A stretch of 52,728 bases of DNA, taken from IMG/VR virus record IMGVR_UViG_3300024520_000099, positions 1 to 52,728 of that record; one strand, 5' to 3'. Made by a program: the position numbers and the translations under genes. This document shows positions 1 through 52,728 of this stretch, piece by piece. Origin of the DNA: a virus (taxonomy: Duplodnaviria > Caudoviricetes). How positions within the stretch are numbered: position 1 is the stretch's first letter; the number at the start of each line of letters is the position of its first letter. Under the pieces are notes generated by a model. That model ran no database searches. It was not told where the DNA came from and saw only the letters and a list, made by a program, of their open reading frames with translations.

Positions 1-146
1 TGCATTGACGCGACGCGATATTCAGACGGGCGGACTTGTTGCGGTGGCAGCAGAGAGCGTCTGGTTGCCATCATCGCTGAGCGTATCACCAACGGCATCT
101 ACTAAAACCACCACCACCACCACCACTCACCACAAGGACCAAGACA

Positions 147-1010
147 ATGATCAGCCAAGAACGACGAGACGAGTTGACCGCCCGCGACGCCGCACACGCC
201 ACGCGATACCTGAACGGGATCGAAGGGAAGAGCGAGCAGGGGCCATGGTACGGTGACACCCCGGCCGCGAGACTGATGCAGTGTGGAGACTGCTTTGGCA
301 TGGGGCCCAAACTGGTAGCCGGCCACGCTGACCTGCTCGCCCACTTTGGACTCGACGCCAACGTGGACGCGATCATGACACAGGCACAGCGCCTCGACCA
401 ACGGTGGTCGCAGGACATCGACGCTCGCGTTCGCAAAATGAACCGCGGACGCGACGGTGGTCAAGACGACGAGCGGGGTGAACCCACTACCACCAAGCCG
501 ACCACCAAGAAGGCAGAGAAGCCGGCTCCGAAACCCAAGAAGGCGAAGGACGTGTTCGGGTCGCGTGAAGGCAGTGGGTCGTACAACCTCAACGCCAGTG
601 TGCTCGGTGGAGCTACCACAGCGGCCGAGATGGTGACCGCGAGCGGGGTGACACTGAGCCGATGCAAGGCACACGTGAAATGGCTACTCGACCGCGAGTT
701 CATTGTTGGCGACGCTGACGGGTTCGAGATCGCCGAAGGGTTCACACCCGCCGCTGACCGCCCCCGCAAGTCGCGGGTCGTGTACGCGATCTGGGACATC
801 AACTGCTGCTCGATCATACGTTGGGCAGGAGCCAACGGCATGGACTTCGACGACACCGCCATTGCGATTGAGACGTTGGGTTGCCGTGGGATGAGCGACG
901 CCACCATGAAGCTCCACCACAGCGCCGGTCGCAAGGGTGACACCCGTTGGGGCGAGCCCGCCACGCTGACGAGCAGCCAAAAGAAACAACTGCGAAACGC
1001 AGCCAAGTAG
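147..1010 (+). CDS. Hypothetical DNA-binding protein with K/P/A-rich linker and winged-helix-like domain
   Basis: SD AAGGA then ATG147; central segment DVFGSREG..NASVLGG..ASGVTLSRCKAHVKWL is similar to the domain in 9175..9765. Confidence 0.7.
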   Translation: MISQERRDELTARDAAHATRYLNGIEGKSEQGPWYGDTPAARLMQCGDCFGMGPKLVAGHADLLAHFGLDANVDAIMTQAQRLDQRWSQDIDARVRKMNRGRDGGQDDERGEPTTTKPTTKKAEKPAPKPKKAKDVFGSREGSGSYNLNASVLGGATTAAEMVTASGVTLSRCKAHVKWLLDREFIVGDADGFEIAEGFTPAADRPRKSRVVYAIWDINCCSIIRWAGANGMDFDDTAIAIETLGCRGMSDATMKLHHSAGRKGDTRWGEPATLTSSQKKQLRNAAK

Positions 1011-1017
1011 ACCCCAC

Positions 1018-1046
1018 TAGACGAGCCATGTTAGATCTGTTAGACT
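1018..1046 (+). promoter_or_regulatory. Sigma70-like promoter TAGACG-N17-TAGACT with TG extension
   Basis: Intergenic, exact 17-nt spacer, TGn before the -10, upstream of SD CAGGAG and ATG1067. Confidence 0.45.
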
Positions 1047-1066
1047 CGCGTCACAGGAGAAGAACT

Positions 1067-1252
1067 ATGTTCCCACAACCAGTGAACACCCCGAAACCAG
1101 CCGTGACCATCGAGTACGACTGTCGGGGTGAACGAACCACCAAGACGTTCAAGTGTGCTTACGCCGGGCGCCGCTTCTACACGTCAAAGTTCAAGTCCGG
1201 CCACAACCCTCACATCGTGGCGACACCGTCACAGGAGACCACCACAGGATGA
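1067..1252 (+). CDS. Small hypothetical protein
   Basis: AGGAG SD then ATG1067 (in frame with track ORF 947); ATGA overlap with next gene. Confidence 0.6.
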   Translation: MFPQPVNTPKPAVTIEYDCRGERTTKTFKCAYAGRRFYTSKFKSGHNPHIVATPSQETTTG

Positions 1253-1818
1253 CAACCGCAACACCACTTCAACGCGACGCAATGACCGAGACCTACCACG
1301 ACGTGCACGACCTGATCTGCCATACGGTGCATGGCTTCATTCGCAAGAACGGCAGGCAGTGGGGCACCTTCGATGAACTGTTCGCTCAGGCGAATTGGGA
1401 ATTCATGGTGGCCTTCCGAGACTACCAACGACCCGACGGGAACCGCGACGGCGACTCGAGCTTCTCAACGTGGTGCCGTTGGGTGGTGTCCAAGGGCCTG
1501 CTCGAACACCAACGGAACATCATCCGCCGCGATCGCATGTGCCGCATTACGGTGCGCGACACGACCGAGATGGAGATCCCCGCGGACGTGAGCGAGTTCA
1601 GGCTCATCGACCTACTGGACGAACTCACGGACGACGCCGCTCTGGTGGCTAAGCTGACCCTCAACCCGCCCAAGGTCCTCACACAGTGTATCGCAGAGGC
1701 GAAGGGCAGCGCCGCCCGTAATGTCCAAGCAGTTCTCCGACAATACCTCTACGGGCTCGACTGGGAACCCGACCGTGTCAACGCGGCGTTCGCGGAGATC
1801 GCCGACCACATTTCATAG
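1249..1818 (+). CDS. Sigma-70 region 2-like transcription factor
   Basis: DELFAQANWEFMVAFRDY..SSFSTWCRWVVSKGLLEHQR resembles sigma region 2.2-2.4; start reassigned to ATG1249. Confidence 0.65.
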   Translation: MTTATPLQRDAMTETYHDVHDLICHTVHGFIRKNGRQWGTFDELFAQANWEFMVAFRDYQRPDGNRDGDSSFSTWCRWVVSKGLLEHQRNIIRRDRMCRITVRDTTEMEIPADVSEFRLIDLLDELTDDAALVAKLTLNPPKVLTQCIAEAKGSAARNVQAVLRQYLYGLDWEPDRVNAAFAEIADHIS

Positions 1819-1830
1819 GAGACCGAGACC

Positions 1831-2307
1831 ATGAGACGCCATGCCCTACTCGTCGCAATCGTGTTCGGCACACTGTTCGCAATACTGACCGCCGTGATGG
1901 TTGTGGGTACTGCGAGCGGGGCACCACCAGCAGTGACCCGATCAGTGTGGTCGGGTTGCTTCTGTACGGTCTACATTCGGGACGCGAGAACGGGCGTCGT
2001 ACGCAAGTTCGAGCGACGCGAGGTACGAGCCACAACCACCGCCGATCGACCCGGAACGGGGCGTTGGGGGGCTTGGGTGGAGCAGAAACCACAGGACCCC
2101 AAAGCCCGGAGCTGGCAGCTGATTGAGATCCCTGTGACACAGGGGGAAGTCAGGGCAGCGATGGGTGCCTACGTGTTTGACCACTTGGCAACCAAGACGC
2201 GGGCACTGGTCTCCAAGACCTACGAACTGAGCGATTCGGGCTATTCGATCTCGGGAGTGCCCGGAGTCATACCACCACCCACACGCCGCCAACCGTTATT
2301 GGATTGA
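1831..2307 (+). CDS. Hypothetical protein with N-terminal signal or TM helix
   Basis: GGAG SD; hydrophobic N-terminus ALLVAIVFGTLFAILTAVMVV. Confidence 0.6.
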   Translation: MRRHALLVAIVFGTLFAILTAVMVVGTASGAPPAVTRSVWSGCFCTVYIRDARTGVVRKFERREVRATTTADRPGTGRWGAWVEQKPQDPKARSWQLIEIPVTQGEVRAAMGAYVFDHLATKTRALVSKTYELSDSGYSISGVPGVIPPPTRRQPLLD

Positions 2308-2308
2308 T

Positions 2309-3691
2309 ATGAAGACACGATTGTATGGATACCAGAAGCAGGGCGTACGCCGCATGGAACGGTTCGACATCCGTGCCCTTCTCGCCGATGAGATGGGGCT
2401 CGGTAAGACCCTCGAGTTCCTGGCAACGTACCGACGCAACCACAAGACCTGCTCGCCGGCCGTGGTGGTGTGCCCTGCAAGCCTGAAATGGAATTGGGCC
2501 CGCGAAGCGATGATGCACATCGGGGTCAGGGCGGAGATCGCAGAGGGGAGAACACCACCACGACAGGGCCGGTTCAAGCCCGACCACAGGCTGGTGATTA
2601 TCAACTACGAGATACTCCCCTACTGGATGGACTGGCTCGAAGACCTCGACCCACAGCTCATTGGGATTGACGAGTGTCAGTACATCAAGAACCGAGACAC
2701 CCAACGAACCAAGGCCGTGAAGCACCTGTGTCGCGGGAGACCTCACATCGTTGGCATGTCGGGTACGCCGCTCACCAGTAGACCCGCGGAACTCTACCCG
2801 ATGTTGAACATCCTGATGCCGGACATGTTCAACTCGTTCATGACATACGCATGGGACTACTGCAAACCAAGACGCACGCCGTGGGGCTGGGAGTACAAAG
2901 GCGCGACGAACCTAGACGAGCTTCACGAACTGCTCACCGAGACGTGCATGATCCGCCGGCGAAAGGCTGATGTCCTGGACCAGTTGCCAGACAAGACGCG
3001 GATCGTGGTGCCATTCGAGCTCTCGAAGGACGGTCGCAAAGAATACGACTACGCTGAGAACAACTTCATGCGGTGGCTCGCCAAGTCGCAAGGCAAGGCG
3101 CGTGCTGCGTCCGCTCGCAAGGCAGCACAACTGGTGAAGATGGGATACTTGAAACGGCTCGCTGCTTCGTTGAAGTACGACCAGACAACGACATGGGTTG
3201 ATGACTTCTTTGACAACAGTGATGGCAAGCTCGTCCTGTTCGGTGTTCACAAGAAAATCATTCAACCGTTGGTCGAGAGGTACAAGAGTTCGTGCGTACT
3301 GGTTGATGGCTCGGTGAGCGGACGGAAGCGGCAGGTCGCGGTGGACAAGTTCCAAGGCAAGGACAAGATACGGTTGTTCGTTGGGAACCTGCAAGCGGCT
3401 GGCGTTGGTCTCACACTCACCGCCGCTCACAATGCCGCGTTCTGTGAACTAGGGTGGACGCCCGGCGAACACACTCAAGGCGAAGACCGCATCCACCGCA
3501 TCGGACAAGAGAATGCAGCGTCGTGCTACTACCTCGTGGCACGGAACACGATCGAAGAGGACCTGTGCCTAGTCTTGCAAGAGAAGCAAGCCGTACTCGA
3601 AGCCACTCTCGACGGGGCTGGTAGTGGTGACGACCTAGACATCTTTGACCAGCTCACCGAGCGGATCAAGCAACGGAGGGAAGCAGCATGA
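2309..3691 (+). CDS. SNF2-family (HARP/SMARCAL1-like) helicase
   Basis: LADEMGLGKT, CPASLK, IDECQ, MSGTP, AAGVGLTL, QGEDRIHRIGQ motifs. Confidence 0.93.
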   Translation: MKTRLYGYQKQGVRRMERFDIRALLADEMGLGKTLEFLATYRRNHKTCSPAVVVCPASLKWNWAREAMMHIGVRAEIAEGRTPPRQGRFKPDHRLVIINYEILPYWMDWLEDLDPQLIGIDECQYIKNRDTQRTKAVKHLCRGRPHIVGMSGTPLTSRPAELYPMLNILMPDMFNSFMTYAWDYCKPRRTPWGWEYKGATNLDELHELLTETCMIRRRKADVLDQLPDKTRIVVPFELSKDGRKEYDYAENNFMRWLAKSQGKARAASARKAAQLVKMGYLKRLAASLKYDQTTTWVDDFFDNSDGKLVLFGVHKKIIQPLVERYKSSCVLVDGSVSGRKRQVAVDKFQGKDKIRLFVGNLQAAGVGLTLTAAHNAAFCELGWTPGEHTQGEDRIHRIGQENAASCYYLVARNTIEEDLCLVLQEKQAVLEATLDGAGSGDDLDIFDQLTERIKQRREAA

Positions 3692-3918
3692 CCACCGAAG
3701 ACAACTACCTGACCAGGCCGGCTGGACACCCCGATGGTTCGATCAACGATCTACCGCCAGTGGACGACAGTCCCATCACGACATTGTTCTTACGGTCCGT
3801 CCCCAAGGAAGTGAAGAGACAATTCAAATCGTGGTGTGCAGACAACGACATCACCATGACGGACAAGCTCGTTCAAATGATGAAGGCGACCTATGCGGTT
3901 CGAGGAAATACTACGTGA
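3688..3918 (+). CDS. Ribbon-helix-helix DNA-binding protein
   Basis: TLFLRSVPKEVKRQFKSWCADNDITMTDKLVQMM has the strand-helix-helix pattern; ATGA overlap. Confidence 0.65.
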   Translation: MTTEDNYLTRPAGHPDGSINDLPPVDDSPITTLFLRSVPKEVKRQFKSWCADNDITMTDKLVQMMKATYAVRGNTT

Positions 3919-4756
3919 GCATCGAGTACCCATTGCACCTGAGGGGCACGAACATACGCGACCGGGCTGGTTGCAATTCGACTGCCCCTTCTGTGACCGA
4001 GCGGGTCACTACCGTATGGGATACAACCTGCAGCTCAAGTACGTCAATTGCTGGCAGTGTGGTCAACACAGTCTCGCGGAGACACTGGTCCATCGCTGCG
4101 ACATGGGCTGGTCTGAAGCTAAGAAGGCGATCGGGAAACTCGAACGCGGACCAGTGGTGGAGAAGGCGAAGCGGGGCACACTCAAACTCCCACATCCGCT
4201 CGACGACCTCGGACCCGCCCATCGCAAGTATCTGAAGCGACGTGGTTTCGATCCCGACGAACTGTCTCGGTTGTGGGGACTGAAGGCAACGGGACCACTG
4301 GCGGGGATACCCTGGCGCATCGTAGTGCCCATCGTGTACCACGGCGAGACGGTGAGCTGGACCTCACGCAAACTGAACGACAAGGGTCTTCGGTGGCGAT
4401 CTGCTGCAGCTGACCAAGAAGCTCTCAACCACAAGGAGTTGCTGTATGGGATCGACTACGTCAGGCACGCCGCCATTGTCAACGAAGGACCCTCCGACGT
4501 ATGGGCCGTCGGTCCTGGAGCGGTTGCTACCTGTGGTACGGGATTTAGCCAAGCTCAGGTCAATCGCCTCTCACGCCTTCCGGTCAGGATCGTGTGCTTC
4601 GATAGTTCTCACGAAGCCCAAGTGCGAGCCCAGCAGTTGTGCGACGCCCTCGAATGCTTCCCGGGACAGACGATGAACGTGATACTGGACGCAGAAGATC
4701 CGGGGTCGGCCGGTGCTACCGAACTCAAGGCGCTGAGACGCCTTCTAAAGGGCTGA
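3893..4756 (+). CDS. DNA primase (Zn-binding plus TOPRIM)
   Basis: CPFC..CWQC zinc ribbon; YLKRRG; VNEGPSD; CFD; DPG TOPRIM motifs. Confidence 0.88.
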   Translation: MRFEEILREHRVPIAPEGHEHTRPGWLQFDCPFCDRAGHYRMGYNLQLKYVNCWQCGQHSLAETLVHRCDMGWSEAKKAIGKLERGPVVEKAKRGTLKLPHPLDDLGPAHRKYLKRRGFDPDELSRLWGLKATGPLAGIPWRIVVPIVYHGETVSWTSRKLNDKGLRWRSAAADQEALNHKELLYGIDYVRHAAIVNEGPSDVWAVGPGAVATCGTGFSQAQVNRLSRLPVRIVCFDSSHEAQVRAQQLCDALECFPGQTMNVILDAEDPGSAGATELKALRRLLKG

Positions 4757-4825
4757 ACCACTATGGGACACACAACCACAACCCCACAACCCACAGGACA
4801 CGCTGAAGGGCGTTTCAGGGCTGTG

Positions 4826-4838
4826 GTCCCGACAATAG
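4826..4838 (+). promoter_or_regulatory. Recurrent intergenic motif GTCCCGACAATAG (copy of GTYCCGAYARTA)
   Basis: Matches copies at 8604, 9077, 11158, 13009, 22263, 22819; lies just upstream of SD and ATG4855. Confidence 0.55.
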
Positions 4839-4854
4839 CTGAACGGAGGTTCGT

Positions 4855-5976
4855 ATGGAAACAAACAAGAAACGGTTCAAAGGGACATGGCTCCCGGCCG
4901 TGGTTCACCAGTATTTTGAGGACGGCAAGATCACCGCAATCGAGATGGTCTTGTTGTCCACCGTTGATGCCCTGTCGGATGAGGACGAGGGCTGCTACGC
5001 CAGCAATGAATGGCTTGCGGAGAAGCTACGAATGAAACCGAACAGCGTAGGCGACATGGTCTCGCGGCTCGTCAAAGTGGGTATGCTCCACAGGGAAGTC
5101 AAACGGGGACAACGTGGATCACGTCGGTGGCTACGAGTATGGTATGACCCCACTCCGGTTGAAACAGGAGTGCGCACTCCGGTGGCAGCAGGAGTGCTAC
5201 CCCTTCCTACGGAAGGGGATAATAGAACACAGGATGAGATGGTTTTGATTGGAGATGACATGAAGGGTTTCTTCGAACAGTTCGATCACCAAGAAAGCGA
5301 CTACGACCATCTCGCTCAGGCACTACACGACCAACTCAAATCACATGGACTACTGCCCAAGAAGTGGTCACTCCAGCGATGGGCGAACGACATCGGTATC
5401 GCGTTTCGCAGACACGACAATGCCCAAGAAGTGTTCACCCACTTGCTCGGTCACATCACCCATGAACGAATGCCAACGGTCAGGTCGGGGAAGAGCTTCA
5501 AAGAGAAGTTCGAGAACATCGAGCGGAACATGACCATCCTGCAGGCGGGCAACTGGTTCGCCATCCCCATCTCAGAACAAACGACCTCGCGACTCGAACG
5601 CCTACGGATGAAGCGATGGGAACATGGTAGCGACGACCATCTCGCTGCCGCTGTGGAGTTGAGCGAACAGGCGTACGGCCGGCTCCGAGTATCCATTGTC
5701 ACCTTCCACCAACGTTCACCAGCCAAGCTGAAGCGGCACAAGTACCGCGAGACATTGATGAACCAGATGGAGAACCTGCTGCTGCGATTGCCGCAACTGC
5801 TGGTGTCAAACTACTTCGATGCACTGCACAGCCGGCTCCACAACTGGGACGACTGGAGTGGGGACCTCAAGCCGTGGATACTGACCGGGGACAAACTCAT
5901 TGACGAGCTGAGACGGGTTCTCCCCATCTCCGACCAGCTCTGGGACATACTCGAAGGAGAGCTTGATGCGGATTGA
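4855..5976 (+). CDS. Replication initiator-like protein with N-terminal HTH
   Basis: GCYASNEWLAEKLRMKPNSVGDMVSRLVKVGML is typical of phage replication-protein HTH; sits between primase and helicase. Confidence 0.75.
   Translation: METNKKRFKGTWLPAVVHQYFEDGKITAIEMVLLSTVDALSDEDEGCYASNEWLAEKLRMKPNSVGDMVSRLVKVGMLHREVKRGQRGSRRWLRVWYDPTPVETGVRTPVAAGVLPLPTEGDNRTQDEMVLIGDDMKGFFEQFDHQESDYDHLAQALHDQLKSHGLLPKKWSLQRWANDIGIAFRRHDNAQEVFTHLLGHITHERMPTVRSGKSFKEKFENIERNMTILQAGNWFAIPISEQTTSRLERLRMKRWEHGSDDHLAAAVELSEQAYGRLRVSIVTFHQRSPAKLKRHKYRETLMNQMENLLLRLPQLLVSNYFDALHSRLHNWDDWSGDLKPWILTGDKLIDELRRVLPISDQLWDILEGELDAD
5151..5198. repeat. Two tandem 24-bp palindromic units CACTCCGGT-N5-CAGGAGTGC, candidate iterons/origin
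   Basis: cactccggttgaaacaggagtgcg and cactccggtggcagcaggagtgct, inside the initiator gene just after the HTH. Confidence 0.55.
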
Positions 5977-7357
5977 GAAACGTGACGGAGCACTAGCCCG
6001 TCGCATACTGACCGGCATGATCGTAGACAAGGTCGTGCTGGGTCACGTCGCGGCAGTGTGGGACAAGGAACTGTTCAAGTCCAAGTGGTGCAACCTCGTA
6101 GCCGGCTGGTGCGTGTCGTACTTTGAGAGGTACAACAAGCCACCCGGATCAGCCATCGAGAGCCGGTTCGAGAGCTGGGCCAGCAAGGGGCGTGACAAGG
6201 ACACGGTGAAACTGGTCGAGAAGTTCCTGGCTACGCTGAGCGAGGAGTACGAACACCACGCTGCCGAGATCAACGCTGCCTATCTGGTTGACCAAGCAGC
6301 AGAGCATTTCAACGAGGTCCGTGCCAAGCGGCTCGTTGATGAGATAACCGACGACCTCGAAACAGGGGAAGGCGTCAAGGCACTCGAACGCATTTCCAAG
6401 TTCGGTCACGTGGAAGTGGGTACGACCCACGGCGTCGACGTACTCAACGACCAAGGCGCGAGCCAAGAGGCCTTCGAGCAACAGAACGAAACGCTCATCA
6501 AGTACCCGCAAGCTCTCCAGCACTTCTTCGCCGACGCGTTCCAACGTGATTCGTTCGTGGCGTTCATGGGTCCCGAGAAGCGAGGCAAGACGTGGTGGTT
6601 GATCGACGTTGCATGGCGAGCGATGAAGCAGCGTCGCAAGGTCGCGTTCTTTTCAGTGGGTGACATGAGCCAGCACCAGATGATGCGACGCTTCCATGCG
6701 AGGGCTGCACGACGACCTCTGCGAGCGAAGACAGTGAAGGTGCCAACTGGTATCGAACACGACCCCGGCACACCGATTGCACTGGTCGATCGAGAAGACA
6801 AGGTATTCGACAAGCCGATGTCGTGGCGCATGGGATACAAGGCACTGCAACACCACGCGAAGAGCACCAAGACCAAGTCGACGTTGCTTCGCATGGCCTG
6901 CTACCCGAACAGTTCGATAAGTGTGACCGGTCTCGCCAGTGTGTTGACCGTCTGGGAGAACGCCGGGTGGATACCAGACATCATCGTTATCGACTACGCG
7001 GACATCCTCGCGAACCCGCCTGGCTTCAACGAGAGTCGCGACGCTACGAACGCCACGTGGAAGCACCTGCGACGGTTGTCTCAAGAGCGACACTGTTGCG
7101 TTGTCACCGCGACCCAAGCAGACGCCGCATCGTACCGAGCAGAGACCATCGACGCATCGAACTTCAGCGAGGACAAACGGAAGCTTGCCCACGTCACTGG
7201 CATGGTAGGCATCAACAGTACGCCCGACGAGAAAGAGGTCGGGTTGCAACGGTTGAATTGGGTGGTGCTCCGCGAGAGCGAGTTCAACGTCTCCAAGTGT
7301 GTTCACGTCGCTGGTTGCTTCGATATTGGCAACCCAGCAGTCAAATCCACGTTCTAG
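5966..7357 (+). CDS. dnaB: DnaB-like replicative helicase
   Basis: Walker A GPEKRGKT, FFSVGDM, Walker B VIDYAD, TATQAD, FSED. Confidence 0.85.
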   Translation: MRIEKRDGALARRILTGMIVDKVVLGHVAAVWDKELFKSKWCNLVAGWCVSYFERYNKPPGSAIESRFESWASKGRDKDTVKLVEKFLATLSEEYEHHAAEINAAYLVDQAAEHFNEVRAKRLVDEITDDLETGEGVKALERISKFGHVEVGTTHGVDVLNDQGASQEAFEQQNETLIKYPQALQHFFADAFQRDSFVAFMGPEKRGKTWWLIDVAWRAMKQRRKVAFFSVGDMSQHQMMRRFHARAARRPLRAKTVKVPTGIEHDPGTPIALVDREDKVFDKPMSWRMGYKALQHHAKSTKTKSTLLRMACYPNSSISVTGLASVLTVWENAGWIPDIIVIDYADILANPPGFNESRDATNATWKHLRRLSQERHCCVVTATQADAASYRAETIDASNFSEDKRKLAHVTGMVGINSTPDEKEVGLQRLNWVVLRESEFNVSKCVHVAGCFDIGNPAVKSTF

Positions 7358-7380
7358 CCAAAAAGAATTTGCAGGTCTTT

Positions 7381-7401
7381 GACCCTGGATTTTCCGGGGT
7401 C
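7381..7401 (+). terminator. Stem-loop after helicase
   Basis: GACCCTGG-ATTTT-CCGGGGTC; no strong U tract. Confidence 0.4.
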
Positions 7402-7447
7402 TCGTCGTCCCGGCCGTGGCAATTTGAATAAAATGGTTCAAGTGGTG

Positions 7448-7476
7448 TTGACCCCACAACCGATTCAAGCCATACT
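7448..7476 (+). promoter_or_regulatory. Sigma70-type early promoter TTGACC-N17-CATACT
   Basis: Exact 17-nt spacer; AT-rich UP-like tract aatttgaataaaat at 7421-7434. Confidence 0.65.
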
Positions 7477-7525
7477 CTGGATGTTGAGACAAACGAAACA
7501 CACACAACCCAACGGAGACCAAGCC

Positions 7526-8251
7526 ATGTTGAAACTTACCGCGACCACGACAGACACCACGATCGAAGCCCACAGCCGAGACGAACTACGCGACGCGATG
7601 CTCCAGTTCCTCAGCGAGAACAAGAGCGAGATCAACAAGATGAACAAAGCCCAACGGGTTGAGCGATGCAAGTTGATCCGCGATGACCTCAAGCGACAAG
7701 CCGGCGACCGCGAAGACCACTTGGAAACCCAACGCCAAGCCAAACTGGAAACCGAACGAAAGAACCCTGTGTACTGTGCCGCGATCAACGTGTTGCACGA
7801 AGGCGTTGAAAAGCGATACGAAGAACTGGTTGGCATGGTCAAAGAGTGGCAAGAGAAGGTAGCCAACAGCGACCCGTTGAGCGTAGTTTGGAACTGTGAG
7901 AGCGGGATCAAGAACATGATCTTTGCCAGCGAGTACGCCGGCAAAATTCAACACCTCGTACGGTACTTGGCCAAACAGTGTGACGAGCGAACCGACACCG
8001 TCCAACAGATCAAGAAGCACATCGCTGACAACGCCAACGAGCTTGCCAAGCAGTGCATGAACGACGAAGACTACAACCACAACAGCACCTGTGAAATGGA
8101 CAGCGTCAAGAGCCGTGAAAAGTTCCGAGCCCTACAACACGCAGCCCGCCTGTTGGGCCAAGTGGTTGACGCCTTCGACCGCGACACCGCCTGCGACAAC
8201 CCAGCCGACGCGATGCACGGCAAGTACATCCGAGACAGCCGCTGCTGGTAG
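7526..8251 (+). CDS. Hypothetical helical early protein
   Basis: GGAG SD then ATG7526 (in frame with track ORF 7379); follows the sigma70 promoter. Confidence 0.7.
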   Translation: MLKLTATTTDTTIEAHSRDELRDAMLQFLSENKSEINKMNKAQRVERCKLIRDDLKRQAGDREDHLETQRQAKLETERKNPVYCAAINVLHEGVEKRYEELVGMVKEWQEKVANSDPLSVVWNCESGIKNMIFASEYAGKIQHLVRYLAKQCDERTDTVQQIKKHIADNANELAKQCMNDEDYNHNSTCEMDSVKSREKFRALQHAARLLGQVVDAFDRDTACDNPADAMHGKYIRDSRCW

Positions 8252-8297
8252 ACCCGACCACAACCACCACCACCCACTCACAACGGAGACCAAGACG

Positions 8298-8597
8298 ATG
8301 ACCACCACCAGAACCAACGAACAACTGACCGCCGTACTGGACACCGCCCGCGAGTTGTACGCGGACCCACAGTTCACCCAAGACACGCACCAGCAGATGG
8401 GCTTCGAGCACGCGATCATGGGTCGCCCCGAACCCCGCAACTGGCAAGCCTACCTGTGGGCGGCAGCTTACAGCCACGCTCGCTACGAGCACAGCGACGA
8501 AGGCGGGCGAGCGATCGCCCAAGCGGAAGCCGACTCCGCATGGTTCGGGCACGACGGCTCGACCCCACAGGGCTACCGATTTGGATACGCCAACTGA
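8298..8597 (+). CDS. Hypothetical early protein
   Basis: GGAGACCAAGACGATG start at 8298. Confidence 0.65.
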   Translation: MTTTRTNEQLTAVLDTARELYADPQFTQDTHQQMGFEHAIMGRPEPRNWQAYLWAAAYSHARYEHSDEGGRAIAQAEADSAWFGHDGSTPQGYRFGYAN

Positions 8598-8603
8598 CCA
8601 CCC

Positions 8604-8623
8604 GTTCCGACAGTACCACTGAA
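8604..8623 (+). repeat. 20-bp direct repeat GTTCCGACAGTACCACTGAA, copy 1 (promoter-like motif)
   Basis: Identical to 9077-9096. Confidence 0.8.
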
Positions 8624-8664
8624 CCTGAACCACCACTACCACCACAACCACAAGGACCGAGACC

Positions 8665-9765
8665 ATGAAGAACCTGTTCCCCAAGATCACCACCAAGAGC
8701 GGCGGGTACACGACACGAGTTCGATTCAACGATGAGGCTCGCGGCGAACGCTACTTTGACACCGAGTACGGCGTACACGCCTGGCAACAGCCTGGCTCGT
8801 TCGTGCTCACCTGTGTGATCACACACGACGGTCACCACACTGAGTGCACGGCGGGGTCAACCATTGGGAAGGACCTGCGGGTCGGAGACCAGATCACCCT
8901 GATGGTCCAGCGATGGTCCATGAGAGGGAGAGCGAAGCAGATGGGCGCCACCATCTACGTGACCGGCTTGGAGACTGTGGTGAACGCTGACGGGTTCGTG
9001 TTGATTCGATACTCATACGAGCCCCCTCGACAAACAGAAAAAGAACCAGTAAAGTCCAGCCACGACGCCGGCACTGGTTCCGACAGTACCACTGAAGACG
9101 ACGTACCTGACTGCTCCACAACGGAGCAACCACAACCCGCCACCACGAGTGGCACAACCACTGGAGACCACGAGATGAACGTCACACGAAGCGCACTGAT
9201 CGCTCTGTTCGAAGCCCTCGAATTCAAGACCGCGAGCAAGTGGAACAAGGCACGGTTGCTCGGCAAGATCAACGGGCTCCCGGACGTGGTGGACGAAGAC
9301 ACTGACGCCGGCGACAACCAGGAGCTGCTCGACAACCTGCTCGACGCGGTTGAGAACGAGACCGAGATCACCATCGAAGACGACGTGGCCAAGAAGGCCC
9401 CTGCGAAGGGCAAGGAGAAGGCCGCTGCGAAGGACAAGGCGAAGCCCGCTGCCAAGAAGGCGCCCGCGAAGCCGAGCGTTGAGCGGGACAAGTTCGGGTC
9501 GAAGATCGGAACGCAGTGCAACCTGATCAACGAGGTGATGACCGGCAAGCCACAGGAGACGAAGGCGATCGCCGAAGCGAGCGGCATGACGGTCTCGCGG
9601 GTCAAGGCCCACATGACCTACCTCGTGGGCAAGAGCTTCGTGGAGAAGACCGACAAGGGCTACAAGCTCGACAAGGACGCCCCCAAGAAGCCGGCCGCGA
9701 AGGCGAAGCCCAAGGCCAAGCCCGCTGCCAAGAAGAAGGAAGAGACCGCGGACGCTGAAGAGTAG
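8665..9765 (+). CDS. Hypothetical protein; probably two units, with an internal start at 9175 giving a histone-like K/A/P-rich winged-helix DNA-binding protein
   Basis: Strong start at 8665; internal promoter motif at 9077 and GGAG SD before in-frame ATG9175; AKKAPAK repeats. Confidence 0.7.
   Translation: MKNLFPKITTKSGGYTTRVRFNDEARGERYFDTEYGVHAWQQPGSFVLTCVITHDGHHTECTAGSTIGKDLRVGDQITLMVQRWSMRGRAKQMGATIYVTGLETVVNADGFVLIRYSYEPPRQTEKEPVKSSHDAGTGSDSTTEDDVPDCSTTEQPQPATTSGTTTGDHEMNVTRSALIALFEALEFKTASKWNKARLLGKINGLPDVVDEDTDAGDNQELLDNLLDAVENETEITIEDDVAKKAPAKGKEKAAAKDKAKPAAKKAPAKPSVERDKFGSKIGTQCNLINEVMTGKPQETKAIAEASGMTVSRVKAHMTYLVGKSFVEKTDKGYKLDKDAPKKPAAKAKPKAKPAAKKKEETADAEE
9077..9096 (+). repeat. 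20-bp direct repeat GTTCCGACAGTACCACTGAA, copy 2
   Basis: Identical to 8604-8623. Confidence 0.8.
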
Positions 9766-9804
9766 ACCGTGACACTGTTGACCAAGCCGACCCGCCCCGG
9801 TCGC

Positions 9805-9838
9805 AAGCGCCTCGGACGGAAACGTTCGGGGCGTTTTT
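9805..9838 (+). terminator. Rho-independent terminator
   Basis: CGCCTCGGACG-GAAA-CGTTCGGGGCG followed by TTTTT. Confidence 0.8.
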
Positions 9839-9866
9839 CAATTCACCCCTCACCACTGGAGAACCC

Positions 9867-10658
9867 ATGAAGGTATTCGCAATCGAATTGACAAACTGGT
9901 GCAACGCCAAGTGTGGGTTCTGCCCGTACACAAGCCCCGACCACAACCGTCCCAAGGGATGGATGACGGAAGATACCCTACGGCTACTCATCAACAAGAT
10001 GGAGCCACCACGCGAGATCAACTTGAGCGGCTTGGGGGAACCCACACTGCACCGCGAGCTGGTTCGGTTCGTCTCCATCTTACGCGCCAACGGTGTCGCG
10101 GTCCAAATGAACACCAACGGCCAGCAACTGGACCAAGACCTCTACGACCAGTTGTGGGAAGCAGGGTTGAACAAGATCATCCTCACTAGCGACTACTTCC
10201 CGTGGGACAAGGGGAAGCTGAAGGTGAAGGAGGGGCTACCAGTGACGTTCTTTACCATCTCCCGCGAGCCGGACCACCCAGAACTCGGCCAAACTCAAAA
10301 GCCCCTAGACGACTGGGCAGGACAGGTAGGCAGCGCCCCGCGAGACAAGGTCCGCTGCAGCTTCCTGCACGACGACTTTGTTCAAGTGTGCTGGGACGGA
10401 ACGGTGCAACGGTGCTGCTGTGACTTCAATGCGAACCACGCTCTCGGCAACATGCACGACGAGAGCTTTCACGACAATTACCAAGCCGGCGTTTACGTCG
10501 ATCGAGAGATCCCGTTGTGTGGGGGATGCGCCGGCTACGTGTTCGAGTCTGGTCTAGTCGCTGGTGACTACGCTGGAGCCGGCGACACTGCCCCCGACGC
10601 ATTCACAGACCTCGTACAACTGGAGAAACCAGATGCCGCAGATCACCCGGAAACTTGA
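9867..10658 (+). CDS. Radical SAM protein with SPASM/twitch domain
   Basis: CNAKCGFC, GLGEPTLH, NTNG; C-terminal C..DGTVQRCCCD..CGGC. Confidence 0.9.
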   Translation: MKVFAIELTNWCNAKCGFCPYTSPDHNRPKGWMTEDTLRLLINKMEPPREINLSGLGEPTLHRELVRFVSILRANGVAVQMNTNGQQLDQDLYDQLWEAGLNKIILTSDYFPWDKGKLKVKEGLPVTFFTISREPDHPELGQTQKPLDDWAGQVGSAPRDKVRCSFLHDDFVQVCWDGTVQRCCCDFNANHALGNMHDESFHDNYQAGVYVDREIPLCGGCAGYVFESGLVAGDYAGAGDTAPDAFTDLVQLEKPDAADHPET

Positions 10659-11154
10659 GTTCGATGCTGGCCACCGCGTCCTGGGCCACGAATCGAAATG
10701 TGCTCACCTGCACGGTCACAGGTATGTCGTGGAGATCACCGTGTCCAGCTTCGGGCTCGATGAGATCTCGCGGGTCGTTGACTTTGGCGTAGTGAAGGGG
10801 CTGGTCGGCCAGTGGCTCGATGAGAACTGGGACCACAACATGCTGCTTCACATGGACGACCCATTGCTCGAAGCGAACGTCCCGGTCAGGCTCGACGGAG
10901 ACACCGACAAGCTCATGTCGTGGAAGGAAGCCCTCGACCTTGTCCAGGCTGGTACGCACGTGAACTTCTCCAGCGAACCCATCTTCGGTGGCAAGGTTCC
11001 GTACATTGTGCCGAACCGCGAGAACCCAACGGCCGAGGTCATGTCGCGGTTGCTGTACGAGAAGGCTCGCGAGCTACTCGACAACAATGGGCTTCAGGTA
11101 CACGCCGTTCGCCTCTACGAGACACCGAACTGCTGGGCGGACCATGAAGGGTGA
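10633..11154 (+). CDS. queD: 6-carboxy-5,6,7,8-tetrahydropterin synthase
   Basis: FDAGHRV, CAHLHGHRY, VVDFG, WDH, NPTAE, LYETP; SD GGAG before ATG10633. Confidence 0.93.
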   Translation: MPQITRKLEFDAGHRVLGHESKCAHLHGHRYVVEITVSSFGLDEISRVVDFGVVKGLVGQWLDENWDHNMLLHMDDPLLEANVPVRLDGDTDKLMSWKEALDLVQAGTHVNFSSEPIFGGKVPYIVPNRENPTAEVMSRLLYEKARELLDNNGLQVHAVRLYETPNCWADHEG

Positions 11155-11157
11155 ACC

Positions 11158-11229
11158 GTCCCGACAATGCTGTGGCGGGTGAAGGGGACACCTGGCTGGG
11201 CCACAGTCACCTCCGCCCCTTCACCCGTC
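11158..11229 (+). promoter_or_regulatory. Promoter-like motif followed by a structured queE leader
   Basis: GTCCCGACAATG then 14-bp stem GGCGGGTGAAGGGG/CCCCTTCACCCGTC. Confidence 0.5.
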
Positions 11230-11265
11230 GTTCATTTCACCACTACCCACGGAAGGACCGAGACC

Positions 11266-11958
11266 ATGACGACACAGCTCAACACACAGACACCCGAGAA
11301 ACCAACGCAAGACCCTGACTCGATTGAAGTCCACCACATCTGGGACACCATTCAAGGTGAAGGGCCCCACGCCGGACGGCCGGCTGTGTTCGTTCGACTC
11401 ACTGGTTGCAACATCCAGTGCCCTGCTTGCGATACCGAGTACACTAGCGAACGTCGTCTGCTGTCTCCGGATGGAGTGGTAGAAGTGGTGAGGGGGATCC
11501 GCCCGTCAGGATTGGTTGTCCTGACGGGTGGAGAACCCATGCGCCAGAACATCAGCAAACTGGTCGAGACGCTACTCGACGCACGGTACGAAGTGCAGAT
11601 CGAAACCAACGGCACCATCTTTCGAGCCCTTCCGTTTGACAACATGAACTTGGTCATCGTGTGCTCACCCAAGACAGCGAACGTGAACGCCAAGTTCGCG
11701 ATTCATGTTGACGCTTGGAAGTACGTGCTCGATGCCTGTCACGTGGACCCGAAGGACGGTCTACCCACTACCACAATGAACCACGATGGTCCTGTGTCGC
11801 GGCCGCTCCGTGGTGGTGGTGCGGAGATCTACGTGCAGCCCCTCGACGAGGGTCACCCGGGACCCAACGGTAGAAACCTGGCGGCAGCCGTGAAGAGCGT
11901 GAGAACCTACGGCTACCGGCTGTGCCTACAGACACACAAGATCATAGGGCTTGAATAG
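11266..11958 (+). CDS. queE: 7-carboxy-7-deazaguanine synthase
   Basis: TIQGEG, VFVRLTGCNIQCPACDT, LTGGEP, IETNGT, CSPK, QTHKIIG. Confidence 0.95.
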   Translation: MTTQLNTQTPEKPTQDPDSIEVHHIWDTIQGEGPHAGRPAVFVRLTGCNIQCPACDTEYTSERRLLSPDGVVEVVRGIRPSGLVVLTGGEPMRQNISKLVETLLDARYEVQIETNGTIFRALPFDNMNLVIVCSPKTANVNAKFAIHVDAWKYVLDACHVDPKDGLPTTTMNHDGPVSRPLRGGGAEIYVQPLDEGHPGPNGRNLAAAVKSVRTYGYRLCLQTHKIIGLE

Positions 11959-12051
11959 GGGCACCACACGACGCACAGGGCGTCGTTCGCCCCAGAAGAC
12001 GTAATACCAGACCCCGCCCCTGTGGAGACGCTTAGAACGCCCCACAGGGGC
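11958..12051 (+). other. Two intergenic hairpins between queE and folE
   Basis: ACGACGC/GCGTCGT closed by GGGGC/GCCCC (11958-11993); GCCCCTGTGG/CCACAGGGGC (12016-12051). Confidence 0.55.
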
Positions 12052-12076
12052 TTACCTGTTTAGAGGAGAAAGACCC

Positions 12077-13009
12077 TTGACAGTGAACGAGAAACCTGCT
12101 TGCGAGAAGTACGAACTGAGCTGGGAAGACATTCACATGCGGGCGGCACTCCTGGCCAAGCATCTCCGCGACACGTTCCCGACGCGGGTCGAGATGAACG
12201 CCTACCCTGTGCCACGCGGCGGCATCTACGCGGCACAAGCCCTGCTCACAATGATGGCCGGTAGCACGCGGCCCCTCTCGTTGAACATTGTCGAGGAAGT
12301 GAACGACGCTGACTTCATCATCGACGACATCGTAGACAGTGGAGCAACCCGCAAGCACTACGAACCATTCGCGTTGCCGTTCTTCGCACTCGTCGACAAG
12401 CAGATGGAGAAAGAGATCACGCAGAAGTGGGTGGTCATGCCGTGGGAACGAATGACCAATGAGAAGGGACCCGAGGAGAACATCACACGACTGTTGCAGT
12501 TCATTGGTGAGAAGGTCGGTCGCGAAGGTCTCAAGGAAACCCCGCAGCGTGTCATCAAGTCGTACGCACAGATCTTCGCCGGCTACAAACAAGACCCCGC
12601 GGACGTGATGAAGGTATTCGAAGACGGAGCCTGTGACGAGATGGTCCTGCTCCGCGACATCGAATTCTATTCAGTGTGTGAGCATCACATGCAACCGTTC
12701 TTCGGTCGAGCCCACATCGCGTACATCCCCAACGACAAGGTCCTGGGCGTGAGCAAGCTCGCTCGGGTGCTCGACATCTACGCTCGCCGGCTCCAGATAC
12801 AAGAGCGGTTGACCAGCCAAGTGACGACGGCACTGATGGAACATCTCAAGCCCAAAGGCGCGGCGTGTGTACTCGAAGCGAAGCACTTCTGCATGGTCTG
12901 TCGCGGGGTCGAGAAACAGAACAGTCGCATGGTCACCAGTTCCCTTCAGGGAGCATTCAAAGAAGACGCAGCCACTCGGGCTGAGTTCTACTCGATGATC
13001 CGCGACTAG
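12077..13009 (+). CDS. folE: Phosphoribosyltransferase domain fused to GTP cyclohydrolase I
   Basis: N-term VPRGG, IIDDIVDSGATR (PRPP loop), WVVMPWE; C-term ETPQRV, CEHHMQPF, GVSKLAR, RLQIQERLT, HFCMVCRG. Confidence 0.92.
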   Translation: MTVNEKPACEKYELSWEDIHMRAALLAKHLRDTFPTRVEMNAYPVPRGGIYAAQALLTMMAGSTRPLSLNIVEEVNDADFIIDDIVDSGATRKHYEPFALPFFALVDKQMEKEITQKWVVMPWERMTNEKGPEENITRLLQFIGEKVGREGLKETPQRVIKSYAQIFAGYKQDPADVMKVFEDGACDEMVLLRDIEFYSVCEHHMQPFFGRAHIAYIPNDKVLGVSKLARVLDIYARRLQIQERLTSQVTTALMEHLKPKGAACVLEAKHFCMVCRGVEKQNSRMVTSSLQGAFKEDAATRAEFYSMIRD

Positions 13010-13023
13010 TCCCGACAGTACCA
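13009..13023 (+). promoter_or_regulatory. Recurrent motif GTCCCGACAGTACCA
   Basis: Directly upstream of SD and ATG13042. Confidence 0.55.
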
Positions 13024-13041
13024 CCACAGGAGAAACCCATT

Positions 13042-13470
13042 ATGCAAACCAAAGCACACGTCTACGTTCGGACGACCTTCGAAGGCTACCATCGTTGGGC
13101 TGATGCCCCCGAAGCCGTGGCGTTCCTACGTCACTGGCACCGTCACTTGTTTCACGTTCAACTGGATGTCCACGTAGAGCACAACGACCGCGACGTTGAG
13201 TTCTTTATCTTGCAGCGAGAGTTGAACCGTTTCATCGACGATACGTTTCAACCACAGGGCCCCATGCGGTTCGAGTTCAGCTGCGAGATGATCGCGGAGC
13301 AAATCATCGCACACTTCCACGAGAAGCTTGAATACAAAGTTCATTCGTGTGAGGTCAGTGAGGACGGTGAAAATGGTGCAGTCGTTACGGTGGCCGGTCT
13401 CGCGGAGCAGATCCAAGAGACACTTGATGCTCGCGAGAGCTGGGAACGTGAACAACGGGAGTTTGAATGA
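13042..13470 (+). CDS. QueD-like T-fold protein (DpdL-type, putative CDG decarboxylase)
   Basis: FEGYHRW, LRHWHRHLF (LxxxHRHxF replacing CxxxHGH), DRDVEF, SCEMIAE, VSEDGENG. Confidence 0.75.
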   Translation: MQTKAHVYVRTTFEGYHRWADAPEAVAFLRHWHRHLFHVQLDVHVEHNDRDVEFFILQRELNRFIDDTFQPQGPMRFEFSCEMIAEQIIAHFHEKLEYKVHSCEVSEDGENGAVVTVAGLAEQIQETLDARESWEREQREFE

Positions 13471-13471
13471 C

Positions 13472-14644
13472 ATGGCGAAATCACAGAACAGAGCGATCTT
13501 CTATTGTCCGCTTGAAGCGTACAAAGAACGATACACGATGCAGCTCTCTGCTCCGGAGGTGGGCTGGCTCGAACGCAACTGGAGACAGGCGGGCATCACA
13601 TACGTCCGGGTTGAGGGTGACCGCCCACACGAACCGCAGAACATCACAACGGGTGTTGCCCTAGATGCCATCGGGCGATCGAAGATGTGCTTTGCTCAGG
13701 TGTCTAAGTTGCTCGACATGATGCCGGGCATGGGTGAAGACGACGTCATCTACTTCGATGACTTCTGGCACCCCGGCATTGAGGCGATCGCCTACGCTGC
13801 ACACATGATGAACCGTCCGCTGCCCAAGATGTACGCGAACCTCTGGGCACAGTCAGTGGACGAGTTCGATTTCACGTATGGGATGCGTGACTGGATGCGG
13901 TACTTCGAGAAGGGCTTTGGAACTCTGTTGAGTGGCATCTTTGTAGCGTGCCCTTCGCTCAAGGACCTCGTGGTCCATGGCGGTATCGCCCATCACGAGA
14001 AGGTCCATGCTGTGGGTCACCCGTTCTCCAGCGAAGAAGTCAAGTCGCGGATGCCTGAGCTTCCCGCTGACCGCGAAGACAAGGTCGTGTATTGCAGCCG
14101 GTGGGACCGCGAGAAGAACCCCGACTTCTTCCTGCGTGTGGTTGACACGGTACTAGCCGAACGACCCCACACTCAGTTCGTCGTGTGCTCCAGTCATGAG
14201 AAGCTCCGCTCGAACCACAGCCCTCTGCTCGGACTGCTCACCAAAGCCCGCAAGAAGCATGGTGACAAGCTCGTACTCATGGAAGGGTTGACGAAGGAAG
14301 AATACTACGCTGAACTCGCATCGGCGAAGGTCCACATCAATACCGCGGACCAAGACTGGATCAGCTTCGTACTGCTCGAAGCGAGCTGTGCGGGGGCGTA
14401 CCCTGTCTACCCATACTTCAGGTCGTTCCCAGAAGTGTTCGAGTACAAGCCCGACTTCATGTACCAACGGTTGCACGTCCCAAGTGCAGCTGCCGTGGTG
14501 AAGGGCGTGCTCGATGCGACCGACCTGTGGACCGAAGAGGCGATCCAATCCCGAGCGTGGGTACACGAGCGTTTCGACAACTCATGGGAACGTATGGCAA
14601 CAATCATGGGCGTGTATCAGGGAGACCAAAGTGGCCCGTTCTAA
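13472..14644 (+). CDS. GT-B (GT4-like) glycosyltransferase
   Basis: SRWDREKNPD, QDWISFVLLEASCAG (EX7E-like), RSFPE; start reassigned to ATG13472. Confidence 0.8.
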   Translation: MAKSQNRAIFYCPLEAYKERYTMQLSAPEVGWLERNWRQAGITYVRVEGDRPHEPQNITTGVALDAIGRSKMCFAQVSKLLDMMPGMGEDDVIYFDDFWHPGIEAIAYAAHMMNRPLPKMYANLWAQSVDEFDFTYGMRDWMRYFEKGFGTLLSGIFVACPSLKDLVVHGGIAHHEKVHAVGHPFSSEEVKSRMPELPADREDKVVYCSRWDREKNPDFFLRVVDTVLAERPHTQFVVCSSHEKLRSNHSPLLGLLTKARKKHGDKLVLMEGLTKEEYYAELASAKVHINTADQDWISFVLLEASCAGAYPVYPYFRSFPEVFEYKPDFMYQRLHVPSAAAVVKGVLDATDLWTEEAIQSRAWVHERFDNSWERMATIMGVYQGDQSGPF

Positions 14645-15617
14645 ACCAGTAAAGAAACAACGACGCAACCCGAAGCGGAAGCGTCGAGACGAAGGTGAAC
14701 GACCACCCGAGACCATCGGGTCGTTCTTCTTGGACAGTGGGGCTCACTCCCTGTTCAACATCTACGCTCACAACGTAGGTCAGCACGAGCGGTACGCCTT
14801 CTACGAGACCGATGACTTCTGGCAGTACGTCGACGACTACTGTGAGTTCGTCAAGGCGAACATCCACGCGATCGACTACTACGCCAACGTGGATGTGATC
14901 CACAACCCGAAGCTCAGTTGGAAGGTCCTCAAGTACATCGAGAAGGACCACGGTCTCAACCCTGTGCCAGTCGTTCACATGGGCACGGAAGTGAAGTGGC
15001 TCCGCCGACACTTGGACGCGGGCTATGACTACATCGGGCTGGGTGGTGTCGCATTGGAAGGCACGCGGACCAGCTACCTGCATTGGGCGGATCAGATGTT
15101 CGAGTGCATCTGCGATACCCCGGACCGAACACCGAAGGTCAAGGTTCATGGGTTCGCGATGACAGCCTATGCGAGTCTTGTCCGGTATCCGTGGTACTCC
15201 GTTGACTCGACATCGTGGGCTAAGGCCGGCGGGTTCGGGATGGTCTACTTCCCCAAGAAGATCAACGGTGAGTTCGTGTTCGTACCACCAGACCCGAACG
15301 ACTGGTCCCGGGTGAAGGCATACGAGCCATACAACCTGAGCTGCTCCGCCAACGCCCCCGCCGCTAAGAAGAAGGGGCAGTCGTACTTGTCGGTCTCCAG
15401 TGGAGCACAGAAGGTCCTCGCTGAGTGGCTCGAAAGTATAGACGTCCCCATCGGGACAGTTGACGAAGATTGTGAGATGCTTGAGTGGGGAGTGGTGAGC
15501 CATCACGCTGCCCGTAAGATTGCGAACCTCCGCTTCTTCGAACACCTCACCGCCGCACTACCTGATTGGCCGTGGCGATTCAAAGCAACTTCAGTGAAAG
15601 GGTTCGGGTTGATCTAA
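14631..15617 (+). CDS. dpdA: DpdA/TGT-family 7-deazaguanine DNA transglycosylase
   Basis: FFLDSGAHS, ANVDVI, PVPVVH, IGLGG, KVHGFAMT, YPWYSVDSTSW; GGAG SD before GTG14631. Confidence 0.82.
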   Translation: MARSKPVKKQRRNPKRKRRDEGERPPETIGSFFLDSGAHSLFNIYAHNVGQHERYAFYETDDFWQYVDDYCEFVKANIHAIDYYANVDVIHNPKLSWKVLKYIEKDHGLNPVPVVHMGTEVKWLRRHLDAGYDYIGLGGVALEGTRTSYLHWADQMFECICDTPDRTPKVKVHGFAMTAYASLVRYPWYSVDSTSWAKAGGFGMVYFPKKINGEFVFVPPDPNDWSRVKAYEPYNLSCSANAPAAKKKGQSYLSVSSGAQKVLAEWLESIDVPIGTVDEDCEMLEWGVVSHHAARKIANLRFFEHLTAALPDWPWRFKATSVKGFGLI

Positions 15618-15823
15618 TGCCACAGCCAAACAAGATGATCCTGTTCTACTCGGGCTCGACCTCGGGCGAGTCACTACCCGAACGGGTTCTGGAGCACAAC
15701 CAGCCTGGCGTCATGTTGACGTTCTGGGAGATGCACGAGAAACGAGGTGACACAATCCGTCGCTTCGAACGCCATGCCGCCAAACGAAAAGGAGTTGAAT
15801 CTGATGACGCAAGTCAACCGTGA
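15617..15823 (+). CDS. Small protein coupled to dpdA, resembling a DpdA N-terminal segment
   Basis: TAATG overlap; ILFYSG..ERVL..GVMLTFW. Confidence 0.6.
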   Translation: MPQPNKMILFYSGSTSGESLPERVLEHNQPGVMLTFWEMHEKRGDTIRRFERHAAKRKGVESDDASQP

Positions 15824-16820
15824 GGAACTACTCAATCAGCTTGAGAGCATCAAGCCGGGACTGTCACCCCGCGAGATCATTGAGCAATCGTCTTGCTTCG
15901 TGTTCGAAGACGGGAAGGTGATGACGTACAACGACGAGATCGCCTGCACGCAAGACAGTTGCCTGAAGATCACTGGAGCCGTGCAAGCGGAACCTCTGAT
16001 CGCAGTGCTCGCCAAGCTCCCCAACGACCAAGTCGAGATCGTCGAGGAAGGCAGCGAACTGAAGATCAAAGCCGGTAGGCGGGAGTCGGGTATTCGCCGA
16101 GAGGCGGAGGTCCTGTTGCCCATCGAGTCGGTGGAGAAACCCAAGAAGTGGCACAAGCTGCCTGAGGACTTCGGCGATGCGGTCTACATCGTGATGCAGT
16201 GTGCAGGACGAGACGAGTCGCAGTTCGTTATCACCTGTGTCCACATCACCAAGAACCACATCGAGGCGTGCGACAACTTCCAGCTCAGTCGCTACCCGAT
16301 GGAACTACCCATCCGCGGGAACTGCCTTGTGCGAGCCGACAGTCTCAAGCACGTCTGCGACCTCGACATGACCGAGTTCGCCGAGACCCAGACATGGGTT
16401 CACTTCCGCAACCCCACAGGGCTCGTTCTATCGTGTCGCAAAAGCATGGACGACTACCCAGACATTTCTCCGCTGCTCGACGTTGAGGGGGCGGCTACGA
16501 CGCTGCCAAAGGGACTGGCCGAGGCTACCCAGATGGCACAGATCTTCTCCAGCGAGAACGCGGACAACGACAGCGTCCTAATCAACCTGTCACCCAAGAA
16601 GGGCGGCATGCTCCGCGTCGCAGGGGAAGGCGCTTCCGGGTGGTATCGCGAGACCAAGAAGCTCAAGTACGTCGGCGAACCAATGAAGTTCCGCATCGCC
16701 CCGAAGTTGCTGATTGAGTTGACTAAGCGACACAACGAATGCGAGATCAGCAACGACCGCCTACTGGTGAACGGTGGCAAGTTCCGTTACGTCACATGCC
16801 TTGGAGCAGCCGATGAATAA
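15804..16820 (+). CDS. dnaN: DNA polymerase III beta-like sliding clamp
   Basis: About 338 aa; EACDNFQLS, DDYPDIS, three-domain pattern; DnaX gene nearby. Confidence 0.75.
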   Translation: MTQVNREELLNQLESIKPGLSPREIIEQSSCFVFEDGKVMTYNDEIACTQDSCLKITGAVQAEPLIAVLAKLPNDQVEIVEEGSELKIKAGRRESGIRREAEVLLPIESVEKPKKWHKLPEDFGDAVYIVMQCAGRDESQFVITCVHITKNHIEACDNFQLSRYPMELPIRGNCLVRADSLKHVCDLDMTEFAETQTWVHFRNPTGLVLSCRKSMDDYPDISPLLDVEGAATTLPKGLAEATQMAQIFSSENADNDSVLINLSPKKGGMLRVAGEGASGWYRETKKLKYVGEPMKFRIAPKLLIELTKRHNECEISNDRLLVNGGKFRYVTCLGAADE

Positions 16821-18033
16821 ACGCGGGTTCTTTGCAGGCTCGCAACTGGTGACCAAGGCCCCGATCGGGCTTCATCCCAAGTGTGGTGCCTGTGGTCTAC
16901 ACAAGAAATGCAACTCACCGAAACTACCTGTCGAGGGGAAGGGCGAACGCGGCATCATGGTAGTGGGTGAAGGTCCGTCCGCGGTGGAGGACGATGACGG
17001 GACACTGTGGGGTGACGCTGCTGGGAAGAAGCTACGAACACAACTGCAAATTCGTGGCATCGATCTCGATGAAGACTGCTGGTCAACCAAAGCCACAATC
17101 TGTCACACCACTGGAAAGCCCGGCGACGACATCACTGACTATTGCCGGCCGAACCTTACGAAGGCTATCAAGGAACGGAACCCGTCCGCGTTCTTGGTGC
17201 TTGGTGACTCAGCAGTACGCTCCCTGATTGGCGCCCTCTGGCGAGAGGCGCCAGGTTCAATCCACAAGTGGCAGGGCTGGACCATACCCTGCCAGAAGCT
17301 CAACGCCTGGATCCTACCAACGTTCAGGCCCGAGTTCGTTCTCAAGGAAGACAACCCTGTCCTGGACCAGATGTTCGAGGACACGTTGGAACGGTTGAGC
17401 GACATCGATGCTCGGCCGTTCGAGACACTACCAGATGAGAAGCGTGAGGTCGAACTGATACTGGACCCCGCCAAGGCAGCTCACATCATTCGCAAGATGA
17501 TCGAGAGGGGTGGCACAGTCGCATTCGACTACGAGACCAACATGCTGAAACCTGACAGTCCCGAAGCTACCATAGTGAGTTGCTCGGTCTGTTGGAACGG
17601 TAAGAAGACAATTGCATTCCCATGGCTCGGTGAAGCTATCACCGCCACCCGCGAATTGCTCCGCTCACCATTGGCCAAGATCGCAAGCAACTTGAAGTTC
17701 GAGGAACGGTGGACCCGTAGACTACTCAAGACGCGGGTTCGGAATTGGTGGTGGGACACAATGGTTGCCGCTCATGTGATCGACAACCGTCCTGGTATCA
17801 CCAGCATCAAGTTCCAGTCGTTCGTGCTACTTGGCTCGGACATCTGGGATGACCATGTTAGTCAGTTTTTGCATACGAAGGAGGGTTCGGGAGACGTCAA
17901 CCAGATACTCGAACAGGTCGATCTAAATGACCTGCTACTCTACAACGGGCTCGACAGTTTGCTCGAGTACCGTGTCGCGGAGAAGCAGATGAAGCACCTC
18001 AAGTACCCACTGCCCAAAGGGATGAAGAAATGA
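16813..18033 (+). CDS. Family-4 UDG-like domain fused to PolA 3'-5' exonuclease (N-terminal half of split polymerase)
   Basis: CGAC, IMVVGEGP, GDAAGKKL, YCRPNL; ExoI AFDYET, ExoII SNLKFE, DTMVAAH, ExoIII YNGLD. Confidence 0.85.
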   Translation: MNKRGFFAGSQLVTKAPIGLHPKCGACGLHKKCNSPKLPVEGKGERGIMVVGEGPSAVEDDDGTLWGDAAGKKLRTQLQIRGIDLDEDCWSTKATICHTTGKPGDDITDYCRPNLTKAIKERNPSAFLVLGDSAVRSLIGALWREAPGSIHKWQGWTIPCQKLNAWILPTFRPEFVLKEDNPVLDQMFEDTLERLSDIDARPFETLPDEKREVELILDPAKAAHIIRKMIERGGTVAFDYETNMLKPDSPEATIVSCSVCWNGKKTIAFPWLGEAITATRELLRSPLAKIASNLKFEERWTRRLLKTRVRNWWWDTMVAAHVIDNRPGITSIKFQSFVLLGSDIWDDHVSQFLHTKEGSGDVNQILEQVDLNDLLLYNGLDSLLEYRVAEKQMKHLKYPLPKGMKK

Positions 18034-18647
18034 AACAGTACGACGCACTTCAACGCGAAGTAGGACCGTGGAGCGTAGCCAACTTCGGCGACCAGGAATC
18101 GCCGTTCTTCTTGCTCAAGATGGAGCCGTTCCCGCCCGACTGGAAAGTCAACCACCCTATGCCACCGACGATGGTTTGCATGGGGAGCTTGGCTCCGCTC
18201 ATGGGTATCGTGGAAGAACTCGGAGAGCTGGCAGAGACCAAGGTGACCGCTGACCTCGAGGACGCTCTCGGAGACGTGTTCGTTTACCTGTGTGACTACT
18301 GCCACCGTGAAGGGTTCACACTACCCATCGGGCGACATCTCAAGTTCCAACTCGAGCCGCCGAACCTGGACGCGTTCGCGGGGATGATCGCCTACATCGG
18401 GAAGCTCTACCACGGCTGTCTGAAACGACATCAAGGCATTCGCGGGTTCGACAACGACGAGACATGGGAAGCTCACCGCAACTACTGTGTTGCCATGCTA
18501 CTCGTGTACATGCAGAAGTTCGCGGACGAGACACTCAACGAACGACTACTGGTCATCGCCAACAAGACGTGGACCAACGTGGTCCAGAAGCGAGACTGGA
18601 AGAAGTCGCCAACAGATGGTGGAGGTTTTGACCACTATGCGAATTGA
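18030..18647 (+). CDS. MazG-like nucleotide pyrophosphohydrolase
   Basis: GIVEELGELAE, LEDALGDVFVYL, WTNVVQKRDW. Confidence 0.75.
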   Translation: MKQYDALQREVGPWSVANFGDQESPFFLLKMEPFPPDWKVNHPMPPTMVCMGSLAPLMGIVEELGELAETKVTADLEDALGDVFVYLCDYCHREGFTLPIGRHLKFQLEPPNLDAFAGMIAYIGKLYHGCLKRHQGIRGFDNDETWEAHRNYCVAMLLVYMQKFADETLNERLLVIANKTWTNVVQKRDWKKSPTDGGGFDHYAN

Positions 18648-20004
18648 AGCAGCCACGCCCGAAGCGTACCGACTGTTCCACGATGGCGTCATAGCGTTCG
18701 CCGGCGTTGAGGAGAACGGTATTCGCATTGACACTGATTACCTTGACAATGAGATCACCCGCACCAAACGCCGCATCAAGAAGGGCGAAGATCATCTCAA
18801 GAAGTCAGATGTCTGGAAGGCGTGGAAGAAACGATTCGGTGGCAAAGCGAAGCTCGGTTCGAAGCCACAACTGGCGACCATGTTCTTTGATGAGATGGGC
18901 TATGTCCGTAGCGAAACTGGCAAACAACAAGATGAGGCAGCTTTCTCCAACGTCGACCACCCGTTCATCAAGAACTACTTCAAAGTCGAGAAGCTGAAGA
19001 AGGTCGTTGGGACATACCTCACTGGCATACGTCGTGAGGTGGTAGGTGACCGAGCCCACGTCTTTTTCAACCTGCACACTGTGAAGACCTACCGCGGAAG
19101 TGCCGACCGGTTCTCGTACCAGAACCTGCCAATACGAAACCCTGAAATGGGTGGCATCGTACGCAAGGCGTTCATCCCAAGCGACGGTCACGTCCTGGTT
19201 GAGATCGACTACTCGGGCCTCGAGTTCACCATGGCTGGGGCAATCACCAAGTGCCCACAGGTCAACCGATACATCGTGGAAGGCGGAGACCCGCACCGCG
19301 ACATGGCGGCACTCGTGTTCAAGTGCGAGCAAGACGAAGTCTCCAAGCAGATGAGGTACTGTGGGAAGAACCAGTTTGTCTTCCCCCTGCTGTACGGTTC
19401 TTACTACCGTTCTGTCGCTCCGGTACTTTGGTCGTCCATGGCTACGATGGACCTGAAGATAGGCGATGCGGGGCTGCTCGATCGCTTCGCGGGGATGGGC
19501 ATAGATGAGCTTGGAGACTTGGACCCACGCACCACCCATCCCGGGACATTCGAGCACCACATGAAGGAGTGCGAGAAGGAGTACACACAGAAACGGTTCA
19601 AGCAGTGTTTCGCGAATCAACGGAAGGCGTACGAGACCTATCGCAAGACCGGCCGTGTCGAGTTCGTCACAGGGTTCCAGGCTAGTGGGATGATGAGTCG
19701 TAACGACGTCTACAACTGGCGCATTCAAGGGCCGGCGTTTCACTGCCTACTGTGGTCAATGATCAAGCTTCACAACTGGCTGGTGAAGTCCAAGTTCAAG
19801 TCAATGATCGTGGGCCAGATCCACGACAGTATCATCGCAGACGTTCACGTAGACGAACTCGAAGACTACCTGTCTTATGCCAGGTATGTCATGACGCAAG
19901 AGATCCGCGAGCATTGGAAATGGCTATGCGTGCCCCTCGATGTTGAAGCGGAAGTCACACCCGAAGGCGGCACGTGGAATGACAAGAAGGTCCACCAGAT
20001 ATGA
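18637..20004 (+). CDS. polA: Family A DNA polymerase, polymerase domain only
   Basis: GIRID, YQNLP, motif A EIDYSGLE, motif B R..GKNQFVFPLLYG, IQGPA, motif C QIHDSI. Confidence 0.92.
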   Translation: MRIEAATPEAYRLFHDGVIAFAGVEENGIRIDTDYLDNEITRTKRRIKKGEDHLKKSDVWKAWKKRFGGKAKLGSKPQLATMFFDEMGYVRSETGKQQDEAAFSNVDHPFIKNYFKVEKLKKVVGTYLTGIRREVVGDRAHVFFNLHTVKTYRGSADRFSYQNLPIRNPEMGGIVRKAFIPSDGHVLVEIDYSGLEFTMAGAITKCPQVNRYIVEGGDPHRDMAALVFKCEQDEVSKQMRYCGKNQFVFPLLYGSYYRSVAPVLWSSMATMDLKIGDAGLLDRFAGMGIDELGDLDPRTTHPGTFEHHMKECEKEYTQKRFKQCFANQRKAYETYRKTGRVEFVTGFQASGMMSRNDVYNWRIQGPAFHCLLWSMIKLHNWLVKSKFKSMIVGQIHDSIIADVHVDELEDYLSYARYVMTQEIREHWKWLCVPLDVEAEVTPEGGTWNDKKVHQI

Positions 20005-20756
20005 GACTTGACACAGTACAAACTGAACGCGGCACGTTCGTAGTCCCCACTGAACGCTCAACACCATCGTTCAACACGAAGGTGAGGGCGGGTGGCTTTG
20101 AGTTGGAGAAACTGGACTGGTTCATGCACTACGCGACCAAGCACTACGGACCACGGGCCGGTCCGTTCATCGACGTAGGAGCCCACATCGGCACCACGGC
20201 AATTCCAGTAGCCATGATGGGGCACGAGGTCATAGCCATTGAGCCTGACCCACTATTGGTCGCGTGTCTCGCTGCGGGTGCATGGCTGTCGGGTGTCGAG
20301 CACAAGGTCCACATCAACCAAGCGGCAGCCCATAGCGATACCGAGAACGTCACCCTCCAACTGAACCCGCACCACGCCGGTGACAACCGTATCAAGGGAC
20401 CAGCGAACCCCGACGCAGAGAAGTGGGAATCGATTGAGGTCAGGACCGTTGTGTTGAACGACTGCATTGATCTACCTGGCTGGATGTGGATCGACGCACA
20501 GGGCCACGAAGCCCACGTCCTCGACGGTGGCAGTGTGTACGTCGGACGGGTGCCACTGTTCATGGAGTTCTTCCCACCACACATGAGCGAACCCTCGCAT
20601 CTGTTTGAAACACTGCAAGCCGCGTACCGCCACTTCATCGAATACGGAACTGACCTCGTACGACCAACGTCCCACTTGCCCACGCTCTACGCTGAGATGG
20701 TAGCGAAGGTGAAGAAGACCCCGAACATTCACACTGACCTGTTCTTCATAGGGTGA
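20001..20756 (+). CDS. FkbM-family SAM methyltransferase
   Basis: FIDVGAHIG, AIEPDP, WIDAQGHEAHVLDG, MEFFP. Confidence 0.88.
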   Translation: MRLDTVQTERGTFVVPTERSTPSFNTKVRAGGFELEKLDWFMHYATKHYGPRAGPFIDVGAHIGTTAIPVAMMGHEVIAIEPDPLLVACLAAGAWLSGVEHKVHINQAAAHSDTENVTLQLNPHHAGDNRIKGPANPDAEKWESIEVRTVVLNDCIDLPGWMWIDAQGHEAHVLDGGSVYVGRVPLFMEFFPPHMSEPSHLFETLQAAYRHFIEYGTDLVRPTSHLPTLYAEMVAKVKKTPNIHTDLFFIG

Positions 20757-20759
20757 CCC

Positions 20760-21002
20760 ATGACACAAGACGACAAAGACAAACAACGGAAACAGACCAA
20801 GCAGATGCACGACCTCGAGCAGGCGACCGCGACGATGGGCGAGATGTACCCGCCCCTCTGGCGCAACATCTACGTTCGCCTGAAGGAGGAAGGGTTCACA
20901 GAGCAGCAAGCGATGTCGATTCTCAAGGTCTACATCATGGCGAACTGCTCCGCGAATGGCATCTGGGTCAATGGCACTGAAACCCCGGACAAAGAACCAT
21001 GA
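20760..21002 (+). CDS. Hypothetical protein
   Basis: IYVRLKEEGFTEQQAMSIL; tight packing with neighbours. Confidence 0.65.
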   Translation: MTQDDKDKQRKQTKQMHDLEQATATMGEMYPPLWRNIYVRLKEEGFTEQQAMSILKVYIMANCSANGIWVNGTETPDKEP

Positions 21003-21343
21003 GCGAAAAGACACTGCCACTACGGGCGATCACGTACCAGCCCGTCGCAATGGGAACGTGCCCCGCATGCGAACTACCAGACGTGCCCATACGATTTGTC
21101 TTCAACCCATACGGTCCCGACGATCTGCTGTGTGTCCCCTGTGGAGACGCGAGGGATGCAGAGTTCGCGGAGCACCAACATCCCGACCAACCACACACGC
21201 CACATCCAGCCAGTGAAGCGGCTCGCGAATTGGGTGACGTGTTCTCGACGTTCCGAGATAACCTTGTCAAGAAGTATGGAGCCGACTCGGACAAGGTGAA
21301 ACGATATGACGGCACCCTCAAAGGAGACCAAGACGATGGATGA
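20999..21343 (+). CDS. Hypothetical Zn-finger protein
   Basis: CPAC..CVPC; ATGA overlap. Confidence 0.55.
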   Translation: MSEKTLPLRAITYQPVAMGTCPACELPDVPIRFVFNPYGPDDLLCVPCGDARDAEFAEHQHPDQPHTPHPASEAARELGDVFSTFRDNLVKKYGADSDKVKRYDGTLKGDQDDG

Positions 21344-22259
21344 TGTACTTTATCTGAAGCACCGACCCACTACGTTCAAGGCGGTGGTGGGACAACCCGA
21401 CGCAGTGAAGACCCTGGCTGCGATGGCGAAGAAACGGGTCTTCCCACACGCACTCGCGTTCTTCGGTGACAGTGGTTGTGGGAAGACCACGATGGCTCGC
21501 ATCACTGCGACGAAGCTCAAGTGTGGGAAGGCAGACTTCACAGAGGTCAACGCGGCGGAGTCACGCGGGATCGACATGGTTCGCCAGATCCAGAAACGTA
21601 TGGGCTTGTCACCCATCGCAGGGCCGGTTCGTGTGTGGCTCATTGACGAGTGCCACCAACTCACCGCGGAAGCTCAGGGTGCGTTTCTCAAGCTCCTGGA
21701 AGACACCCCCAAGCATGTCTACTTCATGCTGTGTACCACCGACCCACAGAAGTTGAAGACCACCATCAAGACGCGGTGCACCAAGATCGTTGTCAAACCA
21801 GTGAAGTCGCGAGACATGACCATACTGGTTGAGCGGGTTGCCAAGGTTGAGGGTATCACTCTCAATGAAGAGGTCACCGAGAAGATCGTTGAGTGTGCAG
21901 AAGGCTCGTGCCGGCAAGCACTGGTTTCGTTGAACGCGATCATGGGTATGGACGACCCTGAAGAGATGCTCGACGCGGTCTCTAGTGCTGACGTTGAAGC
22001 TGATGCGTTCGACCTAGCCAAGATGCTGATGAACGCCAAGTGTCAGTGGAATACGGTTGCCAAGAAGCTCAAGGAACTCGACGAACACGACCCCGAAGGC
22101 ATTCGTCGAATGGTGATGGGGTTCGCACGCGGATGTCTACTTGGGAAGGGCAACCACGAACGCGCATACAATGTCCTCGCATCGTTCGAGAACAACTTCT
22201 TCGACAGCGGCAAGGCTGGGCTGGCGAGGGCATGTTACGAAGTGGTGAAAGGGCTGTAG
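21336..22259 (+). CDS. dnaX: Clamp loader, DnaX (gamma/tau)-like AAA+ ATPase
   Basis: LKHRP..VVGQ, GDSGCGKTT, NAAESRGID, IDECHQLT, FLKLLED, TRC. Confidence 0.92.
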   Translation: MDDVLYLKHRPTTFKAVVGQPDAVKTLAAMAKKRVFPHALAFFGDSGCGKTTMARITATKLKCGKADFTEVNAAESRGIDMVRQIQKRMGLSPIAGPVRVWLIDECHQLTAEAQGAFLKLLEDTPKHVYFMLCTTDPQKLKTTIKTRCTKIVVKPVKSRDMTILVERVAKVEGITLNEEVTEKIVECAEGSCRQALVSLNAIMGMDDPEEMLDAVSSADVEADAFDLAKMLMNAKCQWNTVAKKLKELDEHDPEGIRRMVMGFARGCLLGKGNHERAYNVLASFENNFFDSGKAGLARACYEVVKGL

Positions 22260-22262
22260 CCC

Positions 22263-22277
22263 GTCCCGATAATACCA
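22263..22277 (+). promoter_or_regulatory. Recurrent motif GTCCCGATAATACCA
   Basis: Upstream of AGGAGG SD and ATG22294. Confidence 0.55.
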
Positions 22278-22293
22278 GCCAGGAGGACCAGCA

Positions 22294-22812
22294 ATGGCCA
22301 AAAGCAGAGCAGACCGAACGACGGAGAAGCAGGACGACTTCAGCTTCTTCGACATCGACGAACACAACCTGGACCGTGAGTGGGTCGAGCAACCTTCCCT
22401 CTACTTCAAGTGGGCCCGAAAGGTCGCCGATGCTCGCATGGTATTGGACGAAGCGAAAGCCGAGGTCGATGTGACCAAGGCAGAAGTCAGTCGCCTCATA
22501 CGCGACGACCCTGAAGACTTCGGATTGGAGAAGGTGACCGAGGCCGCTGTGACTGCCGCCATACCCGAGCACCCCGATATGATGCGGGCTGTGAAGGCAC
22601 TCAGCAAAGCGAAGCACGACGTCGATATCTACCAAGCCGCAGTGAATGCGTTGGACCACAGGAAGCGAGCACTCGAGAAGCTTGTGGACCTGCACGGCCA
22701 GAACTACTTCTCATCACCCAAAGCACCAGACCAAGACTCAGCCGCTTCGCTCGAGGAGAGTGGCAAACAACAGACGAGGCGAAAAGGTCGCCGCAACAGA
22801 GACGCTGAGTAG
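22294..22812 (+). CDS. UvsY-like recombination mediator (coiled coil)
   Basis: IDEHNLDREWVEQPSLY, KVTEAAV, ALDHRKRALEKL; adjacent to SSB and RecA. Confidence 0.55.
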   Translation: MAKSRADRTTEKQDDFSFFDIDEHNLDREWVEQPSLYFKWARKVADARMVLDEAKAEVDVTKAEVSRLIRDDPEDFGLEKVTEAAVTAAIPEHPDMMRAVKALSKAKHDVDIYQAAVNALDHRKRALEKLVDLHGQNYFSSPKAPDQDSAASLEESGKQQTRRKGRRNRDAE

Positions 22813-22818
22813 TTGATG

Positions 22819-22832
22819 GTCCCGACAGTACC
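22819..22832 (+). promoter_or_regulatory. Recurrent motif GTCCCGACAGTACC
   Basis: Upstream of the SSB gene. Confidence 0.55.
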
Positions 22833-22870
22833 GCAGGACCACTTCACAACCCCTAAAGAGGATTGAACTG

Positions 22871-24139
22871 ATGGCGAAAAGAACATCTGGCAAGCGGAAG
22901 CGTGTCAGCGGTAAGAAGCGAGCACAGGAGCACAAGAGCGGGTTCGATCGAACAGCGATCAACGTGCCCGATGGCTGTGACCTGTTCTCGCTCGGCAAGG
23001 AAGGCACGAAGCGGATTGAGATTGTCCCCTTCACTGCTGGAGCGGACAACCCATACGCCGACAAGGGCGAACTCCACTACGAGCGAACGTTCTTCACGCA
23101 TCGTGGTATCGGAGCCAGCGAGGACACCTACATCTGCCCGAAGAAGACGTGGGGCAAGAAGTGTCCGATCTGCGAGGCGAAGGCGAAGCTCTCCCAAGAC
23201 CCGGACGCCGACGAGGATGCGGTGAAGGCGCTCAAGTGGAGCGAGCGTCAGTTGTTCAACGTGTTCGATCATGGCGATCCCGACAAGGGTCTCCAGTTGT
23301 GGGACTTCACCTTCCACTGGTTCGGCAAGTTGCTCGACGCTCGTATCAAGAACCAGGAAGAGGACGACGAGTACGAATTCTTCGCCGACCCCGAAGACGG
23401 TTTCACCTTGAGACTGACCATCGAGGAATCGGATTTTGCGAAGGGCAAGTTCGAGGTCTCCGCGATCGACTTCAAGGCTCGCAAGAAACCGTTGGACGAG
23501 GAGCTGCTCGAGGCCGCTCTGATTCTCGACGACCTGCTGATCGAAGTTCCGTACGACAAGCTCAGCGACATCTTTCTCCAAGTCGACGGCCCCGATGAGA
23601 AGACGGGTGACGATGACGACGACGACGACGAGCCCGCAAAGAAGCCGCGGACCCGGAAGCCGAAGCCCTCATCCACCACCACCAAGAAGGGCGGTGGCAA
23701 GAAGCCCCCAAAGAAGGAGCCCGAACCGGAGGAGGACGAGGACGATGAAAGCTTCGACGCCGACGCAGACGGCGACTTCGAGGAGGATGAACCGGACGCC
23801 GACGAAGACGCCGGGGATGACTCTGACGGGGATGATGACGGCGACGATGATTGGGATGATGACGAAGGCGATGGCGACGGAGACGATTCGGATTCGGATG
23901 ATGACGGAGACGATGACGACCCCGATGGGGACGCCGCTGACGATACGGACGACGACGATGACGACGATTGGGACGACGACGACGACGTCCCTTTTGAAGA
24001 AGATGACGACGAAGAGCCCGACGAGGAACCGGCACCCAAGAAGAGCCGGTCGAGATCCTCGAAGTCGTCATCGAAGAAGGGCAAAGCATCAGGTTCGACA
24101 AAGAAACCGAGCCGGAGCCGGTCCCGCTCAAGCAAGTAA
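22871..24139 (+). CDS. gp32-like single-stranded DNA-binding protein with very long acidic tail
   Basis: H..YICPKKTWGKKCPICE zinc motif, FFADPEDG, D/E-rich C-terminus. Confidence 0.75.
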   Translation: MAKRTSGKRKRVSGKKRAQEHKSGFDRTAINVPDGCDLFSLGKEGTKRIEIVPFTAGADNPYADKGELHYERTFFTHRGIGASEDTYICPKKTWGKKCPICEAKAKLSQDPDADEDAVKALKWSERQLFNVFDHGDPDKGLQLWDFTFHWFGKLLDARIKNQEEDDEYEFFADPEDGFTLRLTIEESDFAKGKFEVSAIDFKARKKPLDEELLEAALILDDLLIEVPYDKLSDIFLQVDGPDEKTGDDDDDDDEPAKKPRTRKPKPSSTTTKKGGGKKPPKKEPEPEEDEDDESFDADADGDFEEDEPDADEDAGDDSDGDDDGDDDWDDDEGDGDGDDSDSDDDGDDDDPDGDAADDTDDDDDDDWDDDDDVPFEEDDDEEPDEEPAPKKSRSRSSKSSSKKGKASGSTKKPSRSRSRSSK

Positions 24140-24172
24140 GAAGGGTGACCGGAGTTGACGACGTGACCCGAG

Positions 24173-24204
24173 ATGACGCCGCCCTTTTCCGGGGCGGCGT
24201 TGTC
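24173..24204 (+). terminator. GC-rich stem-loop after SSB
   Basis: GACGCCGCCC-TTTTCC-GGGGCGGCGTT. Confidence 0.55.
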
Positions 24205-24239
24205 GTAGGGGACAACCACACAACCACAGGAGAGAGAAC

Positions 24240-25343
24240 GTGACAGACGACGACACAGGAGACGTGAAAGCGAAGCTACGGACCAAAGCCAAACGTCCCA
24301 AGCCGGTGGCTGGTGCAAAGCTCTTGTCCAGTGGCTCCACACTGCTCGACCTAGGCTGCTCAGGTTCACCACGAGGGGCGTATGCGAAGGGTCAGTACAT
24401 CTTCTTTGTCGGCGACAGTGATAGCGGCAAGACGTGGTACTCGATGACCCTGTTCGCCGAAGCAGCACGCAACAAGAAGTTCGACGACTACGACTTCATC
24501 TACGACCCAGCCGAGGGCGGGGCACAGATGGACATTGAATACTACTTCGGCGAAGACGTAGCAGACCGGCTCCAAGCACCACAGGAGAACGAAGACGGTG
24601 ATGGGGTCGCATCCGCGTTCGTGGAGGACTTCTACATCAACCTTGACCGTCGCTTGGACAGTGGGGTTCCCTGCATCTACGTGCTCGATTCCATGGATGC
24701 TCTCAACCCCCGCATAGCCGATGAGAAGTTCGAGGACGACCGCGATGCTATCGAGGCGGGGAAGGAAACGGGTGGCACGTATGGGACCGACAAAGCGAAG
24801 CTGAACTCGAACAACCTACGTCGGGTCATTCCCAAGCTCCGCGAGACTGGTTCTATCCTGGTCATCATCTCACAGACCCGGGACAACATCGGGTTCGGTG
24901 CACAGTACAACCCCAAGACGCGGGGCGGTGGTAGGGCACTCAAGTTCTACGCTGACATTGAGATCTGGACGAGCGTCAAGGGCGGTATCGCTAAGACTGT
25001 TCGCAAGAAGAAACGACACGTTGGCAACCTGTCGCTATGCAAGGTGAAGCGTAGTCGCCTGACCGGTCGCAAGGCCGAGGTCATTGTCCCGTTCTACCAT
25101 GAGCACGGCATAGACGATGTGGGGTCGTGTATCGAATACCTGATCGACGAAGGCCACTGGACCAAGCCCAAAGGCAAGAAGGTATTCGAGGCACCCGAGT
25201 TCGAGTTCACAGGGCAGGAAGAGAAGCTCATCCAGCTCATCGAGGAAGAAGGTCGCGAGAGGGAACTCAAGATTCTCGTGGGCACCGTATGGAAGGAAGT
25301 CCTTGAAGCATCCCGCGTGAAAAGGAAGCGTCGTTATGAGTGA
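24240..25343 (+). CDS. recA: RecA/UvsX recombinase
   Basis: SSGSTLLD, GDSDSGKT, VLDSMDAL, ISQTRD, GGRALKFYA. Confidence 0.92.
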   Translation: MTDDDTGDVKAKLRTKAKRPKPVAGAKLLSSGSTLLDLGCSGSPRGAYAKGQYIFFVGDSDSGKTWYSMTLFAEAARNKKFDDYDFIYDPAEGGAQMDIEYYFGEDVADRLQAPQENEDGDGVASAFVEDFYINLDRRLDSGVPCIYVLDSMDALNPRIADEKFEDDRDAIEAGKETGGTYGTDKAKLNSNNLRRVIPKLRETGSILVIISQTRDNIGFGAQYNPKTRGGGRALKFYADIEIWTSVKGGIAKTVRKKKRHVGNLSLCKVKRSRLTGRKAEVIVPFYHEHGIDDVGSCIEYLIDEGHWTKPKGKKVFEAPEFEFTGQEEKLIQLIEEEGRERELKILVGTVWKEVLEASRVKRKRRYE

Positions 25344-25770
25344 GTGGAACCAAGCCCAAGACGAGGTCATGCTGCTCATGGTCTTACAAGCCCAGACCAA
25401 GAACCAGTATCAACGAGCCCTTGCGAAAGTCGCCGACAAGCTTCGCAAGGGTGAAGAAGAACACCACGGAGGGTCCAGGACAAAGCGACGTGATGGAGAC
25501 CCATGTCGTAGACGTCTGTGGGGCCTGGCGGTACGCGCCGTCGAGTACCCTGGACCCTCCGTGGCACGTACAAGCCGTGAAGGCTTTGACTGGTCGTGGG
25601 CTGAGTTGCTGGTTCTCAAGTGGGCGTTCACCGAGCAACCCAAGCAAGCAGACGGCAAGCCTGCACCCGACAATGAGTACATCGCCTCGCTCTTGTACCG
25701 GACAGTTGACGAGGTCCGGGAGAAGCGGGGACTCGACAGACCCGAGACCAAAGGATTCGGAATATTATGA
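25336..25770 (+). CDS. Hypothetical protein ending in KGFGIL
   Basis: Overlaps both neighbours; WSWAELLVL..IASLLYRTVDEV is Myb/HTH-like. Confidence 0.65.
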   Translation: MSEWNQAQDEVMLLMVLQAQTKNQYQRALAKVADKLRKGEEEHHGGSRTKRRDGDPCRRRLWGLAVRAVEYPGPSVARTSREGFDWSWAELLVLKWAFTEQPKQADGKPAPDNEYIASLLYRTVDEVREKRGLDRPETKGFGIL

Positions 25771-26669
25771 ACAAGTGGCTCATCCTCGACTGCTCATACC
25801 TGTGCCACCGTGCAATGCACACCACAGGCCAGCTGACGTTCGGCGACGTGAAGACGGGCATCATCTTTGGGTTCCTACGAGACATCGGGACCCTGTGTTC
25901 GTACCACGACACCCAACGGATCGCATTCTGCTTTGACTCGACCAAGAGCAAGCGACGAGAACTCTACGAACCGTACAAGCAAGCCCGTCGTGAGAAGTAC
26001 GAACAGATGGACGAGGAAGAGGCAAAGATCTGGACTGAGTTCAGGGCACAAGTACAGAAGCTCCGACGCGAGTATCTACCCGCCATAGGCTTCAACAACA
26101 TCTTCGTTCAACGCGGCCACGAAGCTGACGACATCATAGGTAGCCTGTGCTTGGAGACGCTGCCACAAGACGGCTCAGAGGGTGTGATTATCGCCAGTGA
26201 CCACGACCTATTCCAGTTGCTCGGTCCACTGGTGACAATGTGGAACCCGAACAAGAAGCAGTTCTACACAGCAGCTGACTTCAGGCGTGAATGGGGCATT
26301 GGGCCTGAGCGGTGGCACGAGGTCAAAGCCTTCGCTGGTTGCAGTGGTGATGGTGTCGAGGGCATCCCCGGCGTTGGTGAGAAGACAGCAGCCCGTTGGC
26401 TCAAGGGTGAAGTGAACCCAAAGCACAAAGTGCATGACAAGATACTCGGTGGGATGAAGACGTACACACGCAACGTGCCATTGGTCAGGTTGCCGTTCGA
26501 GGGGACAAAGGTCTTCGAACTGGTAGACGACGATGTCACCAAAGACAAGTGGAACGCCGTGTGCCAAGAGTTGGGCATGACCAGCCTAGAGGGAGTGGAC
26601 CTAGGACCCGACGTCAGGAGACGCGGGGTGAAGCCCAAGAACAAGCGAAAAGGATTTGGCCTGACATGA
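25767..26669 (+). CDS. 5'-3' exonuclease / flap endonuclease
   Basis: LILDCSY, CFDS, YKQAR, EADDII, SDHDLFQL, GIPGVGEKTA (H3TH). Confidence 0.92.
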   Translation: MNKWLILDCSYLCHRAMHTTGQLTFGDVKTGIIFGFLRDIGTLCSYHDTQRIAFCFDSTKSKRRELYEPYKQARREKYEQMDEEEAKIWTEFRAQVQKLRREYLPAIGFNNIFVQRGHEADDIIGSLCLETLPQDGSEGVIIASDHDLFQLLGPLVTMWNPNKKQFYTAADFRREWGIGPERWHEVKAFAGCSGDGVEGIPGVGEKTAARWLKGEVNPKHKVHDKILGGMKTYTRNVPLVRLPFEGTKVFELVDDDVTKDKWNAVCQELGMTSLEGVDLGPDVRRRGVKPKNKRKGFGLT

Positions 26670-27127
26670 GAATACTTGCACTAGACATCGCCACGAAGAC
26701 CGGGTTCGCAGTCACTGACGGTGAGAGCGGAACATGGAACTTCACGGCAAAGAAGGACGAGTCGAAAGGGCTACGACTGGTTCTACTCAAACGTAACATA
26801 GCCCGCATCCACAAGGAGGAACCGATAGACATCGTGGTGTTCGAGGCAGTCCGCTGCACTCGCAACGTCCAAGCCGTGGTAGCCCAGAGCGAACTGCAGG
26901 GCATCGTGAAGGCTTGGTGCGAGATCAAAGGGATTGTCTACAAGGGCTACACGTCCTCGACCATCAAGAAGCACGCAACCGGGAAGGGCAATGCAGACAA
27001 GAAGGCTATGGTCAACTCTGCTGCTGAGTTCTTCGAAACTACCATCGTCGATGACAACCACGCGGACGCACTGTGGTTGCTCGACCTCGCAACTATCGAA
27101 CTTGATTCAGAAGGTGAATTCGAATGA
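26666..27127 (+). CDS. ruvC: RuvC-like Holliday junction resolvase
   Basis: ILALDIATKTG, VFEA, IKKHATGKGNADK, DNHADA. Confidence 0.88.
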   Translation: MRILALDIATKTGFAVTDGESGTWNFTAKKDESKGLRLVLLKRNIARIHKEEPIDIVVFEAVRCTRNVQAVVAQSELQGIVKAWCEIKGIVYKGYTSSTIKKHATGKGNADKKAMVNSAAEFFETTIVDDNHADALWLLDLATIELDSEGEFE

Positions 27128-28158
27128 AGACGCTACTCATGTTGCTGGTGCTGTGTAGCACCGCACACGCCGTGCAACCAGTTTACCACGGCACCGAAAC
27201 TGAGGTCTGCACGCAGATGCTCAAGAACGTTGAGTTCCACCCATGGCTGAAGGGCGCTCGTAATGAATGGAGACTGTGGGACAAGACCCGCGTCGACTTC
27301 TACACGCCCACTCACGCGGTGGAAGTTGACTGGGCCCGCAAGTGGGCAGAGGGTATCGGGCAGTCGCTCTACTACGCTGACGTGACCGGTCGTAAGCCCG
27401 GCTTGTGTCTGTTGGTGGAGCAGGACGGCTCCGACAGTCGCTACGTCTACCGAGCACAGACGGTCTGTGTGAAACGTGACATCAAAATCTGGTTGGTCCT
27501 GGTGAACAAGAAAGGACCGACGCCAGCCCCGAGGTTGCATAATGTCCCAGAAGAACTCCCACCGCCAGCTAGACCTGCCGGCGTGCCACCAGGACGTGCA
27601 GCTGACGGCTTCACTCCTCGAGGACAGCAAAATGAACTCAAGTTCAACGACACCGACATGGCCCTACTTCCACCTCACTTGGCAAATGGAACGTTCGAGC
27701 AAGTGGCATACGTTGTTCATGCCAAAGGACAGGGCGAGAGCGAAGGCGGAGGAGTTGAGCAAGGCGGGAGCGTACGAGGTCCGTGTGATGGAAGCCAAGA
27801 TGGTTTCACGTTGGGGCCCAATGGCGGACATGCCGGATGTGAAAACGGCAGTTGCCGACTACCACGAAGAACGACCGGTCCACAAGCCGGGCGACAGGGG
27901 AGCACTATCGTAGCCCCTCCTGAGTGCAACGCAACAGGATGTCATTTCCAGCCATGGATGGTCCCACAGACCCGAGCTGGAGTACCAAGCAGTGAACAAG
28001 TTCAGATTCACATTCGTTGGGGCAACTGCCCTCAACCAGGACGAAGCAACTGCCCGTCTTGGCGAACTACTGAGGGCCAGTTTCAAGCAGTGCCCTGTCC
28101 TTGTCCCCGAGGGCGTCGTGGCAGAACCTTGCGACGAGGATGGCGAACTGCTCGCTGA
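27124..28158 (+). CDS. Signal-peptide-bearing PD-(D/E)XK-like protein; the C-terminal 170 aa overlap two other ORFs and are doubtful
   Basis: MKTLLMLLVLCSTAHA; TRVD..HAVEVDWARKWAEGIGQSLYYA. Confidence 0.55.
   Translation: MKTLLMLLVLCSTAHAVQPVYHGTETEVCTQMLKNVEFHPWLKGARNEWRLWDKTRVDFYTPTHAVEVDWARKWAEGIGQSLYYADVTGRKPGLCLLVEQDGSDSRYVYRAQTVCVKRDIKIWLVLVNKKGPTPAPRLHNVPEELPPPARPAGVPPGRAADGFTPRGQQNELKFNDTDMALLPPHLANGTFEQVAYVVHAKGQGESEGGGVEQGGSVRGPCDGSQDGFTLGPNGGHAGCENGSCRLPRRTTGPQAGRQGSTIVAPPECNATGCHFQPWMVPQTRAGVPSSEQVQIHIRWGNCPQPGRSNCPSWRTTEGQFQAVPCPCPRGRRGRTLRRGWRTAR
27632..27913 (+). CDS. Hypothetical protein
   Basis: GAGGA SD before ATG27632; nested in another frame of 27124..28158. Confidence 0.45.
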   Translation: MNSSSTTPTWPYFHLTWQMERSSKWHTLFMPKDRARAKAEELSKAGAYEVRVMEAKMVSRWGPMADMPDVKTAVADYHEERPVHKPGDRGALS

Positions 28159-28252
28159 CCCCGATGAAGCTGGCAACTGCGGGGCCTGTGGTTCCGCGGT
28201 AGCACCTGATGCGGTCACGTGTCACCACTGTGGAGAAATGATCGAGCAATGA
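27992..28252 (+). CDS. Zinc-ribbon hypothetical protein
   Basis: GGAG SD; CGACG..CHHCG; ATGA overlap with sbcC-N. Confidence 0.6.
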   Translation: MNKFRFTFVGATALNQDEATARLGELLRASFKQCPVLVPEGVVAEPCDEDGELLADPDEAGNCGACGSAVAPDAVTCHHCGEMIEQ

Positions 28253-29274
28253 TCACTGAGATACGACTAGCGAACTTTCAAGGATGGCGACGGCTCAAGG
28301 TGAAGCTGGACGAACGGGTGACCACACTCGTTGGACCTAGCGACCGAGGGAAGTCCGCTGTCATCCGAGCCCTGAAGTGGATCGCGTTCAACCGCCCGCG
28401 AGGCGATGCGATGATCCGCGACGGGGCAAAGTTCGTTGGCGTATCGGTGTTCGTAGACGATCATCAAATCACACGTAAGAAGGGAAGCGTCAACCACTAC
28501 TCGATGCGACCCGTTGGAGAAGAAGAAGGCGTGACGTACAACGCCTTCGGGACACAGGTCCCGGACGACATCGCAGAACTACTCAACGTCGGAGAGGTCA
28601 ACTTCCAAGACCAACATGATCCGCCGTACTGGTTCACGTTGTCCCCGGGACAGGTGTCCAAACAACTGAACGCGATTGTTGACCTAGGCATCATCGACGA
28701 CACGTTGAAGAACCTGGCATCGCAAGTACGCACCCACAAAGAAGCCGTCGCCATCCATACCGAGCACGTGGTCACTGCCAAAGCGACTGTCGCTGAATTC
28801 GCTCGAATACCCGAAGCAAGTGGTAGCCTGGCCTACGTGGAGACGAAACTCTCCGAATATGAGACGATAGCTTCACAGCGACGTTCCTTGGGGCGTTGTA
28901 TGGAACAGGTCTCAACGGTCGCGTCCCTCTCTAAAAGCCTGAAGGAACGTGCCACAGGGGCTCGAAATTGTGTTCAAACAGGCGGTATCGTTGTAGAACG
29001 GGCTGAACAGGTAGATCAACTGGAAAGACTGGTCTCCAAGTACGAAACCGCTCACCGTGGCTCTACCGCACCTGACTTCAGTGGTGTCGAGCACAACAAG
29101 ACACAGCACGACCAGTGTGAGACCAGGACCCATGACCTCGCACGTCTGGTTCACAAGCTCACACAAGCCCAAGCTCGGTTCGACCAAGCAACTACATCTC
29201 ACCAAGCAACCCATCAAATCATCGAAAGAGAATGCGAAGGAGTGTGTCCACTATGTCACAACCAGTTGTCTTGA
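28249..29274 (+). CDS. sbcC: SbcC/Rad50-like ATPase, N-terminal half ending at the zinc hook
   Basis: NFQ, Walker A GPSDRGKSA, Q-loop NFQDQHD, coiled coil, terminal CPLC. Confidence 0.85.
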   Translation: MITEIRLANFQGWRRLKVKLDERVTTLVGPSDRGKSAVIRALKWIAFNRPRGDAMIRDGAKFVGVSVFVDDHQITRKKGSVNHYSMRPVGEEEGVTYNAFGTQVPDDIAELLNVGEVNFQDQHDPPYWFTLSPGQVSKQLNAIVDLGIIDDTLKNLASQVRTHKEAVAIHTEHVVTAKATVAEFARIPEASGSLAYVETKLSEYETIASQRRSLGRCMEQVSTVASLSKSLKERATGARNCVQTGGIVVERAEQVDQLERLVSKYETAHRGSTAPDFSGVEHNKTQHDQCETRTHDLARLVHKLTQAQARFDQATTSHQATHQIIERECEGVCPLCHNQLS

Positions 29275-30188
29275 CCGTGAGCGACCTCCACTTGTCGCAC
29301 AGACCACCACTGGCCCGCATGGCTGAGCCTGACTGGTATGACGTGATGAAGCGTCACCTGCTTGAGATCGAATCGGTGGCAGAGAAGCACAAGATCCCAG
29401 TCGTCTACGCTGGTGACATCTTCCACAAGTACAACCCGCCACCACGGCTCATCGCGTTCGCCCTCAAATACCTGCCCAGCGGATGGGCCATACCAGGACA
29501 ACACGACCTGCCGCATCACGTCTATGAGAACATGGACCGCACGGCATACGGTTGCTTGGTCGAGGCTGGTGTGATCAAGAACATCCACCCCGACCGCTAT
29601 GCGTATCTTGAGGTCCCAAACAAGGACGTTCTCTCGCCCGACAGCTTAGTCAGGCTTGTGGGGTTTCCATGGGGCACCGAGTTCATACCACTGGACCGAG
29701 AAGACCGCGATGGGTACACGAGCATCGCCATCGTGCACAAGTACATCTGGACGAAGGGCAAAGGGTACAAAGGCGCAAGCGAAGACGCCCTCATTGGCAA
29801 GTACCGCAAGACATGCAAGACCTACAATGCGGTCGTATTCGGTGACAACCACAAGGGCTTCCTAGTGGGCAAGCACGTGGTGAACAACGGCACCATGATG
29901 CGACGGAACTCTGACGAGATTGGGTACGACCCATGCTACTCGCTGATACACGACAACGGCGAGATCGCCCGAGCTGAGTTCAAGTGCTGTGACGAAGATG
30001 TGTTCACAGATGTAAACGAGGGTGTCGCTCTTGTGGAGCGTGCACTAGACATGACGGAGTTCATTGGTGAGCTGGGCCAACTAGGCACAGACGCACTGGA
30101 CTTCTTCGAAGCCCTGAAGAGATTCTGCGATGCCGAAGGTATCAGTGATGAAGTACGGTCCCGCGTCATGGATGCGGCCGGTAGATGA
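29253..30188 (+). CDS. sbcD: SbcD/Mre11-like metallophosphoesterase nuclease
   Basis: SDLH, AGDIF, PGQHD, FGDNH, NNGT. Confidence 0.88.
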   Translation: MSQPVVLTVSDLHLSHRPPLARMAEPDWYDVMKRHLLEIESVAEKHKIPVVYAGDIFHKYNPPPRLIAFALKYLPSGWAIPGQHDLPHHVYENMDRTAYGCLVEAGVIKNIHPDRYAYLEVPNKDVLSPDSLVRLVGFPWGTEFIPLDREDRDGYTSIAIVHKYIWTKGKGYKGASEDALIGKYRKTCKTYNAVVFGDNHKGFLVGKHVVNNGTMMRRNSDEIGYDPCYSLIHDNGEIARAEFKCCDEDVFTDVNEGVALVERALDMTEFIGELGQLGTDALDFFEALKRFCDAEGISDEVRSRVMDAAGR

Positions 30189-30197
30189 TGGAGCGAC

Positions 30198-30560
30198 ATG
30201 GAACTACCCGAAGAAGAAACCTTCATACCGGCAGCGATGTCGTATGAAGAGAACGCATGGGAGGGCTACCACGCCACTCTAAGGGAACACGCTGACCCGC
30301 ATGGGTCACGCGAGGACCACGGTGCGTTCCTACCAGACCCCGATGAAGTCCGAGCACGAATAGGACAGATGCGGTGGCTGGCAGAACTAGGTTTCGATGA
30401 CAGGTTCATGTGCAGTGTAATGCAATACGAATGTCCGACAATACACTTAGTCAGACGCATGGTGAAGAGGTACGGTGTCACCGAGACCATTCGCCGGCTC
30501 GAACCTATGCTTGAGAAAACAGAATACGACCGAGAACTCAGAGGACCATCATGGGAATAG
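30198..30560 (+). CDS. Hypothetical protein
   Basis: GGAG SD; fills the operon gap. Confidence 0.6.
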   Translation: MELPEEETFIPAAMSYEENAWEGYHATLREHADPHGSREDHGAFLPDPDEVRARIGQMRWLAELGFDDRFMCSVMQYECPTIHLVRRMVKRYGVTETIRRLEPMLEKTEYDRELRGPSWE

Positions 30561-30805
30561 ACCTCGAACGATACAACGAGTTGAAGGACCACGCTGACAA
30601 AGCCCAACGTGAAGCTGACAAGCAGAAGGGCGTACTCGAAGAGCTGAAGGCACAGCTCAAACGGGACTTCGGGGTTTCAACGCTCAAGGCTGCGAAAGCC
30701 AAACTGAAACAGTTCCAGGAGGAGCAAGACGATGCCGAACGAACCTACGAACAAGCCCTCGCTCAGTTCCTCGAAGACTATCCAGAGTTTGAGGAAGAAG
30801 CTTGA
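30551..30805 (+). CDS. Short coiled-coil protein (candidate middle piece of split SbcC)
   Basis: Heptad-rich; GAGGA SD. Confidence 0.65.
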   Translation: MGIDLERYNELKDHADKAQREADKQKGVLEELKAQLKRDFGVSTLKAAKAKLKQFQEEQDDAERTYEQALAQFLEDYPEFEEEA

Positions 30806-31343
30806 TGGGTTGCTGGAGTCAAGGCGAACGGCTAAGGCACTACACAAGACCCACGTCGCAGCCCTCACCACAGCAGAAGACGAACTCACATTCGCCGATG
30901 AAGCTCACCAGTTAGCACAGGACGTAGCCCGAGCGATCCAAGAACACTGCCACGCTCAGATCGCTGCCGTGGTATCACGTTGTCTAGAGGCCGTGTTCCC
31001 AGACAACCCATACGAGTTCGTGCTCCACTTCGAGAGACGCGCCAATCGCACCGAATGCCGCCTTTCATTCGTTCGCAACGGGCTAGAGGTAGACCCAACG
31101 TCGGCCAGTGGTGGTGGAGTGGTAGACGTCGCGTGCTTCGCTCTCAGGTTAGCCGCTCTAATGCTCAGCAGACCACCGAAACGCCGGCTGGTGGTACTCG
31201 ACGAACCATTCAAATTCGTGTCCCGGGAATACCTTGAGAACGTCCGGTTGATGCTGGAGACATTGGCAGAAGAGATGCAGGTCCAGTTCATTATGGTCAC
31301 CCACATCGAGGAACTTCAAACAGGAAAGGTCATCACGTTATGA
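30732..31343 (+). CDS. sbcC: SbcC/Rad50-like ATPase, C-terminal half
   Basis: Signature ASGGG, ALRLA, Walker B/D-loop LVVLDEPF, H-loop MVTH; AGGAGG SD. Confidence 0.85.
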   Translation: MPNEPTNKPSLSSSKTIQSLRKKLDGLLESRRTAKALHKTHVAALTTAEDELTFADEAHQLAQDVARAIQEHCHAQIAAVVSRCLEAVFPDNPYEFVLHFERRANRTECRLSFVRNGLEVDPTSASGGGVVDVACFALRLAALMLSRPPKRRLVVLDEPFKFVSREYLENVRLMLETLAEEMQVQFIMVTHIEELQTGKVITL

Positions 31344-31445
31344 ACAGCTCCCGTCCATCAGCAGCCTGTGGTTCGAGAACAGTGAGTGGGGCGGTCCGCC
31401 TTTCAAGTGTGGGACATTTCTCCCTCTAGGCTGAGCCAATTGACG

Positions 31446-31476
31446 TTGCTACACTGATGTCACACTTGTAACATCA
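31446..31476 (+). promoter_or_regulatory. Promoter TTGCTA-N17-TAACAT overlapped by the imperfect palindrome TGATGTCACACTTGTAACATCA
   Basis: At the replication/packaging boundary; palindrome 31455-31476. Confidence 0.5.
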
Positions 31477-31499
31477 ACACTCAAGCAACGAGCATATTC

Positions 31500-31736
31500 A
31501 TGGTGACTGCAGCCCAAGAAATCGAACGTCTCCAACGCAAGATCGAAGATGGCTCTCTCAACCCTGAGGAGCCTCTATTCATCTTGAGGGCGCAGGATTG
31601 TATTGCAGGTGATACGGTTCGTGAATGGGCTACTCGGGCGTACGAAATTGGCACCCCGGAAGAGAAGGTAAATGAAGCGATGATGCTCGCAAAGGAAATG
31701 GATCAATGGAAACCCAGACGCATCCCAGGAAGGTAG
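31500..31736 (+). CDS. Hypothetical phage protein
   Basis: EPLFILRAQD..VREWA..AKEMDQW. Confidence 0.65.
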   Translation: MVTAAQEIERLQRKIEDGSLNPEEPLFILRAQDCIAGDTVREWATRAYEIGTPEEKVNEAMMLAKEMDQWKPRRIPGR

Positions 31737-31742
31737 CAGGAG

Positions 31743-31829
31743 ATGGCGCACGCAAGCATGCGGATAGGGGCCATCGTGGTCCTCATAGCCATACTGCTCA
31801 TTGTGTGTCCCGTACCACGAGGAAAATGA
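31743..31829 (+). CDS. Possible 28-aa membrane peptide
   Basis: MAHASMRIGAIVVLIAILLIVCPVPRGK, translated by hand; fills the gap before terS. Confidence 0.35.
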   Translation: MAHASMRIGAIVVLIAILLIVCPVPRGK

Positions 31830-31830
31830 C

Positions 31831-32589
31831 ATGAGCGAATCTAATGGCAATGGCAATGGGACCTTCCATCCCACGTACTATCTACGGGCATACGAGCTTG
31901 CACGGTCGGGTCAAGAAGATGGCGAAATTGCGGGAGGGCTGGGCGTACGGCTCCACGTTCTCCGCCGCTGGATGCGTAACGATGATGCATTTGAAGAGTG
32001 CATAACGAGAGGTCGTAGCGAACAGGACGGTGATGTACGACGTGACATTTCGGGACAACTAAGAAATACGCAACTTCGGTTTCTTGCCGCGTATGCTGAG
32101 TCAGGCAATATATCAGCAGCGTCAAGGACCACAGGTATCAGTCGAGAGTCCCACTACCGATGGCTCGAAGAGGACGACTACCCACTCGCGTTCCAGTATG
32201 CGAATGACATCGCGGTAGATGCCCTCGAAGAAGAAGCACGTCGCCGAGCACACAAGGGCTTGCAGCGACAGAAGTTCCATCAGGGTATGCCCATCATGAC
32301 GGAGTGCGAGCCCAACGATCCACAGGGGCACGAAGTAGAATGGCGGGGTGAGATGACATGGGTGAAACCGTACATCGAGCACGAGTACTCTGACACCCTA
32401 CTCATATTCCTGCTCAAGGCTAAGCGACCGGACGTGTTCCGTGATAAGCCCATCGAAGTGAATCAGAACCAGACCAACATCGGCGTAGACATGAACCAAC
32501 TCCTGCAACTAGCCGAGCGGCAGAACGTGATCGAAGGTGACTTCGTTGCGATCGAGGCACAGCGAGCAATCGAGGCACACAATGGCTAA
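31831..32589 (+). CDS. terS: Terminase small subunit
   Basis: Two HTH segments, LEEEARRRA, YSDTLLIFLLKA; directly before terL. Confidence 0.8.
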   Translation: MSESNGNGNGTFHPTYYLRAYELARSGQEDGEIAGGLGVRLHVLRRWMRNDDAFEECITRGRSEQDGDVRRDISGQLRNTQLRFLAAYAESGNISAASRTTGISRESHYRWLEEDDYPLAFQYANDIAVDALEEEARRRAHKGLQRQKFHQGMPIMTECEPNDPQGHEVEWRGEMTWVKPYIEHEYSDTLLIFLLKAKRPDVFRDKPIEVNQNQTNIGVDMNQLLQLAERQNVIEGDFVAIEAQRAIEAHNG

Positions 32590-34195
32590 GCGTCGCACCA
32601 AGAAGGAACAGCAGACACCACTAGGACCCGAGCATCTGGAGATCCTCGAAGACCCCATCAAGTTCTGTGCTGTGTGCTGGCCGGACATCAAGCTCTGCGA
32701 CTACCAACGTGACATCCTGATCAGCCTTCGGGACAACGTAGAGACGTTCGTACATGCCGCGAACGAAGTGGGTAAAGACTTCACGACCGCGATTGGCGTA
32801 CTGTGGTTCTTCTGCTCGCGGAGACCCGCTCGTGTTATCACGTCCTCCAGTGGTGAGACACAACTCAAGAACATCCTGTGGTCGGAGATCAAGGAACGCA
32901 TCGCAACGAGCAAGATCAAGTTCCCCATCAAGGTCGGTACGCTCAGCATCAAGTGGATCAACGAAGACGGCGAAGAGGACCCGCTCTCGTACATCATTGG
33001 CCATGTGACCAAGTCCGTCGAGAACTTCCAGGGGCACCACTTGGACCACGACAAGCCCCGAGTGCTATGCGTGTTTGATGAAGCGTCCGGTGTCGCAGAC
33101 GAATACGATGAAGCGGCCGATTCGTGGGCACACAGGAAACTCGTAATCGGGAACCCGCTCAACTGCCTGAACTTCTTCTACCGAGCATGCAAGAAGGGCA
33201 ACGTGGAACACGATGCGGACACAGGGGAGACCGGTCTGCTACGGAACATCATTCACATAGACGCTCATGGTTCGCCGAACGTGCAGTACGGAGAGCTGAT
33301 GAACAATGCTGGGGTCCCGGGTCCCTACAAGACCATCGTCCCTGGCGTACTGTCGTATCCCGAGTACAGACGTCGCCTCAAGATCTGGGACAAGATCAAG
33401 ATTCACATGCGGCTACATGGGCTGTTCTACGAAGGCGACGAAACGCTCTTGTATCCACCGGACTGGCTCGACCTCGCGGAGCAAACCTATGAGCGGCGTT
33501 GTCCGACGGGCTACGACCTCTGCCAAGATCACAACAGCAGGAACCCTGCGACCGCTATCGGGGTTGACTGTGGCGCAGGACGAGACCTCTCAGTGTGGAC
33601 GATGGTGAACGCAAAGCAACTCATACATCAGTTCGCGATACAGACCCCGGACACGATGGCGATCGTGCGACGTACAATCAAGTTCATGGCCCACTACAAG
33701 ATCCCGCCCGAGAAGGTCGCTATGGACGCGGGCGGTGGTGGTAAGCAAATCGCGGATCGCCTCAGGGAGATGGGCTACCACATCAGAACCGTTTTCTTTG
33801 GCGAGTCCCCAACGCCCGACAAGGGTACACGACAGAAGCGGACCAAGGAAAAAGAAGCACAAGCGGAACGGCGACAGGCCTACAAGAACCGACGGGCTGA
33901 GATGTACGGCATGCTACGAGAGCTGATGGACCCAAGCATAAACGACGAGGTCTTTGGGATACCAGTTGAGCTGCATGAGCTACGCAAGGAACTAGCGATC
34001 ATGCCGCTGATGTACGACCCAGAGGGCAAGCTATTCCTACCACCCAAAGACCGACCGGCTACCAGTGCAGCGAACAGTGAAATCATTACGATCAAGAAAC
34101 TCCTAGGGCACAGCCCAGACAGAGCTGACAGCATCGTGCTCGCCACGTTCGCTCAGTTTGGGAAACCCGCAAGACGAAAGGTCGGTGCCCTATGA
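32582..34195 (+). CDS. terL: Terminase large subunit
   Basis: AANEVGKD, FQGHH, VFDEASG, IGNP, IGVDCG, MDAGGGG, SPDRADS. Confidence 0.92.
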   Translation: MAKRRTKKEQQTPLGPEHLEILEDPIKFCAVCWPDIKLCDYQRDILISLRDNVETFVHAANEVGKDFTTAIGVLWFFCSRRPARVITSSSGETQLKNILWSEIKERIATSKIKFPIKVGTLSIKWINEDGEEDPLSYIIGHVTKSVENFQGHHLDHDKPRVLCVFDEASGVADEYDEAADSWAHRKLVIGNPLNCLNFFYRACKKGNVEHDADTGETGLLRNIIHIDAHGSPNVQYGELMNNAGVPGPYKTIVPGVLSYPEYRRRLKIWDKIKIHMRLHGLFYEGDETLLYPPDWLDLAEQTYERRCPTGYDLCQDHNSRNPATAIGVDCGAGRDLSVWTMVNAKQLIHQFAIQTPDTMAIVRRTIKFMAHYKIPPEKVAMDAGGGGKQIADRLREMGYHIRTVFFGESPTPDKGTRQKRTKEKEAQAERRQAYKNRRAEMYGMLRELMDPSINDEVFGIPVELHELRKELAIMPLMYDPEGKLFLPPKDRPATSAANSEIITIKKLLGHSPDRADSIVLATFAQFGKPARRKVGAL

Positions 34196-34731
34196 GCGAC
34201 CCGATGTTCACCTACGTCCAGAACTTCTTCAACCGTGGCCAATGCTGCGAACTCACCGCGAGAGCGTTCAGCGAATTGCATACCGACTTCCGTACCACAG
34301 AGGTCAAGCACCGCGAAGGCTACAAGCTCATGGAGGACGTCGAGCCCGCGACCAAACTGCGAGAGCATCTAGCGATCAGAACGAACAGGCCCATTGACCA
34401 CATTGAGCCCGTTGAGATCGTTCGCTACAGCCCCGGAGCTGAATACCCACTGCACTATGACGGCTGGTGGAGAACCCACACAGCACTCGTGTATCTGAAC
34501 CACGACTACACAGGAGGTCACACAGTCTTCCCGAACATACCTGCGGGAGAAGTACAGCCCCGCGAGGGTGCAATCCTACTGTGGGAGAACGCTCGAGACC
34601 GGACCAACATTCAACAGCACAGCTATCGCGTTGACAAGCTTCTGAAACGTACGAAGTGGATCGCGGTGACATGGGCATGGGAGACGAAGTGTGACACATC
34701 CATTCTTTCAGGAACAACCCCACGGACCTGA
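34192..34731 (+). CDS. 2OG-Fe(II) oxygenase, prolyl-4-hydroxylase-like
   Basis: VRYSPG, HYD, YLNHDYTGGHTVF, H..V..KWIAVTW. Confidence 0.82.
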   Translation: MSDPMFTYVQNFFNRGQCCELTARAFSELHTDFRTTEVKHREGYKLMEDVEPATKLREHLAIRTNRPIDHIEPVEIVRYSPGAEYPLHYDGWWRTHTALVYLNHDYTGGHTVFPNIPAGEVQPREGAILLWENARDRTNIQQHSYRVDKLLKRTKWIAVTWAWETKCDTSILSGTTPRT

Positions 34732-35152
34732 TCCGAAGTTCCAAGACGACCCGTTCTGGGGTGACCCCGAATACCCTGCGATGATTCGTATGCGCCACGA
34801 TGAGACGGGCGAGATACAGCATGCGGTTCTCATCTCCAACATCGGACCCGTTCACTTCGTGTGGATCATCGAGCAAAAGAAGTTCGACATCTTCGATATG
34901 GCATGGCCCGATCAGACACCCGTAGACCCACAACTGCCAGCCTTCGGGTCACCGTTCCCCGAGCACTTTGTGGAGGACGGTATGCCCCACGACGGCGATG
35001 CTCCGATGCCACCCAATCTCGGTCACAGCGAAGGCTACCGCCCGTCTTATAGCCCGATGTTCTGTGCCCAGTGTGAAGAGCGTCTCACCAAAGAAGAAGT
35101 CATGTCAGGCTTGGAGATGTGCTTCAGCTGCTACTGTCAGGAGCAAGGCTGA
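34691..35152 (+). CDS. Hypothetical Pro-rich protein with C-terminal Zn finger
   Basis: GGAG SD before GTG; CAQC..CFSC. Confidence 0.55.
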   Translation: MTHPFFQEQPHGPDPKFQDDPFWGDPEYPAMIRMRHDETGEIQHAVLISNIGPVHFVWIIEQKKFDIFDMAWPDQTPVDPQLPAFGSPFPEHFVEDGMPHDGDAPMPPNLGHSEGYRPSYSPMFCAQCEERLTKEEVMSGLEMCFSCYCQEQG

Positions 35153-35580
35153 TGCTCGCTAAGAAGAAACCGAAACCGATCACAACGTACAAAGACTTCT
35201 TCAGGGCGTGTCACACCATCAGGAGCAAGTACGGCTTCCAGTTCCACTTCCACTCAACCTGTGCCAAAGTGTACGACGAGCATGGTAGGGCCGATGCGAA
35301 CGCCATCTGGTGGAGTGCGACACGCGGAGGTTCGTTGTGGAACCCCATAGAGGTCATCAACTATGTCTTTTATGAGACCTCGACGGGCTTGTGGAGAATG
35401 GCTAACATGGCGCGGCCGCAGGTAGGACTCCCACTAGACAAGTTCGATGAACTGGTGATGGCTTACCGCGAAAGCGAAGGACACCTGACCAGTCTCCGAG
35501 AGCGCATGTGCAAGGCACTAGGGCTCGACGAGGTCCCCATACATGAACGCCCATCATACAAGCGACGAAGGAGAAAGTAG
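35152..35580 (+). CDS. Hypothetical protein
   Basis: TGATG coupling; abuts the portal gene. Confidence 0.6.
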   Translation: MLAKKKPKPITTYKDFFRACHTIRSKYGFQFHFHSTCAKVYDEHGRADANAIWWSATRGGSLWNPIEVINYVFYETSTGLWRMANMARPQVGLPLDKFDELVMAYRESEGHLTSLRERMCKALGLDEVPIHERPSYKRRRRK

Positions 35581-37464
35581 ATGCCCACTCGCATCCCCAA
35601 CGGACTGAAGGGCCGAGTCGCTACTGGCAAAGCCGATCGCAACGGTAGCAACGGCAACGGTAAGCACGACAGCGGCGTAGACCTGATCCGGAATATGTTT
35701 CAGGGGCTGCTCGATGGGAACGGGTCTGCGAGTAGCATGGCGATGAACGCTATGACGTCCCGCAGCGACCTACTCACCAAGATGTTCGACAGCCGTAGGG
35801 ACCTCGACGTAGAGTGTGGCTACCCAAAGACCATCACCGCGACACAGTACCGTTATCTGTACGACCGCGAAGGCATTGCGACCCGCGTCGTATCGGTCTA
35901 CCCGGAAGAGTGCTGGAAGATGGACCCCAAGATCTTCGAGACTGAAGACGCGGGCAAGACGCCGTGGGAAGCGACGTTCGATCAGGTGAATGATGAGCAC
36001 AATCTCATCCACTACATGCAGCGAGTTGACGAGATGTCGGGCATTGGGAGCTTCGGGCTACTACTGCTGGGCATCGACGACGGTAAGACCCTAGAGGAAC
36101 CCGTCGAGGGCATCATCCTGGAAGGCACACACGCAGGCCGTAAGAAGGGCTTTCAGGAGACCGCAGCGACAGGGGAGGACAACGAGACGTCCCCTGTGGA
36201 TTCAGACGCGGAGAACGTCGATACGGGGCTTGAGGATAGCGATGCGGACGATGAGACAGACGTAGAGCCAGAGCTGGACGAAGAGGGTAATGAAATCGAG
36301 GCTGAGATCATCAACGCTGACCCTGTGGAGACCAGCCGGTCACTGCTCTACCTCCGGGTCTTTGACGAGTCGCTGGTTGACATCGCCGAGTACGAGACAG
36401 ACGAAACGAACCGTCGCTATGGGCAACCGAAGTTCTACAACGTGAAGTTCAACGACCCGCTGATGCAAGGCAATGCAACAGCAGCAGCACCGGACATCAC
36501 CACCAAGAAAGTGCACTGGACCCGTTGCCTGCATGTCGCGGACAACCGCAAGTCGAGCGAGGTGTTCGGGACACCACGTATGCAAGAGTCGTACAACCGG
36601 CTGTATGACCTTCGCAAGTTGCTGGGCTCGTCCGCGGAGATGTTCTACAAGGGAGCGTTCCCCGGTTTCAGCTTCGAGGTGAATCCAGACCTCGGCGATG
36701 TCACACTGGACGAAGACAAGATGCGGGCAGAGTTCGCAGCATACGCGAATGGGCTACAACGATACCTCGCGTTGAACGGCGTGTCGGCCAAGAGCCTCGC
36801 GGTCCAAGTAGCAAGCCCCGAAGACCACGTGATGGTCCAGATCAAAGCGATCGCCATCACAGTGAAGACCCCACTACGGATCTTCATGGGAAGCGAAGCG
36901 GCACACCTCGCGAGCACACAAGACCAAGAGACATGGAACGGCCGGCTCGAACACAGGCAGACCAAGTACCTCAGCCCTCGGCTCGTGCGACCCTTGCTCG
37001 AACACCTCATAGCGATGGACGTACTACCCGAACCGGGACCCGATGGGTTCAGCGTTGAATGGCCCGACCTCAACACGCCATCGGACGAGAGCAAGGCAAC
37101 AGTTGCTGAGATTGTGGTGAAAGCGATCGCCGCTTACATCCAGAGCGGAGCCGATGCGTTGATTCCGCCGTTCGAGTTCCTTACGATGATCATGGGCATG
37201 GACCCAGACCAAGCCGAAGCGATCCTCGAAGCGGCAAGCACACACTTGGAAGACAAAGAAGACGAGGAGCTGGAGAACCGAGCACGCCGCGAAGAGAAGG
37301 GCCTGCCCGTACCACCAAGCCCCGAAGAGATTGAGATGGCTAAGCTGAAGGGTCCCGACGGAGAAGACGAAGAAGAAGACGAAGAAGAAGACGAAGAAGA
37401 CGATGGCCCGTTCGACGAGGAAGCGGAAGAAGACGAGGACCCCAAGCCCCCGAAGAAGAAGTAG
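35581..37464 (+). CDS. Portal protein (DUF1073-like)
   Basis: YDREGIATRVV, VHWTRCLH, SAEMFYKGA, PLRIFMGSEAAHLASTQD, VEWPDL; position after terL. Confidence 0.85.
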   Translation: MPTRIPNGLKGRVATGKADRNGSNGNGKHDSGVDLIRNMFQGLLDGNGSASSMAMNAMTSRSDLLTKMFDSRRDLDVECGYPKTITATQYRYLYDREGIATRVVSVYPEECWKMDPKIFETEDAGKTPWEATFDQVNDEHNLIHYMQRVDEMSGIGSFGLLLLGIDDGKTLEEPVEGIILEGTHAGRKKGFQETAATGEDNETSPVDSDAENVDTGLEDSDADDETDVEPELDEEGNEIEAEIINADPVETSRSLLYLRVFDESLVDIAEYETDETNRRYGQPKFYNVKFNDPLMQGNATAAAPDITTKKVHWTRCLHVADNRKSSEVFGTPRMQESYNRLYDLRKLLGSSAEMFYKGAFPGFSFEVNPDLGDVTLDEDKMRAEFAAYANGLQRYLALNGVSAKSLAVQVASPEDHVMVQIKAIAITVKTPLRIFMGSEAAHLASTQDQETWNGRLEHRQTKYLSPRLVRPLLEHLIAMDVLPEPGPDGFSVEWPDLNTPSDESKATVAEIVVKAIAAYIQSGADALIPPFEFLTMIMGMDPDQAEAILEAASTHLEDKEDEELENRARREEKGLPVPPSPEEIEMAKLKGPDGEDEEEDEEEDEEDDGPFDEEAEEDEDPKPPKKK

Positions 37465-37476
37465 GAGACCAGCACA

Positions 37477-37818
37477 ATGTGGACCATGCTCGCCGCAGTG
37501 GCGTACGCGGAGGTGAACGCAATGTCTGAGATCCTAATGACCACCGAATTCGATGGTGGCACGAAGCTGATATTCTGGTGTCCTGGTTGCCGATGCTGTC
37601 ATGGTGTTGACATCAGGACCGATGGGAAGCGTCCATCGTGGACGTGGAATGGAGACAAGAACAATCCGACGATTGCCCCGTCAGTGCTTGTGTTCAATGT
37701 TATCAAGGGCAAGAGGAGAACTGTGTGCCATCTGTTCGTACGGGAAGGGCAGATACAGTACCTGACTGACTGTCAGCATAAGTACAACGGCAAAACCATC
37801 CCGATGGAGCCGGTATAG
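37477..37818 (+). CDS. Cys/His-rich hypothetical protein (DUF6527-like)
   Basis: FWCPGC..H, WTWNGD..PTIAPSV, CHLFVREG, DCQH. Confidence 0.7.
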   Translation: MWTMLAAVAYAEVNAMSEILMTTEFDGGTKLIFWCPGCRCCHGVDIRTDGKRPSWTWNGDKNNPTIAPSVLVFNVIKGKRRTVCHLFVREGQIQYLTDCQHKYNGKTIPMEPV

Positions 37819-37991
37819 TGGCCAAGAAGAAACCAGGAACACCCCCGCCAACACCACCCGAGGAGGAAGCCCGCAAGGTGCCTTCGGGTCATTGTAAGAT
37901 CGAGCACCCGCATGCGAACGCGGCAGGTGCCGGCGAATGGCCGATGATCACACTCGATTGCTGGTGCGGCGAATGGAAGAAGGCGAAGTAG
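37818..37991 (+). CDS. 57-aa hypothetical protein missing from the ORF track
   Basis: GTG37818 with GGAG SD; ends WPMITLDCWCGEWKKAK; fills the gap exactly. Confidence 0.55.
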   Translation: MAKKKPGTPPPTPPEEEARKVPSGHCKIEHPHANAAGAGEWPMITLDCWCGEWKKAK

Positions 37992-37992
37992 C

Positions 37993-39003
37993 ATGGCTGT
38001 CAACCCACTACGACTAGATCCCACCCGCACGACGCTCCTACGTCGCAAGTTCGAGAACGATCTGAAACGTCGCTTTCGTAAACTCAAGAAGCTGGTCTGG
38101 GACCTCATCGTAGTAGAAGACGCCTTCGGGCTACGTCAAGACAACAGTCTCAACATCACAGTCAATACGCGATGGCAGTTCGCTACAGACCCACAGAAGC
38201 AGAAGGCGTTCCAGAAGTGGTTCAAAGAGCAAGTAGACCTCGGCATCCTTGAGGTCCCTCCGGGCACCGATCCGCTGAAACCGTGGACCGCGACCTACAC
38301 GAACAGTGCATACAAGTCAGGCGTCACGCGAGCCTACATCGCATCCAAAGCAGCCCTCTCTGAATCCGCCGCGTTCAGTGCTGGGTCCAAGGCACAGTTC
38401 CTTGAGAGCGCCTTCGGTGGCCCCATTGGAACCAAGCAACTCGAGATGCTCGCCACGAGGTCGTTTGAACAACTGCGGGGCATCACTGCGGCGATGGGCC
38501 AGAAGATCAACATCAGTCTCACCAACGGTCTAGCCCATGGACACTCCCCGCGGAAGATCGCTCGTGAGATGGCGAAGACCATTGACGGTATGACCAAGCA
38601 GCGGGCGGTCGTAATGGCCCGCACCGAGATCGTCCACTCATACGCCGAGGGCCAGCTCGATTCGCTGGAGCAACTAGGCGTCGAAGAGGTCACAGCATTC
38701 GTAGAGTGGAGCACGGCAGGAGACGACCGCGTCTGTCCCACGTGCCAGCCCCTCGAAGGCGTTGTGATGAAGCTCAAAGAAGCTCGGGGCATACTACCAA
38801 GACACCCACAGTGCAGATGCGCCTGGATACCAGTCATAGACAAGCCTGGCAAGGGACGTCGCAACGACCTACAGAAGAGCATCAACGCGAGCGTGAAAGC
38901 AGAGCGTCGTAAGAAGCGAACCACGAAAGAGGCACGCGACCAATCACCATGGCCGGGCTCGGACGTAGCAAAGCCGAGGAGACGTTCTAAGGTGAAGGCG
39001 TAG
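37993..39003 (+). CDS. Head morphogenesis protein (SPP1 gp7/MuF family)
   Basis: ARTEIV, WSTAGDDRVCPTC, PRHPQCRC. Confidence 0.9.
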   Translation: MAVNPLRLDPTRTTLLRRKFENDLKRRFRKLKKLVWDLIVVEDAFGLRQDNSLNITVNTRWQFATDPQKQKAFQKWFKEQVDLGILEVPPGTDPLKPWTATYTNSAYKSGVTRAYIASKAALSESAAFSAGSKAQFLESAFGGPIGTKQLEMLATRSFEQLRGITAAMGQKINISLTNGLAHGHSPRKIAREMAKTIDGMTKQRAVVMARTEIVHSYAEGQLDSLEQLGVEEVTAFVEWSTAGDDRVCPTCQPLEGVVMKLKEARGILPRHPQCRCAWIPVIDKPGKGRRNDLQKSINASVKAERRKKRTTKEARDQSPWPGSDVAKPRRRSKVKA

Positions 39004-39023
39004 ACCTCCGACAATTACCATGT

Positions 39024-39076
39024 CCCCTCCCACGAAGTCGCTGCAGTGGGGCGCATAGGGGCTCGAAACCAGCGAC
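39024..39076 (+). ncRNA. Candidate pseudoknotted leader RNA
   Basis: Stems CCCCT/AGGGG and CCCAC/GTGGG; loop GTCGCTG pairs with downstream CAGCGAC. Confidence 0.35.
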
Positions 39077-39105
39077 ACAACCGGAAGTCTTTAGGAGACC
39101 GACAG

Positions 39106-39477
39106 ATGCAGACCAAGTTCGACACGTTGACCACGTATCCCGGGTCATTCGTTGCGGTGCTGGGAGCCCAGACACAAACTGTGCCCCAGCCACAGGACGC
39201 GACAGCACCACCGAAGGAACAAGCCCCGCTCGGTGCTCGGAACATTGAGGTCTTCGGGCTTCAAACGAATGGGCGTCGCCGCCAGTACAACGGAGACAGT
39301 CTGGACCAGTGTCTGGACGCCGCGTTGAAGGACCTCGAGACGTTTGAGGCCGCGAACGCAGAGGAGACGACGGCCCCCAAAGAAGACCCTCCTACATCGG
39401 GCGGGCCAACTGGTGGCAGTTCGGAGAGTAGCAGCTCCGGTGGTCGCGGTGGGAAAGGCAAAGGCAAGAAGTCCTGA
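39106..39477 (+). CDS. Hypothetical protein
   Basis: AGGAG SD before ATG39106. Confidence 0.6.
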   Translation: MQTKFDTLTTYPGSFVAVLGAQTQTVPQPQDATAPPKEQAPLGARNIEVFGLQTNGRRRQYNGDSLDQCLDAALKDLETFEAANAEETTAPKEDPPTSGGPTGGSSESSSSGGRGGKGKGKKS

Positions 39478-39599
39478 TGCCGCAGTACATCGAGCACACA
39501 CATCACTTCAGGTTCTGGCGAGTCTTGGGATATGCCATCGCAGCTAGGATTGGCTGGGACCTGATACCCTTCGTTGTTCAAGTCTGGAATGCTTTATGA
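39477..39599 (+). CDS. 40-aa hydrophobic protein missing from the ORF track
   Basis: TGATG and ATGA overlaps at both ends; FWRVLGYAIAARIGWDLIPFVV. Confidence 0.5.
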   Translation: MPQYIEHTHHFRFWRVLGYAIAARIGWDLIPFVVQVWNAL

Positions 39600-40297
39600 C
39601 GTCCGAGACCCGGTTCATTTATGCGTACTCTGAGGGCAAGCGATACGAGCTTCTCCCCAACGCACAAGCCTCGATGGAAGCCGCCGCTGAAAGATGGGGC
39701 GCAACGTTCCAGCCCATCGAGAGACCGGGTCGCGGGAACTTCTGGTGTCAAAAGATGCGACACTTTCTCGATGTCTGTGAAGGCGACAGGGCACTCTACC
39801 TGGACGGCGACATGCTCATCAGAGCTGACTGTCCAAACGTCTTCGATCTGGTCCCGTCATACAAGGCAGGGTTCGTCCCTGTGCAACAGGACCATCGCAA
39901 TCTACTGGTCCACTCCGCCATGGGTGGCGTGCCCTGCGTCCAAGGCGGTTTCCAGTTGTACTCGAAGCACCAAGCCCAGCACGTGTTCAACGTGATGCTC
40001 TACAAGCAGTTCGAGCGACTACACTGGACCGGAATGGACCAAGACCAAATCCAGTTCATGATCTCCGCACTCTCCGCGGATGTGTGCTGGCTACCTGCCA
40101 TGTTCGACTTCATCTTTCCGCCCTCGTACTCGAAGGACTGGATTCACAAAGCCCTGGCCCGCGACTGCTGGATGTACAAGCCCATGCTACCCCGATACAT
40201 CGTTCACTTCGCAGGCAACCGAGAGGGCTGGGAGCGGAAGGCGGGCCGCGTGAAGATGTTCGATTGGAAACTGATACCGGAGCTACCAGCACAATGA
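39596..40297 (+). CDS. GT-A glycosyltransferase (GT8-like)
   Basis: YLDGDMLI (DxD), QGG, DQD, IVHFAG. Confidence 0.75.
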   Translation: MTSETRFIYAYSEGKRYELLPNAQASMEAAAERWGATFQPIERPGRGNFWCQKMRHFLDVCEGDRALYLDGDMLIRADCPNVFDLVPSYKAGFVPVQQDHRNLLVHSAMGGVPCVQGGFQLYSKHQAQHVFNVMLYKQFERLHWTGMDQDQIQFMISALSADVCWLPAMFDFIFPPSYSKDWIHKALARDCWMYKPMLPRYIVHFAGNREGWERKAGRVKMFDWKLIPELPAQ

Positions 40298-40839
40298 AAC
40301 CTGTCGGAGACCAGCCCTGGATGCCGAGCGACGCCGTCAACTTCTTCGGTGACATCGTTCGCAACATGCAGGATGAGAAGAGCGAAGGCGACTTGGTCAA
40401 GGTTCTCGAGTTCGGTTCTGGTGGCAGTACCGTATGGCTCGACAAAGCCGGGTGTCGTGTAGTCACCATTGAACACAACTTCAAGTGGCACGGCAGGGTT
40501 CGCAAACAAACGACATGGCACACGTTTCACATCTACCACCAACGACCCTATGCAGGCGTCTGTGACCTGTTCCCTGACGAGCTGTTTGACATCGTACTCG
40601 TGGACGGACGTGATAGGCTCGAGTGTGGTCAAGCCGCCATGAGACTGGTAGCCCGCGACGGGTGGATGATACTCGATGACGCGAACCGTCACCGCTACGC
40701 ACAACTGCACAGAGACCTCAACCTAGAGGGCTGGGAAAAGACCAAGAAGGTCTCCACGGACGCAACTCTCGACATGGTGCAAAACGCACCGAACAAGACC
40801 CGTACCACCGCCTTCTTCAGGAGACCTCCCCATGTCTAA
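40294..40839 (+). CDS. Class I SAM methyltransferase
   Basis: PWMP, VLEFGSGGST, IEHN..W, VLVDGRDR, ILDD. Confidence 0.85.
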   Translation: MKPVGDQPWMPSDAVNFFGDIVRNMQDEKSEGDLVKVLEFGSGGSTVWLDKAGCRVVTIEHNFKWHGRVRKQTTWHTFHIYHQRPYAGVCDLFPDELFDIVLVDGRDRLECGQAAMRLVARDGWMILDDANRHRYAQLHRDLNLEGWEKTKKVSTDATLDMVQNAPNKTRTTAFFRRPPHV

Positions 40840-41806
40840 ATTCCAGAAGCGTCGCGTCCTCGTCATTGGTGGAGCCGGCTACATCGGGTCCGCCATTGTC
40901 CGTTGGCTACACGACCACGACTACGACCCGCTCGCGTACGACAACGGCGGGAACCGTTCCCACGTTCCGTCGGACCGATACCTGCATGGGAACCTGTTCG
41001 ATCGTACGAAGCTGAAGGCGGCCCTCAAAGAGTGTGACATGGTCGTGCACTGTGCGGCACATGCGAAGGTCGGTGAGAGCGCAAGTGCCCCGCGGAAGTA
41101 TTGGCAGCTCAACGTCGAGGGGACACAGGTCATACTCAAGTGCATGGCGACAGTGGGTGTCAAGAAGATGGTGTTCTGCTCCACCGCCGCGACCTACGGA
41201 CAAGACCTCCCATCACCCATCAAAGAGAGCGACGGCACATACCCATGCAACGTCTACGGTATGACCAAGGTTGCAGCAGAGATGGAGCTGAAACGGTACT
41301 GCGAACAATACGACTTTGATGTCACCGCACTACGGTTCTTCAACGCTGCTGGTGCGAGCGCCTGTGGCAAGTACGGTGAGCATCGCATGGACGAGACGCA
41401 TCTGATACCGCTCGCTCTCCGTGAGTGTGTTCAGGGTCGCAGAAGGCACGGCCTGTTTCTCAACGGTGAAGACTTCCCTACGTTCGACGGAACCTGTGTA
41501 CGCGACTACGTTCACGTTGACGACATCGCATTCGCAGCAGAGCTTGCGTTAGACGCCCTTTCCGGGTGGGAAACGTACAACGTGGGAACAGGAGAGGGAA
41601 CGAGCAATCTAGACGTACTGAGGGCGTGCAAACACGTCACACGCCACAACCTGTCGTGGGAGACACGCGAGCGCCGGGAAGGGGACCCGCCTGTGCTCGT
41701 AGCTGACTCGAACAAGCTTCGAGACACACTGGACTGGGACCCGGAGTATCGCACCATCGAAGACATCGTCGAGAGTGCGTGGAAGTACCACAAGGATGAA
41801 CGATGA
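40832..41806 (+). CDS. galE: UDP-glucose 4-epimerase
   Basis: GGAGYIGS, VGES, STAATYG, YGMTK, RFFNAAGA, DGTCVRDYVHV. Confidence 0.93.
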   Translation: MSKFQKRRVLVIGGAGYIGSAIVRWLHDHDYDPLAYDNGGNRSHVPSDRYLHGNLFDRTKLKAALKECDMVVHCAAHAKVGESASAPRKYWQLNVEGTQVILKCMATVGVKKMVFCSTAATYGQDLPSPIKESDGTYPCNVYGMTKVAAEMELKRYCEQYDFDVTALRFFNAAGASACGKYGEHRMDETHLIPLALRECVQGRRRHGLFLNGEDFPTFDGTCVRDYVHVDDIAFAAELALDALSGWETYNVGTGEGTSNLDVLRACKHVTRHNLSWETRERREGDPPVLVADSNKLRDTLDWDPEYRTIEDIVESAWKYHKDER

Positions 41807-41882
41807 GCGTGAAGATGAGACCTTGCCTTTGCCCGAAGTGCAATGGCAAGCTACGACTTAGTCAATCAGCAGGAGACAGGCT

Positions 41883-42389
41883 ATGCAAAGACGGGAAGAA
41901 GAACGCCGCAGGGAAGCACGGCGGCCGCCGGAGTGGCAGTTCAACGGGTCGTCGAGAGGGAGGTCCCAAGACAGGCGACTAGGGTTCATCGCGAGCTGCT
42001 TCGATCCCTTCGTTCACCCTGGCGTACTGCTCGCGATGGAGCAAGCGACCACAGCCTGCAATCTCGATGCGATCATAATCGGTTTGCACATCGACCCGAC
42101 AGTCGAGCGTCCCGCCAAACGGAAGCCGACCCTGACCGTCGAGGAACGCATGACGTGCCTGTCGTGTCTCAAGTTCAGCGACCGCCCTGCCATCCCATAC
42201 CAGTACGAAGCAGACCTGCTCGCCATCCTGGTCGGCTACGAAGACCAACTCGTGTGCCGCATCTTGGGTGAAGACTACCGCGACCAGCCCTTCACAGGGG
42301 ATGAACTAGACATCCCGATCTTCTACACGAAGCGCCGGCCAGACTGGTCCGGGACCTCGTTTCACCGAAGGCTCCAAGAGTCGCTCTAG
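41883..42389 (+). CDS. Cytidylyltransferase-like (TagD/RfaE family)
   Basis: ASCFDPFVHPG, GLHIDPTVERP..KP..ER, ILGEDY. Confidence 0.8.
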   Translation: MQRREEERRREARRPPEWQFNGSSRGRSQDRRLGFIASCFDPFVHPGVLLAMEQATTACNLDAIIIGLHIDPTVERPAKRKPTLTVEERMTCLSCLKFSDRPAIPYQYEADLLAILVGYEDQLVCRILGEDYRDQPFTGDELDIPIFYTKRRPDWSGTSFHRRLQESL

Positions 42390-42475
42390 GCTCGTCAACA
42401 GACCCTTGCTACAGTGGGGACAGTTCGTAGGAATATCTTACACACTGAAACCAACGATGATGCAAGGAATACCGC

Positions 42476-42970
42476 ATGTTGATACTCGCTCAGGCAGGGG
42501 AGGCCGGAAACGGAATCCTCGATCTGTTCGATCGTTATGGCATTGCGTGGGGTATGTTAGCACTGTTCGTCGTCGCAACAATCTACATCTTGAGGAGGTT
42601 GTTGAACGACAACAATGGGATACTGACTGGCTACGTGAGGTCCACCATCGATCAACAGAAGCAACTGGCAGACACGGTGCGGGACCAAGCAGCGACAGAT
42701 GCCAAAGTGGCACAGTGCTTGGAAGCGAGCGAACAAAGACTCGCAGAGATTCAAAAGACAGTAGAGCGTGTCGAGACGATGCACTACAACCCGCACTCGC
42801 AGTTCGCGACGGCGACACTCGGGCGGTGCTTCAGACACGGATGCGAGGTCCTAGAACACATCTCCACGAAACTCGAGATCGACGACAAATGCAAACCACT
42901 ACTCGACGTGATGCGTCGGGAATTGGATTCTCATAACCAGCACGTTGAAGGGGATGCGCCGCCACAATGA
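42476..42970 (+). CDS. Holin-like membrane protein
   Basis: One TM helix (GIAWGMLALFVVATIYIL) then coiled coil. Confidence 0.5.
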   Translation: MLILAQAGEAGNGILDLFDRYGIAWGMLALFVVATIYILRRLLNDNNGILTGYVRSTIDQQKQLADTVRDQAATDAKVAQCLEASEQRLAEIQKTVERVETMHYNPHSQFATATLGRCFRHGCEVLEHISTKLEIDDKCKPLLDVMRRELDSHNQHVEGDAPPQ

Positions 42971-43572
42971 ACGCGAACTTCATAATCTGTGTCAGTGGGT
43001 TCACCCAGAACCGAGGGTACTTCCACGGCATCATGAAGCTACGTGAAGCCCTCATCTCCAACGGGCACAGCGAGGGCAAAGCGAACCGCGTCTGGTACGT
43101 CACGTGGAAGGACTCGATGAGCCGGGTCGCTTGTGAGCTGAGCATCCTGTGCAACCAGCATGGGTTCAAGCCCCGCGTGATGATCTGTGGCTACTCCTAC
43201 GGTGGCTGGGGAAGCCTGCAGCTTGCGAAGGAACTGGAGAAGGTCGGCATTGATGTTGAGATTATGATACTCTGCGACCCCGTCGGTCGACCGTGGTGGT
43301 GGCCGCGTCCACTACCCGCACTGACATCTATGCTCGGACGTGATTGGGCACCGAAGCTCCGAGTCCCAGCGAACGTGAAAGTCTGCCATTCGTTCTATCA
43401 ACAGGAGAACCGACCACAAGGACATCAACTGGTCGCTACCAACGGGACCACGATGGAGCAGCCTATCAAACTAAGACACAAACATGAGCGCATGGACGAC
43501 GCCCCTGAGTTCCACGGCAGAGTTCTCAAGGAAGCCGCCATGCTGGTTCAACCCGAAGGAGATGTGCCATGA
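42967..43572 (+). CDS. Alpha/beta hydrolase (lipase/cutinase-like)
   Basis: Nucleophile elbow GYSYGG, CDPV, C-terminal His (HERMDD). Confidence 0.75.
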   Translation: MNANFIICVSGFTQNRGYFHGIMKLREALISNGHSEGKANRVWYVTWKDSMSRVACELSILCNQHGFKPRVMICGYSYGGWGSLQLAKELEKVGIDVEIMILCDPVGRPWWWPRPLPALTSMLGRDWAPKLRVPANVKVCHSFYQQENRPQGHQLVATNGTTMEQPIKLRHKHERMDDAPEFHGRVLKEAAMLVQPEGDVP

Positions 43573-45221
43573 AGTACATCCTAACATCCCTGCTACTCCT
43601 TGTGAGCTGGACGCCTCTCGCGGCGGACCAGCTACCTCAGCGAATAGCACAGTGGCAGCCCAACGTATGTCGAGTACGAGCAGACGAGGGCGGTGGCATC
43701 AGCTACGGCAGCGGAGTGTACGTTGGTCGCGGTCTTGTTGTGACAGCCTTTCACGTTGTACGCGAATGGAAGACCAGTCGAGCGACCCGAGGGCTCAGTG
43801 TCACGTTCCACAACGGCGGCACGTACCAAGCAACCATCAGTGGATGGGCGAGCGGAACCGATATTGCGTTTCTCAAGATCGATGCGCCCAAGGAAGCGAA
43901 CATCAAGGGCGTACTGCTTGCATCAGCTGACCCCGCTCGAGGTTCGGTTGTGTGGAAGTGTGGCTACGGTGGAGACGGTCAACTCATATGGCACAAGGGC
44001 ACCGTCCAAGGGTACTCAAGCAACGGGCTCATCGGAGGGGCCTGCTGGTTCCGCGTGACACCCTACGCCCGGAGCGGTGACAGCGGAGGTCCCACGTTCA
44101 ACGATCAAGGTGAATTCCTTGGTGACCTGTGGGGAAGCGACCCACAGAGCGGAACCACTACGGCGGTTCTCCCGAGTGCGATCAAGCTCGCGATGGGTGA
44201 TACCGTTTGGAACAACCTGCGAACCGCTCACGTTCAATGCTACGGTGGCCAATGCTACCCACAGCAACGGGGCGGCGGTCCGTTCTTTTGGCTGCGACCT
44301 CGACAGGATTCCCCGGGACTGCGACCTCAACAACCAGGACCGAACCTACGTGACCCAGCACCGGGCGGCATCCCAGGAGGACAGAACCCGCAGATCGGTG
44401 GCCTACCACAGACCATCCCGGGTGACGGTAGACCAGCCGCGCCCACAGCCCCCCTCGTCCCCGTTCAGCCCCCTGTGGATCTCAAGCCACTACAAGACCA
44501 GATAGCCGCCCTCCAAGCGCAGATAAAGGCGCTCAACGAGAAGCCAGCCCCTGTGGCTCCAGTGGTAGATCTCAGTGGGCTACAAGCTCAACTGGATGCG
44601 TTGAAGAACCGACCACAGGGTGACCCCGAGGTCACAGCGGCACTCGCGGAACTGAACCGTAAGATGATCGAGTACGGGAATCAGATTGGTCCCCGAGAGC
44701 CCATCGTAACGAACCCACAGACGGGGAACGATTCGAGTACGAACAACCAGACACAGGTCGGAGCCGCACCCGAGGAGGATGCTGGCTTTGATTGGGGCAG
44801 TGCTCTTGGCATGGCGATCATGCTTGGTGCGGGTGCAACCGGAGTGGGGATACCTGCGTGGGGCGTGATGGCTTGGAGAGGGGCGAGGGCTGCGAAACGA
44901 CTACGCGACGCCCGACTAGCCAACCAGCCAGCAGCTCAACCAGCACAACCACCACCAAGACCCGCACCACAGGAAGACCCGTTGTATATGCCACAACCTG
45001 ATCCGCCTGTTCAACATACACAGACGACCCACGTAGTCGATGCTCCGGCACCGCCGGTTTCGCACCGAATCGATACGCAGTTCGTCAATGTGGAGAGCGA
45101 CAACTATAAGCGAGCCCACGAGATGGCACGTCAACAGATCGCTCGTCGTTACCCTGGCAGCCAAGACATCTTGGAAGCCGAACTAAGCCTGACCCGCCAA
45201 TTCGCGGCAGGTGCTGTCTAA
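43569..45221 (+). CDS. Secreted trypsin-like serine protease with Pro-rich/coiled-coil stalk and TM helix
   Basis: Signal peptide; TAFHV, DIA, SGDSGGP triad; TM ALGMAIMLGAGATGVGIPAWGVMAW. Confidence 0.85.
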   Translation: MKYILTSLLLLVSWTPLAADQLPQRIAQWQPNVCRVRADEGGGISYGSGVYVGRGLVVTAFHVVREWKTSRATRGLSVTFHNGGTYQATISGWASGTDIAFLKIDAPKEANIKGVLLASADPARGSVVWKCGYGGDGQLIWHKGTVQGYSSNGLIGGACWFRVTPYARSGDSGGPTFNDQGEFLGDLWGSDPQSGTTTAVLPSAIKLAMGDTVWNNLRTAHVQCYGGQCYPQQRGGGPFFWLRPRQDSPGLRPQQPGPNLRDPAPGGIPGGQNPQIGGLPQTIPGDGRPAAPTAPLVPVQPPVDLKPLQDQIAALQAQIKALNEKPAPVAPVVDLSGLQAQLDALKNRPQGDPEVTAALAELNRKMIEYGNQIGPREPIVTNPQTGNDSSTNNQTQVGAAPEEDAGFDWGSALGMAIMLGAGATGVGIPAWGVMAWRGARAAKRLRDARLANQPAAQPAQPPPRPAPQEDPLYMPQPDPPVQHTQTTHVVDAPAPPVSHRIDTQFVNVESDNYKRAHEMARQQIARRYPGSQDILEAELSLTRQFAAGAV

Positions 45222-45237
45222 CCTGAAGGAGATCGAG

Positions 45238-46098
45238 ATGCCAGTTATCAACACCGACGCCGTCTTGTGGTACAACGTGGGCCAGTTTGGTCAGTTGGGC
45301 TACGGCGTTCCCAATCCCAGCGACGACCCCGGCTCGCTGAACCCGATGATTGTGGACTTTGTCAACCTGTCGGGACGCAACCTGTTCCACATCATGCACC
45401 ATGAGGACGTGGACCTCAGGACCCCGCCAAGTATCAACACGATCCGCCGCGTGCACAAGCTCTACGTCAGGCTCGCACAGATCCTGGCCAGCAGAGCGGT
45501 GCCACCACACGAGCTGAACATCGAGACGCAGCACGTGCAACCCGCCGGCGAAGTGTTCCGCGTGTTCCCTGTGCCGTACTTCAAGGTTCGCTCGCCGTTC
45601 CTGAAGCGATGGGCCGAACTGATCATGATCATGATGGCCGAAGCGATGCAGCACACTGAGAACCGGAAGTCGATGGAGATCTCCACGAACTTCGCAGGTC
45701 AGGTCGGCCAGTACATGACGCGGGTCTACCGTAACATGGCAACCGAGCTGTTCGGTAAGACGCGAGACGAAGTCCACGTGGACGGGTTCATTCTCACCGA
45801 AGAAGAGCTGGGCGTTTACAACCCCGCTGAGTACTTCACCAGCACCGAGATGATTGACACGGTTCCCCACTTGGGACACGTGTTCACTGAAGACCGGTTG
45901 AGCGTGATCAGTGATGGCATCCCCATCACGAGCCTTCCGGAACTCACCCCATGGCCGACGAACCTCACGTCGTATTACAACTCGACCAAGAGCTTCCGAG
46001 ATGCGAACGCGGACGACGCGAACATCAACGATCCGACCTCGGGTGCACATCCCAGTCCTGGCGGCGGCCCGGTCATTCCTCCGCCACCCGGACCGTAG
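45238..46098 (+). CDS. Hypothetical protein
   Basis: AAGGAG SD; codon usage like the structural genes. Confidence 0.75.
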   Translation: MPVINTDAVLWYNVGQFGQLGYGVPNPSDDPGSLNPMIVDFVNLSGRNLFHIMHHEDVDLRTPPSINTIRRVHKLYVRLAQILASRAVPPHELNIETQHVQPAGEVFRVFPVPYFKVRSPFLKRWAELIMIMMAEAMQHTENRKSMEISTNFAGQVGQYMTRVYRNMATELFGKTRDEVHVDGFILTEEELGVYNPAEYFTSTEMIDTVPHLGHVFTEDRLSVISDGIPITSLPELTPWPTNLTSYYNSTKSFRDANADDANINDPTSGAHPSPGGGPVIPPPPGP

Positions 46099-46122
46099 TC
46101 AGAAAGTTTTCTAAGAGAGGGC

Positions 46123-46151
46123 TCGACAAGAGTTTTAGACGCCAATACCCT
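46123..46151 (+). promoter_or_regulatory. Possible promoter TCGACA-N17-TACCCT for head genes
   Basis: AT-richer intergenic gap before 46179. Confidence 0.35.
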
Positions 46152-46178
46152 AGCTAGCCATCACAGGAGTACAAGACG

Positions 46179-47627
46179 GTGAAGTTCCAAAGCATAACGA
46201 TAAACCTTGCGCCTGCCAACATCCGGCACGACCGGATGGAAGGTCGGGACTACATCGTCGCACCGATGGTCATGCTTACTGAAGGCGTGCACAACGGAAC
46301 GAACGGTCCCCTCTATTACCCTGAAGCGGAACTCGCTAAGACACCCGTCGTGTGGAACCACAAGCCGGTCGTCGTGTACCACCCACAGATCAACGGACAG
46401 GGCGTTAGCGCCTGCGACCCGGAGATCGTGGACAAGTACAAGATTGGCATTGTGATGAACACGAAGTGGGATCAGCCGGCGAAGAAGCTGAGGGCTGAAG
46501 CCTGGATCGAAGTTGAGCGGGCGAACGTGGTGGATGAGCGTATCATGGTTGCCGTTGAGAACGGTGAACCCATGGAACTCTCGACTGGCGTGTTCACCGA
46601 CAACGAAGAAACCGAAGGCACGTGGAACGAAGAAGCCTACACTGCTGTCGCTCGAAACTACAGACCCGACCATCTGGCACTGTTGCCGGATATCAAGGGC
46701 GCGTGCTCGATGGCAGACGGTGCAGGGTTCCTGGTGGCCAATGCTTTGGCACACGAGGACATCCGTCAGAGCTTGTCCACCAGCATCCGCGACCGATTTG
46801 GAAGCGATACTTGGATCATGGACGTGTTCGAGGCCTCGGTCGTGTACGAGCACGGCAACAAACTCTGGAAGCTGATGTACTCCAAGACCAACGATGTTGC
46901 GACGTTGGCCGCGGACGCCCCTGTTCAGGTACGTCGCAACGTTCAGTATCGTACGGTCGAAGGAGCCCTCATAGGCAATACCGACTACCCACTGTCACCG
47001 AGATCAGGAGAAGCTGACATGAAGAAGAAAGAACTCGTCGATGGTTTGATCGCCAACGACGCCACAAACTGGAAAGAGGAGGACCGCGATGGCTTGATGG
47101 CCATGAACGAGGCCCAACTCGAGAAGATGGCGCCGGTCGCAATCGAAGAGCCCACGGACAACGCAGCCGCCGTTGCGGCAGCTGCAGCGAAAGGGGCCGA
47201 AGGCGTTGTGGTTCCAACGGAGAACGCCGCTGACACGGGCGCTCAGCCCGCACAGAACGCGACTCCGCCCCAGATCACCTTGGACCAACTGCCACCCGAG
47301 ATGCAGGCGGTCTACAACCACGGCTTGACCAAGCTCCAGGAAGAGCGAACGGGTCTGATCACCAAGATCACTGCCAACGCCGCGAACAAGTTCACCGCCG
47401 AACAACTCGGCGCCATGAGCCTCGAAGCACTTCAGGGGATGGCAGCCCTCGCGGGTTCCCCGACAGCCAACGCCGCACCCGCAGCGGGCGATCAGCAACA
47501 GGCGGTTGCCCTGTTCAGCGGAGCCGCCGGTGGCGGAACCGCAACGCCGGTAGCCAACGAAGGACACGTCGAGAAGCCGCTCGGCCTGCCCACGATGAAC
47601 TTCGGCGAGGAGAAGGCGACGGCGTAG
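46179..47627 (+). CDS. Prohead protease/scaffold (DUF2213-like)
   Basis: EGVHNG, WNHKPVVVYHP, ELSTG, PDHLALLP..GACS..DGAG; Ala-rich scaffold tail. Confidence 0.85.
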   Translation: MKFQSITINLAPANIRHDRMEGRDYIVAPMVMLTEGVHNGTNGPLYYPEAELAKTPVVWNHKPVVVYHPQINGQGVSACDPEIVDKYKIGIVMNTKWDQPAKKLRAEAWIEVERANVVDERIMVAVENGEPMELSTGVFTDNEETEGTWNEEAYTAVARNYRPDHLALLPDIKGACSMADGAGFLVANALAHEDIRQSLSTSIRDRFGSDTWIMDVFEASVVYEHGNKLWKLMYSKTNDVATLAADAPVQVRRNVQYRTVEGALIGNTDYPLSPRSGEADMKKKELVDGLIANDATNWKEEDRDGLMAMNEAQLEKMAPVAIEEPTDNAAAVAAAAAKGAEGVVVPTENAADTGAQPAQNATPPQITLDQLPPEMQAVYNHGLTKLQEERTGLITKITANAANKFTAEQLGAMSLEALQGMAALAGSPTANAAPAAGDQQQAVALFSGAAGGGTATPVANEGHVEKPLGLPTMNFGEEKATA

Positions 47628-47702
47628 TCACCTTCCCTGTTCCCAGCAACCGCAACCGCAAACCTGTTGAAACGAAACCCACTCACTAAGGAGTTCTAAA
47701 CG

Positions 47703-48140
47703 ATGACCGCTAACACGATTGCCCTGAAGTGCAACGGCCCACACGATGAAGGCGTGTGCGGTGTTGCCATCAGCCCCGGCGAGGCAGTTGAACTGCAAGC
47801 CGACGAGAAGTACGACCCGATGGTCTCGGCCCAGGCCGCTGCCCTCAAACGGAACCTTCAGATTGCGAAGGAAGACGGTCTCCAAGGCAAGACCGTTGAC
47901 GATGCCTACGCACTCGACGACATCCTGTTCTTTGTCTCCCCGAAGAGCGGCGACCACATCAACGCCTTGGTGAAGAGTGGGGAGGACATCGACATCGGCG
48001 ACAAGCTCGTCGTGGAAGGCGGGACCTCGGGACTGTTCGTGGAAGCGGCCGGCACCGAGACCAAGTTCCAACTGGAAGCACTGGAAGACAGTGGTGGTGC
48101 CCTCGCCGCCAATACGCTGCTCGCCTGCCGCGTGATCTAA
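47703..48140 (+). CDS. Head decoration/cement protein
   Basis: Between scaffold and capsid genes; AISPG, GKTVDDAY, ALE. Confidence 0.65.
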   Translation: MTANTIALKCNGPHDEGVCGVAISPGEAVELQADEKYDPMVSAQAAALKRNLQIAKEDGLQGKTVDDAYALDDILFFVSPKSGDHINALVKSGEDIDIGDKLVVEGGTSGLFVEAAGTETKFQLEALEDSGGALAANTLLACRVI

Positions 48141-48227
48141 CCCCGAACCTCAACCAACTTCACAAGGACATCCGAACCCGCAGGTCACAGTGACCTCAAC
48201 GTTCTCCAAACAAGGAACCCGATTACT

Positions 48228-49283
48228 ATGTTGAACTTTATTCTCAATGGCCAGGCATCCGGAGACGTTGCTTCGGTACTGATGGCCAACAACATGAACC
48301 CGAGCTGCCTGAGGCCATACATCGGCCTCGACGGGCAGACGTACATGGACGTTCTGACGGCCAACGGTGAGTGGAAAGCCCAGCTCATTCAGAACGCCAA
48401 CGCCACCCTCCGTAAAGATGATTGGCAGCATCTGGACACGGCGATCCTCAAAGCTGCCAAGCCTCGCTTGATGGCGGTGGCCGACCTCCGTGGTGCCGGG
48501 CTTCAGTACACAATGCCAAACGGCATGGCCCACACTGTTCTGCAACACGAGACGCAGAGCGACATCACACCGGCCACGATCAGCATGGACGGACTTCGAC
48601 AGAGTGACGGGGATCGACCCGAGTTCGCTCTGGAGAACTTGCCCCTGCCGATCATCCACAAGGACTTCAACTTCAGCGCCCGCCAGGTGATGGCGAGCCG
48701 CAACGGTGGAAGCCCGCTGGACACAACGACTGCCGAACTGGCCGGTCGACGTGTGGCAGAAGAAGCCGAGAACCTGCTGTTGGGTGTCACCTCGAGCTAC
48801 GGCTACGGCGGTGGTAACATCTACGGCTACACGAACTTCCCCAGCCGTCTCACCAAGACGATGACGGCCCCGACCTCCTCAAACCACGCGACAACCGTGG
48901 CTGAGATCCTCCAGATGAAGACGCAGTCGCAAGACGCGAACCATTACGGTCCGTGGTTCTGCTACTGCTCGACGTCGTGGGACGCGTTCATGGACGAGGA
49001 CTACAGCACCGCGAAGGGTGACAACACTCTCCGCGACCGCATCGGAATGATCGAAGGGATCGACCGACCGCGGACGCTGGACTACCTGCCCACGAACACC
49101 CTCATGCTGGTGCAGAAGACACCGGAAGTCGCCCGCGAAGTGGTCGGCATGGACATCACGACCGTGCAGTGGGAAAGCCACGGCGGGATGCAGTTGAACT
49201 TCAAGGTCATGGCGATCTTGGTTCCTCAACTGCGAGCAGACCAGAACGGGAACACCGGAATCGTCCACGGCTCGCACGTCTAA
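48228..49283 (+). CDS. Major capsid protein (HK97 fold, encapsulin/linocin-like)
   Basis: NATLRKDDW, PLPIIHKDF, RRVAEEAE, YGYTNFP, VQWES; position. Confidence 0.88.
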   Translation: MLNFILNGQASGDVASVLMANNMNPSCLRPYIGLDGQTYMDVLTANGEWKAQLIQNANATLRKDDWQHLDTAILKAAKPRLMAVADLRGAGLQYTMPNGMAHTVLQHETQSDITPATISMDGLRQSDGDRPEFALENLPLPIIHKDFNFSARQVMASRNGGSPLDTTTAELAGRRVAEEAENLLLGVTSSYGYGGGNIYGYTNFPSRLTKTMTAPTSSNHATTVAEILQMKTQSQDANHYGPWFCYCSTSWDAFMDEDYSTAKGDNTLRDRIGMIEGIDRPRTLDYLPTNTLMLVQKTPEVAREVVGMDITTVQWESHGGMQLNFKVMAILVPQLRADQNGNTGIVHGSHV

Positions 49284-49305
49284 GACTAGCCGCCGCGCCC
49301 CGTTA

Positions 49306-49336
49306 GCCCCTCCTGGGAAGAACGCCCGGGAGGGGC
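49306..49336 (+). terminator. Stem-loop after capsid gene
   Basis: GCCCCTCCTGGG-AAGAACG-CCCGGGAGGGGC. Confidence 0.55.
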
Positions 49337-49388
49337 GATGACAGAGCCCCATTCAACCCTCTAACCAGAAGCTCCAGGAGACCGGACA

Positions 49389-49793
49389 ATGGCAAAGCGA
49401 AAGAAGTTCAAGTTGCTGGTAGGCACCCACGCCGGCCAGGACAAAAAGATTTTCAAGGCGGGTGATACCGTCGAGTCGGACATGGACCTTGCGAAGGTTT
49501 TCGGAACCGACAAGTTCATCCCCGAGAGTCAGTTCCAAGCTGACGCAGAAGAAGCTGCCGCGACTGCCCTTGTGGCCGAACGTGGTGAGAACGTGACGGA
49601 CGACTTCGAGTCCGCGGTGGAAGCCGAAGTCGAAGTGTTCAAGAAGAAAGGCAAGTGGGCGATCTACGAGTCGGATGGCATGGTGGTCGCTGGTCGACTC
49701 GCCAAGAAGGATGTCGAAGCCGTGATTGGTGAATACCTCGGCGAAGTCGACGACGATGGCTATGGTGACGACGACGACGACGACGACGAGTAG
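49389..49793 (+). CDS. Hypothetical head-associated protein
   Basis: AGGAG SD; follows the capsid gene. Confidence 0.7.
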   Translation: MAKRKKFKLLVGTHAGQDKKIFKAGDTVESDMDLAKVFGTDKFIPESQFQADAEEAAATALVAERGENVTDDFESAVEAEVEVFKKKGKWAIYESDGMVVAGRLAKKDVEAVIGEYLGEVDDDGYGDDDDDDDE

Positions 49794-49857
49794 AACCTAA
49801 GCCGGCCCCGCCAGTTCACCAGCCGGCGGGGTCGCTTCGAATAACTGAGGAAAGACC

Positions 49858-50259
49858 ATGACCAGAACAAACGCAGTGAACGTAGCACTGGTGATCGAAG
49901 TCGATACCAACATCGCTCTCGACGTGTTCATCGACACGGCAAATGAACTGGTCACGGAGATGTGCACAGGGGACAACGGTCCCGCAGTGGATTACACAGC
50001 CACCCGACTCGAACTGATCGAACGTTGGCTCGCCGCCCACTTCTACGCGATACGAGACACCCGCCCGTCCAGCGAAAAGGCCGGACCCGTTGGCGTCGCG
50101 TACCAGCACAAAGTGGACCTCAACTTGGCGAACACGATGTACGGTCAGCAGGCCATGACGCTCGACACCAACGGCGGGCTTGCCACCCTCAACAAGCAGA
50201 CTGAGGAAGGCACCCAACGGACGGTCGGGTTCACTTGGCTTGGAACGGAGGCGACATGA
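49858..50259 (+). CDS. Head-tail adaptor
   Basis: IERWLAAHF, TMYGQQA..LD. Confidence 0.75.
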   Translation: MTRTNAVNVALVIEVDTNIALDVFIDTANELVTEMCTGDNGPAVDYTATRLELIERWLAAHFYAIRDTRPSSEKAGPVGVAYQHKVDLNLANTMYGQQAMTLDTNGGLATLNKQTEEGTQRTVGFTWLGTEAT

Positions 50260-50609
50260 GTCTAATCACCAGGATGCGGAAGCAGGACGCGGTCTACTGG
50301 CCCAAGACTGACCCGGACAAGTTCGGGAAGCCTGGCGTTGGTGTCGCGGTCGCTGTGAAGGTCCGGTGGGAAGACAAGCATGAGAAGTTTATGAACGCCG
50401 AAGGGGATGAGCAGATCAGCAACTCAGTCGTGTACGTGCCTGAGGTCTCTGCCGGCGTTGAGATGGAGCAGGGTGACTACCTGTGGCTCGGTGTCATAGG
50501 CTCAGCTCCAGCGGACCCCGTCGCAGACAACGCCGCCCACGAGATACAGAAGTTCGAGAAGCTGCCAGACCTCAAAGCGAAAGAGTTCTTACGGACGGCA
50601 ATGTTATGA
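50256..50609 (+). CDS. Head closure protein
   Basis: AVYW..DKFG, RWEDK; position. Confidence 0.7.
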   Translation: MSLITRMRKQDAVYWPKTDPDKFGKPGVGVAVAVKVRWEDKHEKFMNAEGDEQISNSVVYVPEVSAGVEMEQGDYLWLGVIGSAPADPVADNAAHEIQKFEKLPDLKAKEFLRTAML

Positions 50610-50980
50610 CCCAGAGCATCGGTGGAAACGTGAATCGCCTGAACGCAGTGCTAAGTGCACTGCGGAAGGAGAACAAACGCCGAGGCAAAGCGATGGAACG
50701 CGGGCTGGTGAAAGGCGGTCTCCGCATCCAACGAGAAAGTCAGAAGATCGTACCGATCGACACCAGTGCTTTGAAGAACAGTGCACGCACCACCAAGAAG
50801 GGAAGCGGACACAAGACCGAGGTCACTGTGAGCTACGGAACTGAGTACGCCGTGTTCGTACATGAGGATCTCAACGCGAGACACGCCAGCGGCAAGTCAG
50901 CGAAGTTCCTCGAGATACCTGTTCGGCGTCTTCAACGTGAGATCGCAGCGGACATCAAAGCGGAGGTGAAGAAGGCATGA
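50606..50980 (+). CDS. Neck protein (HK97 gp10-like)
   Basis: SQKIVPIDTSALKNS, YAVFVHE, KFLE. Confidence 0.8.
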   Translation: MTQSIGGNVNRLNAVLSALRKENKRRGKAMERGLVKGGLRIQRESQKIVPIDTSALKNSARTTKKGSGHKTEVTVSYGTEYAVFVHEDLNARHASGKSAKFLEIPVRRLQREIAADIKAEVKKA

Positions 50981-51420
50981 GCACTTTGTCTGACAGCCCC
51001 GCGAGCCTGTTGCAGTTTGTACTCATTGGAGAAGGGGCAGGCGTCCAACCACCCGCAGCGCCATGGCCGATCTACGTCGGTCGCCTACCCGATGGGAGCA
51101 ACATCGAAGACCAAGCCATCGCCGTCTACGACACTGAGCCGCGTCAAGACGGTAGGCTTATGGCGGGTGAGAAGATTGAACATCCCGGTATGCAATTCCG
51201 CGTCCGGGCAGACGACTACCAGACTGGCTTCCAGAAACTGTCAGCCATTGCGGCGATACTCGACAGCGTCAAGAACCAAGCCGTGCTCGGCGATAGTCTG
51301 AACGCCTACACAGTGAACGCAATCACGCGGATCGGTGGCGTGATACCCATTGGCACCGATGACCAAGGTCGAGAGGGATTCACCCTCAACGTGACCTCAA
51401 CCATAACAGAGTCCCCGTAA
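50977..51420 (+). CDS. Tail terminator/completion protein
   Basis: VYDT, QFRVRA..Y, GTDDQGR..FTLN. Confidence 0.75.
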   Translation: MSTLSDSPASLLQFVLIGEGAGVQPPAAPWPIYVGRLPDGSNIEDQAIAVYDTEPRQDGRLMAGEKIEHPGMQFRVRADDYQTGFQKLSAIAAILDSVKNQAVLGDSLNAYTVNAITRIGGVIPIGTDDQGREGFTLNVTSTITESP

Positions 51421-51435
51421 TCAGGAGAAACAATC

Positions 51436-51873
51436 ATGGCCCGTATGGACGATGGCTTTTCAACCACAATCGGATTCGCCGACCTCCCGGCGGTGGAATT
51501 CTACGAGAAGACCGTGACGCCGCCTGGCGTGAGCGGTGGCGGTGAGAACGACACCACCACGATGCTCAACACCGCATGGCGGACCAAGTCACCCAAGCAG
51601 CTCAAGACGCTGTCGGAGAGTTCGCTCACCGTCGCGTACGACCCCGCATGCTACGACGACATCGTTGGTGCGAACGGCGTGAACAACAATCAGTTGATCA
51701 CCATCACGTTCCCCGACGGTTCGACGCTGGCCTTCTGGGGCTGGATCGATGAGTTCACTCCTGGCGAGATCGTTGAAGGTGAACAGCCCACAGCGGAGTG
51801 CACGATCATCTGTTCAAACCAGAACGCGGTCGGAGCCGAGACGGCACCAGTGTACACAGCGGCTGGACCGTAA
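51436..51873 (+). CDS. Major tail (tube) protein
   Basis: VTPPG, DTTTM, AYDP, ITFPDGS..FWGW. Confidence 0.8.
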   Translation: MARMDDGFSTTIGFADLPAVEFYEKTVTPPGVSGGGENDTTTMLNTAWRTKSPKQLKTLSESSLTVAYDPACYDDIVGANGVNNNQLITITFPDGSTLAFWGWIDEFTPGEIVEGEQPTAECTIICSNQNAVGAETAPVYTAAGP

Positions 51874-51893
51874 GCCGTTGAAACAAGGCGTTT

Positions 51894-51930
51894 GACGCCT
51901 CTCTGGCACGGGCTCGGCCAGAGGAGCGTC
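51894..51930 (+). terminator. Stem-loop after tail tube gene
   Basis: GACGC-CTCTCTGGC..GCCAGAG-GAGCGTC then TCAGTTT. Confidence 0.55.
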
Positions 51931-51985
51931 TCAGTTTACCCACAACGAGCCGAGACCGTTAGAACGTACCACAGGAGACCGAACC

Positions 51986-52453
51986 GTGAAGACAAACAAA
52001 GAAGACCCCAAGCCGGCCGAGGACGAAGTCAACACAGGGCCACCGGACATCGATGCCCCCGAGGACAAAGTCAAGCCGGACATCGTTGGCGAAGACGGCG
52101 TGATCCGTCTGAGCCTTGACCGCGAAGAGTTCCCCGTAGACCTCGGAGACGGAAAGAAGTACGTCCTGCGAGAGCTGAGCGGTACTCAACGTGACAAGTA
52201 CCTCAACAACCTCGGAGGTCGTGTCCGTACCAACGCCGATGGCAAGGTGACGGGCATGAAGAACTTCGACGGGTTGCAAGCCAACCTGTTGATCCGATGT
52301 CTCTTTGAGGTTCAAGCTGAAGGGAAGGAGGTCGCACTCAAAGAAGCCGAAATCCAGAAGTTCCCCGCGAAGGTCCAAACAGCCCTGTTCAACAAGGCCA
52401 AGACCATGAGCGGTATGGACGACGATGCTGAGGACACAGCGGGAAACGACTAG
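51986..52453 (+). CDS. Tail assembly chaperone (gpG-like)
   Basis: Follows tail tube; LRELSGTQRDKY; ends on a slippery site. Confidence 0.8.
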   Translation: MKTNKEDPKPAEDEVNTGPPDIDAPEDKVKPDIVGEDGVIRLSLDREEFPVDLGDGKKYVLRELSGTQRDKYLNNLGGRVRTNADGKVTGMKNFDGLQANLLIRCLFEVQAEGKEVALKEAEIQKFPAKVQTALFNKAKTMSGMDDDAEDTAGND

Positions 52454-52728
52454 AGGCAGGGGAGACCCTGCTCTGGATGCAGATTGCCGACCGGAACAAC
52501 TGGTCGCTGTCCGAAGCGAAGGCCAAGGTGACAAGTTCAGAAGTGATGTTGTGGAGAGCGTTCATCGAACGAGATGCGAACGCCTTCCACCGTGAGGACT
52601 ATTACTTCGCCCAGATCGCCCAAGAGATCAGGCGGGTACTGTCCAAGCGGCCCAAGAGCGTCAAGCTCGAGCACTTCCTGCTCAAGTTTGAAACGAAGGG
52701 CATGAAGAAGGAACGAGCCTCGGCTGAA
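52441..52728 (+). CDS. gpT-like extension reached by -1 frameshift (partial, runs off window)
   Basis: G GGA AAC at 52441-52447; -1 frame open to the window end (KRLEAGETLLWMQIAD..EDYYFAQIA). Confidence 0.8.

Follow-up and report, generated by a model that had tools for sequence, protein, structure and literature searches.

The window, meaning the whole 52,728-nt stretch analysed here (positions 1 to 52,728 of IMGVR_UViG_3300024520_000099; Duplodnaviria, Caudoviricetes), comes from an uncultured phage. On its plus strand it carries a gene for a DpdA-like DNA guanine transglycosylase of 328 aa (14631..15617), together with genes for a DnaN-like sliding clamp of 338 aa (15804..16820; phrog_947, 4e-29), a UDG-like and 3'-5' exonuclease subunit of a split family-A DNA polymerase (UDG-exo, 16813..18033; PF03167, 9e-10; PF01612, 8.5e-5), the catalytic subunit of a family-A polymerase (18616..20004, ATG at 18616; PF00476, 5e-40), an FkbM-type methyltransferase (20001..20756; PF05050, 2.5e-8), an AAA+ clamp-loader subunit (21306..22259; PF13177, 2e-23), a 144-aa protein (ORF 25336; 25336..25770) and a 5'-3' flap exonuclease (FEN, 25767..26669; PF02739, 1.3e-24; PF01367, 3e-7). 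The same strand encodes a winged-helix protein at 4855..5976, a candidate initiator or helicase loader (PF01325, 6e-5, below the cut-off), just upstream of a DnaB-like helicase gene (5963..7357; PF03796, 5e-6, just under the cut-off with 26.5 vs 27 bits). A gp32-like SSB, a RecA/UvsX-like recombinase, the DnaB-like helicase and the clamp loader all lie within one module. The Pfam search identified FolE as a neighbour of dpdA (PF01227, 7e-73), and two radical-SAM genes (QueE-like) are further preQ0-pathway neighbours; a QueD-like ORF (13042..13470) was recognised by visual inspection alone, and no QueC was identified within the window. This setting resembles that of phage DpdA1-4 systems, in which a transglycosylase of the TGT fold is found beside FolE, QueD-like and radical-SAM (QueE-like) genes, and the gene order QueC/D-FolE-DpdA-clamp-polymerase agrees with that of Queuovirinae.

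The dpdA gene starts with a GTG at position 14631, preceded by GGGAG and identical to the start of the database protein P0001. Its product matched phrog_887 (2e-36) and gave no Pfam-A match. The AlphaFold2 (AF2) model (pLDDT 90.4) retrieved from the PDB tRNA-guanine transglycosylases or bacterial DpdA (7ui4, rank 8) in all of the 50 matches listed, with probabilities of 0.94-1.00, E values from 2e-3 to 1e-2, none reaching 1e-3, and TM scores of about 0.4. Modelled fold and sequence family are of the TGT type, and the predicted activity is insertion of a 7-deazaguanine into DNA.

Inspection of the protein ends bore out the original prediction that DpdA, the 144-aa protein and FEN end alike, all three in KGFG(L/I)x followed by the stop codon. 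DpdA ends in ..SVKGFGLI* (KGFGLI at 15597..15614; 15597-15617 with the stop), ORF 25336 in ..ETKGFGIL* (KGFGIL at 25750..25767; 25750-25770 with the stop) and FEN in ..KRKGFGLT* (KGFGLT at 26649..26666; 26649-26669 with the stop). The longer intervals are those originally given; they span KGFGxx plus the stop, and the preceding V, T or R lies 3 nt further upstream. The codons differ, as had been claimed (AAA GGG TTC GGG TTG ATC in dpdA, AAA GGA TTC GGA ATA TTA in ORF 25336 and AAA GGA TTT GGC CTG ACA in FEN), which places the likeness at the protein level rather than in a DNA repeat. Among ORFs of at least 30 aa in all six frames, [KR]GF falls within the last 10 residues only in these three, and four of the eight GF[FG] triplets in plus-strand ORFs of at least 80 aa lie at a protein end. 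The sharing of a common 4-mer within the last 7 residues by at least three of the 58 window proteins was reached in 3 of 20,000 composition-preserving shuffles and, when 7-residue windows were drawn at random from protein interiors, in 9 of 20,000 draws.

The peptide was found to recur within each of the three protein families. In DpdA, the last 8 residues show a mean pLDDT of 60 vs 93-98 in the preceding blocks, and they follow a WPWPF element packed against the fold (residues 311-320, pLDDT 93) and present in 114/120 homologues. Among the 120 best-matching homologues of DpdA, 44 have GF[FG] in the last 10 residues vs 1.7% of internal windows, and 66 have the looser pattern G[FL][FGL] vs 5.0%. 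In FEN the peptide stands behind a basic linker; GF[FG] was present in the last 10 residues of 19/107 homologues vs 0.3% of internal windows, the motif being missing from the other 88. The sole database homologue of ORF 25336 ends in SKGFGLI, and six of the nine members of its wider family carry a KGFG, KGFF or NFGV tail. ORF 25336 itself belongs to no Pfam or PHROG family and gave no Myb match even at E 10. Its AF2 model (pLDDT 81.4, pTM 0.76) presents two helical repeats with a weak resemblance to Myb/SANT domains, and a flexible tail (residues 134-144, pLDDT <50). A Foldseek search with this model returned no match at E 1e-3, the weak top ones being spliceosome chains, presumably the Myb-domain protein CDC5L, and then c-Myb and a Trichomonas Myb. 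Two of six relatives gave Pfam Myb matches at E 0.06-0.12, below the cut-off, and Myb-type Atlas feature scores of 0.79-0.84 serve as leads only.

Two further occurrences that had been pointed out, at the start of UDG-exo and inside the initiator-like protein, were located as described. The UDG-exo start MNKRGFF (16813..16833) begins at the ATG at 16813, with GGAG 6 nt upstream, and is followed by a variable linker of 15-25 residues. Eleven of 13 first-round orthologues start with M-x(0-4)-GFF, and [MVL]x(0-6)G[FLMW]F was found at 43 of 61 unique N-termini. Orthologues of this subunit thus keep the motif, as the original prediction required, and so do those of DpdA and FEN and the only homologue of ORF 25336. 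A polymerase needs a processivity factor, and the M..G(F/L)F peptide of UDG-exo is the one conserved terminal peptide of this polymerase, the catalytic subunit being without a terminal motif itself. In ORF 4855, MKGFF (5260..5274) lies in a variable linker within a gap-rich alignment region; of 15 aligned orthologues that cover this site, 13 show a G/x-(F/L)-hydrophobic pattern and two do not. A GGAG is found 5 nt upstream of the ATG of this MKGFF.

Related tails were also found on DNA-modifying enzymes of relatives (..QQGFGL* on an N6/N4 methylase, ..KGLGL* on an MT-A70 protein, ..RRGLFY* on an FkbM methylase) and on their CxxCxxCC proteins (..GFGL* or ..GLGL*). The FkbM-type methyltransferase of the window ends in ..HTDLFFIG* and is a possible, weak further client; its counterpart in the relative L035 ends in ..KRRGLFY*. 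In L035, the motif recurs on the trio made up of DpdA, FEN and the ORF that precedes FEN.

The proposed receptor, the clamp encoded at 15804..16820, gave no Pfam-A match at 0.01. A profile built from 104 of its relatives matched PDB beta clamps with an E value of 5e-7 over profile positions 41-306 of 336, which makes it a phage-encoded clamp only distantly related to cellular DnaN; the family comprises 2922 representative relatives. The sole invariant column among the 104 sequences is P235, located within a YPD stretch (yPDlsellk) that aligns to the bacterial connector FPDYERVLP. In beta clamps, the (F/Y)PD interdomain connector lines the peptide cleft. Of 78 related loci, 73 have a clamp gene downstream of dpdA, with a median gap of 288 bp, and in the five others the DNA runs on for no more than 1188 bp. 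A single conserved replication module may be enough to explain this adjacency. Among the unique DpdA tails of clamp-linked loci, 22/64 match none of three tail patterns; several of them retain part of the motif (RGFH*, MGF*, ELGL*) or seem to be frameshifted.

The association of motif and clamp anticipated by the original prediction was also observed in cultured phages. In all 13 clamp-encoding genomes examined, including those of 9g and CAjan, dpdA precedes the clamp gene by 0 to about 1.4 kb, and DpdA carries a related hydrophobic tail at its C-terminus, mostly (Q)x(L/F)F (ELF, GLF, RLF, KLF, VLF, GFF, DLFDE, GLFV or SLW). Such a tail was absent from the four DpdA proteins of three clamp-less actinophages, a control set consisting only of these phages with divergent DpdA, so that an effect of phylogeny cannot be told apart from one of the clamp. 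Of the 11 polymerase N-termini inspected in cultured phages, 10 start with M..G(F/L/M)FW and the eleventh with VSFF. Several DpdA tails are near-canonical for bacterial clamp binding (..LQDLFDE* in 9g, ..IQELF* in NP1 and Vid5, ..IQGLF* in VspDsh_1), and that of Sulfitobacter phage M39 is QGFF. In the cultured relative Edwardsiella phage ZHS, DpdA has only ..QSLW* and FEN is without the motif. The relatives thus form a continuum from QDLF, QELF and QGLF through QGFF to KGFF and KGFGL, which contradicts the notion of a wholly separate, private (K/R)GF code and suggests instead that the window peptide is a flavour of the bacterial clamp-binding motif from which the leading Q-L has been lost. The flavour shifts jointly on polymerase and DpdA by lineage, from acidic xLF/GLFW in Queuovirinae to basic KGFF/KGFG in the window group, as would fit a co-evolving phage receptor.

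The bacterial beta-clamp-binding motif is a QL[S/D]LF pentapeptide or QLxLxL hexapeptide, placed C-terminally in Pol II and Pol IV, N-terminally in Hda and internally in Pol III alpha. The window peptides resemble it in being short, hydrophobic and placed on disordered termini or linkers, their carriers being of the polymerase, nuclease, initiator and DNA-modifying types, and the candidate receptor is likewise a three-domain clamp of the DnaN type. In our own alignment, GFF corresponds to the S/D-L-F end of the pentapeptide and F-G-L to the L-G-L end of the hexapeptide. Only this hydrophobic half of the consensus fits: K-G-F-G-[LI]-x and R-G-F-F satisfy neither QL[SD]LF nor QLxLxL, having K/R-G in place of Q-L, a preference for F over L, and basic residues before. 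A further difference is that the window set would include DpdA. Overall, we assign a probability of about 60% to the (K/R)GF(G/F) peptide being a short linear docking motif, a version of the bacterial beta-clamp-binding motif peculiar to this lineage, with the phage DnaN-like clamp as its most likely receptor. With glycines on its flanks and neither the Q nor the first L of QL[SD]LF, the window peptide may also have a different receptor. The incomplete distribution of the motif (88 of 107 FEN homologues and 22/64 DpdA tails without it, and phage ZHS with only QSLW) likewise weighs against this reading.

According to this proposal, the peptide would keep the x-hydrophobic-F or hydrophobic-G-hydrophobic half of the clamp-binding motif on disordered ends or linkers of proteins acting on replicating phage DNA. 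UDG-exo would present it at its N-terminus, DpdA, FEN and the weakly Myb-like protein at their C-termini, and the initiator-like protein in an internal linker; DNA methyltransferases and CxxC proteins would be clients in relatives. The cognate clamp loader encoded in the same genome (21306..22259) would place the clamp on DNA, and the peptides would dock in the hydrophobic cleft of this clamp (15804..16820), the site that in beta clamps lies between domains II and III. Once on the clamp, DpdA would swap guanine for 7-deazaguanine on the freshly made duplex behind the fork, where FEN would process flaps. We infer that clamp docking would raise the efficiency of DNA modification; the tethering of the enzymes to phage rather than host DNA is speculation.

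An unlikely variant is that the peptide is indeed a clamp-binding motif but is aimed mainly at the host beta clamp, or at both clamps, so that the phage clients would hijack the clamp of the host instead of using a private code. The near-canonical bacterial motifs on DpdA of 9g, NP1, Vid5 and VspDsh_1 would be expected in that case, and phage Mu has been reported to use the host clamp; nevertheless, the 13 tailed cultured genomes and the 73/78 loci encode a clamp of their own, mostly adjoining dpdA, and the joint change of polymerase and DpdA flavours between lineages also argues against a host target. Docking on another phage hub (the gp32-like SSB, the RecA/UvsX-like recombinase, the DnaB-like helicase or the clamp loader) appears distinctly improbable. 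The candidate hub genes are present in the same module and the motif departs from QL[SD]LF, but gp32-like relatives end in acidic DDDWDxDW*-type tails, and in known systems it is the acidic SSB tail that docks on partners, that is, in the reverse direction. Furthermore, a basic linker with a hydrophobic end-peptide on polymerase, FEN, methylases and initiators corresponds to the typical client set of sliding clamps as described in PMC9690074.

The tails might also be intrinsic to each enzyme, as DNA-contacting or self-regulating ends that became alike by convergence and share no partner, and in DpdA the tail could extend the conserved, packed WPWPF element. We regard this as very improbable, given that the peptide is N-terminal in one family, C-terminal in at least six unrelated families and in the linker of another, and that it always lies where model confidence is low or the sequence varies, many homologues in every family doing without it; such varied placement, disorder and dispensability are the signature of a portable linear motif. 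A chance resemblance of three short tails could be invoked for a motif of only 4-5 residues, but it was refuted by the shuffle test, in agreement with the internal-window draws, and by the conservation among DpdA and FEN homologues, which leave it a negligible probability.

The proposed docking on the phage's own clamp has parallels in other systems. In T4 and RB69, the gp45 clamp serves the gp43 polymerase tail and the late-transcription factors gp33 and gp55, and the window clamp would similarly be a phage-encoded tool-belt to which several phage proteins attach by terminal peptides, the tailed ORF 25336, a putative small DNA-binding or regulatory protein, recalling gp33 and gp55. However, gp45 is a PCNA-like trimer with acidic-hydrophobic tails as ligands, whereas the window clamp is DnaN-like and the peptide basic-hydrophobic. 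Among the eukaryotic PIP-box clients of PCNA are FEN1 and DNMT1, likewise a flap nuclease and a DNA-marking enzyme that ride a clamp through a terminal peptide beside a basic stretch; the PIP-box spacing (QxxLxxFF type) is absent from the three C-terminal tails and from the UDG-exo N-terminal peptide, and the window clamp belongs to a different family. T4 DNA ligase is described as a further gp45 client (PMC6212786). Against the docking proposal, an older claim that the DNA-modifying T4 alpha-glucosyltransferase binds gp45 was not reproduced according to a 2025 preprint (10.64898/2025.12.06.692756). Insertion of 7-deazaguanine by DpdA is described as post-replicative in PMC6884629, PMC10516641 and PMC10484667, whose main texts contain no occurrence of "clamp", never use "C-terminal" about DpdA, and do not propose a replication-coupled, clamp-tethered mode of DpdA.

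A tentative extension, which we consider somewhat doubtful, is that a physical link couples DNA hypermodification to the replisome in a very large phage clade (cultured Queuovirinae including 9g and CAjan, and the uncultured DpdA-clamp-UDG-exo-PolA group), in which DpdA and several DNA methyltransferases would ride the phage clamp through a terminal peptide whose flavour co-evolves with the clamp lineage. If true, the insertion regarded as post-replicative would really be co-replicative and take place on the clamp, and tail and clamp could jointly set the modified share of the genome. The peptide-clamp code would be partly insulated from the host clamp, and ORF 25336, weakly Myb-like and bearing this tail, would connect the clamp with gene regulation in the manner of T4 gp33 and gp55.

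The DpdA protein (14631-15617), the 144-aa product of the ORF at 25336-25770 (ORF 25336) and the flap nuclease FEN (25767-26669), all encoded on the + strand, were found to end alike, in KGFGLI, KGFGIL and KGFGLT, respectively, as the original prediction had stated. The codons of the three tails differ, again as predicted, and this rules out a DNA repeat as the source of the likeness. Analysis of the ORFs in six frames revealed [KR]GF within the last 10 residues of these three proteins only, and four of the eight GF[FG] triplets present in long + strand ORFs were located at a protein end. The sharing of a 4-mer within the last seven residues by at least three proteins, as seen here for 3 of 58, was evaluated by randomization: of 20000 shuffles, 3 reached this level, as did 9 of an equal number of draws of internal windows. 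In addition, two further occurrences noted beforehand were verified: the UDG-like plus 3'-5' exonuclease subunit of the split family-A polymerase (UDG-exo, 16813-18033, + strand) begins with MNKRGFF from an ATG with GGAG upstream, and the + strand ORF at 4855-5976 (ORF 4855), coding for a winged-helix protein that is an initiator or helicase-loader candidate, contains an internal MKGFF. The internal ATG opening MKGFF has a GGAG 5 nt upstream (both within window positions 5246-5262), and translation from there could conceivably give a shorter isoform that begins with the motif.

These peptides lie within or close to a gene module for replication and DNA modification, as assigned mostly with Pfam and PHROGs, in a 52.7-kb IMG/VR virus record of 57% GC and an estimated completeness of 66%, in which nearly all genes are carried by the + strand. 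The module includes two radical-SAM genes and a QueD-like ORF, FolE (12077-13009; PF01227, 7e-73), DpdA (phrog_887, 2e-36), a DnaN-like clamp (15804-16820; phrog_947, 4e-29), the split family-A polymerase, consisting of UDG-exo and the catalytic subunit PolA (18616-20004), an FkbM methyltransferase (20001-20756), a clamp loader (21306-22259; PF13177), a UvsY-like protein, a gp32-like SSB (22871-24139; PF08804), a RecA/UvsX-like protein (24240-25343), and then ORF 25336, FEN (PF02739) and RuvC. Genes for a SNF2 helicase, the winged-helix protein and a DnaB-like helicase are located upstream of the module. No Pfam-A family was matched at E 0.01 by DpdA, the clamp or ORF 25336, and no PHROGs family by ORF 25336. 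The Pfam match of FolE covers residues 133-308, and the N-terminal extra segment of about 130 residues includes a FIIDDIVDSGAT stretch, which in our judgement resembles phosphoribosyltransferase motifs. A glycosyltransferase-like ORF (13472-14644; PF13692, 3e-5, below the cut-off) lies between the QueD-like gene and dpdA, has an orthologue in one relative (locus L001), and could provide further decoration of the base or the DNA.

Conservation of the motif in orthologues held for DpdA, FEN, UDG-exo and the homologue of ORF 25336. In the best 120 of 835 DpdA homologues, 114 of which contain a WPW-like element, GF[FG] was present within the last 10 residues in 44, as compared with 1.7% of internal 10-residue windows, and the relaxed pattern G[FL][FGL] in 66 (5.0% internally); K or R precedes the G in 40 of these 66. 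The FEN family showed GF[FG] within the last 10 residues in 19 of 107 homologues versus 0.3% internally. A basic linker is present in these 19 proteins, among which are 9 of the 13 closest homologues; most of the homologues devoid of the tail terminate shortly past the conserved LGMxSL. The single database homologue of ORF 25336 (56% identity) ends in SKGFGLI. Regarding UDG-exo, 11 of the 13 first-round orthologues start with M-x(0-4)-GFF, the remaining two having GFD and nothing of the kind, respectively; when all loci are considered, [MVL]x(0-6)G[FLMW]F is matched by 43 of 61 unique N-termini, and the others mostly show xFF or xLF beside the start. A search of viral contigs yielded no close relatives of ORF 4855; among orthologues drawn from the related loci already collected, 13 of the 15 rows with residues at that place have G/x-(F/L)-hydrophobic in a linker that is otherwise gap-rich. 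In loci whose polymerase carries xLF and not GFF, the DpdA tail has L at the first hydrophobic place in four of the five listed, two of them near-identical; since the numbers are small and the loci related, this matching was not counted as evidence.

The original prediction proposed the phage clamp as the receptor of these peptides. The clamp family comprises 2922 representatives at E 1e-3, and its profile matched solved beta clamps at E 5e-7. The one invariant residue of the family, P235, falls in a YPD stretch whose bacterial counterpart in the alignment is the FPDY connector, a segment (P242, R246 and V247 in E. coli) that we take to be part of the peptide cleft. Genetic linkage was analyzed in 80 loci fetched with the DpdA alignment, 78 of which contain a complete DpdA ORF. 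A clamp ORF was found downstream of dpdA in 73 of the 78, the gap being 288 bp at the median and 2628 bp at most; in the other five, at most 1188 bp of DNA remained past dpdA. Of the unique DpdA tails from clamp-linked loci, 22 of 64 fit none of three tail patterns. A complex prediction run without controls, in which two clamp copies were combined with the last 30 residues of FEN as the only peptide and the clamp and FEN alignments were used as inputs, gave scores of 0.21 and 0.02, to be read against a mark of 0.32, and weighs neither for nor against docking.

Co-occurrence of tail and clamp was also observed in cultured phages. A set of 16 phages was obtained from 175 tblastn hits, and the same clamp profile identified a clamp in 13 of them. 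In all 13, dpdA is located upstream of the clamp gene, at 0 to about 1.4 kb, and its product is tailed: MELF (yong3 and CAjan), QELF (NP1 and Vid5), QGLF (VspDsh_1), QRLF (RHph_Y55), PELF (Me-ZS1), QGFF (Sulfitobacter M39), QDLFDE (9g), QGLFV (BcepGomr), GKLF (Bacillus phage Flasso), PVLF (Synechococcus Yong-L2-223) and QSLW (Edwardsiella ZHS). In 10 of the 10 phages whose annotated region extends far enough, there is a DNA polymerase gene after that of the clamp, and the polymerase N-termini, where read, are of the M..G(F/L/M)FW(E/Q/D) kind, with VSFF in ZHS. The clamp profile gave no match in the actinophages Bipper, Megan and PenguinLover67, nor did PF02768 in Bipper and Megan, and none of their four DpdA proteins (two from Megan) carries such an end peptide; these three phages are related to one another and their DpdA proteins are divergent.

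The idea that the clamp reads a private motif proved to be overstated. The DpdA tails grade continuously from near-canonical QxLF to KGFF and KGFGL, and therefore the peptide of the window is best regarded as a flavour of the clamp-binding motif and not as a separate invention. Other explanations of the shared peptide were set aside: a degron or a packaging signal because neither accounts for a peptide confined to replication proteins and placed at either terminus, and a PIP box because the peptides lack its residue spacing. Altogether, the clamp-docking interpretation is partly supported by the conservation of the motif and its co-occurrence with the clamp, with the (K/R)GF(G/F) peptide as a putative ligand of the phage clamp.

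Structure models are consistent with such a role. In the DpdA model (64-sequence alignment, pLDDT 90.4), block means were 93-98 for residues 241 to 320 and fell to 60 over the last 8, and in that of ORF 25336 (9 sequences, pLDDT 81.4, pTM 0.76) residues 134-144 scored below 50. Since the peptide-bearing ends are modelled as floppy, the peptide would behave as a portable linear motif. An iterative profile search within the collected loci defined a family of nine proteins for ORF 25336, with two repeats of the W..E..L / W..RE.D.L...YIA..L.R..EV kind and a KGFG, KGFF or NFGV tail in six of the nine. Myb-type Pfam matches were obtained in two of six relatives (E 0.06-0.12) and not in the protein of the window; Atlas feature scores for a Myb/SANT reading were 0.79-0.84. 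Foldseek gave no match at E 1e-3 for the model; its weak top matches were spliceosome chains, presumably the Myb-domain protein CDC5L, followed by c-Myb and a Trichomonas Myb. For lack of a match at that threshold the Myb/SANT identity is a weak lead, and ORF 25336 is probably a small helix-turn-helix DNA-binding protein.

Further carriers were identified by screening 104 related loci for + strand ORFs of at least 60 aa with G[FL][FGL] no more than four residues from the stop. The screen recovered 28 DpdA and 3 FEN proteins, small ORFs at the position of ORF 25336, an N6/N4 DNA methylase (QQGFGL), an MT-A70 methylase (KGLGL), an FkbM methylase (RRGLFY) and three CxxCxxCC-domain proteins ending in GFGL or GLGL, all three encoded near the clamp gene and two directly after it. 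One related locus, L035, repeats the trio of the window, with EGFGFNE in DpdA, GAGFGFSG in the ORF upstream of FEN and PRGFF in FEN, and its FkbM-type methyltransferase ends in KRRGLFY. The FkbM-type protein of the window has a hydrophobic xDLFF end (HTDLFFIG), possibly another version of the docking peptide.

In the mechanism that we propose, the phage clamp would be put onto primed DNA by the clamp loader and gripped by the polymerase via the N-terminal GFF of UDG-exo. DpdA, FEN and the Myb-like protein, and likewise the methylases in relatives, would alternate on the same clamp cleft via their tails, so that base exchange, flap removal and methylation could take place on the new duplex just behind the fork. 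DpdA insertion is called post-replicative in the text of PMC10516641 and PMC10484667; as far as the main texts go, the literature on 7-deazaguanine in phage DNA regards DpdA as a free enzyme acting after replication, and leaves unexplained the great variation of modification levels among DpdA subfamilies. The word "clamp" is absent from the main texts of PMC6884629, PMC10516641 and PMC10484667, whose supplementary tables may contain alignments in which the tails are visible, and at the level of titles and abstracts nothing on topic was found for DpdA with sliding clamp, nor on DpdA docking for Queuovirinae with clamp. A clamp-docking tail, if confirmed, would provide a mechanism that targets DpdA to newly made phage DNA and sets its efficiency, and the clients of bacterial-type clamps would come to include a small DNA-binding protein as well as DpdA and phage methyltransferases. 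The basic KGF(G/F) flavour would also broaden the sequence definition of the clamp-binding motif for annotation. As a warning that such clamp links call for experiments, a 2025 preprint (10.64898/2025.12.06.692756) reports no binding of T4 glucosyltransferases to gp45, contrary to an older claim. The laboratory E. coli phages 9g and CAjan have the same kind of tail on DpdA and dpdA beside the clamp gene, which makes the idea directly testable.

Some relatives showed other arrangements of dpdA. Its frame continues into the clamp ORF, giving a motif-less end, in L001 (797-2110; L056 is the same contig), L085/L086 (9872-11116) and L077 (747-1916), and these run-ons may be frameshifts or sequencing errors; L001 also has, in the +1 frame, an ORF (1668-1856) that overlaps dpdA in its 3' part and whose product ends in IPKGFTTKT. 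Tandem DpdA paralogue pairs are located upstream of the clamp in L003 (and L002), L036 and L061; both paralogues of L003 (1955-3004 and 2970-4016) are tailless, and of those in L061 one ends in TRGFL and the other has no tail.

Other protein ends of the module were also distinctive. In the gp32-like SSB, a very long low-complexity region, acidic and including DDDDVPFEEDD, precedes a basic S/K/R-rich end; several of its relatives end instead in an acidic-aromatic DDDWDxDW type, like cellular SSB tails. The RecA/UvsX-like protein ends in VKRKRRYE, and its orthologues in related loci in KRKRRYE, KRKSRYE, KRKPRYE, GRKRRYE or KRKKRYS, an end that, judged from these sequences, appears to be a second conserved terminal peptide.
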